Shown here: positions 1-64,000 of the stretch, one piece after another | How the letters are laid out: each line of letters opens with the position of its first letter | How positions within the stretch are numbered: the first letter of the stretch is position 1 | NCBI GenBank assembly: GCA_934155625.1 | Contig: CAKPHD010000001.1 | Location: 932-64,931 of the forward strand | Source of the DNA: an uncultured Clostridia bacterium | Lineage (GTDB): Bacteria > Bacillota > Clostridia > TANB77 > CAG-508 | Length of the DNA stretch: 64,000 nt | Direction: 5' to 3' | Position numbers and translations under genes: made by a program | The notes under the pieces: model-generated | What the model saw: the letters and a program-made list of their open reading frames with translations, nothing else | Database searches by the model: none | Told to the model about the DNA's origin: nothing

Positions 1-94
1 AGTTGTATTTGTATTCTAAATTTAATACATTAATAATATAACACACACTCCTACATTTAGCAAGAGCTTTTGAATAATTTATTATAATATATAT

Positions 95-234
95 GTCATT
101 TTTTGTCGAAATATTATTCATTAAATTTTGATAATTTTAAAAGAGCTTAATAATTTATAAGCAAAAAGCTATCACTTTAGTCAGTGATAGCTTTTCCATT
201 TGTCAATAATTTTTATTTCATTTTCTCTTTAATT
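95..234. repeat. 140-bp direct repeat, copy A. It duplicates the mutS 3' end (codons ...IKEKMK-stop) plus the mutS terminator hairpin. About 97% identical to 2329-2468.
   Basis: Aligned by eye. Differences are c/g at the 5' end, one extra t, and tagtcag versus tagccag. Confidence 0.8.
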
Positions 235-236
235 GT

Positions 237-490
237 TACAGGTTAATGGTTTTTATTAACTTTTTTATAAGAAAGACTTGAAATATAAGCTTTTCATTAC
301 ATTCCTCGGCTTATTACGAAATTTAAGAAATTCTAGCTTATTTTATGGCCCCCTTCCACTCTCGTGAACTCTTTCCATAAAATCACACAGAATTTCTAAA
401 ATTTCTTCATGCACATTCGTCATTTCATTCAAAGTTTATATTTCAAGTCTTTCTTTATATTGATTTTAAATAAACCATTAACCTGTAACC
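237..490. mobile_element. MITE-like element: a 254-bp segment bounded by about 55-bp imperfect terminal inverted repeats (ttacaggttaatggttt...gaaagacttgaaatata / tatatttcaagtctttc...aaaccattaacctgtaa).
   Basis: The reverse-complement match of the two arms is read directly from the sequence. There is no ORF inside. Confidence 0.45.
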
Positions 491-545
491 TTTAGTTTAT
501 AATTCATTTATGATAATGTCTTATAATAGTACCAAGCTTGTATAA

Positions 546-2072
546 CTAATAAAGCACAATACGAAAACCAACATAATCACCATAGTAATTAAGATTATCA
601 TTAGAACGTATACTTGCTGGAAATTCATCTCCACCAAGCATATATCTTCCTCCACGTTTACTTGTAGGGCGAACAGAATCTAAAGTATATTCAAGTGTCC
701 ACTCCCACATATTTCCTGCTAAATCATATATTCCTTGCTTTTTAAACTCTTCACTTGCTCCTGTTGATAATAATATACCTTTATTTGCGACTTTTTTTCC
801 GTATGCCCCACTTGTCCATTTTCCTAATGCTACCGTATTCCAGTCATATACTGCATATTTTGAATCTTTATTTGTTATATTCCATGCATTATTACTATAA
901 TTTCCCCATGTAGTACTATTTGAATTCAAATCTTCTTTTTTATTACCTTTCGCCTCTAAATATTTCATTACCAAATCCCATTGTATTCCAAAGATTAAGC
1001 CGCTTGTATAATTTCCTGACTCCATATTGCTTGCTAATGTCTGTGCTTGTCTACATGTTACAAAATTGTATGGATATACATTTTGTTTTATTACTGGTAT
1101 TTCGGTTGGTTCTGTATCTATTGAACCTGATGTTCTAGAAGTATCTTCTATTCCTGTTTCATACTTTCCAACATAAAATCCTTTATTAACATATATGCTT
1201 TTTAACATTCTTTTCTTTAGTTTATAATATTCTTCGCTTGTTAAGCCTGTCATTGTATCAGAATAATATTCATCTTTATAGTTTGTTCCATTTCTATAAT
1301 CATTTGTATATGTGTGTAAATCTGTTTCTATTGCTGTATATTCATTTTCTGTAAATTCTGTTATATTTAGTCCTGCTGTTGGATATACTTCATCTGTTTT
1401 TGGTACTTCTACCCATACATATTGATTTCCTGTACTATCTTCTATTGTTAGTCCATTATCTAAATTTGTTCCGTTTACTTGTTTAAATCCTTTTGGTAAA
1501 TATGTTCCTGCTGTTGTTTTATTACTTGATACTGTTGTTGAACCTCCGTTTATTTCTTCTCCTGGTTGCTTTGGCTCTGCTGTTATGCTTACACCTATAT
1601 TTGATTTTAAATCTTCTTTTGTTTCGTCTATTGGTGTTTTTAATAATTTTATTGTAATTGTTAAGGACGTTTCTTCACCAGCTTTTAATGTTGTTTTATC
1701 TAATTTACTTATTACCTCAAAATAATCACTATTTGAACTTGTAGCTTCTGCTGTTAAGTCTGATGACAAATCTTGGCTTTGATTTTTTATTGTATATGTT
1801 GCAGTTGCAATGTCTCCTTTTGCACTTAAGCCTGAAACTTCTATTGTTCCTTCTGTCTTTTTGCTTGCATTTATTGTCGCTGTTGTTGTTCCCTTTCCTC
1901 CTGTTGTTGGTGTTCCTGTAAATTCTACTACAAAATTAGCTTGACTTGCTTCTGATTTTGCTGTTCCATTTATATTTAATGTTACATTTGTTATTGCAGC
2001 ATACCCCACAGCTACAAGTATTATCGCTAGTAACACTATTCCTCCAACTACTTTGTTGTTCGCTCTTCTCAT
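546..2072 (-). CDS. Secreted FGE-sulfatase-domain protein (SUMF1/EgtB/PvdO-type C-terminal domain) fused to a TasA/camelysin-like N-terminal domain with a SipW-cognate-type signal peptide.
   Basis: C-terminal motifs GNMWEWT, RGG..., YVGFRIVLY. N-terminal hydrophobic segment followed by AAITNVTLNINGT. GGAGGG RBS upstream. The middle region is shared with ORF 30287..31927. Confidence 0.75.
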   Translation of the reverse strand: MRRANNKVVGGIVLLAIILVAVGYAAITNVTLNINGTAKSEASQANFVVEFTGTPTTGGKGTTTATINASKKTEGTIEVSGLSAKGDIATATYTIKNQSQDLSSDLTAEATSSNSDYFEVISKLDKTTLKAGEETSLTITIKLLKTPIDETKEDLKSNIGVSITAEPKQPGEEINGGSTTVSSNKTTAGTYLPKGFKQVNGTNLDNGLTIEDSTGNQYVWVEVPKTDEVYPTAGLNITEFTENEYTAIETDLHTYTNDYRNGTNYKDEYYSDTMTGLTSEEYYKLKKRMLKSIYVNKGFYVGKYETGIEDTSRTSGSIDTEPTEIPVIKQNVYPYNFVTCRQAQTLASNMESGNYTSGLIFGIQWDLVMKYLEAKGNKKEDLNSNSTTWGNYSNNAWNITNKDSKYAVYDWNTVALGKWTSGAYGKKVANKGILLSTGASEEFKKQGIYDLAGNMWEWTLEYTLDSVRPTSKRGGRYMLGGDEFPASIRSNDNLNYYGDYVGFRIVLY

Positions 2073-2090
2073 GTTTATTCTCCCTCCATT

Positions 2091-2322
2091 TTTTCTTTAA
2101 GTTATATACTTAAAGATATAAAAATCAAATTTATTATAGCAATAAAAGTAACCGTAGTCAACACTTTTTTGACATTTTAGGACAAACCTCGTTTAAGACT
2201 TAAAAAAATCAAAATTAACCAAAAGTAAAACGACGCATGAATTGTGATTAAAGGGTTATAGACATTTTGTTGATTTCTTTAAGTATATAACTTAAAGAAA
2301 TTTAAGTATATAACTTAAAGAA
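2091..2322. promoter_or_regulatory. Putative promoter/operator region of the FGE gene. It contains three copies of a near-palindromic 21-mer, CTTTAAGT(TA/AT)TATA(A/C)TTAAAG, one at 2091 and a tandem pair at 2278-2322 in inverted orientation.
   Basis: The 21-mers are reverse complements of each other. The region is intergenic, directly upstream of the 546..2072 start. Confidence 0.35.
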
Positions 2323-2328
2323 AATTTT

Positions 2329-2468
2329 GTGATTTTTTGTCGAAATATTATTCATTAAATTTTGATAATTTTTAAAGAGCTTAATAATTTATAAGCAAAA
2401 AGCTATCACTTTAGCCAGTGATAGCTTTTCCATTTGTCAATAATTTTTATTTCATTTTCTCTTTAATT
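2329..2468. repeat. 140-bp direct repeat, copy B. This is the native mutS 3' end plus terminator.
   Basis: About 97% identical to 95-234. Confidence 0.8.
2396..2431 (-). terminator. Rho-independent terminator of mutS: hairpin agctatcact...agtgatagct followed by a T-run on the minus strand.
   Basis: Perfect 10-bp inverted repeat with flanking A/T runs. A duplicate lies at 165-200. Confidence 0.6.
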
Positions 2469-5086
2469 CTAACCAAAGTATTAAGAGCATCAATAGGAGT
2501 AAGTTCATTCAAATCAACCTTATCAATCTCATGAGCAATCTCAGCCAATTTAAAATTAAACATATCAAATTGTCCCTCAACGACCTTCTTATTTTCCTTC
2601 TCTTGTTTCTTACCAGAAATCATACTTTTTCTTTCCAAGCTTGTTAAAATCTCATCCGCTCTTTTGGTAACAACCTTTGGAACACCTGCAAGACGAGCAA
2701 CGTGGATACCATAACTTTCATCTGTTCCACCTTCAACAATCTTTCTTAAAAAGATGATATCTTCGCCCTTTTCTTTTACTGCAATTGAATAATTTTTTAT
2801 ACCTTCTTGTTTATCTGCAAGTTCTATTAATTCATGATAATGTGTTGCAAATAATGTTTTAGCACCACATTTTTCTTTATTTGCAATATATTCTGCAACG
2901 GCCCATGCAATAGAAAGGCCATCATATGTTGAAGTTCCTCTTCCTATTTCATCTAATATAACTAAACTGTTTTCTGTTGCTTCTTTTAGGATAGTTGCAA
3001 CTTCCATCATTTCTACCATAAATGTACTTTGTCCCATACTTAAATCGTCAGATGCCCCAACTCTTGTAAAGATTTTGTCTACTACTCCGATTTGTGCCTC
3101 TGTTGCTGGTACAAAGCTTCCAACTTGTGCCATTAATGTAATTAGTGCTACTTGCCTCATATATGTAGATTTACCTGCCATATTAGGTCCTGTAATTATT
3201 GCTAATCTATCTCCTTCTTTGTCAAGATATGTATCATTTGGTACAAAGTTTCCGCTTCCTATCATTTTCTCAATTACTGGATGTCTGCCTTCTTTAATGT
3301 TAATAATTCCATCATCTTTTACAACAGGCATACAATAATTCATATCTTCCGCTACTTGCGCAAATGAAGCTAAAACATCTAGTGTTGATACTACATTTGC
3401 TGTTTTTTGCAATCTTTTTATATTTTTAGCAATTTCTGTTCTTATTTCTACAAATGCATTATATTCAAGGTTTACAACCTTTTCCTCAGCACCTAAAATT
3501 TGATTTTCAATTGTTTTTAATTCTTCTGTTATATATCTTTCTCCTGTTGTTAGTGTTTGCTTTCTAATAAATCTTTCAGGTACTTGTGATACAAATGATT
3601 TTGAAACTTCAATATAATATCCAAATACTTTGTTATACCCAACTTTTAAAGTTTTAATTCCAGTCTTTTCTTTTTCATCTGCTTCTAGTTTTGCAAGCCA
3701 AGTCTTTCCTTCTGTAGAAGCTCTTTTTAATGTATCTATTTCTTCGTCATATCCTAGTTTAATTATTCCACCATCTTTTATTGTCATAGGAGGATCTTCT
3801 ACAATTGATTTTTCTATTAATGCAAATACATCTTTTAATTCATCCAAGTTTTCATATAATTCTTTTAATTTATGTGATTGACACATTTCTAAAACACTTT
3901 TTACTTCTGGTAATCTTTCTAGTGAATTTTTTAGTGTTATCATATCTCTTGCATTTGCATTACCATATGTCATTTTTCCTGCAAGACGTTCTATATCATA
4001 TACTTTTTTTAGTGTATCTGTAATTTCTCCTCTAAGCATCATATTGTCTTTTAGTTCTTTTACAGCATCTAATCTTTCTTGAATGTCTTTAACTTCCAAA
4101 AGAGGATCATTTAACCATCTTCTTAACAAACGTCCTCCCATAGATGTTGATGTTTTATCTAACACCCAAAGCAATGTTCCTTTTTTGCTTTTATCTCTCA
4201 TCTTTTCTGTTATCTCTAAGTTTCTTCTTGCATTGATATCTAATGCCATATATTTTGACAAATTATAAATTGTTATTGTGTTTATATGTTCTAGACTTGT
4301 CATTTGAGTTTCATTTAAATACTCTAACAATGCATTTATTGATTTTACTGCTAATGGCTTTTCTTTTAGATTTGTTACTTCTCTTTTATTTTCAATTATA
4401 TTGTAATCTAATGATAAGTTTCCAACATCATCTGTAAAGAATTTATCACTAAATCTACTCATATACATAGAAAATCTTTCACGTATTTTATCCATTTCTT
4501 CTTGGCATTCAAACATCATTGAATTTGCTATTATTTCTGATGGTGCAAATCTTGCTATTTCATCTAATAATAGTGCAAAGTTGTTTTCACTCTTGATTTC
4601 ACTACTATAAAATTCTCCTGTTGAAATATCACATACGCTTATTCCAAAGTAAATTCCACTTTTGCAAATACTCATTATATAATTGTTTTTCTTTTCTTCT
4701 AGTAAATTGCTTTCTACTATTGTTCCAGGAGTAAGGATTCTTATTACCCCTCTTTTTACGATTCCTTTTGCTGTTTTAGGATCTTCTAATTGTTCACAAA
4801 TAGCAACTTTATATCCTTTTTCTATTAATTTTTCTGCATACACTTCTGCTGCATGATGTGGAATTCCTGCCATTGGTGCTCTTTCTGGTAATCCACAATC
4901 TTTTCCTGTTAGTGTTATTTCTAGCTCTCTTGCAGCTATTAATGCATCTTCAAAAAACATTTCGTAAAAATCACCTAATCTGTAAAATAATATGCAATCT
5001 TTATTTGCTTCTTTTGTTTCTATATATTTTTGCATCATTGGTGATATTACTGATCTATCTTCAATTTCTGCTATTGTTTGTGCCAT
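2447..5086 (-). CDS. mutS: DNA mismatch repair protein MutS
   Basis: 879 aa with an N-terminal mismatch-binding domain, Walker A GPNMAGKST, and the typical MutS C-terminus. Confidence 0.92.
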   Translation of the reverse strand: MAQTIAEIEDRSVISPMMQKYIETKEANKDCILFYRLGDFYEMFFEDALIAARELEITLTGKDCGLPERAPMAGIPHHAAEVYAEKLIEKGYKVAICEQLEDPKTAKGIVKRGVIRILTPGTIVESNLLEEKKNNYIMSICKSGIYFGISVCDISTGEFYSSEIKSENNFALLLDEIARFAPSEIIANSMMFECQEEMDKIRERFSMYMSRFSDKFFTDDVGNLSLDYNIIENKREVTNLKEKPLAVKSINALLEYLNETQMTSLEHINTITIYNLSKYMALDINARRNLEITEKMRDKSKKGTLLWVLDKTSTSMGGRLLRRWLNDPLLEVKDIQERLDAVKELKDNMMLRGEITDTLKKVYDIERLAGKMTYGNANARDMITLKNSLERLPEVKSVLEMCQSHKLKELYENLDELKDVFALIEKSIVEDPPMTIKDGGIIKLGYDEEIDTLKRASTEGKTWLAKLEADEKEKTGIKTLKVGYNKVFGYYIEVSKSFVSQVPERFIRKQTLTTGERYITEELKTIENQILGAEEKVVNLEYNAFVEIRTEIAKNIKRLQKTANVVSTLDVLASFAQVAEDMNYCMPVVKDDGIINIKEGRHPVIEKMIGSGNFVPNDTYLDKEGDRLAIITGPNMAGKSTYMRQVALITLMAQVGSFVPATEAQIGVVDKIFTRVGASDDLSMGQSTFMVEMMEVATILKEATENSLVILDEIGRGTSTYDGLSIAWAVAEYIANKEKCGAKTLFATHYHELIELADKQEGIKNYSIAVKEKGEDIIFLRKIVEGGTDESYGIHVARLAGVPKVVTKRADEILTSLERKSMISGKKQEKENKKVVEGQFDMFNFKLAEIAHEIDKVDLNELTPIDALNTLVRIKEKMK

Positions 5087-5087
5087 T

Positions 5088-6473
5088 TTATCTTTCTCCT
5101 TTTAAATACCACATATGTTCTGAAACTATTTTTAAGTCTATAATTTGATCTTTTAGTTCAGGACTTCCCTCAAAAATCACTACTTTGTTACTGTCTGTTC
5201 TTCCAGTTAATAAATCTGGATTATTTTTACTTGGCCCTTCTACTAGTACTTTTTGAATTGTTCCTATATATTTTTGATTATTTTCTGCAATTTGACTTTC
5301 TACTAATTCTTTTAGTCTATCAAATCTCTTGTGTTTGATGTCTTCTGGAATTTGATTTGTCATTTTATCTCCTGGTGTTCCAACTCTTCTTGAATATATA
5401 AACATATAAACTTGTTCAAAGCATACTTTTCTTACAACATCTAATGTATCTTCAAAGTCTTCTTCTGTTTCTCCTGCAAATCCGACTATTATATCTGTTG
5501 AAAGTGTTAGGTTTGGTATTCTTTTTTTCATTTTTTCTACTAATTCTAAATATTGTTCTTTTGTATATTTTCTGTTCATTAATTTTAATACATTTGTGCT
5601 TCCTGATTGAAGTGGTAAATGTACTAATTTGCAAACTTTTTCACAATCTGCAATCGCTTCTATTACATCATCTGTAAAGTCCTTTGGGTGTGGTGATACA
5701 AATCTTATTCTTTCTATTCCGTCGATTTTATTTATTGCTCTTAGTAATGTTGCAAATGAATTTATTCCTTCATATTCTTTGCCTTCTTCTTTCCATTTTT
5801 CTGCTCTTAAATATGAATTTACATTTTGACCTAATAGTGTAATTTCTTTATATCCTTCTTTTGCAAGTCCTTCTACTTCTGCTAATATATCTTTTGGATG
5901 TCTACTTCTTTCTCTTCCACGTACATATGGAACTATACAATATGTACAAAAGTTATTACATCCATACATTATTGTTACAGATGCTTTTATATTGCTTGTT
6001 CTTTTTATTGGAAGTCCTTCATATACTTCTCCATCTATATCTAATATGTCTTGTTGTTTCTTTTTTGTTTCTAATGTTTTATACAAATCTTCTGGAAAGT
6101 TTTGCAATGTATGTGTTCCAAATATAATGTCTGTATATGAGTAACTTTCATGTATTTTGTCTGTTATATGTTTTTCTTGCATCATACATCCACCTATTGC
6201 TATTATTGTTCCTCTTGTTTCTTTTACTTTTTTTAGTTCTCCTAATTTTCCGAATAACTTGTCTTCTGCATTTTCTCTTACACAACATGTATTAAATATT
6301 ACTAAATCCGCTTCTTTGTAGTCTTCTGTTGGTTGGTACCCCATCTCTTCTACCATTCCACATAGCTTTTCTGAATCGTTTTCGTTTAGTTGGCATCCCA
6401 TTGTTAGTATGTAATATTTTAAGTTCTTTTCTTTATTTATTTCTTTTACTTTTTCTATGTATTTTGTTTCCAT
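5088..6473 (-). CDS. miaB: tRNA methylthiotransferase MiaB (radical SAM MTTase)
   Basis: MTTase N-terminal Cys motifs, CNNFCTYC radical-SAM motif, and a C-terminal TRAM-like region. The miaB-mutS synteny fits. Confidence 0.8.
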   Translation of the reverse strand: METKYIEKVKEINKEKNLKYYILTMGCQLNENDSEKLCGMVEEMGYQPTEDYKEADLVIFNTCCVRENAEDKLFGKLGELKKVKETRGTIIAIGGCMMQEKHITDKIHESYSYTDIIFGTHTLQNFPEDLYKTLETKKKQQDILDIDGEVYEGLPIKRTSNIKASVTIMYGCNNFCTYCIVPYVRGRERSRHPKDILAEVEGLAKEGYKEITLLGQNVNSYLRAEKWKEEGKEYEGINSFATLLRAINKIDGIERIRFVSPHPKDFTDDVIEAIADCEKVCKLVHLPLQSGSTNVLKLMNRKYTKEQYLELVEKMKKRIPNLTLSTDIIVGFAGETEEDFEDTLDVVRKVCFEQVYMFIYSRRVGTPGDKMTNQIPEDIKHKRFDRLKELVESQIAENNQKYIGTIQKVLVEGPSKNNPDLLTGRTDSNKVVIFEGSPELKDQIIDLKIVSEHMWYLKGER

Positions 6474-6485
6474 TTCGTTTTATTG

Positions 6486-7370
6486 TTACCTTTCTTTTAT
6501 TTTTGTGTACGTGCTTAATAAGATTTTTTCATATCTTTCTTTTATTATTTTTTTATAAAACTCTTTTCTTATTTCAGTTATTTCAGGAGTTTGTTCAATT
6601 ATATTATTTATTTTGTTTAAATCAATTAATGGAACAATTCTCAATACTGCATTATTACAGTCTTCATTATTTAGATTATTTATATATTCAAAATAATTTA
6701 TTTTTTTTCCATTTTCTTTTAATGCTGATGTTGGAAATACATACACTCTAGCATTAATTTCATCTTCATTATTTATAATTTCTTTTATTCTTTCATCTGT
6801 TAATTGAGGATACAAACATGATGCACAATCATATATTGGTGCTATCTCAACACTTTGTTTTGCTTCATCAATTAAGAATCCCCAGTTTCCATTATGTCTA
6901 TCAAAGTTTCCTACAAGAGCATCTGCTATGAACATATTCCAGAAAAATTCTTTTAGTTCTTTTGCATCATATATTTGCTGCTCTTCTATGGTTTCTATTA
7001 CTTCATTTAATTCTGTTCCATACCCATTTTTCGAGGTTTCTATCTGGCTATTTTTCAATTCTGCAAATTGTTTAAATATTTTTCCATATCTAGTAAAATC
7101 TTTACATGCAACTACGATTTTAGTATTTTCTTGGCTAGAATAAGTTCCTAATATAGTTTCTTGCACTTCTAATCCTAATGTTCTAATAATTTCGCATGCA
7201 ATATATTCAGATATGCAACTATTTGAATATTCATGTTCTTTAACTCCATCATTTACATTTGGAAATTTAAGCATGTATTCTTCATTATTATAAATAATAC
7301 ATATCTTTCCTCCATTTTTACCTCCATAATATCTAAATTTATTAATTTTGCAATTTGTAAAATCTATCAT
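6486..7370 (-). CDS. HipA-like serine/threonine kinase domain protein (short, CtkA/HipA_C type)
   Basis: The motif LVGNFDRHNGNWGF matches the HipA catalytic loop VGNxDxHxxNxxF. About 294 aa. Confidence 0.55.
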   Translation of the reverse strand: MIDFTNCKINKFRYYGGKNGGKICIIYNNEEYMLKFPNVNDGVKEHEYSNSCISEYIACEIIRTLGLEVQETILGTYSSQENTKIVVACKDFTRYGKIFKQFAELKNSQIETSKNGYGTELNEVIETIEEQQIYDAKELKEFFWNMFIADALVGNFDRHNGNWGFLIDEAKQSVEIAPIYDCASCLYPQLTDERIKEIINNEDEINARVYVFPTSALKENGKKINYFEYINNLNNEDCNNAVLRIVPLIDLNKINNIIEQTPEITEIRKEFYKKIIKERYEKILLSTYTKIKER

Positions 7371-7585
7371 TTTCCACCTCCATGAATATATTTTCTATAT
7401 AAATAATCACATTGTTCTTCTGTTATTTCATTGTCAACATATGCACAATTAATTGATTGTTGCAATTCTCCCAACAAGCAATCTATAAGTGTTGATTTAT
7501 TTTTTAATCCTTCTTTATAATTTTTTAAGTCATCTTCTAAATATTTAGGCAAACATTTTTCTAATATCTCTTCTTTATATTCCAT
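7367..7585 (-). CDS. Small hypothetical protein (72 aa), translationally coupled (ATGA overlap) to the HipA-like gene. A possible partner or antitoxin.
   Basis: 4-nt overlap with the downstream gene. Its own promoter region lies at 7586-7670. Confidence 0.45.
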   Translation of the reverse strand: MEYKEEILEKCLPKYLEDDLKNYKEGLKNKSTLIDCLLGELQQSINCAYVDNEITEEQCDYLYRKYIHGGGK

Positions 7586-7670
7586 TTTTACTATCCTTTT
7601 TCTATCATCTTAAGTATTTTATCACATTTTATATTAAAAATAAAGATTATTAACTAATTTTAAAACATTA

Positions 7671-10600
7671 CTATGCCAAAATTTCTATTTCTTTTTCCAA
7701 ATAAGTAGAATAAATATATACCTTATCCACTTTTTTCTGTAAAGCCTCTTCCAAAGCTTTTTTATACAACTTTAATTGAACCTTATATTTTTCAATCAAA
7801 ATCTGTTCATTTCTATCCTCAACATAATCTGTTTTAAAATCCACAAGCACAAGCTCATTTTGTGCATTAATATAAAACAAATCAATTACACCTTGAACCA
7901 AAATATTCTCTTCAAGCTCCTCCTTATAAATTTCCTTAGCAGGAATACTAATATAAAAAGCTTTTTCTCTTTGAACCACATGGGCATGAGTCATTTCGTC
8001 CCAAATCTTTGATTTTGTAAATTGATATACCTTACTAATATTAATTGCCTCTGCTTGTTTTTGCGTTATTATTTTTTGCATTACTAATTTAGCAATTAGT
8101 TCTTTTATATCATCATATTTATAAATTTCTTTAGTTAAATCCAGATTTTGCATACACAAATGAATTAATGTACCCTTTTCTGCATTAGTTATGCTTATTT
8201 CTTCATCATCTGCAAGGAATTTAGGTGTTGGAACTTCTACTTTATAAAAATCATCATTACACTCTTTTATTTCATCCTGCTCACTCATCGATTTTATCTC
8301 AGTTACAGAAGTCTTTGTCGGAATAACTGTCGCCTCACTAAATTTATATTTATATTCTAACAACTCAACTATATTTTTTTCTTCTTGCTTCTCTATCTTC
8401 ACTTCTGACAACTTCTCTAGAATTTGTTCTGTAGTATTTTGAACTTTCTCTTTTTCAGTAGCACATTTTTTTATAATTTCATTTTTACTATATACATTTA
8501 TAGTAGATAATTCTTTCATAATATCCTGATTGTATTTATATACAAGTTCAATCCAGTCTAAATAAGTTTTACACTTTTTCAACAAAATTGAGTTTAGTTC
8601 ACTATATTTATCAGTCATTTCTTGCAAATCTTTTTGTTTATCTGCTGTTGAATAACCTGTAATAATAAGCTTTTCTTTTGCTCTTGTTAATGCAACATAT
8701 AGCACTCTCATCTCTTCTGACAAAGTTTCTAACATTATTTGATTTCTCATCGCTTGTTTAGATAGAGTATCATATTCAATTTGTCTGTCATAATCAATGT
8801 ATTTTACACCTATTCCAATTTCTGGATGTAGCAAAATTTTATTATTTAAGTCTTGCATATTGAATTGCTTTCCTGTTCCAGATAAAAATACAACCGGAAA
8901 TTCTAGACCTTTACTCTTGTGAATACTCATTATTCTGATTACATCATCATTTTCTCCTATTATTTTTGCAGAATCCATGTCTTTGCTACTTGTTTTTACT
9001 TTTTCTATATAATTTATGAAGTTGAATAGTCCTTTAAAGCTGATACTTTCACATTGTTTGGCTCTTTCGAATAGTATTTTTAAGTTGGCTTGTCTTAATT
9101 CTCCATTTGTCATTAATCCAACATAGTTGTAATACCCTGTGTCATTGTATATTTTCCAAATTAGTTCATCTAAGCTAAGATATTCCTGCTCTTTTCTCCA
9201 CATTTCTAAATTGTTTAAAAACGCATCAATCTTCGTACGTAACTTAGTATCTACAGTATGTTTGGCTTTTAAAATTGTATTATAAAAATTGTCGTATTTA
9301 TCACTTAGTCTAATTTCAACTAGTTCGTTATCTGTAAAGCCTCCAATCATAGACCTCATAACTGCTACTAAAGGAATTTCTTGTAATGGATTGTCTATAA
9401 TTTTTAACAAACTCATTATAGTCTGAATTTCTATACTTTCTAAGTATTCTGCTGATGAATCACTAAATACTGGCATTCCTAGATTTAATATTTCTTTTTC
9501 AAATATTGGCGCAGGTTCCTTTGTTGACCTTAATAATACCACTATATCCTTATATTTGATGTCTCTTTTTTCTTGTTTTTTTGCATCATATACTTGAAAT
9601 TTATTTTCTATTAATTGCTTGATTCTATTTGCCACAAATTTTGCTTCTAATTCGATATTTTCTACTCTTTCTTTCTCCTCTTCATCATCACTGTTGTTTT
9701 CGTCTTCACTTGTGTCTTTCCATCCATTACCTGCCATTGTAGTCACTCTAACTTTTTGCTCTGCTGCCAAATCCTCATCCTCAACAGCATCATCTGTAAG
9801 CAATATATCAATCTCCGCTTTTAAATCTTGTTTTGTGTCTTCATAATTTGCTCCTAAATTCAAATATTCCTCTTCTGTATAGTTCAATTCTCCCAATTCT
9901 TCGCTCATTATACTTGCAAATATTTGATTAGAGAAATCTAGTACTTCTTTTCTACTTCTGAAATTTTTAAACAATTGAATTTTCAAGTCATCCTCAAAAC
10001 CCTTGTTGCCTTTTGTTTGATATGTTTTGTATTTTTCTAAAAATAAATCTGGTCTTGCTTGTCTGAATTTATAAATACTTTGTTTTACATCTCCTACCAT
10101 AAAAATGTTGTTTCCTCTTGAAATTGATGTCAAAATATATTCTTGTACTAGATTACTGTCTTGATATTCGTCAATTGCAATTTCTTCATATTTTTCTTGA
10201 TATTTTTTTGCTATTTCTGATGGTTTGCCATCTTTATTTAATAATATTTTTAGTGCAAAATGTTCAACATCACTGAAATCCACAATATTTTTGTCCTTTT
10301 TTCGCTTTTCAAATTTTTGACCGAATTCTAGAATCATGTTTTCTAATTTTTTTAGAACATCATACATATCATTTATGTCTTCATTTGCTTCTTTTGAATT
10401 AAATATTAATATTTTTTCTGTTACTTTTTTTAAGTTTGCTTTTACTGTATCTCTTACTGATTTTGCAATATCCTTTGCTTCTAATGTTATTTTTTTATCT
10501 GTTGCCCAAGTTTTAAATTTTATATTTGATGCAATCTCATAAGCCTTGTCCCATGAATCTAAATTTATTTTTAGCATTTCTAATTGCTCTATATCATCAC

Positions 10601-11372
10601 TTATAATTAAGTAATATTTTTCTAATTCAGGATATTTAGCTAAATTTTGTTTTTCCGCTTCTAATTTTAATTCCGCATCTTCTACAACTTCTTTTACTTG
10701 TTTTAACAATAGTTTTCCCCAGATTGTATCAGCAAAATTTTCTTCTAGTTTATCTGATAAATTGAACATTTCTATCTTCTCATTTAGCCACTTTTCTGGA
10801 AATGGATTACTTTGAATATATGTATAGATTTTCAAAATCAATTCTTTTAGTGGGGTGTCATCTTTATAACTCGTATATGTATTTATCAATTTTGTAAAAT
10901 CTTTGTCTTCTGCTTCGTATTTTTCTTCGAATAAATCTTCTAACACATCTTGCTTTAATATTTCAATCTCTGTAGTATCACCTATTCTAAAGTTTGGAGC
11001 TATATCTATCTCGAAAAAATTATTTCTTACAACGTCTAAGCAAAAAGAATCTATTGTGCATATACTCGCTTTATTTAACAAAGTTACTTGTCTTTGCAAT
11101 TTCTCATTTTCTGGCTTTTCATCTATCTTTTTGTATATTGCATTTAATACTCTTTCTCTCATTTCTGATGCTGCTGCATTTGTAAATGTTACTACTAATA
11201 GTTTGTCTATATCTATATTTTCATTTATTATTTTGTTTATTATTCTTTCTACTAATACTGCTGTTTTTCCACTTCCGGCAGCTGCTGCAACTAATATATT
11301 ACTACCTTTTTCGTATATTGCTTGTTTTTGTTCTTCTGTCCATTTCACTTCATTTGCCATACTTTTTTTCAT
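7671..11372 (-). CDS. addA: ATP-dependent helicase/nuclease subunit A (AddA/RexA)
   Basis: 1233 aa with a UvrD-like helicase Walker A AAAGSGKT and a C-terminal RecB-type nuclease motif LVDFKTD. Confidence 0.88.
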   Translation of the reverse strand: MKKSMANEVKWTEEQKQAIYEKGSNILVAAAAGSGKTAVLVERIINKIINENIDIDKLLVVTFTNAAASEMRERVLNAIYKKIDEKPENEKLQRQVTLLNKASICTIDSFCLDVVRNNFFEIDIAPNFRIGDTTEIEILKQDVLEDLFEEKYEAEDKDFTKLINTYTSYKDDTPLKELILKIYTYIQSNPFPEKWLNEKIEMFNLSDKLEENFADTIWGKLLLKQVKEVVEDAELKLEAEKQNLAKYPELEKYYLIISDDIEQLEMLKINLDSWDKAYEIASNIKFKTWATDKKITLEAKDIAKSVRDTVKANLKKVTEKILIFNSKEANEDINDMYDVLKKLENMILEFGQKFEKRKKDKNIVDFSDVEHFALKILLNKDGKPSEIAKKYQEKYEEIAIDEYQDSNLVQEYILTSISRGNNIFMVGDVKQSIYKFRQARPDLFLEKYKTYQTKGNKGFEDDLKIQLFKNFRSRKEVLDFSNQIFASIMSEELGELNYTEEEYLNLGANYEDTKQDLKAEIDILLTDDAVEDEDLAAEQKVRVTTMAGNGWKDTSEDENNSDDEEEKERVENIELEAKFVANRIKQLIENKFQVYDAKKQEKRDIKYKDIVVLLRSTKEPAPIFEKEILNLGMPVFSDSSAEYLESIEIQTIMSLLKIIDNPLQEIPLVAVMRSMIGGFTDNELVEIRLSDKYDNFYNTILKAKHTVDTKLRTKIDAFLNNLEMWRKEQEYLSLDELIWKIYNDTGYYNYVGLMTNGELRQANLKILFERAKQCESISFKGLFNFINYIEKVKTSSKDMDSAKIIGENDDVIRIMSIHKSKGLEFPVVFLSGTGKQFNMQDLNNKILLHPEIGIGVKYIDYDRQIEYDTLSKQAMRNQIMLETLSEEMRVLYVALTRAKEKLIITGYSTADKQKDLQEMTDKYSELNSILLKKCKTYLDWIELVYKYNQDIMKELSTINVYSKNEIIKKCATEKEKVQNTTEQILEKLSEVKIEKQEEKNIVELLEYKYKFSEATVIPTKTSVTEIKSMSEQDEIKECNDDFYKVEVPTPKFLADDEEISITNAEKGTLIHLCMQNLDLTKEIYKYDDIKELIAKLVMQKIITQKQAEAINISKVYQFTKSKIWDEMTHAHVVQREKAFYISIPAKEIYKEELEENILVQGVIDLFYINAQNELVLVDFKTDYVEDRNEQILIEKYKVQLKLYKKALEEALQKKVDKVYIYSTYLEKEIEILA

Positions 11373-11571
11373 TCCTTTCCTAGGTTATGTTTTTGCTCTA
11401 CTCTAATAATTATATGCATTTTACCATAGAGGTGAAAAAAAGTACACATATTAATACAATTTTTGTCATTTTTCTTGACTTTATGTTTACTTTATGCTAA
11501 AATATTTTTGTAATTCGTTAACTTAGTTCCTTGTTTAAAGGAACTCTCTTTCAATATTGGAGGTCACATAA

Positions 11572-11883
11572 ATGGAAAAAAGACCAAAAATACGATTTGT
11601 AGATTCTTATGAAGATGCACCAGATAATGCCAGATATATTCTTAGATATCAAATCGATGGTAGTTGGCTTCTTCAAGAATATCAAGATGAAGTTCAATCA
11701 GATTTAGGCGAATTCAGAGATGTAGTTCATGAAAAATTTCATACAATCTTAGAAGAATGTCTCAAATTAATGGACACCAACTTTACATTATGGGTTGAAA
11801 AACCTGCTTGGATGTATGCAAATGCAGAATTTGACAACATGATGAATGATCTTGCAGCATCTATAAATGAAATCTACGAATAA
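11572..11883 (+). CDS. Hypothetical protein (103 aa)
   Basis: ORF with an upstream GGAGG RBS. No recognisable motifs. Confidence 0.45.
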   Translation: MEKRPKIRFVDSYEDAPDNARYILRYQIDGSWLLQEYQDEVQSDLGEFRDVVHEKFHTILEECLKLMDTNFTLWVEKPAWMYANAEFDNMMNDLAASINEIYE

Positions 11884-11916
11884 GAACAAAAAGAAGGAAC
11901 TGCTTGTTCCTTCTTT

Positions 11917-14079
11917 TTATTCTTCTTCATTTTTGTTTTCTTCTTCAACTTCCTCTTCTAAGATTTTTTCTTGACTTAAATCAACTAAATCTTTCATAGT
12001 AAGGTTAATTTTACCTTGGTCATCAATTCCAATAACTTTAACAGGAACTTTATCACCAGGTTTAACATAATCTTCAACCTTATTAACTCTTTCTTTAGCT
12101 ATCTTAGAAATATGAACCAAACCTTCTTTACCTCCACCAATATCAACAAAAGCACCAAATGAAGTAGTTCTAGTAACTGTTCCATAATAAATTTGTCCAA
12201 CTTCAAATTCTCTAACAATATCTTCTATCATATCTAATGCTTGATATGCTTTATCTTGGTCTGGAGAATAAATCATAACTTGTCCATCTTCTTCGATGTC
12301 AATTTTAACACCTGTTGCATCAATTATTTTATTAATTGTTTCTCCACCTTTACCGATTACATCTTTGATTTTTTCAACTTTAATTTGAGTTGTAACAATT
12401 TGTGGTGCATATGGAGAAAGTTCTTCTCTTGGTTCAGCAATAACTGGCTTCATAATATCATCTAAAATGTATTGTCTTGCTTTTTTAGTTCTAGCAAAAG
12501 CTTCTTCAATTATTTTATATGATAATCCATCAACTTTGATATCAACTTGGATAGCTGTAATACCTTTTTCTGTTCCACCAACTTTGAAATCCATATCTCC
12601 GAAGAAATCTTCAAGACCTTGGATATCTGTTAACATTACATAATCATCTGGATTTTCTGGGTTTGTTACTAAACCTGTAGAAATACCAGCAACTGGTCTT
12701 TTAATTGGAACACCTGCATCCATCAAAGATAATGTGCTTCCACAAATACTTGCTTGTGATGTTGAACCATTTGAAGATAATACTTCTGATACAACTCTTA
12801 TAGCATAAGGGAATTCTTCTTTTGATGGAAGTACTGGAACCAATGCTTTTTCTGCTAAAGCACCATGACCAATTTCTCTTCTTCCAGGTCCTCTTGATGG
12901 TCTAGCTTCTCCAACACTGTATGCTGGGAAGTTATATTGATGCATATATCTTTTTGATGTTTCTGTATCAATTCCATCTAAGTCTTGTTCTTCGCTTAAC
13001 ATTCCTAATGTTACTATTGACATTACTTGAGTTTGACCTCTTGTAAATATCGCACTTCCATGTGTACGAGGTAATACTCCAGCTTCGCATGATAATGGTC
13101 TTATCTCATCAATTGCTCTTCCGTCAACTCTTTTGTGCTCATAGAATATCATATCTCTTACGCATTTTTTCTCTAATTTATAAATAGCTTCTCCAATTTC
13201 TTGAGTTCTTTCTGTTGCTGCTTCTTCTCCTATTTTTTCTGTAACTGCTGCTGTTATTTCGTCTGATAATGCTGCTACATTGTTGTCTCTAGTTTCTTTA
13301 TCAACTTCTTGAACAGCAATTTTCATTTTTTCTGTGAAATTGTTTTCTAAAAATTCATATAAATCATGGTCAACTGCAAATGATTTGTATTCAAATTTTG
13401 GCTTTCCAATTTCATCTTTCATTTTTTGAATAAATTTACATATTTTTTGTATTTCTGCATGTCCTTTTTTGATTGCCTCTAACATAATATCATCTGGAAC
13501 TTCATTAGCTCCGGCTTCAATCATTGCAACTTTTTCAGCTGTTCCTGCAACTGTTAAAGTTAAATCACTTTTTTCTCTTTGAGCTTCTGTTGGGTTTATA
13601 ACGATTTCTCCATCAACTAAACCTACATTTACTGCAGCTGTTGGTCCACCAAATGGAATATCAGAAATTGATAAAGCTGCTGAAGCTCCTATCATTGCTG
13701 CTACTTCTGGTGAATTATCTTGTTCTACACATAGAACTGTCGCAACAACTACAACATCATTTCTAAAATCTTTTGGGAATAATGGTCTTAAAGGTCTGTC
13801 AATTGCTCTTGATGTTAATATTGCTTTGTCACTTGGTTTTCCTTCTCTTTTTTGATAAGAACCTGGAATTTTTCCAACTGAATATAATTTTTCTTCATAA
13901 TCTACTGATAATGGGAAGAAATCAATCCCATCTCTTGGTTCTTTTGATGCTGTAACATTTACCATTACTACAGTATCTCCATATTTTACAACTACACTTC
14001 CATTTGCTAGTCCACATAGTTTGCCTGTTTCTATTACAAGTTTTCTTCCTGCTAATTCTGTTTCATAACTTTTAAACAT
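11917..14079 (-). CDS. pnp: Polyribonucleotide nucleotidyltransferase (PNPase)
   Basis: 720 aa with two RNase PH domains plus KH and S1 domains and an acidic C-terminal tail. Confidence 0.92.
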   Translation of the reverse strand: MFKSYETELAGRKLVIETGKLCGLANGSVVVKYGDTVVMVNVTASKEPRDGIDFFPLSVDYEEKLYSVGKIPGSYQKREGKPSDKAILTSRAIDRPLRPLFPKDFRNDVVVVATVLCVEQDNSPEVAAMIGASAALSISDIPFGGPTAAVNVGLVDGEIVINPTEAQREKSDLTLTVAGTAEKVAMIEAGANEVPDDIMLEAIKKGHAEIQKICKFIQKMKDEIGKPKFEYKSFAVDHDLYEFLENNFTEKMKIAVQEVDKETRDNNVAALSDEITAAVTEKIGEEAATERTQEIGEAIYKLEKKCVRDMIFYEHKRVDGRAIDEIRPLSCEAGVLPRTHGSAIFTRGQTQVMSIVTLGMLSEEQDLDGIDTETSKRYMHQYNFPAYSVGEARPSRGPGRREIGHGALAEKALVPVLPSKEEFPYAIRVVSEVLSSNGSTSQASICGSTLSLMDAGVPIKRPVAGISTGLVTNPENPDDYVMLTDIQGLEDFFGDMDFKVGGTEKGITAIQVDIKVDGLSYKIIEEAFARTKKARQYILDDIMKPVIAEPREELSPYAPQIVTTQIKVEKIKDVIGKGGETINKIIDATGVKIDIEEDGQVMIYSPDQDKAYQALDMIEDIVREFEVGQIYYGTVTRTTSFGAFVDIGGGKEGLVHISKIAKERVNKVEDYVKPGDKVPVKVIGIDDQGKINLTMKDLVDLSQEKILEEEVEEENKNEEE

Positions 14080-14409
14080 ATTTTTCCTACCTTTCTTTTT
14101 ATGGCTAAAGAAATCCTTTATTGTAGTTATTATTCTCAGCCATCTTTTAATTTACACCTATTTTGTTTTTACAACTTATATTTACGGCAAACCAGATATA
14201 GATTGTAACCTCTATAATACTTTAAACTTTAATATTGGCTTTTATGTTATTAGCTAAAGTGATACATTTACACTATCTGCCCAAATTTAAAACATTATAC
14301 AAGCTACCATTCTACTCTTAGTTTGTCAGCATTCATTTACTACTCTTCTTTTATTCTTCTTTTTTTATAATAATTAATTTCATAAATATTAAGCAGTAAT
14401 TAACCTAAT

Positions 14410-14443
14410 AAAAGGACGTCGCATGTCGCAAACGCCCTTTTAC
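14410..14443 (-). terminator. rpsO terminator / pnp leader hairpin (aaaagggcg...cgacgtcctttt followed by a T-run)
   Basis: Roughly 10-bp stem directly after the rpsO stop, read on the minus strand. Confidence 0.5.
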
Positions 14444-14457
14444 ATACAACTTATCAA

Positions 14458-14721
14458 CTATTTTCTTAGTCCTAATTTTTTAACTAATTCTTTATATGCA
14501 TTTTCGTCTTTTTTAGCTAAGTAGTTTAATAAATTTCTTCTTTTACCAACCATTTTTAAAAGACCTCTTCTTGAATGGTTGTCTTTTTTATGAACTTTTA
14601 AATGCTCTGTTAATTCATTAATTCTTTCTGTTAAAAGAGCGATTTGAACTTCTGAAGATCCAGTATCTTTTTCATCTCTTCTATATTCATTAATGATTTG
14701 TTGTTTTCTTTCTGCTGTCAT
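14458..14721 (-). CDS. rpsO: 30S ribosomal protein S15
   Basis: 87 aa with typical S15 sequence. rpsO-pnp synteny. Confidence 0.92.
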
Positions 14722-14860
14722 AATAACACCTCCTATTTCCTTTTCTCCTTATACCGAGCCACAATAATAGGTGTTTTTTATTGCGCTAAGTTTAAGGAAC
14801 ATTTTTTTACATAACTATTGTACTATACTTTACATTAAAAATCAAGCATTTCTTGAAAAT

Positions 14861-15010
14861 TTTTGGTACTTTTGGGACCGGTTCTCTGCCGTCACATTTT
14901 TGGTACTTTTGGGACCGGTTCTCTGCCGTCACATTTTTGGTACCGTTGGGACCGGTTCTCTGCCGTCACATTTTTGGTACCGTTAGGACCGGTTCTTAAC
15001 CGTATCATTT
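14861..15010. repeat. Tandem array of 4 units of a 37-bp repeat, tttttggtac(tt/cg)t(t/g)gggaccggttct(ctgcc/taacc)gtcaca. No spacers.
   Basis: Read directly. Member of a dispersed family with 9 sites in the window. Confidence 0.85.
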
Positions 15011-15781
15011 TTACGCACCAACTATTGAAAAACCATTATCAACATGAATAATTTCACCTGTAATTCCTGATGACATATCACTAAAAAGGAAGCTTGTTGC
15101 ATCTCCAACTTGCTTAGGTGTTACATTTTGATGTAATGGAGCCTTATTCTCTACTTCATCTAATATTATGTTAAAATCTTTGATTCCTTTAGCTGATAGT
15201 GTCTTTATTGGTCCTGCAGAAATCCCGTTAATTCTAATTTTTGATTTTCCCAAATCTTTTGATAAATATCTTATATTAGCTTCTAAAGCCGCTTTTGCTG
15301 CGCCCATTACATTATATCCTTCAATAACTTTTTCTGCCCCATAATATGTATATGAAACAATGCTAGCTCCATCATTCAATACCTCTAACTCTTTAGCAAT
15401 TCTAGCCACGGCAACTAAAGAATATGCACTCACATCACAAGCATGAGCATACCCGCTTCTTGATGTCAAAATAAAATCATTCCTTAAATCTTCCGTATTT
15501 GCATGAGCAATTGCATGAAGAATTCCATCTACTTTACCATATTTTTCTTTTATTGCTTCAAAGCACTCTTGTATACTTTCATCTGAACTTGCATCACACG
15601 AAAAAACATCAGAATTCGGAATTTCATTTGTTAGCTCTTTTATTTTATTGATCTTATCTTTGGAACCACATGTAAAAATCACTTGTGCACCCTGCTCATA
15701 AGCTGATTGTGCAGCCCCCCATGCAATACTCCATTTATTTCTTATTCCCATTATTACTATTTTTTTATTTTTTAAAATCAT
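15011..15781 (-). CDS. fabI: Enoyl-[acyl-carrier-protein] reductase (NADH), FabI, an SDR-family enzyme
   Basis: 256 aa with an N-terminal Rossmann GxxxxxSIAxG motif and FabI-like catalytic Tyr/Lys spacing. Confidence 0.8.
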   Translation of the reverse strand: MILKNKKIVIMGIRNKWSIAWGAAQSAYEQGAQVIFTCGSKDKINKIKELTNEIPNSDVFSCDASSDESIQECFEAIKEKYGKVDGILHAIAHANTEDLRNDFILTSRSGYAHACDVSAYSLVAVARIAKELEVLNDGASIVSYTYYGAEKVIEGYNVMGAAKAALEANIRYLSKDLGKSKIRINGISAGPIKTLSAKGIKDFNIILDEVENKAPLHQNVTPKQVGDATSFLFSDMSSGITGEIIHVDNGFSIVGA

Positions 15782-15812
15782 TTTTCCCTCCTATTTCTTC
15801 ATTTAATTTTTA

Positions 15813-15920
15813 TTGTACTTTTGGGACCGGTTCTTAACCGTCACATTTTTGGTACCGTTGGGACCGGTTCTCTGCCGTCACATTTTTGGTACCGTTGGGA
15901 CCGGTTCTTATCGGTACACT
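15813..15920. repeat. Tandem array of 3 units of the 37-bp repeat. It overlaps the last codons of accA.
   Basis: Same unit as 14861-15010, in the same orientation. Confidence 0.85.
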
Positions 15921-16714
15921 TTTCTAAATTTTTTATATCTATTCTCCACTAAAATTTCAATATCATTTTTCGAATCAAACTTCAATTTATTAACACTCTC
16001 TATTATATATTTTTTTAAATCAGAGGCAACACTTTCAAAACCAGCTTGATGAGCTTGAACTCCATCATCAGGTTCTTCTATAATCTTGTCTATAATTCCC
16101 AGTTTCATCAAATCTTGTGCAGTTATCTTCATATTTTCAGCGGCTTCTTGTGCCCTTCCTGCATCTTTGTATAGAATACTAGCAAATCCTTCTGGAGAAA
16201 GTATTGAATATACTGCATTTTCTAACATGACTATCTTGTCTCCAACAGCAATTGCCAGAGCTCCTCCGCTTGATCCCTCTCCTATTACAACACATATTAT
16301 TGGAACTTTCAATCTTGACATTTCGAATATATTTCTAGCAATAGCTTCTCCTTGTCCTCTTTCTTCTGCTCCCATTCCAGGGTAAGCTCCCGGTGTATCT
16401 ATAAATGTTATTATTGGCCTATTGAATTTTTCGGCCTGTTTCATCAATCTTAACGCCTTCCTATATCCTTCTGGATTAGGCATTCCAAAATTCCTATCCA
16501 TATTTTCCTTTATGTTTTTTCCTTTTTGTTCTCCAATTACTGTAACTGGAATATCATCTAAAAATGCTATTCCTCCAACAATTGATTTATCATCACCAAA
16601 ATTTCTATCTCCATGTAACTCAACAAAATCTGTAAATATCTTATTTATATAATCAAGTGCCTTCGGCCTTTCTGACATTCTTGCTAAGCAAACTTTTTCC
16701 CATGCAGTTTTCAT
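15908..16714 (-). CDS. accA: Acetyl-CoA carboxylase carboxyltransferase subunit alpha
   Basis: 268 aa with typical AccA motifs (PGAYPGxGAEERGQ). Confidence 0.9.
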
Positions 16715-17716
16715 TTACGCCTCAACCCCCTTCTCCACAAAGATTTCCTCTTTATCGCGTTCGCTCTCAGTCATGTCTTTTTTTCTTGAATTTAATTTAT
16801 TTTGATTTTTATGCATTTTTAACATTTTATATAGAACTTCTTTCATCTCTTTTCTTTCTACAATCATATCAACAAATCCATGTTCAAGCAAGAATTCTGC
16901 CCTCTGAAAACCTTCTGGCAACTTCTGGCGAATTGTCTGTTCAATTACTCTAGGACCCGCAAATCCTATTAATGCATTCGGCTCTGCAATTATAATATCT
17001 CCTAGACTTGCAAAACTAGCAGTAACGCCTCCTGTTGTAGGGTCTGTAAGAACTGATATATATAACAACCCAGCATCATCATGTCTAGCTAATGCTGATG
17101 AAGTCTTCGCCATTTGCATAAGTGATACAATTCCCTCTTGCATCCTTGCACCTCCTGATACGCAAAATATTATTAACGGAAGTCTTTTTTCAATTGACGT
17201 TTCTATTGCTAATGTTATTCTTTCTCCAACAGCTTCTCCCATGCTTCCCATCATAAAATTTCCATCCATAATAGCAATTACCGCTTCTTCTCCATTGATT
17301 CTACAAATACCACATTTTACAGCTTCTTCTATCTTTGTTTTTTCTTTTAATGCTTCTACCTTTTTTAAATACCCTTCAAATTTTAATGGATCTTTGGTTA
17401 AAATATCTGCACCAATTTCTACAAAAGAATCTTCGTCTGCAATTTGTTTTATTCGTCTTCTTGCCGAAATTCTAAAGTGTTTGCCACAATTTGGACATAC
17501 ACTAAAATTATTGTGCACATCTTCTTTATATAATATTTCTTTACAATTGTCGCATTTTATCCATTTTCCAATTAACATATCTGATGCTTTTTCATTTTTT
17601 ACTCTTTTCTCAGTTTTATTTATTTTTCTGATTTTTTCAATTATCATTTTTTTCCGATGCACTTCCTCTCTACCATCATTCTTTTGTATTATATATTTCA
17701 CATTCCAAATTAGCAA
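16715..17716 (-). CDS. accD: Acetyl-CoA carboxylase carboxyltransferase subunit beta (start codon uncertain; the true start is probably internal)
   Basis: Zn-ribbon CxxC...CxxC followed by the carboxyltransferase domain. Directly upstream of accA. Confidence 0.88.
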
Positions 17717-17830
17717 TTAGACTGAATAGTCAAGTTAAAAACTCTTGACGTAGAGTCAAAAAAATATCACAATAATGATATTTCTATCAAAATTGTGATA
17801 TTTTCACATATATATCTTCCGATTTATTAA

Positions 17831-19264
17831 TTAAATTCTTACAATTCCTCCAAGAACTTTTTTATCTAAACCTTGAGAAAATGTTTGAGCTCCACCTAAA
17901 AGAACTACAACATCACCTTTTTCAAGGATTTCTTGTTCTTTTAATTTTTGAATTCCTTTTTCAACTGTTTCTTCAATTGTTTCTTCACCTTCAACAAATA
18001 CTGGAGTTACATTCCAAGCTAAAGCTAATTGGTGGAATGTTCTTCTATTATCTGTTACAGCTAAGATTGGGCATCCAGCTCCAAGTCCTGATAATGTTCT
18101 AGCAGAATCTCCTGTATGTGTATATACAACGATTGCATCTGCATTGAAGTTTTTAGCTGTTACACATGAAGAATAAGCAATTTTAGCTTCATCATCAGAT
18201 AAATCTAAATATTCATTATTGTCAAATCTCTTCCAGTAATGAATTTCTGGTTCAACTCTATTAGCTATTTTAACCATTGTTTGTACACATTCAACTGGGT
18301 AATCACCTTGAGCACATTCTCCTGAAAGCATTATTGCACTTGTTCTATCATAGATAGCATTTGCTACATCACTTGCTTCAGCTCTTGTTGGTAATGGTTG
18401 ATGTGTCATTGATTCTAACATTTGTGTAGCTGTTATAGCTGGTTTGAATAATTTGTTAGCTGTTCTAATAATTCTCTTTTGAACAACTGGTGGTTCTGTA
18501 AAGTCTGTTTCTGTAGCCATATCTCCACGAGCGATCATTTGAGCATCAGCTTCGTTAAGAATATCGTCTAAGTTTGATAAACCTTCAACATTTTCAATCT
18601 TTGTAACGATTTGGATATCTTTTCCACCATTTTCATCTAATACTTTTCTTACTTGTCTTATATCATCTAAGTTTCTTGCAAATGAAATTGCAACAAAGTC
18701 ATAATCATGTTCGCAAGCAGCTTTTAAATCTGCTATGTCTTTTTCAGCTAATCCTGGTAATCTGATAATTGTTCCAGGTAAGTTCATTGTTTTTCTGCTT
18801 CCTAAACCATTTCCATGCACAACTGTTGTAACTATATCTTTTCCAACAACTTCGTCAACTTTTAATTCAATTGCTCCATCATCTATTAAGATTTTTGTTC
18901 CTGGTTGTACATCTTTATATAATTCTTTATATGTTATAGAAACTTTTTCTTCGTCTCCTGTAATGTCTTCATTAACTAATGTGAATTTTTGTCCATCTTT
19001 TAATTGGATTTTTGTATTTTTTCCTGTATATAACATTCCTGTTCTGATTTCAGGACCTTTCATGTCTAATAGCAATGCGATTGGTAAATCTTTTTCTTCT
19101 CTTAATTTGATTATTGCTTCTGTTTTTTCTGATTGCTCATCCCAACTTCCATGTGAATAGTTGATTCTGCAAACGTTTAATCCTGCATCGAATAATTCTT
19201 CTAATTTGTTTTCACTTGCTGGACCGATTGTTCCTACAATTTTAGTTTTTCTTAAATTTTTCAC
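17831..19264 (-). CDS. pyk: Pyruvate kinase
   Basis: 477 aa, starting MKNLRKTKIVGTIGPAS. Typical PK barrel and C-terminal domain. Confidence 0.9.
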   Translation of the reverse strand: MKNLRKTKIVGTIGPASENKLEELFDAGLNVCRINYSHGSWDEQSEKTEAIIKLREEKDLPIALLLDMKGPEIRTGMLYTGKNTKIQLKDGQKFTLVNEDITGDEEKVSITYKELYKDVQPGTKILIDDGAIELKVDEVVGKDIVTTVVHGNGLGSRKTMNLPGTIIRLPGLAEKDIADLKAACEHDYDFVAISFARNLDDIRQVRKVLDENGGKDIQIVTKIENVEGLSNLDDILNEADAQMIARGDMATETDFTEPPVVQKRIIRTANKLFKPAITATQMLESMTHQPLPTRAEASDVANAIYDRTSAIMLSGECAQGDYPVECVQTMVKIANRVEPEIHYWKRFDNNEYLDLSDDEAKIAYSSCVTAKNFNADAIVVYTHTGDSARTLSGLGAGCPILAVTDNRRTFHQLALAWNVTPVFVEGEETIEETVEKGIQKLKEQEILEKGDVVVLLGGAQTFSQGLDKKVLGGIVRI

Positions 19265-19445
19265 TTTGAATTCCTCCTTAAATTTTTACAATTACTGCTA
19301 TTATACCATTTTTGTTGATGATTTATACAATTCATATCATACAATAGCTTTTTCACATTTTATAGTTTTTTGCTACTAATATAGCCATAAAGTTTCGAAT
19401 TTTAAAATTCAGCACAAAAACGCCTTAACGGCGTCTGTCATTTTA

Positions 19446-19631
19446 TTATTCTTCTACTTTTTTTGCAACTACTTCTTTTCCATCATAGTATCCACAGTTT
19501 GAACATACTCTATGTGGTAATACTGGTTCATGACAATGTGGGCAAGTAGCAAATTTTGGTTGTTCTACTTTCCATGTTGATCTTTTTGAATGTGTTCTAG
19601 CTTTTGACCATCTTCTTTTTGGTTGTGCCAT
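19446..19631 (-). CDS. rpmF: 50S ribosomal protein L32 (start placed at MAQPKRR)
   Basis: Zn-ribbon CPHC...CSNCG. L32-like length. Confidence 0.8.
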   Translation of the reverse strand: MAQPKRRWSKARTHSKRSTWKVEQPKFATCPHCHEPVLPHRVCSNCGYYDGKEVVAKKVEE

Positions 19632-19894
19632 CTTAATCCCTCCTCGCATAAGATATATGTATATATCTGTTCATTTTTTACTTATTAAAAATATTATCAT
19701 TTTCTAATATTGCTGTTTATAGCAAATTACAACTAATTTTGTCACTCTAAAATTATACAAGCATTTTTTCAATTTGTCAACAGCTTTTGGAAATTTTGTG
19801 CAATTTTTGCATAACTTTTATGTAATTTTTATAAAAACACTGAATATATTATAAAATGAGTAAATAAATTTATTTGATTGGAGGCTTTATTTAT

Positions 19895-30286: not shown

Positions 30287-31927
30287 TTAATAAAGTGAAA
30301 CCCTGAAACCGACGTAAGCTCCGCAATAGTCCGTACCTCCGTCGTAACGGTAGACTACTGAAAACGTGCTGCCATAGAGAGCGTAATCGCCACCTCGACT
30401 AACACAAGGACTGTTTGAATAAGAAGTATATTCAAGTGTCCATTCATCTACATTTCCTGCTATATCATATATTTCTTTTTTATTAAATGTTTCACTTGCT
30501 CCTGTTGATAATAATATCCTTGAATCTGAAGCTTTTGTTCCATATGCTCCATTTGTCCATCCTGAGCCATTTGGTGCATATTTAGAATTTGCATTTGTTA
30601 TATTCCATAAATTATTACTGTAATTTCCCCAATTTGTACTATTCGTCTTTAAATCTGCCTGTGCTGTTCCTTTTGTCTCTAAATATTTCAATACTAAATC
30701 CCATTGCACTCCAAACATTAAACTACTTGTATAATTTCCAGATTCCATATTACTTGCTAATGTTTGGGCTTGACTACATGTTACATTATTATATGGATAT
30801 GCATTTTGCTTTATTACTGGTATTTCTGTTGGTTTTGTTGATGATGAACCAGATGTTTTTGGTGAATTTTCTATTCCTGTTTCATATTTTCCTACATAAA
30901 ATCCTCCATTTTGATATACACTTTTTAACATCTTTTGTTTTAGCTCTGTATATTGTGTACTTGTTAATCCTGTTGTTGCATCTGAATAATATTCATCTTT
31001 GTATCCTGATTCTCTATAATCATTTGTATATGTGTGTAAATCTGTTTCTATTTTTGTATATTCATCAGCATTAAATGTTGTTATGTTTAGTCCTGCTGTT
31101 GGATATACTTCTGCTGTTTTTGGCACTTCTACCCACACATATTGATTTCCTTTACTATCTTGTATTGTTAATCCATTTTCTAATGTTGTTCCTTCTACTT
31201 GTGTAAAACCTGTTGGTAAATATGTTCCTCCTGTTGTTACATTATTCCCTTTAATCTCTTCATTTGCCTGATAAGAATCAATACTTAAAGTTATACTCAT
31301 TGCAGAAGTAGCATCTGGATTATCCATAAAATACTTGCCTACAATATATCCCCATTTCGAATCTAGCTCATCATTATCACCCGGCCAGTTAGCAGTCACC
31401 TTTAGGTATGCTCTATCTTTAGCAGCAACCTGTAAAGAATGTTCTATCTTCAAAGTAAATGGAAACTTTGTTAAATCATTTATTATTTCTCCTTTAGCTA
31501 TTTGCTCACCTGTTTCCTTATTCGTTTCAGTTGTAGGTTCAGATATATTTATATAATTTTCGGTCGATGGCTGTTTACCATCATGCACTACTTCATATGA
31601 CACTCCCGCAATCGTTATTGCTTGAATACTATAACTTAAATCAACTAATGCTTCACCATTATTTAAAATATCAACAGTTACAGTTTGCTCTTGCATCTGT
31701 GGATACAATGTTGGAAATTCAATTCCTATTGGATTTTCCTTTTTTTCATCCCCAATATAATATTCCATGTCCCATGCAGCAACATGCATATTTAAATGTG
31801 AATTTAAAACTTTGGTATATGCAAACCACGCAAATGTCGTCATTATAAACGCAAAAATGATTATTATATATTTTCGGGTTGTGTTCTTTTTATTAGCTTT
31901 TCTATACTTACGTAATAAATTTTTCAC
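30287..31927 (-). CDS. Secreted FGE-sulfatase-domain protein with a TasA-like N-terminal domain and AWF-type SipW-cognate signal peptide. GTG start. Paralogue of 546..2072; the N-terminal domain is a paralogue of 44114..44812.
   Basis: TTFAWFAYT signal. The N-terminal domain aligns with 44114..44812 (AWDMEYYIGDEK vs PWDVTYYVEDKE). C-terminal motifs RGGDYALYG...YVGFRVSLY. Confidence 0.75.
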   Translation of the reverse strand: MKNLLRKYRKANKKNTTRKYIIIIFAFIMTTFAWFAYTKVLNSHLNMHVAAWDMEYYIGDEKKENPIGIEFPTLYPQMQEQTVTVDILNNGEALVDLSYSIQAITIAGVSYEVVHDGKQPSTENYINISEPTTETNKETGEQIAKGEIINDLTKFPFTLKIEHSLQVAAKDRAYLKVTANWPGDNDELDSKWGYIVGKYFMDNPDATSAMSITLSIDSYQANEEIKGNNVTTGGTYLPTGFTQVEGTTLENGLTIQDSKGNQYVWVEVPKTAEVYPTAGLNITTFNADEYTKIETDLHTYTNDYRESGYKDEYYSDATTGLTSTQYTELKQKMLKSVYQNGGFYVGKYETGIENSPKTSGSSSTKPTEIPVIKQNAYPYNNVTCSQAQTLASNMESGNYTSSLMFGVQWDLVLKYLETKGTAQADLKTNSTNWGNYSNNLWNITNANSKYAPNGSGWTNGAYGTKASDSRILLSTGASETFNKKEIYDIAGNVDEWTLEYTSYSNSPCVSRGGDYALYGSTFSVVYRYDGGTDYCGAYVGFRVSLY

Positions 31928-32123
31928 AATTTATTTTCTGCCCCCTTCATTTGTTACTTTAGCCATTTTTCATTTGTTTATCTTTTTTGTTTTATTGCAA
32001 ATTTCTACATTTATATTTTACACTAATTTAATAATTAGCGCAATATTAAATTTAAAAGATTTGCAAATTGTCGAATTTTATAGTATAATTTAAGTATAAA
32101 AACATTTTAAGGAGGTCTTTTTT

Positions 32124-32405
32124 ATGGAGACAACAACAAAACACCCACTAGACTACTCAGTAGTAGATTTAACCTCGACCGTACTTGTAACTCGGTCTAA
32201 GAGAGGCTTTGAGGTACAGCATTTAGAATCTGGAAAAGCTGAATATATCAGTTCCACAAAATTAGAAGGTTCTTGTTTCAAGTACCCTACCGATTTTATA
32301 CGAGCATTTTCGAAATGTTTTCCAGAAGCCAAAAATATCATGTTGTCAACATCAGCAAATGACTATATGATAGAGCTACTGACATTCAATAGAATTGACA
32401 GCTAG
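32124..32405 (+). CDS. Hypothetical protein (93 aa)
   Basis: Strong AAGGAGG RBS. A terminator lies downstream. Confidence 0.5.
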   Translation: METTTKHPLDYSVVDLTSTVLVTRSKRGFEVQHLESGKAEYISSTKLEGSCFKYPTDFIRAFSKCFPEAKNIMLSTSANDYMIELLTFNRIDS

Positions 32406-32436
32406 CTAAAAAACAACAAAAAAGAATTCCTTTTAC

Positions 32437-32468
32437 TCAGGAGCTTGCCTAGCTCCTGAGTATTTTTA
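32437..32468 (+). terminator. Rho-independent terminator (ctcaggagc...gctcctgag followed by tattttt)
   Basis: Perfect 9-bp stem followed by a T-run. Confidence 0.65.
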
Positions 32469-32472
32469 TATT

Positions 32473-32506
32473 TGGTACTTTTAAGAACCGGTCCCAACGG
32501 TACCAA
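32473..32506. repeat. Single unit of the dispersed repeat (ggtacttttaagaaccggtcccaacggtacc)
   Basis: The core gaaccggtccc is flanked by GGTAC inverted repeats. Confidence 0.8.
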
Positions 32507-32513
32507 TCTTATC

Positions 32514-32779
32514 CTTATCCTCCCAACAGCAATTTAACAATAATAAGAAATATAGCACCAGGAACACCTAATATACCGTACTAAAATAGCAGTAAAAAAG
32601 TTCAATCCTATATGAAATCCCCATATCCCTCCAATCAAATTAATAATGTAAATTAATACTCCACCTAAAATAGAATTAAAAACTAATTTTAAAATTTTTT
32701 TAATAGGAATTATAAAAATCTTCCCTATAACAAATAAAATACATATACAAGATATTATTATAAGAACATTTATATTCAT
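32514..32779 (-). pseudogene. bofA: Sigma-K processing regulator BofA homologue with an apparent frameshift near 32575. The C-terminal GILGVPGAIFLIIVKLLLGG is in a different frame from the N-terminal part.
   Basis: INLIGGIWGFHIGLNFFTAI matches the BofA core. The shifted frame restores a BofA-like C-terminus. Could be a sequencing error. Confidence 0.55.
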
Positions 32780-32856
32780 AGTCTTTTCACCTCAAACAAT
32801 AAAAATAGTAGTAATAATTACTACTATTTTTATGTTCAAAACAGGACAAATATTCT

Positions 32857-33144
32857 CTATCCCGCAATATTCTTTTTATTATATAATCTTGCCTTCAATT
32901 CGTCTACCCTGCTCAATTCTATTCCTTTTGTTTTGGCAATCTTTATTAAATAATCTAATTTAGCTTGATGTGCCTTTATTTGATAAATATAATAATCTAT
33001 TAGCGAATCTTCTGCATATTCAAAGTTGCATCTGGCAACTTCTAATACTTTCTTCGTCTCAATAATTGTTTGTATAATTTCTTGTTCTAATTCTTCTTCA
33101 CTTCTTACTTTTAACATTTTTTCTATCAAATACTCTTCTTGCAC
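32857..33144 (-). CDS. YaaL-like (DUF2508) protein
   Basis: 95 aa. Size and position immediately upstream of bofA match B. subtilis yaaL-bofA synteny. Confidence 0.5.
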   Translation of the reverse strand: MQEEYLIEKMLKVRSEEELEQEIIQTIIETKKVLEVARCNFEYAEDSLIDYYIYQIKAHQAKLDYLIKIAKTKGIELSRVDELKARLYNKKNIAG

Positions 33145-33228
33145 TTTGCACTATACCTCCAAATTATAGATTTTGTATTATTATAATTATTATATGCATG
33201 TTTTTTCTAAAATATGCATTTTTTGTAA

Positions 33229-33380
33229 GGTACCGTTGGGACCGGTTCTTAAAAGTAACAAAAAAGTACCGCAGAGAACCGGTCCCAAAAGTAACAAAAA
33301 AAGGTACCGCAGAGAACCGGTCCCAAAAGTAACAAAAAGTACCGCAGAGAACCGGTCCCAAAAGTAACAAAAAAAGTACC
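33229..33380. repeat. Array of 4 units of the dispersed 37-bp repeat (one forward, three reverse)
   Basis: Read directly. Confidence 0.85.
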
Positions 33381-33381
33381 A

Positions 33382-34299
33382 CTATGATATACTTGTAAAT
33401 AAAACTATTCCTATAGACTGAATAATAAACAAATTCATCATATTAGACATAAGCAAATTATTAGTAGCTTCGATAACACCAATCATATCATTATTAGAAT
33501 TTTTATGATGGCGCTGAGCCTCAAAAAATGTTATCAGTTCTGGGATGCTTGTAACAAATCCAAGTACTATTCCAATAATTACTTCTGGTACATTAAATCT
33601 TCTACACAAAACATCTAATGTATTTCCTAATAAATCTCCTATTACAAATAAAAGTATTCCTGTTACCAACAAAATCATAATGTCTCTCACAAGCTTTAAC
33701 CTTTTATTTGAATTCACCTTTTGTTCCATATGCTTCGCAGACTTAGTCTTTCGCTTGTTTCCTCTTTTTCCAGCGTCACTGTTCACTTCTACATTTTCTT
33801 CATTTTTGTTTTCAATTGCAACTTCATCTTCGTTCAAATACAATGCATGAGCATTATTGTTGATTTTCTTGCACCCTAAATAAAGTATAATTAATAACGG
33901 AACCATTGCTAATTGAAACTCACTTTCTACTGCACTAAACATTAATGGTAAAAGAATAGTTATAACAACTAAAATTATATCAACCCTAATAGCCTGATTT
34001 TTCAACGCTTTTTGATTTTTATTTAGTGCAATTGCTCCTGCATATTGAATTAGATTTATTACATTTGAACTTAATACATTATAAATGCTTGCTCCTAGCA
34101 ATCCTTTCATGCTGGCAGCTCCTATTGTTAGTAATTCCGGAACTGATGTTGCTATTCCTGCAATATCTCCTACTGTTTTAGGTTTTAAATTCAAATTTTC
34201 TGCTAAACTTCTTAATGCTCTGACCAATATATATTTAGATATCAACACTATCAATCCTGAATAAACTACAAATTGAACTATTTCCAATAATAATTCCAT
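33382..34299 (-). CDS. CaCA-family cation/Ca2+ exchanger membrane protein with a charged central loop
   Basis: Two GIATSxPEL alpha-repeat motifs. Polytopic. Confidence 0.65.
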   Translation of the reverse strand: MELLLEIVQFVVYSGLIVLISKYILVRALRSLAENLNLKPKTVGDIAGIATSVPELLTIGAASMKGLLGASIYNVLSSNVINLIQYAGAIALNKNQKALKNQAIRVDIILVVITILLPLMFSAVESEFQLAMVPLLIILYLGCKKINNNAHALYLNEDEVAIENKNEENVEVNSDAGKRGNKRKTKSAKHMEQKVNSNKRLKLVRDIMILLVTGILLFVIGDLLGNTLDVLCRRFNVPEVIIGIVLGFVTSIPELITFFEAQRHHKNSNNDMIGVIEATNNLLMSNMMNLFIIQSIGIVLFTSIS

Positions 34300-34534
34300 A
34301 ATTTATCACCACTCCTCAAATTTTCACTTAGTTAGAATTCATAGCTTATAATAAATACATAAATACTTTTATAAATTAATAATATATTGTATAAAATCCA
34401 TATAATACTGTGATATGAATTGTAACTTCTCTTAAAGCTATTATTTACAAATTATGTGATTTTTATTGATATTTATTGATTTTTGTTATATAATAACAAC
34501 ATTAATATACACTTTTAGGAAGGAATTGAGAAAT

Positions 34535-35824
34535 ATGATAGATATTAAATTAATTAGAGAAAATCCAGAATTGGTAAAAGAAAATATTAGAAAAAAATTT
34601 CAAGATCAAAAATTAGTTCTTGTTGATGAAGTTTTAGAATTAGACACAAAAAATAGAGAAGCAAAACTAAATGGAGACAATCTTAGATCTGACAGAAAAA
34701 AGACTAGTGAACAAATAGGACAGCTTATGAAAGCTGGTCAAAAAGATGAGGCTGAAAAATTAAAACAAGAAGTTCAAAAAATAAATTCAGCACTTGAAGA
34801 AAATGAAGCACTTGAAGAAAAATATTCAAACGAAATTAAAGAAAGAATGATGAAAATTCCAAATATAATGGATGCAAGTGTTCCAATTGGAAAAGATGAC
34901 AGTGAAAATGTAGAAGTTCAAAAATTTGGAGAACCAACAAAACCAGATTATGAAATTCCTTATCATGCAGATATATTAGATACATTTAACGGTCTAGACA
35001 AAGACAGTGCTGGAAGAACTAGTGGAATGGGCTTCTATTATTTAGTTGGCGATATTGCAAGATTACACGAAGCAATGCTTGCTTATGCTAGAGATTATAT
35101 GATAAATAATGGATTCACATATTGCATTCCTCCATTCATGATTCGTTCAGACGTTGTTACAGGTGTAATGAGCTTTGAAGAAATGGATGCAATGATGTAT
35201 AAAATTGAAAATGAAGATTTATACTTAATCGGTACATCTGAACACTCAATGATAGGAAGATTCAAAGATCAAATTATCAAAAAATCTGATTTACCAATAA
35301 CAATGACATCATATTCTCCTTGTTTTAGAAAAGAAATTGGTTCTCATGGATTAGAAGAAAGAGGCTTATACCGTGTACATCAATTTGAAAAACAAGAAAT
35401 GATAGTTCTTTGTGAACCAGAAGATTCTATGAATTGGTATAATAAAATGTGGAAATTAAGTGTTGACTTATTTAGAAATTTCAATGTTCCTGTAAGACAA
35501 CTTGACTGTTGCTCTGGAGATTTAGCAGATTTAAAAGTTAAATCATGTGATATAGAAGCTTGGAGCCCACGTCAACAAAAATATTTTGAAGTTTGCAGTT
35601 GTTCTACTTTAGGAGATGCTCAAGCTAGACGTTTAGGAATTCGTGCTAAAGGTGAAAAAGGAAATTATTATGTCCATACTTTAAATAATACTGTTGTTGC
35701 TACACCTAGAGGCTTAATTGCAGTTATTGAAAATAACTATAATGAAGATGGAACTATCACTGTTCCAGAAGTTTTAAGACCTTATATGGGTGGAACAGCT
35801 AAATTAGTACCTGTAAAAAAATAA
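34535..35824 (+). CDS. serS: Serine--tRNA ligase
   Basis: N-terminal coiled-coil arm and class II motifs. RBS AGGAAGGAA. Start taken at MIDIKL. Confidence 0.85.
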   Translation: MIDIKLIRENPELVKENIRKKFQDQKLVLVDEVLELDTKNREAKLNGDNLRSDRKKTSEQIGQLMKAGQKDEAEKLKQEVQKINSALEENEALEEKYSNEIKERMMKIPNIMDASVPIGKDDSENVEVQKFGEPTKPDYEIPYHADILDTFNGLDKDSAGRTSGMGFYYLVGDIARLHEAMLAYARDYMINNGFTYCIPPFMIRSDVVTGVMSFEEMDAMMYKIENEDLYLIGTSEHSMIGRFKDQIIKKSDLPITMTSYSPCFRKEIGSHGLEERGLYRVHQFEKQEMIVLCEPEDSMNWYNKMWKLSVDLFRNFNVPVRQLDCCSGDLADLKVKSCDIEAWSPRQQKYFEVCSCSTLGDAQARRLGIRAKGEKGNYYVHTLNNTVVATPRGLIAVIENNYNEDGTITVPEVLRPYMGGTAKLVPVKK

Positions 35825-35825
35825 T

Positions 35826-35856
35826 GGTACTTTTGGGACCGGTTCTTATCGGTACC
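35826..35856. repeat. Single unit of the dispersed repeat between serS and engB
   Basis: ggtacttttgggaccggttcttatcggtacc. Confidence 0.8.
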
Positions 35857-35880
35857 TTAAATTAGAAAGGATTTATAATT

Positions 35881-36462
35881 ATGATTGTAAAAAACCCAAA
35901 ATTTGAAATCTCTGCTGTAAGAGAAAATCAATATCCTAAAAATGGACTACCAGAAGTTGTTTTAGTTGGAAAATCTAATGTTGGAAAGTCTAGTTTTATA
36001 AACACTATGATTAATAGAAAAAAGTTAGCTCGTACAAGTAGTGAGCCTGGAAAGACTCGTCAATTAAATTTTTATAATATTGATGACAATTTTTATTTTG
36101 TTGATTTGCCTGGTTATGGCTATAGCAAAATGTCTAAACAAGAACAAGTTAAAGTTGGCGAATTTATTGAACATTATTTAAAACATCGTCAAGAAATTTG
36201 TCTTATTATATTTTTAGTTGATATTAGGCATGACCCTACTTCTAATGATTTTTTAATGTATGATTATGTTATAAGAAGTGGTCTTCCTTGTATGATTTTA
36301 ACTAATAAGGCTGATAAAATTGCAAAAACTAAAGTAGATGATGCTGCTAAAAATATTCAAAAACAGCTTAATCCTATTGGAGATATTACTACTCTTCCTT
36401 TTTCTTCTGAACGAAAAGTTTATAGTGATGAGGTTTGGAAAGTTATTGAATCTTATTTGTAA
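35881..36462 (+). CDS. engB: Ribosome biogenesis GTP-binding protein YsxC/EngB
   Basis: G1 GKSNVGKSS, G3 DLPGYG, G4 TNKADK. Confidence 0.88.
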   Translation: MIVKNPKFEISAVRENQYPKNGLPEVVLVGKSNVGKSSFINTMINRKKLARTSSEPGKTRQLNFYNIDDNFYFVDLPGYGYSKMSKQEQVKVGEFIEHYLKHRQEICLIIFLVDIRHDPTSNDFLMYDYVIRSGLPCMILTNKADKIAKTKVDDAAKNIQKQLNPIGDITTLPFSSERKVYSDEVWKVIESYL

Positions 36463-36489
36463 AATATATTCACTGTAAAAGAGCAAATT

Positions 36490-36678
36490 CTATGAGTCTG
36501 CTCTTTTCTCTATTTTTGTTATGGCCTTTAATGCTTTAGGTCTCTCAAGAACTACAGTATGTCCACACCCTTGGCATTTTAGTTTAAAATCAACACCAAC
36601 TCTGGTTATTTCCCATAGTTTGCTTCCACATGGATGTGGCTTTTTAGTTCTAACTATATCTCCAATGTTGTAGTCCAT
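36490..36678 (-). CDS. DUF951-family small protein
   Basis: 62 aa with a CxxC...CxxC zinc-ribbon-like arrangement. Common next to gltX in Firmicutes. Confidence 0.5.
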   Translation of the reverse strand: MDYNIGDIVRTKKPHPCGSKLWEITRVGVDFKLKCQGCGHTVVLERPKALKAITKIEKRADS

Positions 36679-36707
36679 ATTGAATTCCTCCTTTACTACA
36701 ATTGCAT

Positions 36708-37202
36708 TTATCTTTCTTCTTCAATAACAATATTTTTAGTTCTTCCAAATCTTTCAATAATTTTATCTACATCTTTTTCTTGTAAACCTTTTCCAAATCC
36801 TCTAACTTCATTTTCTTCCATTTTTATTAAATGAGATAAAATTTCTTCATCAAAATCATCAAAAATGTCATCGTCTAATACAACATAATCTTCAATCTCT
36901 AAGCCATCATTTAACTCTTCGGAATTTTCAGCGATCCACTGTTTTATTTCTTTACCTCTTTCATTATCTAAAAAAGGTGTTTTATCAAATATAATTCCAT
37001 TTCTTAAAAGAATTTCTTGAACTTTTCCAAAACTCCTTTTATATCTAAAAGATGAAGAAACTACTACTTTTGCACCAGTTTCTTCAACAGCCTTTTTTAC
37101 TAATCTTACTGTTTTCTCATCTATATAAGAATTGTCTATATTATTATCGAAAAATTTATCAGAATTTAACACACCATCAACATCTAAGAAAATTACTTTC
37201 AT
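36708..37202 (-). CDS. HAD-superfamily hydrolase (small)
   Basis: N-terminal FLDVDGVLN motif I. Confidence 0.6.
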   Translation of the reverse strand: MKVIFLDVDGVLNSDKFFDNNIDNSYIDEKTVRLVKKAVEETGAKVVVSSSFRYKRSFGKVQEILLRNGIIFDKTPFLDNERGKEIKQWIAENSEELNDGLEIEDYVVLDDDIFDDFDEEILSHLIKMEENEVRGFGKGLQEKDVDKIIERFGRTKNIVIEEER

Positions 37203-38884
37203 TATTTCAAATTCTCCTTAGCAACATCAAAACGTTTAGCAATTCTCTCTTTTCCAAGGACTTGCATAATTTCGTACATATCAGGAGTATTAGTTCTTGC
37301 AGTTAATGCAACTCTTAAAACTGTACTAACATCTCCAACATGTGCTTTGTACATTCCTGGATTTGCTTTAAATTCTTTTACTTCTTTAGCATATCCCATT
37401 TCTCCTGCAACTTCTTTGATTTTGTTGAACCAAGTTTGTTTATCATCATTTTCATCATAGTATTTTTCAATATATAAATCTAATATTTTAGAAATATCTT
37501 CCTTATCTGAAATTGCTGGTTGATATGGATATTCTTGAGTATTGTTGTAAAATTCTGAGTCATACATATATGAAATATTTTCTTTTACATCTGACCATTT
37601 TGCAATATCTTTTCTTGGCTTTTTGTTTCCTCTTTCGATTCCGAAAACTTTTAAAGCATATTCTTTATCTTTTAATAAATCTGCAAGTTCGTTGTCATAT
37701 TCTTTTGCCCATTCTAAAGCTTTTTCGTATACATCTTCTGCTGTCATTTTAGATATTACTGTTTTACCAATATCTAATAATTTTACCATATCAAATAATG
37801 CACCACTTACACTCATTTTGTTTAATTGGAAATCAAATTCCTCCATCTTTTTGTCTGGATTTGCTCTTCTCCAATTTTCGAATGTAGAGTTTGCAATATT
37901 TAATAAATATTCTTTTACAGCGTCTGTTGGAACACCTTGTTCTTTGTAGTATGAAACAGCTGCTTCTGGATCTTTTCTCTTGCTTAATTTACGTTTTCCG
38001 CCATTATCGTTTTTCATAATTGGTGAAATATGTGCATATTTTGGTGCTTTAAATCCTAATTCATGGAATAATTGTAAATGTAATGGTACTGATGATAACC
38101 ATTCATCACTTCTTATTACATGTGTTGTATGCATTAAATGATCATCAACTGCATGTGCAAAATGATATGTTGGTAATCCATCAGATTTAATTATAATTAT
38201 ATCTTGATCATTTTCTGGGAAGTCTACATTTCCTTTTATAACATCTTTATGCTTGATTTTTCTGTCTTCTCTTCCTGGTGATTTAAATCTGATTATATAT
38301 GGTTCTCCTGCTTTGATTTTTTCTGCCATTTCTTCAACAGATAAATTTCTGCATTTTGCCCAAGCACCATAATATCCTGTTCTTAATTTTGCTGTTTCTT
38401 GTTTATTTCTTATTTCTTCTAGGTCTTCTGGTGTACAGAAACATGGATATGCTTTTCCTTGTTCTAACATATATTTAGCATATGCTTGATATATTTCTTT
38501 TCTTAAACTTTGTTTATATGGTCCGTAATTTCCTATTTCTTCTGTATCTGAAATCATTCCTTCATCTGGTGCCATATCAAAGTCTTTTAATGAATTTACT
38601 ATTCCAGTTACTCCATTTTCTACTTCTCTTTTTTGGTCTGTATCTTCAACTCTTAAAAAGAATACTCCTCCTGTCTTTTCTGCAACAGTTCTTGCTACTA
38701 ATGCTTGATATAGACCTCCTATATGTACAAACCCAGTTGGACTAGGAGCAAATCTTGTTACTATTGCTCCTTCTGGTAAGTTTCTTTCTGGGTATTTTTC
38801 TTCATAATATGATATTTCTTTCGCATCCGGAAAGATTAAATTTGCTAAATCTTTGTAATCCATTTTCTCCTCCTTGTGGGACAT
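37202..38884 (-). CDS. gltX: Glutamate--tRNA ligase (class I, HIGG/KLSKR)
   Basis: FAPSPTGFVHIGG, RVEDTD, KLSKRK. Confidence 0.85.
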   Translation of the reverse strand: MSHKEEKMDYKDLANLIFPDAKEISYYEEKYPERNLPEGAIVTRFAPSPTGFVHIGGLYQALVARTVAEKTGGVFFLRVEDTDQKREVENGVTGIVNSLKDFDMAPDEGMISDTEEIGNYGPYKQSLRKEIYQAYAKYMLEQGKAYPCFCTPEDLEEIRNKQETAKLRTGYYGAWAKCRNLSVEEMAEKIKAGEPYIIRFKSPGREDRKIKHKDVIKGNVDFPENDQDIIIIKSDGLPTYHFAHAVDDHLMHTTHVIRSDEWLSSVPLHLQLFHELGFKAPKYAHISPIMKNDNGGKRKLSKRKDPEAAVSYYKEQGVPTDAVKEYLLNIANSTFENWRRANPDKKMEEFDFQLNKMSVSGALFDMVKLLDIGKTVISKMTAEDVYEKALEWAKEYDNELADLLKDKEYALKVFGIERGNKKPRKDIAKWSDVKENISYMYDSEFYNNTQEYPYQPAISDKEDISKILDLYIEKYYDENDDKQTWFNKIKEVAGEMGYAKEVKEFKANPGMYKAHVGDVSTVLRVALTARTNTPDMYEIMQVLGKERIAKRFDVAKENLK

Positions 38885-38908
38885 TTAGTTTTAGCCCATT
38901 TTATTTTT

Positions 38909-40801
38909 CTATACTTCCATTATAATTGGTATAATCATTGGATTTCTCTTTGTTTTAATAAATAAGTAATCACGTAAATTTTCTTTAACAGTTGATTTTA
39001 TTGTTGACCAATCACGAACTCCTCTTTCTTCGCACTTAGCAACTTCGTGTCTTACAACACTCTTTACATCATCCATTAAGTTTTCTGATTCTCTAACATA
39101 TACAAATCCTCTAGAAATTACATCTGGACCTGCAACAACTTCTCCTGTTTGAGAATCCATTGTTAATACAATAACTATAAGTCCATCTTGTGCAAGATGT
39201 TGTCTATCTCTTAAAACTATGTTTCCAACATCTCCAACACCTAATCCATCTACTAATACTCTTCCACTTGGCACAGAACCATTGAATTTTGCTTCTTCTT
39301 CGTTCATTTCTAGTACTCTACCATTTGTTAGCATGAATATATTATCTTTATCTATTCCCATTAATTCCGCTGTTTCTTGATGAGCTCTTAATTGTCTGTA
39401 TTCACCATGAACCGGTATAAAATATTTTGGTTTAGCTAAAGCTAATATTAATTTTTGCTCTTCTTGGCAAGCATGTCCAGAAACGTGAACATCTGCTAAT
39501 GCACTATATACAACTTCTGCACCTAATTGCATTAAATCATCAATTACTTTAGAAACATATTTTTCGTTTCCAGGTATTGGTGTTGCTGATATTATAATTA
39601 GGTCATTTGGTGTAATTTTTACCTTTCTATGGTCTCCTGCAGCCATTCTTGTTAATGCTGACATAGGTTCACCTTGGCTTCCTGTTGTAATAATTACAAG
39701 TTGGTCATCTGTATAACTTCCAATCATATCTATATCTATAAATAAGTTTTCTGGGCAGTCTATATATCCAAGTTCAACTGCTGTTGATATCATGTTTATC
39801 ATACTTCTACCACATACAGCTATTTTTCTTCCATATTTTACTGCTGAGTTTACAATTTGTTGAATTCTGTGTACATTTGAAGCAAATGTTGCTACAACTA
39901 TTCTTTTGGTACAATTTAGAAATAGTTTTTCAAATACTTCTCCAACAGAACTTTCTGACATTGTAAATCCTCTTCTTTCAGCATTCGTGCTATCTGCCAT
40001 TAATGCTAAGACTCCTTGTTGTCCTAATTCTGCAATTCTGCCAAAGTCCATAATTTGTCCATCTATTGGTGTATAATCTACTTTAAAGTCTCCTGTGTGT
40101 AATACAGTTCCAGCTGGTGTAGTTATTGCTAACATTACTGAATCTGGAATACTGTGTGAACTTCTAATAAATTCTACTTTAAAGTTTTTACCAAGTTTTA
40201 TTGTATCTCCTTGATTTACTATGTGCATTTCTGTACTTCTTAATAATTTATGTTCTTCTAATTTATTGCTAATTAACCCTGCAGTTAATCTAGTTGCATA
40301 TATTGGTACATTTATTTGTTTTAAGAAATATGGAATTCCTCCTATATGATCCTCATGCCCATGTGTTATAACCATTCCTTTTATTTTCTCTTGATTTTTT
40401 ACTAAGTATGTTACATCTGGTATTACTAAGTCTACTCCTAGCATATCATCTTCTGGGAATGAAATACCACAATCTACTATTATTATTTCGTCTTCATATT
40501 CAAATACTGTTATATTTTTTCCGATTTCATGTAATCCTCCTAATGGGATTATTTTTAGTTTTGATTTTTTGAATATGTCTTGTTTTTTGGTTCTTCTTGT
40601 ACTTCTTGTTTTTGTTTCTTTTTTCTTTTCTGTTTTTTCTTCGATTTTTACTTCTTTTAAATCTTTTTCTTCTTTCTTATTATAATTCTTTCTTGCTGTG
40701 TTTTTTCTAGTTGTGCTTTTTCTTTTTTCTGATGTTTTTGAAACATTTTTTGCTTTTTTTACTTGCTCTTTCTCTTTTAAAGCATTGTTTTCCTCTGTCA
40801 T
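38909..40801 (-). CDS. rnj: Ribonuclease J with a Lys-rich N-terminal extension
   Basis: Beta-lactamase HxHxDH motif ITHGHEDHIGG. Beta-CASP plus C-terminal domain. Confidence 0.88.
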   Translation of the reverse strand: MTEENNALKEKEQVKKAKNVSKTSEKRKSTTRKNTARKNYNKKEEKDLKEVKIEEKTEKKKETKTRSTRRTKKQDIFKKSKLKIIPLGGLHEIGKNITVFEYEDEIIIVDCGISFPEDDMLGVDLVIPDVTYLVKNQEKIKGMVITHGHEDHIGGIPYFLKQINVPIYATRLTAGLISNKLEEHKLLRSTEMHIVNQGDTIKLGKNFKVEFIRSSHSIPDSVMLAITTPAGTVLHTGDFKVDYTPIDGQIMDFGRIAELGQQGVLALMADSTNAERRGFTMSESSVGEVFEKLFLNCTKRIVVATFASNVHRIQQIVNSAVKYGRKIAVCGRSMINMISTAVELGYIDCPENLFIDIDMIGSYTDDQLVIITTGSQGEPMSALTRMAAGDHRKVKITPNDLIIISATPIPGNEKYVSKVIDDLMQLGAEVVYSALADVHVSGHACQEEQKLILALAKPKYFIPVHGEYRQLRAHQETAELMGIDKDNIFMLTNGRVLEMNEEEAKFNGSVPSGRVLVDGLGVGDVGNIVLRDRQHLAQDGLIVIVLTMDSQTGEVVAGPDVISRGFVYVRESENLMDDVKSVVRHEVAKCEERGVRDWSTIKSTVKENLRDYLFIKTKRNPMIIPIIMEV

Positions 40802-41032
40802 AATCTAAATTTTCTCCTTTCTATATCTTATAAGTTTATTAAATTTCATTTTACGTACATCACTAATAGAAAGTCCACTAATACACATGAACTTTTTTAT
40901 ATTCATGCAATTTAAACTTTTTCTATTTTCCGCTCTTTTAATTATTCGCTTTTTCTCTCTCTTTAATACATTAAAATAAAATCTCTTCTTTGCCCTTTTG
41001 GCAACCTGATATAGATTATAACAGATTCTAAA

Positions 41033-41057
41033 AATGTTGTCAAGTTGACAACATTAT
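41033..41057 (-). terminator. Perfect 11-bp-arm palindrome, aatgttgtcaa-g-ttgacaacatt, followed by a T-run on the minus strand. Either a terminator for 41059..41514 or an operator.
   Basis: Read directly. Confidence 0.5.
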
Positions 41058-41058
41058 G

Positions 41059-41514
41059 TTATCTTTTTATCTTTGATATATCAATTATATTTTGCATTTT
41101 TCCTACATTTGGATCTCCTAATTTTTTAGATATTGTAAGATCAAATTGTGTTAATATATCAAGTAGTTCATTATGGTCATTTTTTCTATCTTTTTCGTAT
41201 TTTTCCCAGCACTTTTCGTTTCGTTCCCAACGTTTGTCATTTTCCTCCCAACGTTTGTCGTTCTCCTCCCAACGTTTGTCATTTTCCTCCCAACGTTTGT
41301 TGTTCTCCTCCCAACGCTTGGTATTCTCTGCCCATAGTCTTTTGTTTTCCTCCCAATGAGCATTCTCAATTTCTCTACTCTTTTGTATTTCTCTCTTATT
41401 TTCTTTTATCTCAGCTCTTAACTCATTAAAAGAAGCTGTTGTTTGTAATTGAAATGTATTTAATGCTTGTCCTAGTTGTAATACTTGTTCTAGTATTTGA
41501 TCATTGTCAACCAT
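41059..41514 (-). CDS. Hypothetical coiled-coil protein with 7 tandem 8-aa repeats (N/D)xKRWEEN encoded by 24-bp DNA repeats
   Basis: AAGGAGG RBS 8 nt before the ATG at 41514. Repeat DNA at about 41212-41360. Confidence 0.6.
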   Translation of the reverse strand: MVDNDQILEQVLQLGQALNTFQLQTTASFNELRAEIKENKREIQKSREIENAHWEENKRLWAENTKRWEENNKRWEENDKRWEENDKRWEENDKRWERNEKCWEKYEKDRKNDHNELLDILTQFDLTISKKLGDPNVGKMQNIIDISKIKR

Positions 41515-41726
41515 ATTATTAACCTCCTTAAAATTTTGATTCAATCTAAAAATAGATTTAATTATTATGATGTAAAACCTCATATTGAAAAAACAATAAA
41601 TATTTGAATATAAAATAAAAATATCATAAAAAATCTGTCTACATTATACATTCTCATTTAGCTATTGTCAAGAAAATTTTTTCGACAAATTTTGACTTTT
41701 TTATACAGATAAAAAACTTTCCAAAA

Positions 41727-41756
41727 AGGTACCGCAAAGAACCGGTCCCAAAAATC
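41727..41756. repeat. Single unit of the dispersed repeat
   Basis: ggtaccgcaaagaaccggtcccaaaaa. Confidence 0.75.
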
Positions 41757-41769
41757 CCTCATTATACTA

Positions 41770-41805
41770 TAAAAAAACCGGCAAATAAATTTGTCGGTTT
41801 TTTAT
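41770..41805. terminator. Bidirectional rho-independent terminator closing the minus-strand surface locus (aaaaaaaccggcaaataaatttgtcggtttttt)
   Basis: 9-bp stem with a flanking A-run and T-run. Confidence 0.65.
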
Positions 41806-41811
41806 ATCTAA

Positions 41812-43089
41812 TTAATTATTATCAGTACCAGCTTTGCTTAGTCCTACGTTAATTGTCATACCTCCACCAAGTGAAGCGTAGTTAATACAGTCAACGTCTT
41901 GTCCTTCTAGCCATACATACATTCTCATTTTTACATATTTACCAGGTGCTATAGAGAAATTAGAAGTACCATCTTTAGCACTTTTTAAATCAGTTACATT
42001 TTCAACTCCTGCATTAGTTGTTTGAACTGTATTTTGTTTTGTTAATCCATTTACAGTTGTTGTTGCTGATTTACAATCATAAATATCTTTGATACTTCCT
42101 ACTAAATCAGTTCTTCCATCTGTATCTTTTAGTTCTTTTGCAGTAAGTGATTTTGATGTTAAAGCATATGTTGGTAATGCTGTATCAGCAGCAAATTTTC
42201 CATTTGTAATTCCTGTTGGAGCTGTATTTCCTGTTGCAGCATCAAATGATAATCTGTTATTATTTGTTACTATGTAATCAACGTGTGCAGCATATTTTGT
42301 TACAGTTTGCTCTGTTTTTTCTTCTGCACCACTAGCATTTGGCTCCCATATAGTAGCATCTGTTATGTTCTTTCCTGATACTGCATTTAAAATTGCTTGT
42401 TGGCTTGAATCTGTAGCACCAACATCTACTGCTGAAGTATCATCAAATAATGCAAAAGCTACTCTGAATGAGTTTTGAACACCTGTTGATTCTTTTGATT
42501 TTGTTTTTAAATCAATACTTGAATTGGGTTCTAGTCTAAGATTGTCTCTAGTTCCTGCTGTAATAGCTGATGCAGCTGTAGAGTTCATTAAGAATAAATC
42601 AATAGCGAAATATCCTTTATCATTTATTGTTATATCTGCATCTGTAGCAATATTCTTAATACCAGTTAATTTTATACCTGATGTGTTTGTTCCTCTGTAC
42701 ATATTAAAGTCTTGTAATCCTATACCTTCTGTCTCTTGTGCTGTTGTTGAAACTGGTAATAATTCACTTGGAACTGCATTTTCACGTCCAGCATATGGTT
42801 TCTTTAAAGATAATTTGTCAGCATCTTGTTTTCCAACATTTTCTGTTGCAAAATATGATTCCATTCCTGTGTCTGACAAATCAATTTCGTTTGCCCAGTT
42901 CTTTCCGTCTAATGATACTTGTAGACCTTCTGCTACATTTACTTTACCATCTAGTCCACTTAATGTTACGTTTTTCTGCGTAGAGAACCACGCATATGTT
43001 GATACTATCAATAAGATAGCTGTGAATGCTACTAATAAAATTAGAGCATTTAATCTTTTTCTTGAGTCTTTTTGATTTTTTTCTCTCAT
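41812..43089 (-). CDS. TasA/camelysin-superfamily secreted protein with SipW-cognate signal peptide (STYAWFS), 425 aa
   Basis: N-terminal TM followed by the AWF motif. The C-terminal strand YVWLEGQD resembles TasA FEATQWNG. Confidence 0.65.
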   Translation of the reverse strand: MREKNQKDSRKRLNALILLVAFTAILLIVSTYAWFSTQKNVTLSGLDGKVNVAEGLQVSLDGKNWANEIDLSDTGMESYFATENVGKQDADKLSLKKPYAGRENAVPSELLPVSTTAQETEGIGLQDFNMYRGTNTSGIKLTGIKNIATDADITINDKGYFAIDLFLMNSTAASAITAGTRDNLRLEPNSSIDLKTKSKESTGVQNSFRVAFALFDDTSAVDVGATDSSQQAILNAVSGKNITDATIWEPNASGAEEKTEQTVTKYAAHVDYIVTNNNRLSFDAATGNTAPTGITNGKFAADTALPTYALTSKSLTAKELKDTDGRTDLVGSIKDIYDCKSATTTVNGLTKQNTVQTTNAGVENVTDLKSAKDGTSNFSIAPGKYVKMRMYVWLEGQDVDCINYASLGGGMTINVGLSKAGTDNN

Positions 43090-43182
43090 TTTTTTCTTCC
43101 TTCCTTTTCTTTTATTTTCTTTATATTTGTAAATTTTATAAACATATTTAATCTTTCGTGCCTATTCTAATTGCACATAATT

Positions 43183-43968
43183 TTATCTTCTGTTTTGTGA
43201 AGTATCATTTTCTTGTAATATATGTTCTTCAGTAAGAGTCATATGCATTTTTATTTCTCCACCAATCAAATCATCTTTGCATTCTGGATCATCTCCCTCT
43301 ATCCAAACAACAACAGTCCATTTATCAATGTCACCTACTTTAAAGTTTTCTGAGAAGTCTAGCATAACAGTATCATCATCCTTGAATGACACTGTATCTG
43401 GCTCAGGCTGTCCTGTTTCTCTGTTGTTTTTTGCATAAATAACTTTTTCACCATTTTTAAAGACCATAACTCTAATTGCTTCATCTACATTTTTTACTAC
43501 ATCATCTATCTTTATGGTTGTCCAATAATTTATAGTATCTTGTCCCATATTTTCTGCATAGAATGTATAAGCTATGTAGTTTCTGCCATTATGTGAACCA
43601 TCACCTTCATTGTCAATATTTTCTGGTAACCAGTTAACAGATATATCAGTAAAAAAGTCTATATCTTTTGATCTTAGGAATGTTCTAGTATATTTATTAG
43701 CTTGATCTTCATATATTACCAATCCACTCTCTCGTCCATATTCACTGTCAAGTGTTACTGTAAAATTTTCGCCTCTATAGAACATTGATAAAATAATATA
43801 TATATTTATCATAAATAATACTATTATTCCAAGCAATACTCTAAAAACTACTTGCCTAGTCTTTTTTCGTTTTTCTTTTTTTGCCTTTTCTTCTAGTTTT
43901 TGACCGGCTGTTGTTGCATCAATTTGTTCTTCAAGTGTTGGTTCGTTTTTTGTTGTATCATTCGCCAT
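43183..43968 (-). CDS. Single-pass membrane protein with a TasA-like C-terminal domain (VVVWIEGDD)
   Basis: Cytoplasmic K/E-rich N-terminus, one TM segment. The C-terminus is homologous to 41812..43089. Confidence 0.5.
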   Translation of the reverse strand: MANDTTKNEPTLEEQIDATTAGQKLEEKAKKEKRKKTRQVVFRVLLGIIVLFMINIYIILSMFYRGENFTVTLDSEYGRESGLVIYEDQANKYTRTFLRSKDIDFFTDISVNWLPENIDNEGDGSHNGRNYIAYTFYAENMGQDTINYWTTIKIDDVVKNVDEAIRVMVFKNGEKVIYAKNNRETGQPEPDTVSFKDDDTVMLDFSENFKVGDIDKWTVVVWIEGDDPECKDDLIGGEIKMHMTLTEEHILQENDTSQNRR

Positions 43969-44113
43969 AATCTCACCTGGTCCTTCAAAAAAAATTTTTT
44001 TTCAACAATTTCTATTATTAGTATACTCAATCTCCATTTCAAAGTCAATAAAATTTATATTACATTTATATTACATTTTTATTACAATTCTTCTAGTTCT
44101 ATTTTTTCAATAT

Positions 44114-44812
44114 TTACTTATTTTTTCGTATTATTGAACTTGTTATTTTTACAACAATTTCTATTGCTTTAGAAGAATCATTTTCTTCATCTTTATAAAA
44201 TTGGTAAGCATCTTTACCAAATTTTGTATCTAATATATCTTTAGCTAGATTTTCGTCATCATTTCCTGTTCCTTGATATTTCCAGCTTACATTAAATTTA
44301 ACAGTAGCTAAAGCATCTGGAGTTGTTGTATCATCTACATATTCCCCATCAATTCTTGTTTTATCGTATGTATAACTAACATTAAATGGATAAACAGTAT
44401 CATCTGCAAACAAATTAACTGTGTTACCATTAGTTTGGATTCCTCCGTCTTCTTTTAACTGATCTAACACTTCTTTTCCAAATACTTTAACAGAAGTTAT
44501 TTCACACTCAATTTTTGAACTTGTTGTGCTTAAATTACGTATGTGTACTGTATCTTCTCTATTTGGCATTCCTGGGTATAATTCATCAATTGTAAAAGTG
44601 TAATCTTCATCTAAAACTTCTTTATCCTCAACATAATATGTAACATCCCACGGTGTTATATCAGCTTCTAAGCCATTTAATTTTACTGCTTCGTTTATAT
44701 TAAACCATGCATAGGTATTTACTATTAATATTACAGAAAATATCATTACTAATCTAACCCTAGACGCAACACTTCGCTTTTTCGCTCGTCTGAATTCACG
44801 TAATATATTCAT
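44114..44812 (-). CDS. TasA/camelysin-like secreted protein with SipW-cognate signal (NTYAWFN)
   Basis: FNVSWKYQGTGND C-terminal motif. Paralogue of the N-terminal domain of 30287..31927. Confidence 0.65.
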   Translation of the reverse strand: MNILREFRRAKKRSVASRVRLVMIFSVILIVNTYAWFNINEAVKLNGLEADITPWDVTYYVEDKEVLDEDYTFTIDELYPGMPNREDTVHIRNLSTTSSKIECEITSVKVFGKEVLDQLKEDGGIQTNGNTVNLFADDTVYPFNVSYTYDKTRIDGEYVDDTTTPDALATVKFNVSWKYQGTGNDDENLAKDILDTKFGKDAYQFYKDEENDSSKAIEIVVKITSSIIRKNK

Positions 44813-44846
44813 AAACCCTCCATTCTATCTTTTGTCAATAATAATC

Positions 44847-45569
44847 TTATTCTTCCTCTGTATCATCATCGTCTTCTATTTCTTCGTCTTCTTCGTATTC
44901 GTATTCGTCATCATCATCTTCTTCATCATCATTATCTTCATCTTCGGCTTCAATCTCATCTTCGTCCTCATCATAATCTATATACTTACTAGCTTCATTC
45001 AATTTTTGAATTTTCTTCTTTTTTCTTGGACTTCTAAATGCAATAAACACATTTAAAGATAATACAATAATGATAACAAATACAGAATATATATTAGTTG
45101 CTAATTTATATAAAATAGTTAAAATATCTGATTGATACTTTACAACACCATATATTTGGTCTGCCTTAATTTGAGGATCTTCTACACTACTGCTATGCAA
45201 ACCTTTGGCATGAAAATTCAAATTTCCATTTGCATCAGTATCAATTCCAACAACACTATGCATGATTATCTTTCCATTATAATCACCATATTTTCCAAGA
45301 TATACTATATCATCTCCAACTTTTATTTTTTTAGGATCAGTCTCTTTACTAATAACAACTTCTCCAACATCATATTCCGGCTCCATACTTCCTGTAATTA
45401 CCCTGAACATCCTATATCCGGCAATTGATTTATTATTAGCTGTAACTTTTTGCATTATTATTACTGCAGCAACTATCAAGCACAATATAACAAGTATTTG
45501 ATATAATATCTTGAGTATTATTTTTATTATTCCTTTTTTATTACTCTTTGGCTTAATATTCCCCCACAT
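44847..45569 (-). CDS. sipW: Signal peptidase I, SipW/S26B type, with a 45-aa poly-acidic C-terminal tail
   Basis: ITGSMEP Ser motif. MHSVVGI His region. C-terminal TM, then a D/E-rich tail. Confidence 0.75.
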   Translation of the reverse strand: MWGNIKPKSNKKGIIKIILKILYQILVILCLIVAAVIIMQKVTANNKSIAGYRMFRVITGSMEPEYDVGEVVISKETDPKKIKVGDDIVYLGKYGDYNGKIIMHSVVGIDTDANGNLNFHAKGLHSSSVEDPQIKADQIYGVVKYQSDILTILYKLATNIYSVFVIIIVLSLNVFIAFRSPRKKKKIQKLNEASKYIDYDEDEDEIEAEDEDNDDEEDDDDEYEYEEDEEIEDDDDTEEE

Positions 45570-45584
45570 AATCTTTTCCCTCTT

Positions 45585-46193
45585 CTACACATTGTAATTA
45601 TCTCTCAGTTTCTTTAGCTCATATTTTTTTCTTTTTATTTTTCTAGTATTTTTCTGTTTATCTTTTAGACTAACTAATACATATAAAATTATTACAAAAA
45701 TCAATATATTTATAAATCCTCTTAAATTCTGTATATAATGCACTACTTTTCCGAGTTTTGGAATTGTAAATAAGACTTTTCCATAGACATTTTTAAATTC
45801 TACAGGATCTTTATCTTGTACATCATTATTATCTCCTTTTGTAATAAATTTCAAATTTTCATTTTCTTTAGTAATTTCAAATATTCTATGAGAAATTACT
45901 CTATCACCTTGTTTAAAAGTTATAATTTCGCCCTTTTTCAATTCGTCTAATTTACTTTTTTGAACAATTGCTAAATCATCTTTATAAAATGTTGGCTCCA
46001 TACTTTCTGAAACTATATTAAACATATAAATTCCTAAAACATGAGTATCTTCTTCAAAAGATAATATTAGATTAATTATAAAAAGTATTATTAAACTAAC
46101 CAGTATTATACACTTAAAAACTTTTTTTGTCATCTTTTTATTTTTTATTTTATTAGAAATTTTATCTACATCATATTCCAATTTTGCTCTCAC
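45585..46193 (-). CDS. Signal peptidase I, SipW/S26B type (second copy)
   Basis: VSESMEP, VISHRIF, C-terminal TM. Confidence 0.7.
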   Translation of the reverse strand: MRAKLEYDVDKISNKIKNKKMTKKVFKCIILVSLIILFIINLILSFEEDTHVLGIYMFNIVSESMEPTFYKDDLAIVQKSKLDELKKGEIITFKQGDRVISHRIFEITKENENLKFITKGDNNDVQDKDPVEFKNVYGKVLFTIPKLGKVVHYIQNLRGFINILIFVIILYVLVSLKDKQKNTRKIKRKKYELKKLRDNYNV

Positions 46194-46214
46194 CTTATAC
46201 TATTTTCTTTTGCA

Positions 46215-47834
46215 TTATTTTTTTAGCATCTCTTTTACAGATGTAATATATTCTAAATCTTCTATAGAAAATTTGCTTTTTTGAATATTGTTGTAATTAT
46301 TAACAATTTTAACCTTTTTTATCAAATCTTCTATATTATCCTCTTGAAAATTCTCTTTTGAAACTTGCATTCCAAACAATTTATATTTGTCTTTTATTAT
46401 AACTGCCAATTCTTTGGTATCACTTATTTTTATATAATTGATTACTGTAAAATCAGAAAAATTAATAAAATCTCTAATTTTCTTAGCAGTTTCTCCAATT
46501 TCTTTATCTGTAATTTCTTCATTCTTTTTAATCATAGCTTTTGCCATAAACCAATAATGATTACTTGCTAGTTTTAATACATCTAATAAAGAGGATGTAT
46601 CATCTATATTTTTAACAATTCTTTGTCTTAAAATTTCATCATCTAATTGCATATATGCTTTTTTCAACTCTAAAATTAAATTATTTCTTTGTAATATAGT
46701 TGCAGTATCTTTCTTTATATTTGAATTTTTTCTACCAAATAATCCTTTTTTAGGTTTGTTAATTTTTGCATTTAATTTAAATATATCAGATTTCAATTTT
46801 TTAATATTTTCTTTAGTTAAATCATAATCTGTTTTTTTCACTTTTTTACTTTTATTTTCTTCAATCTTTTTAAGTTCTTCTTCTTTTATTTGCAATATTT
46901 CTTCAACTAGAAATCTATATTCAGAATATGTTGAATATTCATCTAAATTATCATTTAATTTTCTAATATTTTCGTCCATTTCTGCCTTTTCAGATTCTGA
47001 TAAATCAGAAATGTTTTTAGAAATTAATTCAAAATACATTTTCTGATAATTATCGCCTTTATAATCATTTATATTAAAAGCACCTGTATAAAATTTATCA
47101 AGAATGATTTTATTATCTGTAGCTTCAATAGAATTTTTCTTTTTAATTAATTCAGATTTCTTTTCTTCAACTCCCTCTGAAGTTGACTTAAATTCTTTTA
47201 ATATTTCCTCTGATTTACTTTCATAAAATTTATCAATTTCGCTTTCATATTTATCATAAATATATCTGATATTTGCATATAAATGAGCAACTACATCTGA
47301 ACATTCCCAATATACTTTTTCAAATGTGTTTTTTATTAACTCTGAATTTATGTTTCCATTTTGTGCTTCTTGTAATAAAATAACCATATATTTTTTTGAA
47401 TATTCACTTATATTAAAATCCTCTTCTGATAATCTAATTCCCACAGCCTCAAACTTTTTAACACATTCTATTAATTCAGTATTTAATCTTTCCAAATTAC
47501 TTTTATAATATCCATTTACATTGTAGATTATTTTATCAAGTCCCATTTTCTCAAATGAAGAACGAGTATCTGTATTTTTTACAGCAACATCATATTTTAA
47601 AATTTCTGTCTCTATTTGAGGAATTTCTTTGTTTTCTTCAACTGCAGTAAGTTCGTCATATCTAGTTTCAATTTCTTTTAATAAAGCTGTATTTGCTGCT
47701 TCATATTTATCTGTCATATCTTTTATAGTTTCTAATAAAGATTTTATTGCTTTTATTCCATTCCTTGGTAGAACTGAAATAACTTCTTTATCTGTTGCTA
47801 TTTGTTTTTCTACATTTTCTACTAATTCTTTCAT
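46215..47834 (-). CDS. Hypothetical cytoplasmic coiled-coil protein (539 aa)
   Basis: No TM segment or signal peptide. K/E-rich heptads. Confidence 0.5.
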   Translation of the reverse strand: MKELVENVEKQIATDKEVISVLPRNGIKAIKSLLETIKDMTDKYEAANTALLKEIETRYDELTAVEENKEIPQIETEILKYDVAVKNTDTRSSFEKMGLDKIIYNVNGYYKSNLERLNTELIECVKKFEAVGIRLSEEDFNISEYSKKYMVILLQEAQNGNINSELIKNTFEKVYWECSDVVAHLYANIRYIYDKYESEIDKFYESKSEEILKEFKSTSEGVEEKKSELIKKKNSIEATDNKIILDKFYTGAFNINDYKGDNYQKMYFELISKNISDLSESEKAEMDENIRKLNDNLDEYSTYSEYRFLVEEILQIKEEELKKIEENKSKKVKKTDYDLTKENIKKLKSDIFKLNAKINKPKKGLFGRKNSNIKKDTATILQRNNLILELKKAYMQLDDEILRQRIVKNIDDTSSLLDVLKLASNHYWFMAKAMIKKNEEITDKEIGETAKKIRDFINFSDFTVINYIKISDTKELAVIIKDKYKLFGMQVSKENFQEDNIEDLIKKVKIVNNYNNIQKSKFSIEDLEYITSVKEMLKK

Positions 47835-47968
47835 GAATTTTCCTCCTCTAATTTTTTGACAGTATCATATTCAGTATTTAAAAATTTTAGAAAACTTTCT
47901 ATTTGTTTTTGTACATCAAGTAATTCTTTATTTTCTAATTTTGATGTTTTAATATTTTTTATTTCCAA
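47831..47968 (-). CDS. Possible small ORF (45 aa, TTG or GTG start) translationally coupled (ATGA) to 46215..47834
   Basis: GAGGGGTGAG RBS. Its stop overlaps the downstream start. Confidence 0.3.
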   Translation of the reverse strand: MEIKNIKTSKLENKELLDVQKQIESFLKFLNTEYDTVKKLEEENS

Positions 47969-47985
47969 AAAACTCACCCCTCATT

Positions 47986-48624
47986 TTATTGATTTATATA
48001 TTGTTTAAAGTTTAAAGTTGCCCTGTAATTTAAAAGTGTATGCAACTCTTTTTCGTCTGTACTAGCTTCACCTTTGAACTCTGTATCAGCCTTATTGTTC
48101 ATAGTGCTACCTTCACCATCATTCCATCTAAATAGAACTTTTACTTCACGCTTTTTTTCACCTGAACTATTTAGTTCTGTTGTTGGATCTATTACTCCTT
48201 TAATTTCTTTAGTTTCTGTTACTGTAGATTTATCGCCATCCACAATTTCATATCCATATACCTCAAAATCTGCCAATTTAGTATTATTTAATTGTTCTAT
48301 AGAAAAGTCATATTCAAATGCTAAATCTACATATGTATAATCAATTACTAAGTCAAAATATCCAGTTCTGCCTGGAACTAAAGTATTGTTGTTGTTCATA
48401 TTTTCATCTTCAACAATAACTGGTTGAACAACTTCACTAAGTGTTGATTCCTCATGTATTACATGGTCATTTACTTTAATTAACCATCTTTTAATATGTG
48501 TATCATAAGTTGTATCAACTTTTTCAAAATATCTCGCATATGTTCTTTGTATTGATATAAATGTAATCAATAATGAGATAATACATAAAACTTGTAAAAT
48601 TCTCAACTTATTCTTTTTCTTCAT
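47986..48624 (-). CDS. TasA/camelysin-like secreted protein (212 aa), paralogue of 54112..54753
   Basis: Signal peptide followed by TYARYF. VLFRWNDGEGS resembles TasA FEATQWNG. Confidence 0.65.
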   Translation of the reverse strand: MKKKNKLRILQVLCIISLLITFISIQRTYARYFEKVDTTYDTHIKRWLIKVNDHVIHEESTLSEVVQPVIVEDENMNNNNTLVPGRTGYFDLVIDYTYVDLAFEYDFSIEQLNNTKLADFEVYGYEIVDGDKSTVTETKEIKGVIDPTTELNSSGEKKREVKVLFRWNDGEGSTMNNKADTEFKGEASTDEKELHTLLNYRATLNFKQYINQ

Positions 48625-49198
48625 TCATATGTCTCCCTTTAAATATTCTAAATCCTAGGTATATAGTTAATGGCAATATTCCACAAAAGTAAAATACATA
48701 TTTATTATTTAGTAGCATACAAATTAAAGATAAAATATATAATTTGGTTTGAACTACACCATTAATTTGACCTCCATATACAACAGGGTCTTCCAAATTA
48801 TTCGCAATACCTTTTGTATGGAATGCTTTTTGACCATCTATTTCTTCAATATCAATGACTCTGTGGGTTATAAGTAAACCTTTTACAGAACTAGCCTCAC
48901 CATGATATGTTACATCATCTCCAACTTTTATTTGGTTAATATCTTTTTCTTTTACTAAGATAACATCTCCAACATTATATTTGGGAATCATACTTCCTGT
49001 TTGAACTCTGAATATTCTATATCCAAAAAATGATTCTTTATTATTTGTTACTTTTTGTACAACTATTATTATACAAATCAAAATTATTATAATTGTTATT
49101 ATTCTTGATATAATACTTTTAATTATGTGTAATGAACGATTTTTTTTTAACGTACTTTTTGCTTCTTTTTGCTCGTTTTCTTCTCTTTTGTTTTCCAT
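48608..49198 (-). CDS. Signal peptidase I, SipW/S26B type (third copy)
   Basis: QTGSMIP, ITHRVIDI. Confidence 0.7.
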   Translation of the reverse strand: MENKREENEQKEAKSTLKKNRSLHIIKSIISRIITIIIILICIIIVVQKVTNNKESFFGYRIFRVQTGSMIPKYNVGDVILVKEKDINQIKVGDDVTYHGEASSVKGLLITHRVIDIEEIDGQKAFHTKGIANNLEDPVVYGGQINGVVQTKLYILSLICMLLNNKYVFYFCGILPLTIYLGFRIFKGRHMNEEKE

Positions 49199-49200
49199 TT

Positions 49201-50325
49201 TTATTTTAACCTCACTTCTTTTGCCTGTAACATATATTTATCAATTCTATCTTTAAATCTATCTTCTATTGGTTTTAAAGATATTAATTTTCTAGTTTTC
49301 ATAACTATAAGCTTATCTGCTATCATCTGTTTTAAATCTTTATCAGATAAATCTGGATTAAGCTCAATTATTTTTTCTATTAAATTATCTGTTAATTCTT
49401 TCCTTGCTTTATTATCTTCTACCGCACTTTTTCTTTGTCCTTTTAACTTTTCTGCAACATTATTATTCTTAAATATTAAGTGCATTAAATAGATATTTTC
49501 ATCAACTAGTTTTTTTGCAATTCCTTTTTCTTCATATTCTTTATTTGCTTTTACAGCTTTATCTTTAATTTCCATCTGGTCACTTAAATAATTCCACAAT
49601 TTAAGTGCATATTGAAAATGTACGTTTTTAAGTAATACATTTGTCATTTTTATTGGAGATTTTACAAGTGTAACCCTTTTTGAATCGAGTAATTGATATA
49701 CTGGAGTTGTTTTTAAATCTTTTAATTTCTTTTTAATATCTTGAATTCTTTGTGCTGTTCCTACTGATTTTCTAACACTTGTAGGCATCTCTGCATCATA
49801 ATTAAAATTAACTTTAATTTTTTCTTTTTTATATTTTATTTCAGCCTGATAATTAGCTTTTTGTTGATTTTTTCCTTTATAATCTGTTTGTTGACCTTTT
49901 TCACGTAAATACATATAGTCTTCTATTAATTTTATAAGACTGTATAAAAAACGGTTCTCATATGTAATAAAAGTTTCTTCTTTATACGCATTTAATATTT
50001 TTTTAGGTATTACCTCACCTGTTTGTTGGTTAAATCTATCAACATAGTTTACATTTTTAGATAAATTTTTTACACTTTCTACTGTTACTTTTTTAATTAA
50101 CTCAATTTTTATTATTTCTTCTTCTGTAATAATGTTTTTTATCTCTTTTGTTAGAGCTTTCTCTATATGAGGAAGTGAAAACTCAACCATCTCTATCCAT
50201 TCATCATTCTCTACTATTTGATTTTTATTAACATCCACCATTAACTTTGAATCAACTTTATTAAGAAATTCCTGTGATGATTGTCCAGTTTCCATATTCG
50301 CAAGTTTTATTACATCTAAGTCCAT
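49201..50325 (-). CDS. Hypothetical protein (374 aa) immediately downstream of the AAA_5 ATPase. Putative partner subunit.
   Basis: No TM segment. K/E-rich. Gene order resembles ATPase-plus-partner pairs. Confidence 0.45.
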   Translation of the reverse strand: MDLDVIKLANMETGQSSQEFLNKVDSKLMVDVNKNQIVENDEWIEMVEFSLPHIEKALTKEIKNIITEEEIIKIELIKKVTVESVKNLSKNVNYVDRFNQQTGEVIPKKILNAYKEETFITYENRFLYSLIKLIEDYMYLREKGQQTDYKGKNQQKANYQAEIKYKKEKIKVNFNYDAEMPTSVRKSVGTAQRIQDIKKKLKDLKTTPVYQLLDSKRVTLVKSPIKMTNVLLKNVHFQYALKLWNYLSDQMEIKDKAVKANKEYEEKGIAKKLVDENIYLMHLIFKNNNVAEKLKGQRKSAVEDNKARKELTDNLIEKIIELNPDLSDKDLKQMIADKLIVMKTRKLISLKPIEDRFKDRIDKYMLQAKEVRLK

Positions 50326-50354
50326 TTTTTATATCCTTTCTACAAGCTTTTATT

Positions 50355-51908
50355 TTATGACATTTTTTTCAATCTTAATAAAAATTCTATACATTCTGCC
50401 ATTTTGCCTTTTCCAAAGTTTTTATCCAAGAAGTCTATGTATCCATCAATTTCATCTCTAATTAAAGCTAAGTTTAATCCTTCAAATTTTCTTAAAACTT
50501 TTTTAGCCATGAAATAATCTACAGCTTCTGTTTCGTCTCCACCACAAGCTACATAAACAGGTACGAATTTTCTCATATGTTTTACAATACGGTTACCAAA
50601 AGCAACTCTGAAGTGCTTAATTGTATAGTTATCCATGTCATCAATTTTCTTTAAAGTAGCTGGTGAAATTGCATAATCTACCATAGCTTTTTCGAATAAT
50701 CCATTTAAGTATGAATAATTTACATCAAGTGCATCAACATCATCTGGCTCAAATGCAATACCCTTTTCGTTGATATCTATAGGCATAGCTCTATCGTATA
50801 CCTTATCTGTTACCATGAATGTAGAGTCGTCGTTGTTGATTGTTCCGATATACCAAGCATTTGGTGGAATTTGTAATTTTCCTCTTATTAATTTTTTGGG
50901 GTCTGTTGGCCATGAGCTTTGTACAACTTCAATCTTCCAATCCTTTGTGCTGTGCATTTCTAGGATTGATAACATTTCTGCAAAATAGTACTCAACACGC
51001 GCTAAGTTCATCTCGTCTAGGATTACTGTAAATATTTCATCCGTATATCCAGCTTCATATAAATATGCTAAGAAGTCTGTCTCGTTAAACTTTTTAGTGA
51101 ATTCGTTTAAGTACCCAAATATATCTGTTCTATCTCTCCAAGAGGGCTGTACTGAAGCTACACAAGATGGGTGTTTTACAAAGTTACCCCAAGCAAGTGA
51201 TATAGAGGTCTTACCTGTACCAGAGATACCCTGTAGGATAACTAGCTTTGTTGAAGCTATAGCTGATACGAATAATCTTATCATCTTTTCACTATAATAC
51301 AATTTTAATTTACTTGCAGCAAAATTTCTGAATTTATAACAAAATTCTGGTAAAGTAAATGAATTGTGATAATCTTTTTGCTTATATTTTGCATATTCTT
51401 GATCTATTAATGTTAATTTAGAGAATCTGCTTTGGCTATTAGGGTCAATTTGTTCTTCATTATTTTCTTGTGATTGAGCAGCAGCATATGCAGCTCTATC
51501 AGCACCTGTACTTATTCCATTTGGATTAACACCTAATTCTGGAGTCTTCATAGATAATAATTTTAATTTTTCATCTACAAGCTCTTCCACTTGATCATTT
51601 AAAGTATCAATTTGTTTTAATAATTCTTCTTGGTCAATAATTTTCTTTCTCCATTTCATATGTTTCTTTAAGAAAAATACAATTATTCCAACTATACTTC
51701 CAATAACTACAAGCATACAAATAATAGCCAATCCTGTCAAAAACCATTCTGACATCTTAAAATCATTTGCATAATTTTGAATTATCAAATAATATTCTGG
51801 TACATTAAATATATTTAAAATACCTTTCCATAGTCCTCCAAATATCTCTCCAAAACCTGAAAAGAATTGGTGTAAAAACTCAAATAAAAATCTTCCGTAT
51901 GTTTCCAT
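50355..51908 (-). CDS. Membrane-anchored AAA_5 (MoxR/McrB-like) ATPase: N-terminal TM helices, coiled coil, Walker A GISGTGKTS, Walker B/sensor ILDEMNLA
   Basis: Motifs read directly. DEMNLA...YFAEM matches the McrB/MoxR DEINRA...FGEL pattern. Confidence 0.65.
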   Translation of the reverse strand: METYGRFLFEFLHQFFSGFGEIFGGLWKGILNIFNVPEYYLIIQNYANDFKMSEWFLTGLAIICMLVVIGSIVGIIVFFLKKHMKWRKKIIDQEELLKQIDTLNDQVEELVDEKLKLLSMKTPELGVNPNGISTGADRAAYAAAQSQENNEEQIDPNSQSRFSKLTLIDQEYAKYKQKDYHNSFTLPEFCYKFRNFAASKLKLYYSEKMIRLFVSAIASTKLVILQGISGTGKTSISLAWGNFVKHPSCVASVQPSWRDRTDIFGYLNEFTKKFNETDFLAYLYEAGYTDEIFTVILDEMNLARVEYYFAEMLSILEMHSTKDWKIEVVQSSWPTDPKKLIRGKLQIPPNAWYIGTINNDDSTFMVTDKVYDRAMPIDINEKGIAFEPDDVDALDVNYSYLNGLFEKAMVDYAISPATLKKIDDMDNYTIKHFRVAFGNRIVKHMRKFVPVYVACGGDETEAVDYFMAKKVLRKFEGLNLALIRDEIDGYIDFLDKNFGKGKMAECIEFLLRLKKMS

Positions 51909-51911
51909 ATT

Positions 51912-52952
51912 TTATTTCATCCTTTCGACAATTACATCATCACGTTTGATTTCTTTGTACAATTTTAAATCATTTGGTACAATAACTAATTTAAACATCC
52001 TTAATTTTTCTACATCATCTGCACTCTTTAAAGTGTCATCTAATGTAATTACAAAATTATAACCTTTTTTTATGTATTCAAGCACACTTTTTTGATTTTT
52101 TATATAATCTGCATATGTAATATTTAAAATAATTTTTTCTTGTAAAGCTTGATTTCCAATTAAAGATAAAATTCCATTTAATTTCTGTTTCTTTTTAAAT
52201 AAAGAACTTTCAAATTCAGCTATATAAGTATCTTTAAAATTCCCATTAATAATATCTCTAATTGCAACTGTACTTAATAATATATATTCAATTTGCAATT
52301 TATCTTCTGCAATTATTCCTTCAGTAAAAACCTTTTCTATTGCAGAATCACTGTATTGCATTGGCATTTTTATATTATGATTTAAATAAACATAATACAT
52401 TTCTTCGTTAAACTCGGTATTTTCAAACTCTAATGAAAATTCATCTGTATCAAATTTATCTAAATACACATCTTTTTCAATCATATCATTTTTTACTTCT
52501 TTATAAAGCTGTTCTTCTATGTCTTTTGGCTTTTTTACTTCATAATATGATTCTATTAATTCTAAGATTTTTTTGATAATTTCATGTAAACTATCAATTG
52601 TCTTAAAATTTTCAATATTTCTTACATTGTCAAAAAATAACACATATCCAAAAACTTCTTTAATAATGTGAATTAAATTCAATTTAGCTTGCTTTTCATC
52701 TAAAGTCTCAGACTCTTCTTCACATTTTTCCATTAAAATATCTTCTTTATATTCTAATTCATCTAATATTCTCAAATAAAACGCCCTAGCTGGCTTGTCT
52801 GTATTTCTTATATTATAATATCTAGCATTTATATATGTTTTTAAATATTCATTAACTAATTCTTCATTATAATTTGTGTTAAATATAATTTTCATATATT
52901 TTTTTATTTTTTTCTCTGTAAAATTCAAATATGTATCCATTAAATTGTTCAT
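51912..52952 (-). CDS. Hypothetical cytoplasmic protein (346 aa), first gene of the AAA_5 trio
   Basis: ORF 4 nt from the ATPase gene. Confidence 0.45.
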   Translation of the reverse strand: MNNLMDTYLNFTEKKIKKYMKIIFNTNYNEELVNEYLKTYINARYYNIRNTDKPARAFYLRILDELEYKEDILMEKCEEESETLDEKQAKLNLIHIIKEVFGYVLFFDNVRNIENFKTIDSLHEIIKKILELIESYYEVKKPKDIEEQLYKEVKNDMIEKDVYLDKFDTDEFSLEFENTEFNEEMYYVYLNHNIKMPMQYSDSAIEKVFTEGIIAEDKLQIEYILLSTVAIRDIINGNFKDTYIAEFESSLFKKKQKLNGILSLIGNQALQEKIILNITYADYIKNQKSVLEYIKKGYNFVITLDDTLKSADDVEKLRMFKLVIVPNDLKLYKEIKRDDVIVERMK

Positions 52953-52968
52953 TTTCTGCCCCTTTCGA

Positions 52969-53036
52969 TGGGACCGCTGGGACCGGTTCTTTGCGGTACC
53001 TTTTTGGTACTTTGGGGACCGGTTCTTTGCGGTACC
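52969..53036. repeat. Two units of the dispersed repeat
   Basis: gggaccggttctttgcggtacc, twice. Confidence 0.8.
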
Positions 53037-53620
53037 TATTCTACAATTTGTTTTGCATTTATGTCTAATTTTATATATTCCATTATATCTGCATATTCTT
53101 CATATAAATAATTTTCTTTTGGAAATTTTACTTTTATAACAAAGCTATCAGTTTCATCTACTCCTTGTTTCATTTGGTTCTCATCTAATGATATCTTTTT
53201 ATAATATGTTCCATCATCATCTGTAATTATTTCTTGTTGAGCATTTAAAATTTGGCCATTTTTTACAATTTGATATTCTAATGGTAAATTAGTTGTCATT
53301 GTAAGTGTAATTCCATATTCTAAATCAGTTTCTGCTCTTTTACTAATATTTCCATCTTCTTCTTTTTTAAAATTTGATACAGAAAATGTATAATCAAATG
53401 AATTATCTGATGGATATACATCTTTTATTACAATTTTTCCTGTTTTAAAGTCATCATTTACTATCCAAAACGCAACATCTAGGTCTTTATCTGATGTTGC
53501 TGTTGTTTCATATTTAGCTAATGTTCTTCTTATAAGAATTATTGCTATTATTATTATCGCTATTAATAAAAGTACTAAAAGACTTTTTTTAACTTTCTTT
53601 TTATCAAACATTTTCATCAC
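53036..53620 (-). CDS. TasA/camelysin-like secreted protein (194 aa)
   Basis: Signal peptide followed by TLAKYET. Confidence 0.6.
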   Translation of the reverse strand: MMKMFDKKKVKKSLLVLLLIAIIIIAIILIRRTLAKYETTATSDKDLDVAFWIVNDDFKTGKIVIKDVYPSDNSFDYTFSVSNFKKEEDGNISKRAETDLEYGITLTMTTNLPLEYQIVKNGQILNAQQEIITDDDGTYYKKISLDENQMKQGVDETDSFVIKVKFPKENYLYEEYADIMEYIKLDINAKQIVE

Positions 53621-54128
53621 CTGTTTTCTCTTTGTATGAAACCAGTAATATAAATAAAATAACTGTTATACTAATTGGTATTATTACATGTACATCTGAA
53701 AATACTTTTTTCCATATTTCAACATTATTCACAATAAAAACGGTTCTACCAATAACTTCATCTTTTTTTATAGGCTCATCATATGTATTATTAAAGTCAC
53801 CTTTTGCGATTATGGTATCTCCATTTATATTTACTATTCTATGTGTAACTAACACATTTTCTTTTTGGTATGTTATAATATCATTTTCCTTTATTTCATC
53901 ACCTATTTTGATTATTACAATATCACCTTTTTCGATTGTTGGTGACATACTTCCAGTTTCTGTGCTAAGTACTGAATAGCCGAATATATCAATATATTGC
54001 TTGTGTTGTACATTTAATTGAATAAATCCCCAAATAGCAATAATGGCAATGATTCCTAATATAAATATTATTAAATTTACTATAATTTTTTTTATAACTT
54101 CAAATACTTTATTATGCTTCATTGCCAA
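53604..54128 (-). CDS. Signal peptidase I, SipW/S26B type (fourth copy)
   Basis: ETGSMSP, VTHRIVNI, C-terminal TM. Confidence 0.7.
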   Translation of the reverse strand: MAMKHNKVFEVIKKIIVNLIIFILGIIAIIAIWGFIQLNVQHKQYIDIFGYSVLSTETGSMSPTIEKGDIVIIKIGDEIKENDIITYQKENVLVTHRIVNINGDTIIAKGDFNNTYDEPIKKDEVIGRTVFIVNNVEIWKKVFSDVHVIIPISITVILFILLVSYKEKTGDENV

Positions 54129-54753
54129 TCCTTTCTCCTGTATATTGCTTAAAGTTTATCTCTAGAGGTATAGATATTTTTGCATTTTCAGTTTGTCCCA
54201 ATTCTGAATCTGTTGCATTATTTTCTTCAACATTTGCCCACTCAAAATATAATCTGACATAATTTAGATATTTGTCATTTATTTTTGATATTGGAATTAC
54301 TGCTTGATGTTGGTGTTCAGCCAATACAGTATTAATTTCTGTATTAGTAATTTGCTCTGTTCCTCCATCTTTTTTGAAATAATTTTCTACTTTAACTAAA
54401 TTCATTTTTGCAGTTTTGACATCATCTAATTTTAGATTAAGTGTATATAGAATAGACACATCTGTATTTGTTGGATCTATTAGTATATCAAAATATGCTT
54501 GTGTTCCAGGTGCTACTTTTTGACTTTTTACACGGGCAGAATCAATGTATGTTAAATTGTCTTCTGTCATTGTAAAAGTTGCATTTTCTCCACCATTAGA
54601 TATATCTACTCCATTTACTTTTATAGCCCATACACCTAATAAATTGGTATAATCTCCTTGTAGTTGGTCTTTGTATAATGCATACATATTTGCTATTTGG
54701 AACAAAGATATAATTAACATTATTAATACTAAAACTGTTAATAATTTCTTCAT
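54112..54753 (-). CDS. TasA/camelysin-like secreted protein (213 aa), paralogue of 47986..48624
   Basis: WAIKVNG, YFDILID, LYFEWANVEEN, INFKQY. Confidence 0.65.
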   Translation of the reverse strand: MKKLLTVLVLIMLIISLFQIANMYALYKDQLQGDYTNLLGVWAIKVNGVDISNGGENATFTMTEDNLTYIDSARVKSQKVAPGTQAYFDILIDPTNTDVSILYTLNLKLDDVKTAKMNLVKVENYFKKDGGTEQITNTEINTVLAEHQHQAVIPISKINDKYLNYVRLYFEWANVEENNATDSELGQTENAKISIPLEINFKQYTGERIGNEA

Positions 54754-55581
54754 TTATTTTTCCTCTTTTGCAGATTTTGTTGTTTTGGTTGTTTTTGTTG
54801 TAGCCTTTTTAGGCTTTGCTGTAGTTGCTGATTTTGTAGTTGTTGTCTTTTTTGCAGTTGTCTTTTTTGCTGATGTTTTTGAAGTTGTACTTGCTTTTTT
54901 TGTAGTTGCTGTTTTTGATGTAGGAGCTTTCTTTGTTGTAGTTTTCTTTGCTGGAGCTTTTTTTACAACTTTTACTTCTTGAACCTCTTCTTCATCTTCT
55001 GTTTCTTCGTCTTCAGAATCATCTTCATATTCTACTTCTACAGCTTCTTTTTCACGTTTCTTTTTCTTATCTCCAAGATATTTAATTTCCATTACTAAAT
55101 CAAATACTTCTTGTAAGAATAGTAATAAAGAAACAATTACTACGCAGAACAAGTATCCCCATTTAGATTCTAATAAGTTTAAAATATATCCCCATCCTTC
55201 TATAACTACTGTATCACTTGTTTTTCCTATAAAATAGTCATTTGCATAACTTTCTTCATTTTCAACAGCATAAATTATATGGCTTCCTTGTTGTGTTTTT
55301 TCTTGTAAAGTTCTACTTACAACTTCATATTGTTGGCTATTAATTACTTTATATAGTAATATTTCATCTCCACTTTTAACATTTCTGTCATTTGTTTTTT
55401 TGATTAATAATATAGATCCTTGTTTATATTCAGGTTCTAATGAATCATCTTTTACTATATAAACAGTATATCCTCCTAATTCACTATTATTATAGTCATT
55501 ATATGACAATAACAATACTGTAACTGTAATTGCAATTATGGCATATAACACAAATAATATACTACCTAATGCTTTTTTCAT
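54754..55581 (-). CDS. SipW-like S26B paralogue lacking the catalytic His (VVSRT in place of VTHRV), with acidic and K/T-rich C-terminal tails. Probable pseudo-peptidase.
   Basis: DDSLEP Ser box present, His box substituted, C-terminal low-complexity KKTT repeats. Confidence 0.55.
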   Translation of the reverse strand: MKKALGSILFVLYAIIAITVTVLLLSYNDYNNSELGGYTVYIVKDDSLEPEYKQGSILLIKKTNDRNVKSGDEILLYKVINSQQYEVVSRTLQEKTQQGSHIIYAVENEESYANDYFIGKTSDTVVIEGWGYILNLLESKWGYLFCVVIVSLLLFLQEVFDLVMEIKYLGDKKKKREKEAVEVEYEDDSEDEETEDEEEVQEVKVVKKAPAKKTTTKKAPTSKTATTKKASTTSKTSAKKTTAKKTTTTKSATTAKPKKATTKTTKTTKSAKEEK

Positions 55582-55618
55582 ATTTATTCTCCCTTTCTTT
55601 TGTCTATTATGTTTTTTA

Positions 55619-56080
55619 CTACTCTTGTCCTTGATCTTGTTCTTGTATTGGTTCTAATTTTATTCTTTGTGTAGCTGTCATATTTCCTTTGTAGATTACA
55701 CTAATTTCACATTCTTCTCCAACGTCTAAATCTGTATTTGTTCCTGTTCTCATTTGTCCTAATACATTTTCGTCACCATCAATTAATATAGCATTAAATT
55801 CTTCATCTGCAACTTTTTTAGAAGTATTATTAATTATTCTCATTGTTACCATTGTTCTGTCTTGATCTTTTAAATATTCCATATATATTTTTTGTGCATC
55901 CATTCCACTTTCTGTAGTTGTTTCTGGTAATGGAACCACTTGTTCTTCCTCTTGAGTAGAATCTTCTGTTTTGCCTTTTTTATTTTTATTTACTACAACA
56001 ATAGTAATAATAACAACAATTGCTATAATTATTGCAATAAATGTAATTAACATTTTTTTACCTTTTCTTACCTTTTTCAT
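55619..56080 (-). CDS. Small N-terminally anchored membrane protein (153 aa)
   Basis: Single N-terminal TM segment. Confidence 0.45.
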   Translation of the reverse strand: MKKVRKGKKMLITFIAIIIAIVVIITIVVVNKNKKGKTEDSTQEEEQVVPLPETTTESGMDAQKIYMEYLKDQDRTMVTMRIINNTSKKVADEEFNAILIDGDENVLGQMRTGTNTDLDVGEECEISVIYKGNMTATQRIKLEPIQEQDQGQE

Positions 56081-56261
56081 CTTTTTCCTCCTTTTTATCT
56101 AATATATTTTATACCATAACTTGTTTTAAAAGTCTATAGTTTTTATATAGTTTTTAACAAGAAATTTTTTTACATTTTTACTATTTATTGGAACCCTCAA
56201 AACACAAGTTATTTCTTGCATAAATTAGGTTCCATAAATATTTTTTATATTTAACTAGTAG

Positions 56262-57129
56262 TTATTTGTTTGTCACATTAACAACCGCATTCGCATCTCC
56301 GGAAGGATAAGTATAATCTTTGGACATATCAACTTTATAAAATTTAATATACTGTGTAGACTCTTTATTCATATTAAAAGTATATTTTTTTACATACCCT
56401 TTCGAATCTGTTACTTCACTTCCTGCAACCCTGTTCACATAAGAATCATCTGCTAAATCAACTCTTACTACATCAGAATCAAACTCTATAGTTACAGGAT
56501 TTCCACTATCTTGTGCATTTACAACTTTTAGCACAGCATAATTTCTATTTGCAACATCATCTATAGTATAAGTATTAACAGTCTCCTGTTGCACCCTTAA
56601 AACAACCTCACAAGAAATCTCTTTTTGATAAGGAACCTTAGTGCTAGCCTTAATCTTTACTCTAATAGTCTGATTTTTCTCAATTGGGCTTTTTGGAGTA
56701 ACCATTACCATAACTTTACTAAGATTATTTACAACATCTCCTATTTTAGCATATATAACTCCAGTTGTAGAAGTAAGTCCATCAGCTGCATTAATACCGT
56801 AGAGTTACTTTATCAGCATCAGGAGTTTCGCAAGAAACTGAATAATCCAAATCATACTCCATTCTGCTTAAAGTATTAGCATAACTATATAAATCAAAGC
56901 TTATATTATATGTATCAACACCTCCCCAATCCTCATATTGATATGTTGGATTGTTAAGTGTCAATAAATTACTGGTAAAATAAAACTTTCTTGAAGTAAA
57001 ATAAGCTTCTCTTATTCCATTATAAACATATCTTCCAAAAACTGATAATGTCACTATTATAATTAAAATAAATATTACTATAGCAATTTTAAATTTATTT
57101 AATTTTCTATGTCTTTTTGTTTTATTCAT
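56262..57129 (-). pseudogene. TasA/camelysin-like gene split by an apparent frameshift at about 56790 (ORFs 56791..57129 and 56262..56711). The N-terminal part carries a signal peptide and REAYF motif.
   Basis: The downstream frame is open right up to the upstream stop. There is no RBS or start for the second part. Confidence 0.5.
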
Positions 57130-57148
57130 TAGTTAATTAATCCTTTCT

Positions 57149-57228
57149 GGTACCGTTGGTGGTACCGTTGGGACCGGTTCTTTGCGGTACCAAAAATATG
57201 GTACCGTTGGGACCGGTTCTCATCGGTT
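57149..57228. repeat. Two to three units of the dispersed repeat between the giant gene and the next gene
   Basis: ggtaccgttgggaccggttct, twice. Confidence 0.8.
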
Positions 57229-57231
57229 CCA

Positions 57232-64000: not shown

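What the first reader, a model, noticed from the sequence alone, without database searches (positions are those of the whole stretch)
49201..52952. Membrane-anchored AAA_5 (MoxR/McrB-like) ATPase trio embedded in the fibre locus
The 517-aa protein has N-terminal TM helices, a coiled coil, and a AAA_5 core (GISGTGKTS; ILDEMNLA...YFAEM). It sits between a 346-aa cytoplasmic protein and a 374-aa partner (4-nt and 30-nt junctions).

Its position inside a secretion/fibre locus, rather than beside a nuclease, argues for an assembly or quality-control role, or a secretion-energising role, over McrBC-type restriction. A defence-island interloper cannot be excluded.
Basis: partly seen in the sequence, partly recalled or inferred. 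Interest (0 to 1): 0.7.

Follow-up and report, generated by a model that had tools for sequence, protein, structure and literature searches.

The report
Nuclease-less McrBC module in fibre locus
Three tightly packed genes inside a surface-fibre gene cluster encode a membrane-tethered relative of the McrBC restriction motor that lacks any detectable DNA-cutting domain and seems to have been recruited to build or control the fibres; this class ("CoCoPALM") was named in 2024 but has never been characterised.

Summary

The trio is syntenic with SipW-type signal peptidases wherever the flanks are informative: in all 33 related MAG loci and in 5 of 6 distant contexts (34–45% identity, GC 31–57%). 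The GTPase is the best-conserved gene of the locus. In one genome a SipW peptidase is fused to the 346-aa homologue. No phage or plasmid record carries the membrane-type protein.

[quoted passage not shown] (eLife 2024) named in three sentences and never followed up. The function itself is inferred, and TasA homology of the secreted proteins could not be confirmed. Verdict: a new member of a known but uncharacterised kind.

The parts
51912..52952 (-). P346: 346-aa cytoplasmic protein with an N-terminal helical bundle (aa ~4-156), a beta-hairpin, and a C-terminal degenerate EAL-like alpha/beta domain (aa ~168-346).
50355..51908 (-). ATP517: membrane-anchored McrB-like AAA+ GTPase (TM, coiled coil, linker, NxD-type core).
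   Evidence: ORF. PADLOC PDC-M26A core match, E 2.5e-35. A family profile hits E. coli McrB as its top 3 PDB sequences. It is the most conserved gene of the locus.
51669..51746 (-). Transmembrane helix of ATP517 (aa 55-80), followed by a positively charged stretch, so the GTPase is predicted to be cytoplasmic.
51549..51647 (-). Heptad/coiled-coil segment of ATP517 (aa ~88-120).
   Evidence: Heptad register. Faint DivIC/FtsL-type hits on the equivalent TM plus coiled-coil segment of orthologues.
51204..51230 (-). Walker A motif, GISGTGKTS.
   Evidence: G227, G230, G232 and K233 are invariant in 44 family representatives.
51003..51023 (-). Walker B region, ILDEMNL (D298/E299, N301; R304 follows).
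   Evidence: invariance.
50826..50837 (-). McrB signature motif in its NxD form: N358-N-D360, followed by D361.
   Evidence: N358 and D360 are invariant; position 361 is D in 34, E in 9 and Q in 1 of the representatives.
49201..50325 (-). P374: McrC homologue with the N-terminal (DUF2357) domain only, a long beta-hairpin (aa 149-184) and a helical C-terminal half; no nuclease detected.
49813..50148 (-). DUF2357-matching segment of P374 (aa 60-171), including the conserved YENRF...LI core.
48608..49198 (-). SipW196: SipW/archaeal-type signal peptidase I, 2 nt downstream of P374.
   Evidence: TIGR02228 84.8 bits against a cutoff of 51.85. It follows the P374 homologue in every related locus whose sequence extends downstream of that gene.
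53604..54128 (-). SipW174: SipW-type signal peptidase paralogue.
   Evidence: TIGR02228 63.8 bits.
45585..46193 (-). SipW202: SipW-type signal peptidase paralogue.
   Evidence: TIGR02228 108.7 bits.
44847..45569 (-). SipW240: SipW-type peptidase paralogue with a poly-acidic cytoplasmic tail.
   Evidence: TIGR02228 64.0 bits; tail.
54754..55581 (-). SipW275: divergent SipW-like paralogue that lacks the catalytic His and has a long K/T-rich tail.
   Evidence: Sub-cutoff hits; alignment.
53036..53620 (-). Small secreted protein 'TasA194', immediately upstream of P346.
   Evidence: Member of a paralogous superfamily. TasA homology not detected.
47986..48624 (-). Small secreted protein 'TasA212'.
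54112..54753 (-). Small secreted protein 'TasA213'.
44114..44812 (-). Small secreted protein 'TasA232'.
46215..47834 (-). CC539: 539-aa K/E-rich protein, apparently coiled-coil from its composition (no prediction was run), conserved in close and mid relatives only.
   Evidence: no family hit.
43183..43968 (-). A_261: N-terminally anchored membrane protein and the second most conserved gene of the locus. Its homologues co-occur with the module in distant loci.
57232..63888 (-). Giant 2218-aa G/S/T/N-rich repetitive protein at the head of the locus; a surface or fibre-associated role is presumed from composition and position and was not tested.
   Evidence: no family hit.

Best explanation
The trio is a CoCoPALM-type module. 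It is a McrBC restriction motor that has exchanged its DNA-binding domain for a membrane anchor plus coiled coil. No nuclease is detectable, and a helical or coiled-coil tail stands where canonical McrC carries one. It is a fixed component of a SipW-dependent surface-fibre (pilus) operon rather than a defence system.

Shown here: ATP517 is a McrB-clade AAA+ NTPase with intact Walker A, Walker B and NxD sensor, tethered to the membrane by a TM helix. P374 is a McrC N-domain homologue. P346 has an EAL-like fold. All three are co-linear with SipW peptidases across deep divergence.

Inferred by analogy with McrBC structures: ATP517 forms a hexameric ring under the membrane, and P374 inserts its beta-hairpin/stalk into the ring and stimulates GTP hydrolysis.

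Inferred from the SipW::P346 fusion and the long cytoplasmic tails of the SipW paralogues: P346 bridges the ring to the C-terminal membrane anchors of the SipW peptidases.

My committed reading is that GTP-driven conformational cycling of the ring is transmitted through the coiled coils and TM helices. This would gate or energise the processing and polymerisation of the ~200-aa secreted subunits at a dedicated assembly site. It would be functionally analogous to the cytoplasmic ATPase-platform pairs of type IV pili and type II secretion. The EAL-like protein (or true EAL/GGDEF enzymes in other lineages) would supply a c-di-GMP-type or protein-binding input.
For: Identity:
- PADLOC core match, E 2.5e-35.
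- The family profile's top 3 PDB hits are McrB, spanning Walker A, Walker B and the signature motif.
- N358-x-D360 is invariant and followed by D/E, as described for the NxD branch in PMC11090510.
- No nuclease was found; the long orthologues end in coiled coil.
- The features match the published CoCoPALM description: TM plus coiled coil fused to the GTPase, signal-peptidase association, and coiled coils on both McrB and McrC homologues.

Integration with the fibre locus:
- Gene order is the same across the 33 loci, each as far as its sequence extends.
- SipW lies next to the membrane-type GTPase in L034, L039, L041/42, L044 and L060, with GC from 31 to 57% and GTPase identity of 34-45%.
- The GTPase is the most conserved gene: median identity 93/75/58% against 51-82/31-61/25-50% for all others.
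- Spacers of 2-29 nt, and a 15-nt spacer upstream of P346 in a close relative, point to one operon.
- The SipW::P346 fusion ORF in L029.
- No full-length membrane type in phage, plasmid or viral collections.

c-di-GMP link:
- A canonical EAL gene sits between the GTPase and McrC-N genes in L034, and GGDEF plus two EAL genes sit in the L039 cluster.
Against: - There are no experimental data, so the role is inferred from genomic context.
- Both AF2 models are weak (pLDDT 56 and 66). The EAL-like call rests on fold alone: Pfam and hhalign are negative and the catalytic residues are not conserved.
- The secreted proteins could not be shown to be TasA homologues. Known TasA-type fibres assemble by donor-strand exchange, and the papers consulted mention no dedicated conserved NTPase, so the need for a motor is unexplained.
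- The wider ATPase family includes members in defence-island contexts (L036-38).
- The 33 syntenic loci come from a few related gut lineages, so they are not independent events.
- Only six distant contexts were sampled. One of them (L043) places the trio right after a phage holin/lysis cassette with no SipW visible before the contig ends.
- The SipW::P346 fusion is seen in a single MAG contig.
Confidence: 0.6

Rival explanations
1. The module is a regulatory switch rather than a mechanical assembly motor. The membrane-tethered GTPase, its McrC-like activator and the EAL-like protein would form a nucleotide- or second-messenger-dependent checkpoint. It would turn SipW processing, or transcription of the locus, on and off without doing work on the fibre.
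For: - P346 resembles degenerate EAL receptors and adaptors such as LapD, FimX and YdiV.
- Canonical EAL/GGDEF genes lie in the L034 and L039 clusters.
- SipW is fused to the P346 homologue in L029.
- From my own knowledge, not tested here: the C-terminal tail of B. subtilis SipW has a peptidase-independent regulatory role in biofilm gene expression.
- The TasA-type fibre papers consulted (B. subtilis TasA, archaeal bundling pili) describe donor-strand-exchange assembly and mention no dedicated conserved NTPase.
Against: - A hexameric AAA+ ring with an activator plug is an elaborate device for a simple switch.
- The GTPase, not the sensor-like P346, is by far the most conserved part.
- P346 is missing or replaced in several distant loci, while the GTPase/McrC-N/SipW core persists.
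- The c-di-GMP-binding residues are not conserved.
Confidence: 0.22
2. It is a defence-island interloper: a McrBC-derived anti-phage or abortive-infection system (PDC-M26-like) that happens to sit in, or guards, the fibre locus, for example by sensing phage entry at a pilus receptor.
For: - The only curated-library hit for the ATPase is a PADLOC defence-candidate model.
- Non-membrane relatives sit with a DUF2357 partner among kinase, helicase and methylase genes (L036-38).
- In L043 the trio follows phage lysis genes.
- The AAA core family is common on plasmids.
Against: - The PADLOC match covers only the AAA core (profile positions 314-434 of 724), and the partner proteins hit nothing.
- No nuclease or other recognisable effector was found.
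- There is no DNA-binding N-domain.
- Synteny with SipW holds across the related loci (as far as each extends) and across distant lineages, and the GTPase is the most conserved gene. Defence systems are typically patchy and fast-evolving.
- No membrane-type copy appears in phage, plasmid or viral collections.
Confidence: 0.1
3. It is a membrane-protein quality-control or extraction machine (FtsH- or Cdc48-like logic). The ring would pull uncleaved signal-anchored precursors, cleaved signal peptides or stalled subunits out of the membrane around the five SipW peptidases.
For: - It is a membrane-tethered AAA+ ring next to many signal-anchored substrates and multiple peptidases.
- The related second architecture pairs two TM-McrB genes with membrane-anchored transglutaminase-core and giant proteins.
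Against: - In McrBC structures the central pore is occupied by McrC, and a McrC-N homologue is conserved here. That argues against substrate threading.
- There is no protease domain and no pore-loop evidence.
- This reading is entirely speculative.
Confidence: 0.08

Closest known systems
[quoted passage not shown]
   Same: An NxD-type McrB-like GTPase fused N-terminally to a TM helix plus coiled coil; a DUF2357 McrC homologue with a helical or coiled-coil extension; and genomic association with signal-peptidase-family proteins.
   Different: The published description is three sentences long, and no follow-up was found. It does not mention an EAL-like third component, SipW fusions, c-di-GMP enzymes, the number of SipW paralogues or the conservation ranking. 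FtsB homology of the N-terminus could not be reproduced here (only faint DivIC/FtsL hits).
Canonical McrBC type IV restriction enzyme (E. coli, T. gammatolerans; PDB 6hz4, 6ut6, 6ut5)
   Same: The AAA+ core with Walker A, Walker B and an Asn/Asp signature motif, and a partner with the McrC N-terminal domain that binds and activates the ring.
   Different: The signature is NxD instead of NxxD. The DNA-binding N-domain is replaced by TM plus coiled coil. No PD-(D/E)xK nuclease is detectable in the McrC homologue. The context is a surface-fibre operon, not a restriction or defence island.
CoCoNuT systems (coiled-coil nuclease tandems; same paper)
   Same: The NxD branch of McrB GTPases, with coiled coils fused to the McrB and McrC homologues.
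   Different: CoCoNuTs keep nucleases and have RNA-binding domains and defence contexts. Here there is no nuclease, there is a membrane anchor, and the context is a SipW locus.
PADLOC candidate defence system PDC-M26
   Same: The AAA core matches the PDC-M26A model, E 2.5e-35.
   Different: Only profile positions ~314-434 of 724 match. The partner proteins hit no PADLOC model. Every family member, whatever its context, gives the same core-only hit.
B. subtilis tapA-sipW-tasA and C. perfringens sipW-bsaABC matrix-fibre operons; archaeal bundling pili
   Same: Dedicated SipW-type signal peptidases are encoded next to several ~200-aa secreted paralogues.
   Different: The papers consulted describe no dedicated conserved NTPase in those operons. 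Here there are five SipW paralogues plus a conserved GTPase/McrC-N/EAL-like trio. TasA homology of the subunits was not detectable here.
Degenerate EAL-domain receptors and adaptors (LapD, FimX, YdiV/STM1697)
   Different: There is no sequence-level EAL signal. The domain is shorter (~155 aligned residues). The N-terminal helical bundle is unrelated. c-di-GMP binding is untested.

Membership tests
CoCoPALM (Bell et al. 2024) | McrB-like GTPase of the NxD signature branch | tested here: met
   N358 and D360 are invariant in 44 diverse family representatives, and position 361 is D, E or Q. McrB is the top PDB hit.
CoCoPALM (Bell et al. 2024) | GTPase fused to an FtsB-like transmembrane plus coiled-coil N-terminal domain | tested here: inconclusive
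   The TM helix (aa 55-80) and heptad segment (aa ~88-120) are present. Only sub-threshold DivIC/FtsL_2 hits appear in orthologues, E 0.013-0.2. The architecture is met, but homology to FtsB is not shown.
CoCoPALM (Bell et al. 2024) | Genomic association with signal-peptidase-family proteins | tested here: met
   Five SipW-type paralogues lie in the locus. Adjacency is conserved in the related loci wherever the flanks extend far enough, and in 5 of 6 distant contexts.
CoCoPALM (Bell et al. 2024) | McrC homologue (DUF2357) carrying a coiled-coil region | tested here: met
Canonical McrBC restriction system | NxxD GTPase signature | tested here: not met
   The invariant Asp is at +2, not +3, and the +3 position varies between D, E and Q.
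Canonical McrBC restriction system | N-terminal DNA-binding domain on McrB | tested here: not met
   The N-terminus is TM plus coiled coil, and no DNA-binding domain appears in Pfam or NCBIfam.
Canonical McrBC restriction system | PD-(D/E)xK nuclease domain in McrC | tested here: not met
   There is no nuclease hit in Pfam for P374 or its 623-668-aa orthologues. The C-terminal half is helical or coiled coil. Caveat: the model pLDDT is only 56.
MoxR AAA+ ATPases | MoxR-type AAA core with a VWA-domain partner | tested here: not met
   No MoxR or AAA_3 hit. The best solved relative is McrB. No VWA domain was found in any locus protein scanned.
PADLOC PDC-M26 candidate defence system | Full-length match to subunit A together with the cognate partner subunit(s) | tested here: not met
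   The match covers the core only (profile 314-434 of 724), and the partner proteins give no PADLOC hit.
SipW/TasA-type fibre operon | Dedicated SipW (archaeal-type) signal peptidase I | tested here: met
   TIGR02228 scores of 63.8-108.7 bits against a cutoff of 51.85 for four paralogues. Catalytic Ser and His are present in four of the five.
SipW/TasA-type fibre operon | TasA/camelysin (Peptidase_M73, jelly-roll) subunit | tested here: inconclusive
   A profile of 28 family members hits no TasA structure and no Pfam family.
EAL domain (PF00563), for P346 | EAL fold | tested here: met
EAL domain (PF00563), for P346 | Sequence-profile match and catalytic/c-di-GMP-binding motifs (EAL, N, ExxE, DDFG, KxD, EGVE) | tested here: not met
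   No Pfam hit. hhalign against true EAL proteins gives a probability of 0.3%. Only D305 is invariant in the family.

The most novel reading that the evidence does not exclude
SipW-dependent fibres in these Bacillota would be the first TasA-type (donor-strand) surface filaments built with a dedicated cytoplasmic NTPase. A restriction-enzyme motor (McrBC) would have been exapted into a membrane-tethered, GTP-driven pilus assembly or retraction engine. It would be wired to SipW peptidases through an EAL-derived adaptor and thereby to c-di-GMP signalling. That would make it a new class of Gram-positive pilus machinery.
Probability: 0.3. Interest if true: 0.85.

Novelty: new member of a known kind. 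Interest (0 to 1): 0.55.

Why it matters
McrBC is the textbook GTP-driven restriction motor. A branch with no detectable nuclease, carrying a membrane anchor and locked into surface-fibre operons, would be a clear case of a defence machine exapted for cell-envelope biogenesis. TasA-type fibres are currently thought to self-assemble outside the cell without any NTPase. A conserved GTPase that is the most constrained gene of such a locus challenges that picture for these abundant, uncultured gut Bacillota.

The class has only a name in the literature. This window adds concrete, testable anatomy:
- a nuclease-less McrC plug;
- an EAL-like third subunit;
- a natural SipW fusion that points to the physical partner;
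- recurrent EAL/GGDEF neighbours that suggest c-di-GMP control.

Tried and rejected
- Single-sequence PDB searches for ATP517 and P374 gave nothing useful. A family profile was needed to reach McrB.
- The MoxR reading was rejected: no MoxR or VWA signals, and McrB is the top hit.
- I first read the motif NNDD as canonical NxxD. Family conservation shows it is NxD followed by D/E.
- Membership of PDC-M26 was rejected as a core-only match.
- Sequence-level support for P346 as an EAL domain failed: a profile against the PDB, hhalign against true EAL proteins and Pfam.
- The partial ORF in L044 that looked EAL-like by eye was not supported.
- TasA homology of the small secreted proteins was not detectable with a 28-sequence profile.
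- I suspected the GC-rich spacer upstream of P346 of being a c-di-GMP riboswitch. There is no Rfam hit, even at E up to 10. It is a dispersed strain-specific repeat.
- The promoter/terminator scan was uninformative: counts equal the shuffled expectation.
- The 'McrB' mention in the C. perfringens BsaA paper is only an E. coli strain genotype.
- The supplements of the CoCoNuT paper held as text contain nothing on CoCoPALM.
- Phage, plasmid and viral-contig searches found only distant AAA cores.

Full report
OBSERVATION

The three ORFs lie on the minus strand exactly where stated: P346 at 51912-52952, ATP517 at 50355-51908 and P374 at 49201-50325. They are separated by 3 and 29 nt. A SipW-type peptidase gene follows after 2 nt. 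The quoted motifs are present. ATP517 has one strong TM helix at aa 55-80, followed by a basic stretch, and a heptad segment at aa ~88-120. The window is AT-rich (GC 0.22-0.33) and almost all its genes are on the minus strand. Each protein has hundreds to thousands of close homologues in public assemblies, annotated at best as 'hypothetical protein'. The genes are therefore real.

WHAT THE THREE PROTEINS ARE

ATP517
- It has no Pfam hit. Its core matches the PADLOC model PDC-M26A at E 2.5e-35.
- A search of 1.84 billion representative proteins found 8,249 relatives. These share aa ~150-515 and have varied N-termini.
- A profile of 44 diverse relatives has E. coli McrB (6hz4, 6ut6, 7vsr) as its top three PDB hits. 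The alignment runs through Walker A, Walker B and the signature motif.
- Across the family, G227/G230/G232/K233, D298, N301, R304, N358 and D360 are invariant. Position 361 is D, E or Q.
- The signature is therefore NxD followed by D/E. This is the variant Bell et al. use to define the CoCoNuT/CoCoPALM branch of McrB GTPases (PMC11090510). The protein is McrB-clade, not MoxR.

P374
- It matches Pfam DUF2357, the McrC N-terminal domain, at E 1.5e-7.
- The model has a long beta-hairpin at aa 149-184 and a helical C-terminal half.
- No nuclease is detectable. Orthologues of 623-668 aa extend only by E/K/R/A-rich coiled coil.
- The conserved core is YENRF..LI, SPIKxTNVxLKN and LW.

P346
- It has no sequence-level family.
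- Its AF2 model (pLDDT 66, and 77-88 in the C-terminal domain) shows a helical bundle followed by an alpha/beta domain.
- The catalytic residues are not conserved. Only D305, in 'ITLDD', is invariant. Profile-profile comparison with true EAL proteins is not significant.
- I therefore call it a degenerate EAL-like fold, with moderate confidence.

CONTEXT

The locus runs from about 41 kb to at least 63.9 kb and ends at housekeeping genes, RNase J1 and GltX. It contains:
- five SipW/archaeal-type signal peptidase paralogues, four above the TIGR02228 cutoff;
- a paralogous superfamily of ~200-aa secreted proteins plus p425;
- a 539-aa K/E-rich protein that looks coiled-coil from its composition;
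- a conserved membrane protein, A_261;
- a 2218-aa repetitive protein.

TasA homology of the secreted proteins could not be shown.

CONSERVATION

A scan of one genome per species returned 33 loci. All are from uncultured gut Clostridia/Bacilli MAGs, and one is a closed 1.55-Mb chromosome. Gene order around the trio is the same in every locus, as far as each locus extends. The GTPase is by far the most conserved gene. Its median identity in close, mid and far loci is 93/75/58%, against 51-82/31-61/25-50% for all other genes.

Membrane-type representatives at 34-45% identity were looked up on their contigs. GC there ranges from 27 to 57%.
- L034/35, L039/40, L041/42, L044 and L060 all have a SipW peptidase adjacent. 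All but the short L044 contig also show a P374 homologue, and most show TasA-family or A_261 homologues.
- L043 carries P346-like, GTPase and P374-like genes directly after a phage holin/lysis cassette. The contig ends 1.4 kb further on, so it is unresolved.
- In L029 a single 711-aa ORF fuses a SipW peptidase (aa 21-163; TIGR02228 68.8 bits) through a charged linker to a P346 homologue (aa 354-650; E 2e-17). This is Rosetta-stone evidence for a physical link between P346 and SipW.
- L034 has a canonical EAL gene (181 bits) between the GTPase and the McrC-N gene. L039 has a GGDEF gene and two EAL genes in the cluster.

By contrast, a 720-aa non-membrane relative sits with a 592-aa DUF2357 partner among kinase, PP2C, helicase and methylase genes. 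That is a defence-island context.

No phage, plasmid or viral contig carries the membrane type. The PADLOC hit is core-only for every family member, and the partner proteins hit nothing.

LITERATURE

Bell, Makarova, Wolf and Koonin (eLife 2024; preprint 2023) describe, in three sentences, 'CoCoPALM' systems. These are NxD GTPases fused to an FtsB-like TM plus coiled-coil domain. [quoted passage not shown] The authors deferred the class to a later publication. No follow-up is in the library, and the held supplements say nothing more. The papers consulted on TasA, BsaA and archaeal bundling pili describe no dedicated conserved NTPase.

The window's trio meets the CoCoPALM features I could test. 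Only FtsB homology as such stays inconclusive.

MECHANISM

Shown: the domain identities, the intact NTPase motifs, the membrane tether, the absence of a detectable nuclease, the operon packing and the deep linkage to SipW.

Inferred from McrBC structures: a hexameric ring activated by the P374 stalk.

Inferred from the fusion and from the long charged cytoplasmic tails of SipW240 and SipW275: P346 couples the ring to the SipW membrane anchors.

My committed reading is a GTP-driven assembly or gating platform for SipW-processed fibre subunits, with an EAL-derived input (confidence 0.6 for 'integral fibre-locus machine, not defence').

Rivals:
- a purely regulatory switch (0.22);
- a defence interloper (0.10);
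- a membrane-protein extraction or quality-control machine (0.08).

VERDICT

- the protein is McrB-type, not MoxR;
- the 374-aa partner is a nuclease-less McrC homologue;
- 'TasA' is unverified.

This is a new member of a named but uncharacterised kind. The new details are the EAL-like third subunit, the SipW fusion, the c-di-GMP gene neighbours, the conservation ranking, and a sister architecture with transglutaminase-core proteins.

Noticed in passing
window 52979-53000 and 53015-53036 (minus strand); also 15897, 20105, 33265/33303/33338, 35835, 41728, 57170: A GC-rich 22-nt repeat, GGTACCGCAAAGAACCGGTCCC (a possible small hairpin), occurs 10 times in the window against 0 expected. The copies examined lie in gene spacers. 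Two fill the 83-nt spacer upstream of P346. Others lie between the giant protein and p112, and between the genes at 41059-41583 and 41812-43089. There is no Rfam match. The repeat is absent from all related loci, whose equivalent spacer is as short as 15 nt; L020 and L002 carry different insertions there. It looks like a strain-specific REP/MITE-like element that targets sub-operon boundaries.
   Followed up: partly
L029:7863-9998 (+): A 711-aa ORF fuses a SipW-type signal peptidase (aa 21-163) through a ~200-aa charged linker to a P346 homologue (aa 354-650). It is seen in a single MAG contig and needs read-level confirmation.
   Followed up: yes
L045, L046, L047, L048: A sister architecture of membrane-anchored NxD McrB relatives: TM-McrB, a McrC-N protein (505-604 aa) and a second TM-McrB, followed by membrane-anchored transglutaminase-core proteins (908-1292 aa) and giant proteins. 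No SipW hit was found among the adjacent genes examined. This suggests a wider envelope-associated radiation of nuclease-less McrBC derivatives.
   Followed up: partly
L043:4623-8267: P346-like (384 aa), GTPase (500 aa) and P374-like (324 aa) genes sit directly downstream of a phage-type holin and a 251-aa gene that may encode a lysis enzyme. The contig ends before any SipW could be seen. This is the only context that could support mobility or a defence role.
   Followed up: partly
window 54754-55581 (minus strand): The SipW275 paralogue keeps the catalytic Ser but has Ser in place of the catalytic His ('VVSRT' against 'THR/SHR'). It also carries a ~130-aa K/T/E-rich cytoplasmic tail. SipW240 (44847-45569) has a ~45-aa poly-acidic tail. 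These may be non-catalytic or scaffolding paralogues.
   Followed up: partly
window 56262-56711 and 56791-57129 (minus strand): p149 and p112 correspond to one continuous ~306-aa ORF in L028 and in the distant loci (L023-L027). The gene therefore appears split in this window, by a frameshift, a stop codon or a sequencing error.
   Followed up: no
window 43183-43968 (minus strand): A_261 is an uncharacterised, N-terminally anchored membrane protein and the second most conserved gene of the locus (82/61/50% median identity). Its homologues co-occur with the module in the distant loci L039, L042 and L044. It may be another core component.
   Followed up: partly
L034:3396-4373; L039:485-1690, 2235-3098, 11446-14295: Canonical EAL (65-181 bits) and GGDEF (125 bits) genes are embedded in distant CoCoPALM/SipW clusters. 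This suggests c-di-GMP control of these loci.
   Followed up: partly
window 46215-47834 (minus strand): CC539, a 539-aa K/E-rich protein that looks coiled-coil from its composition and has no family hit, sits between SipW202 and 'TasA212'. It is conserved in close and mid relatives but absent from the far loci. It is a possible partner for the coiled coils of the McrB and McrC homologues.
   Followed up: no
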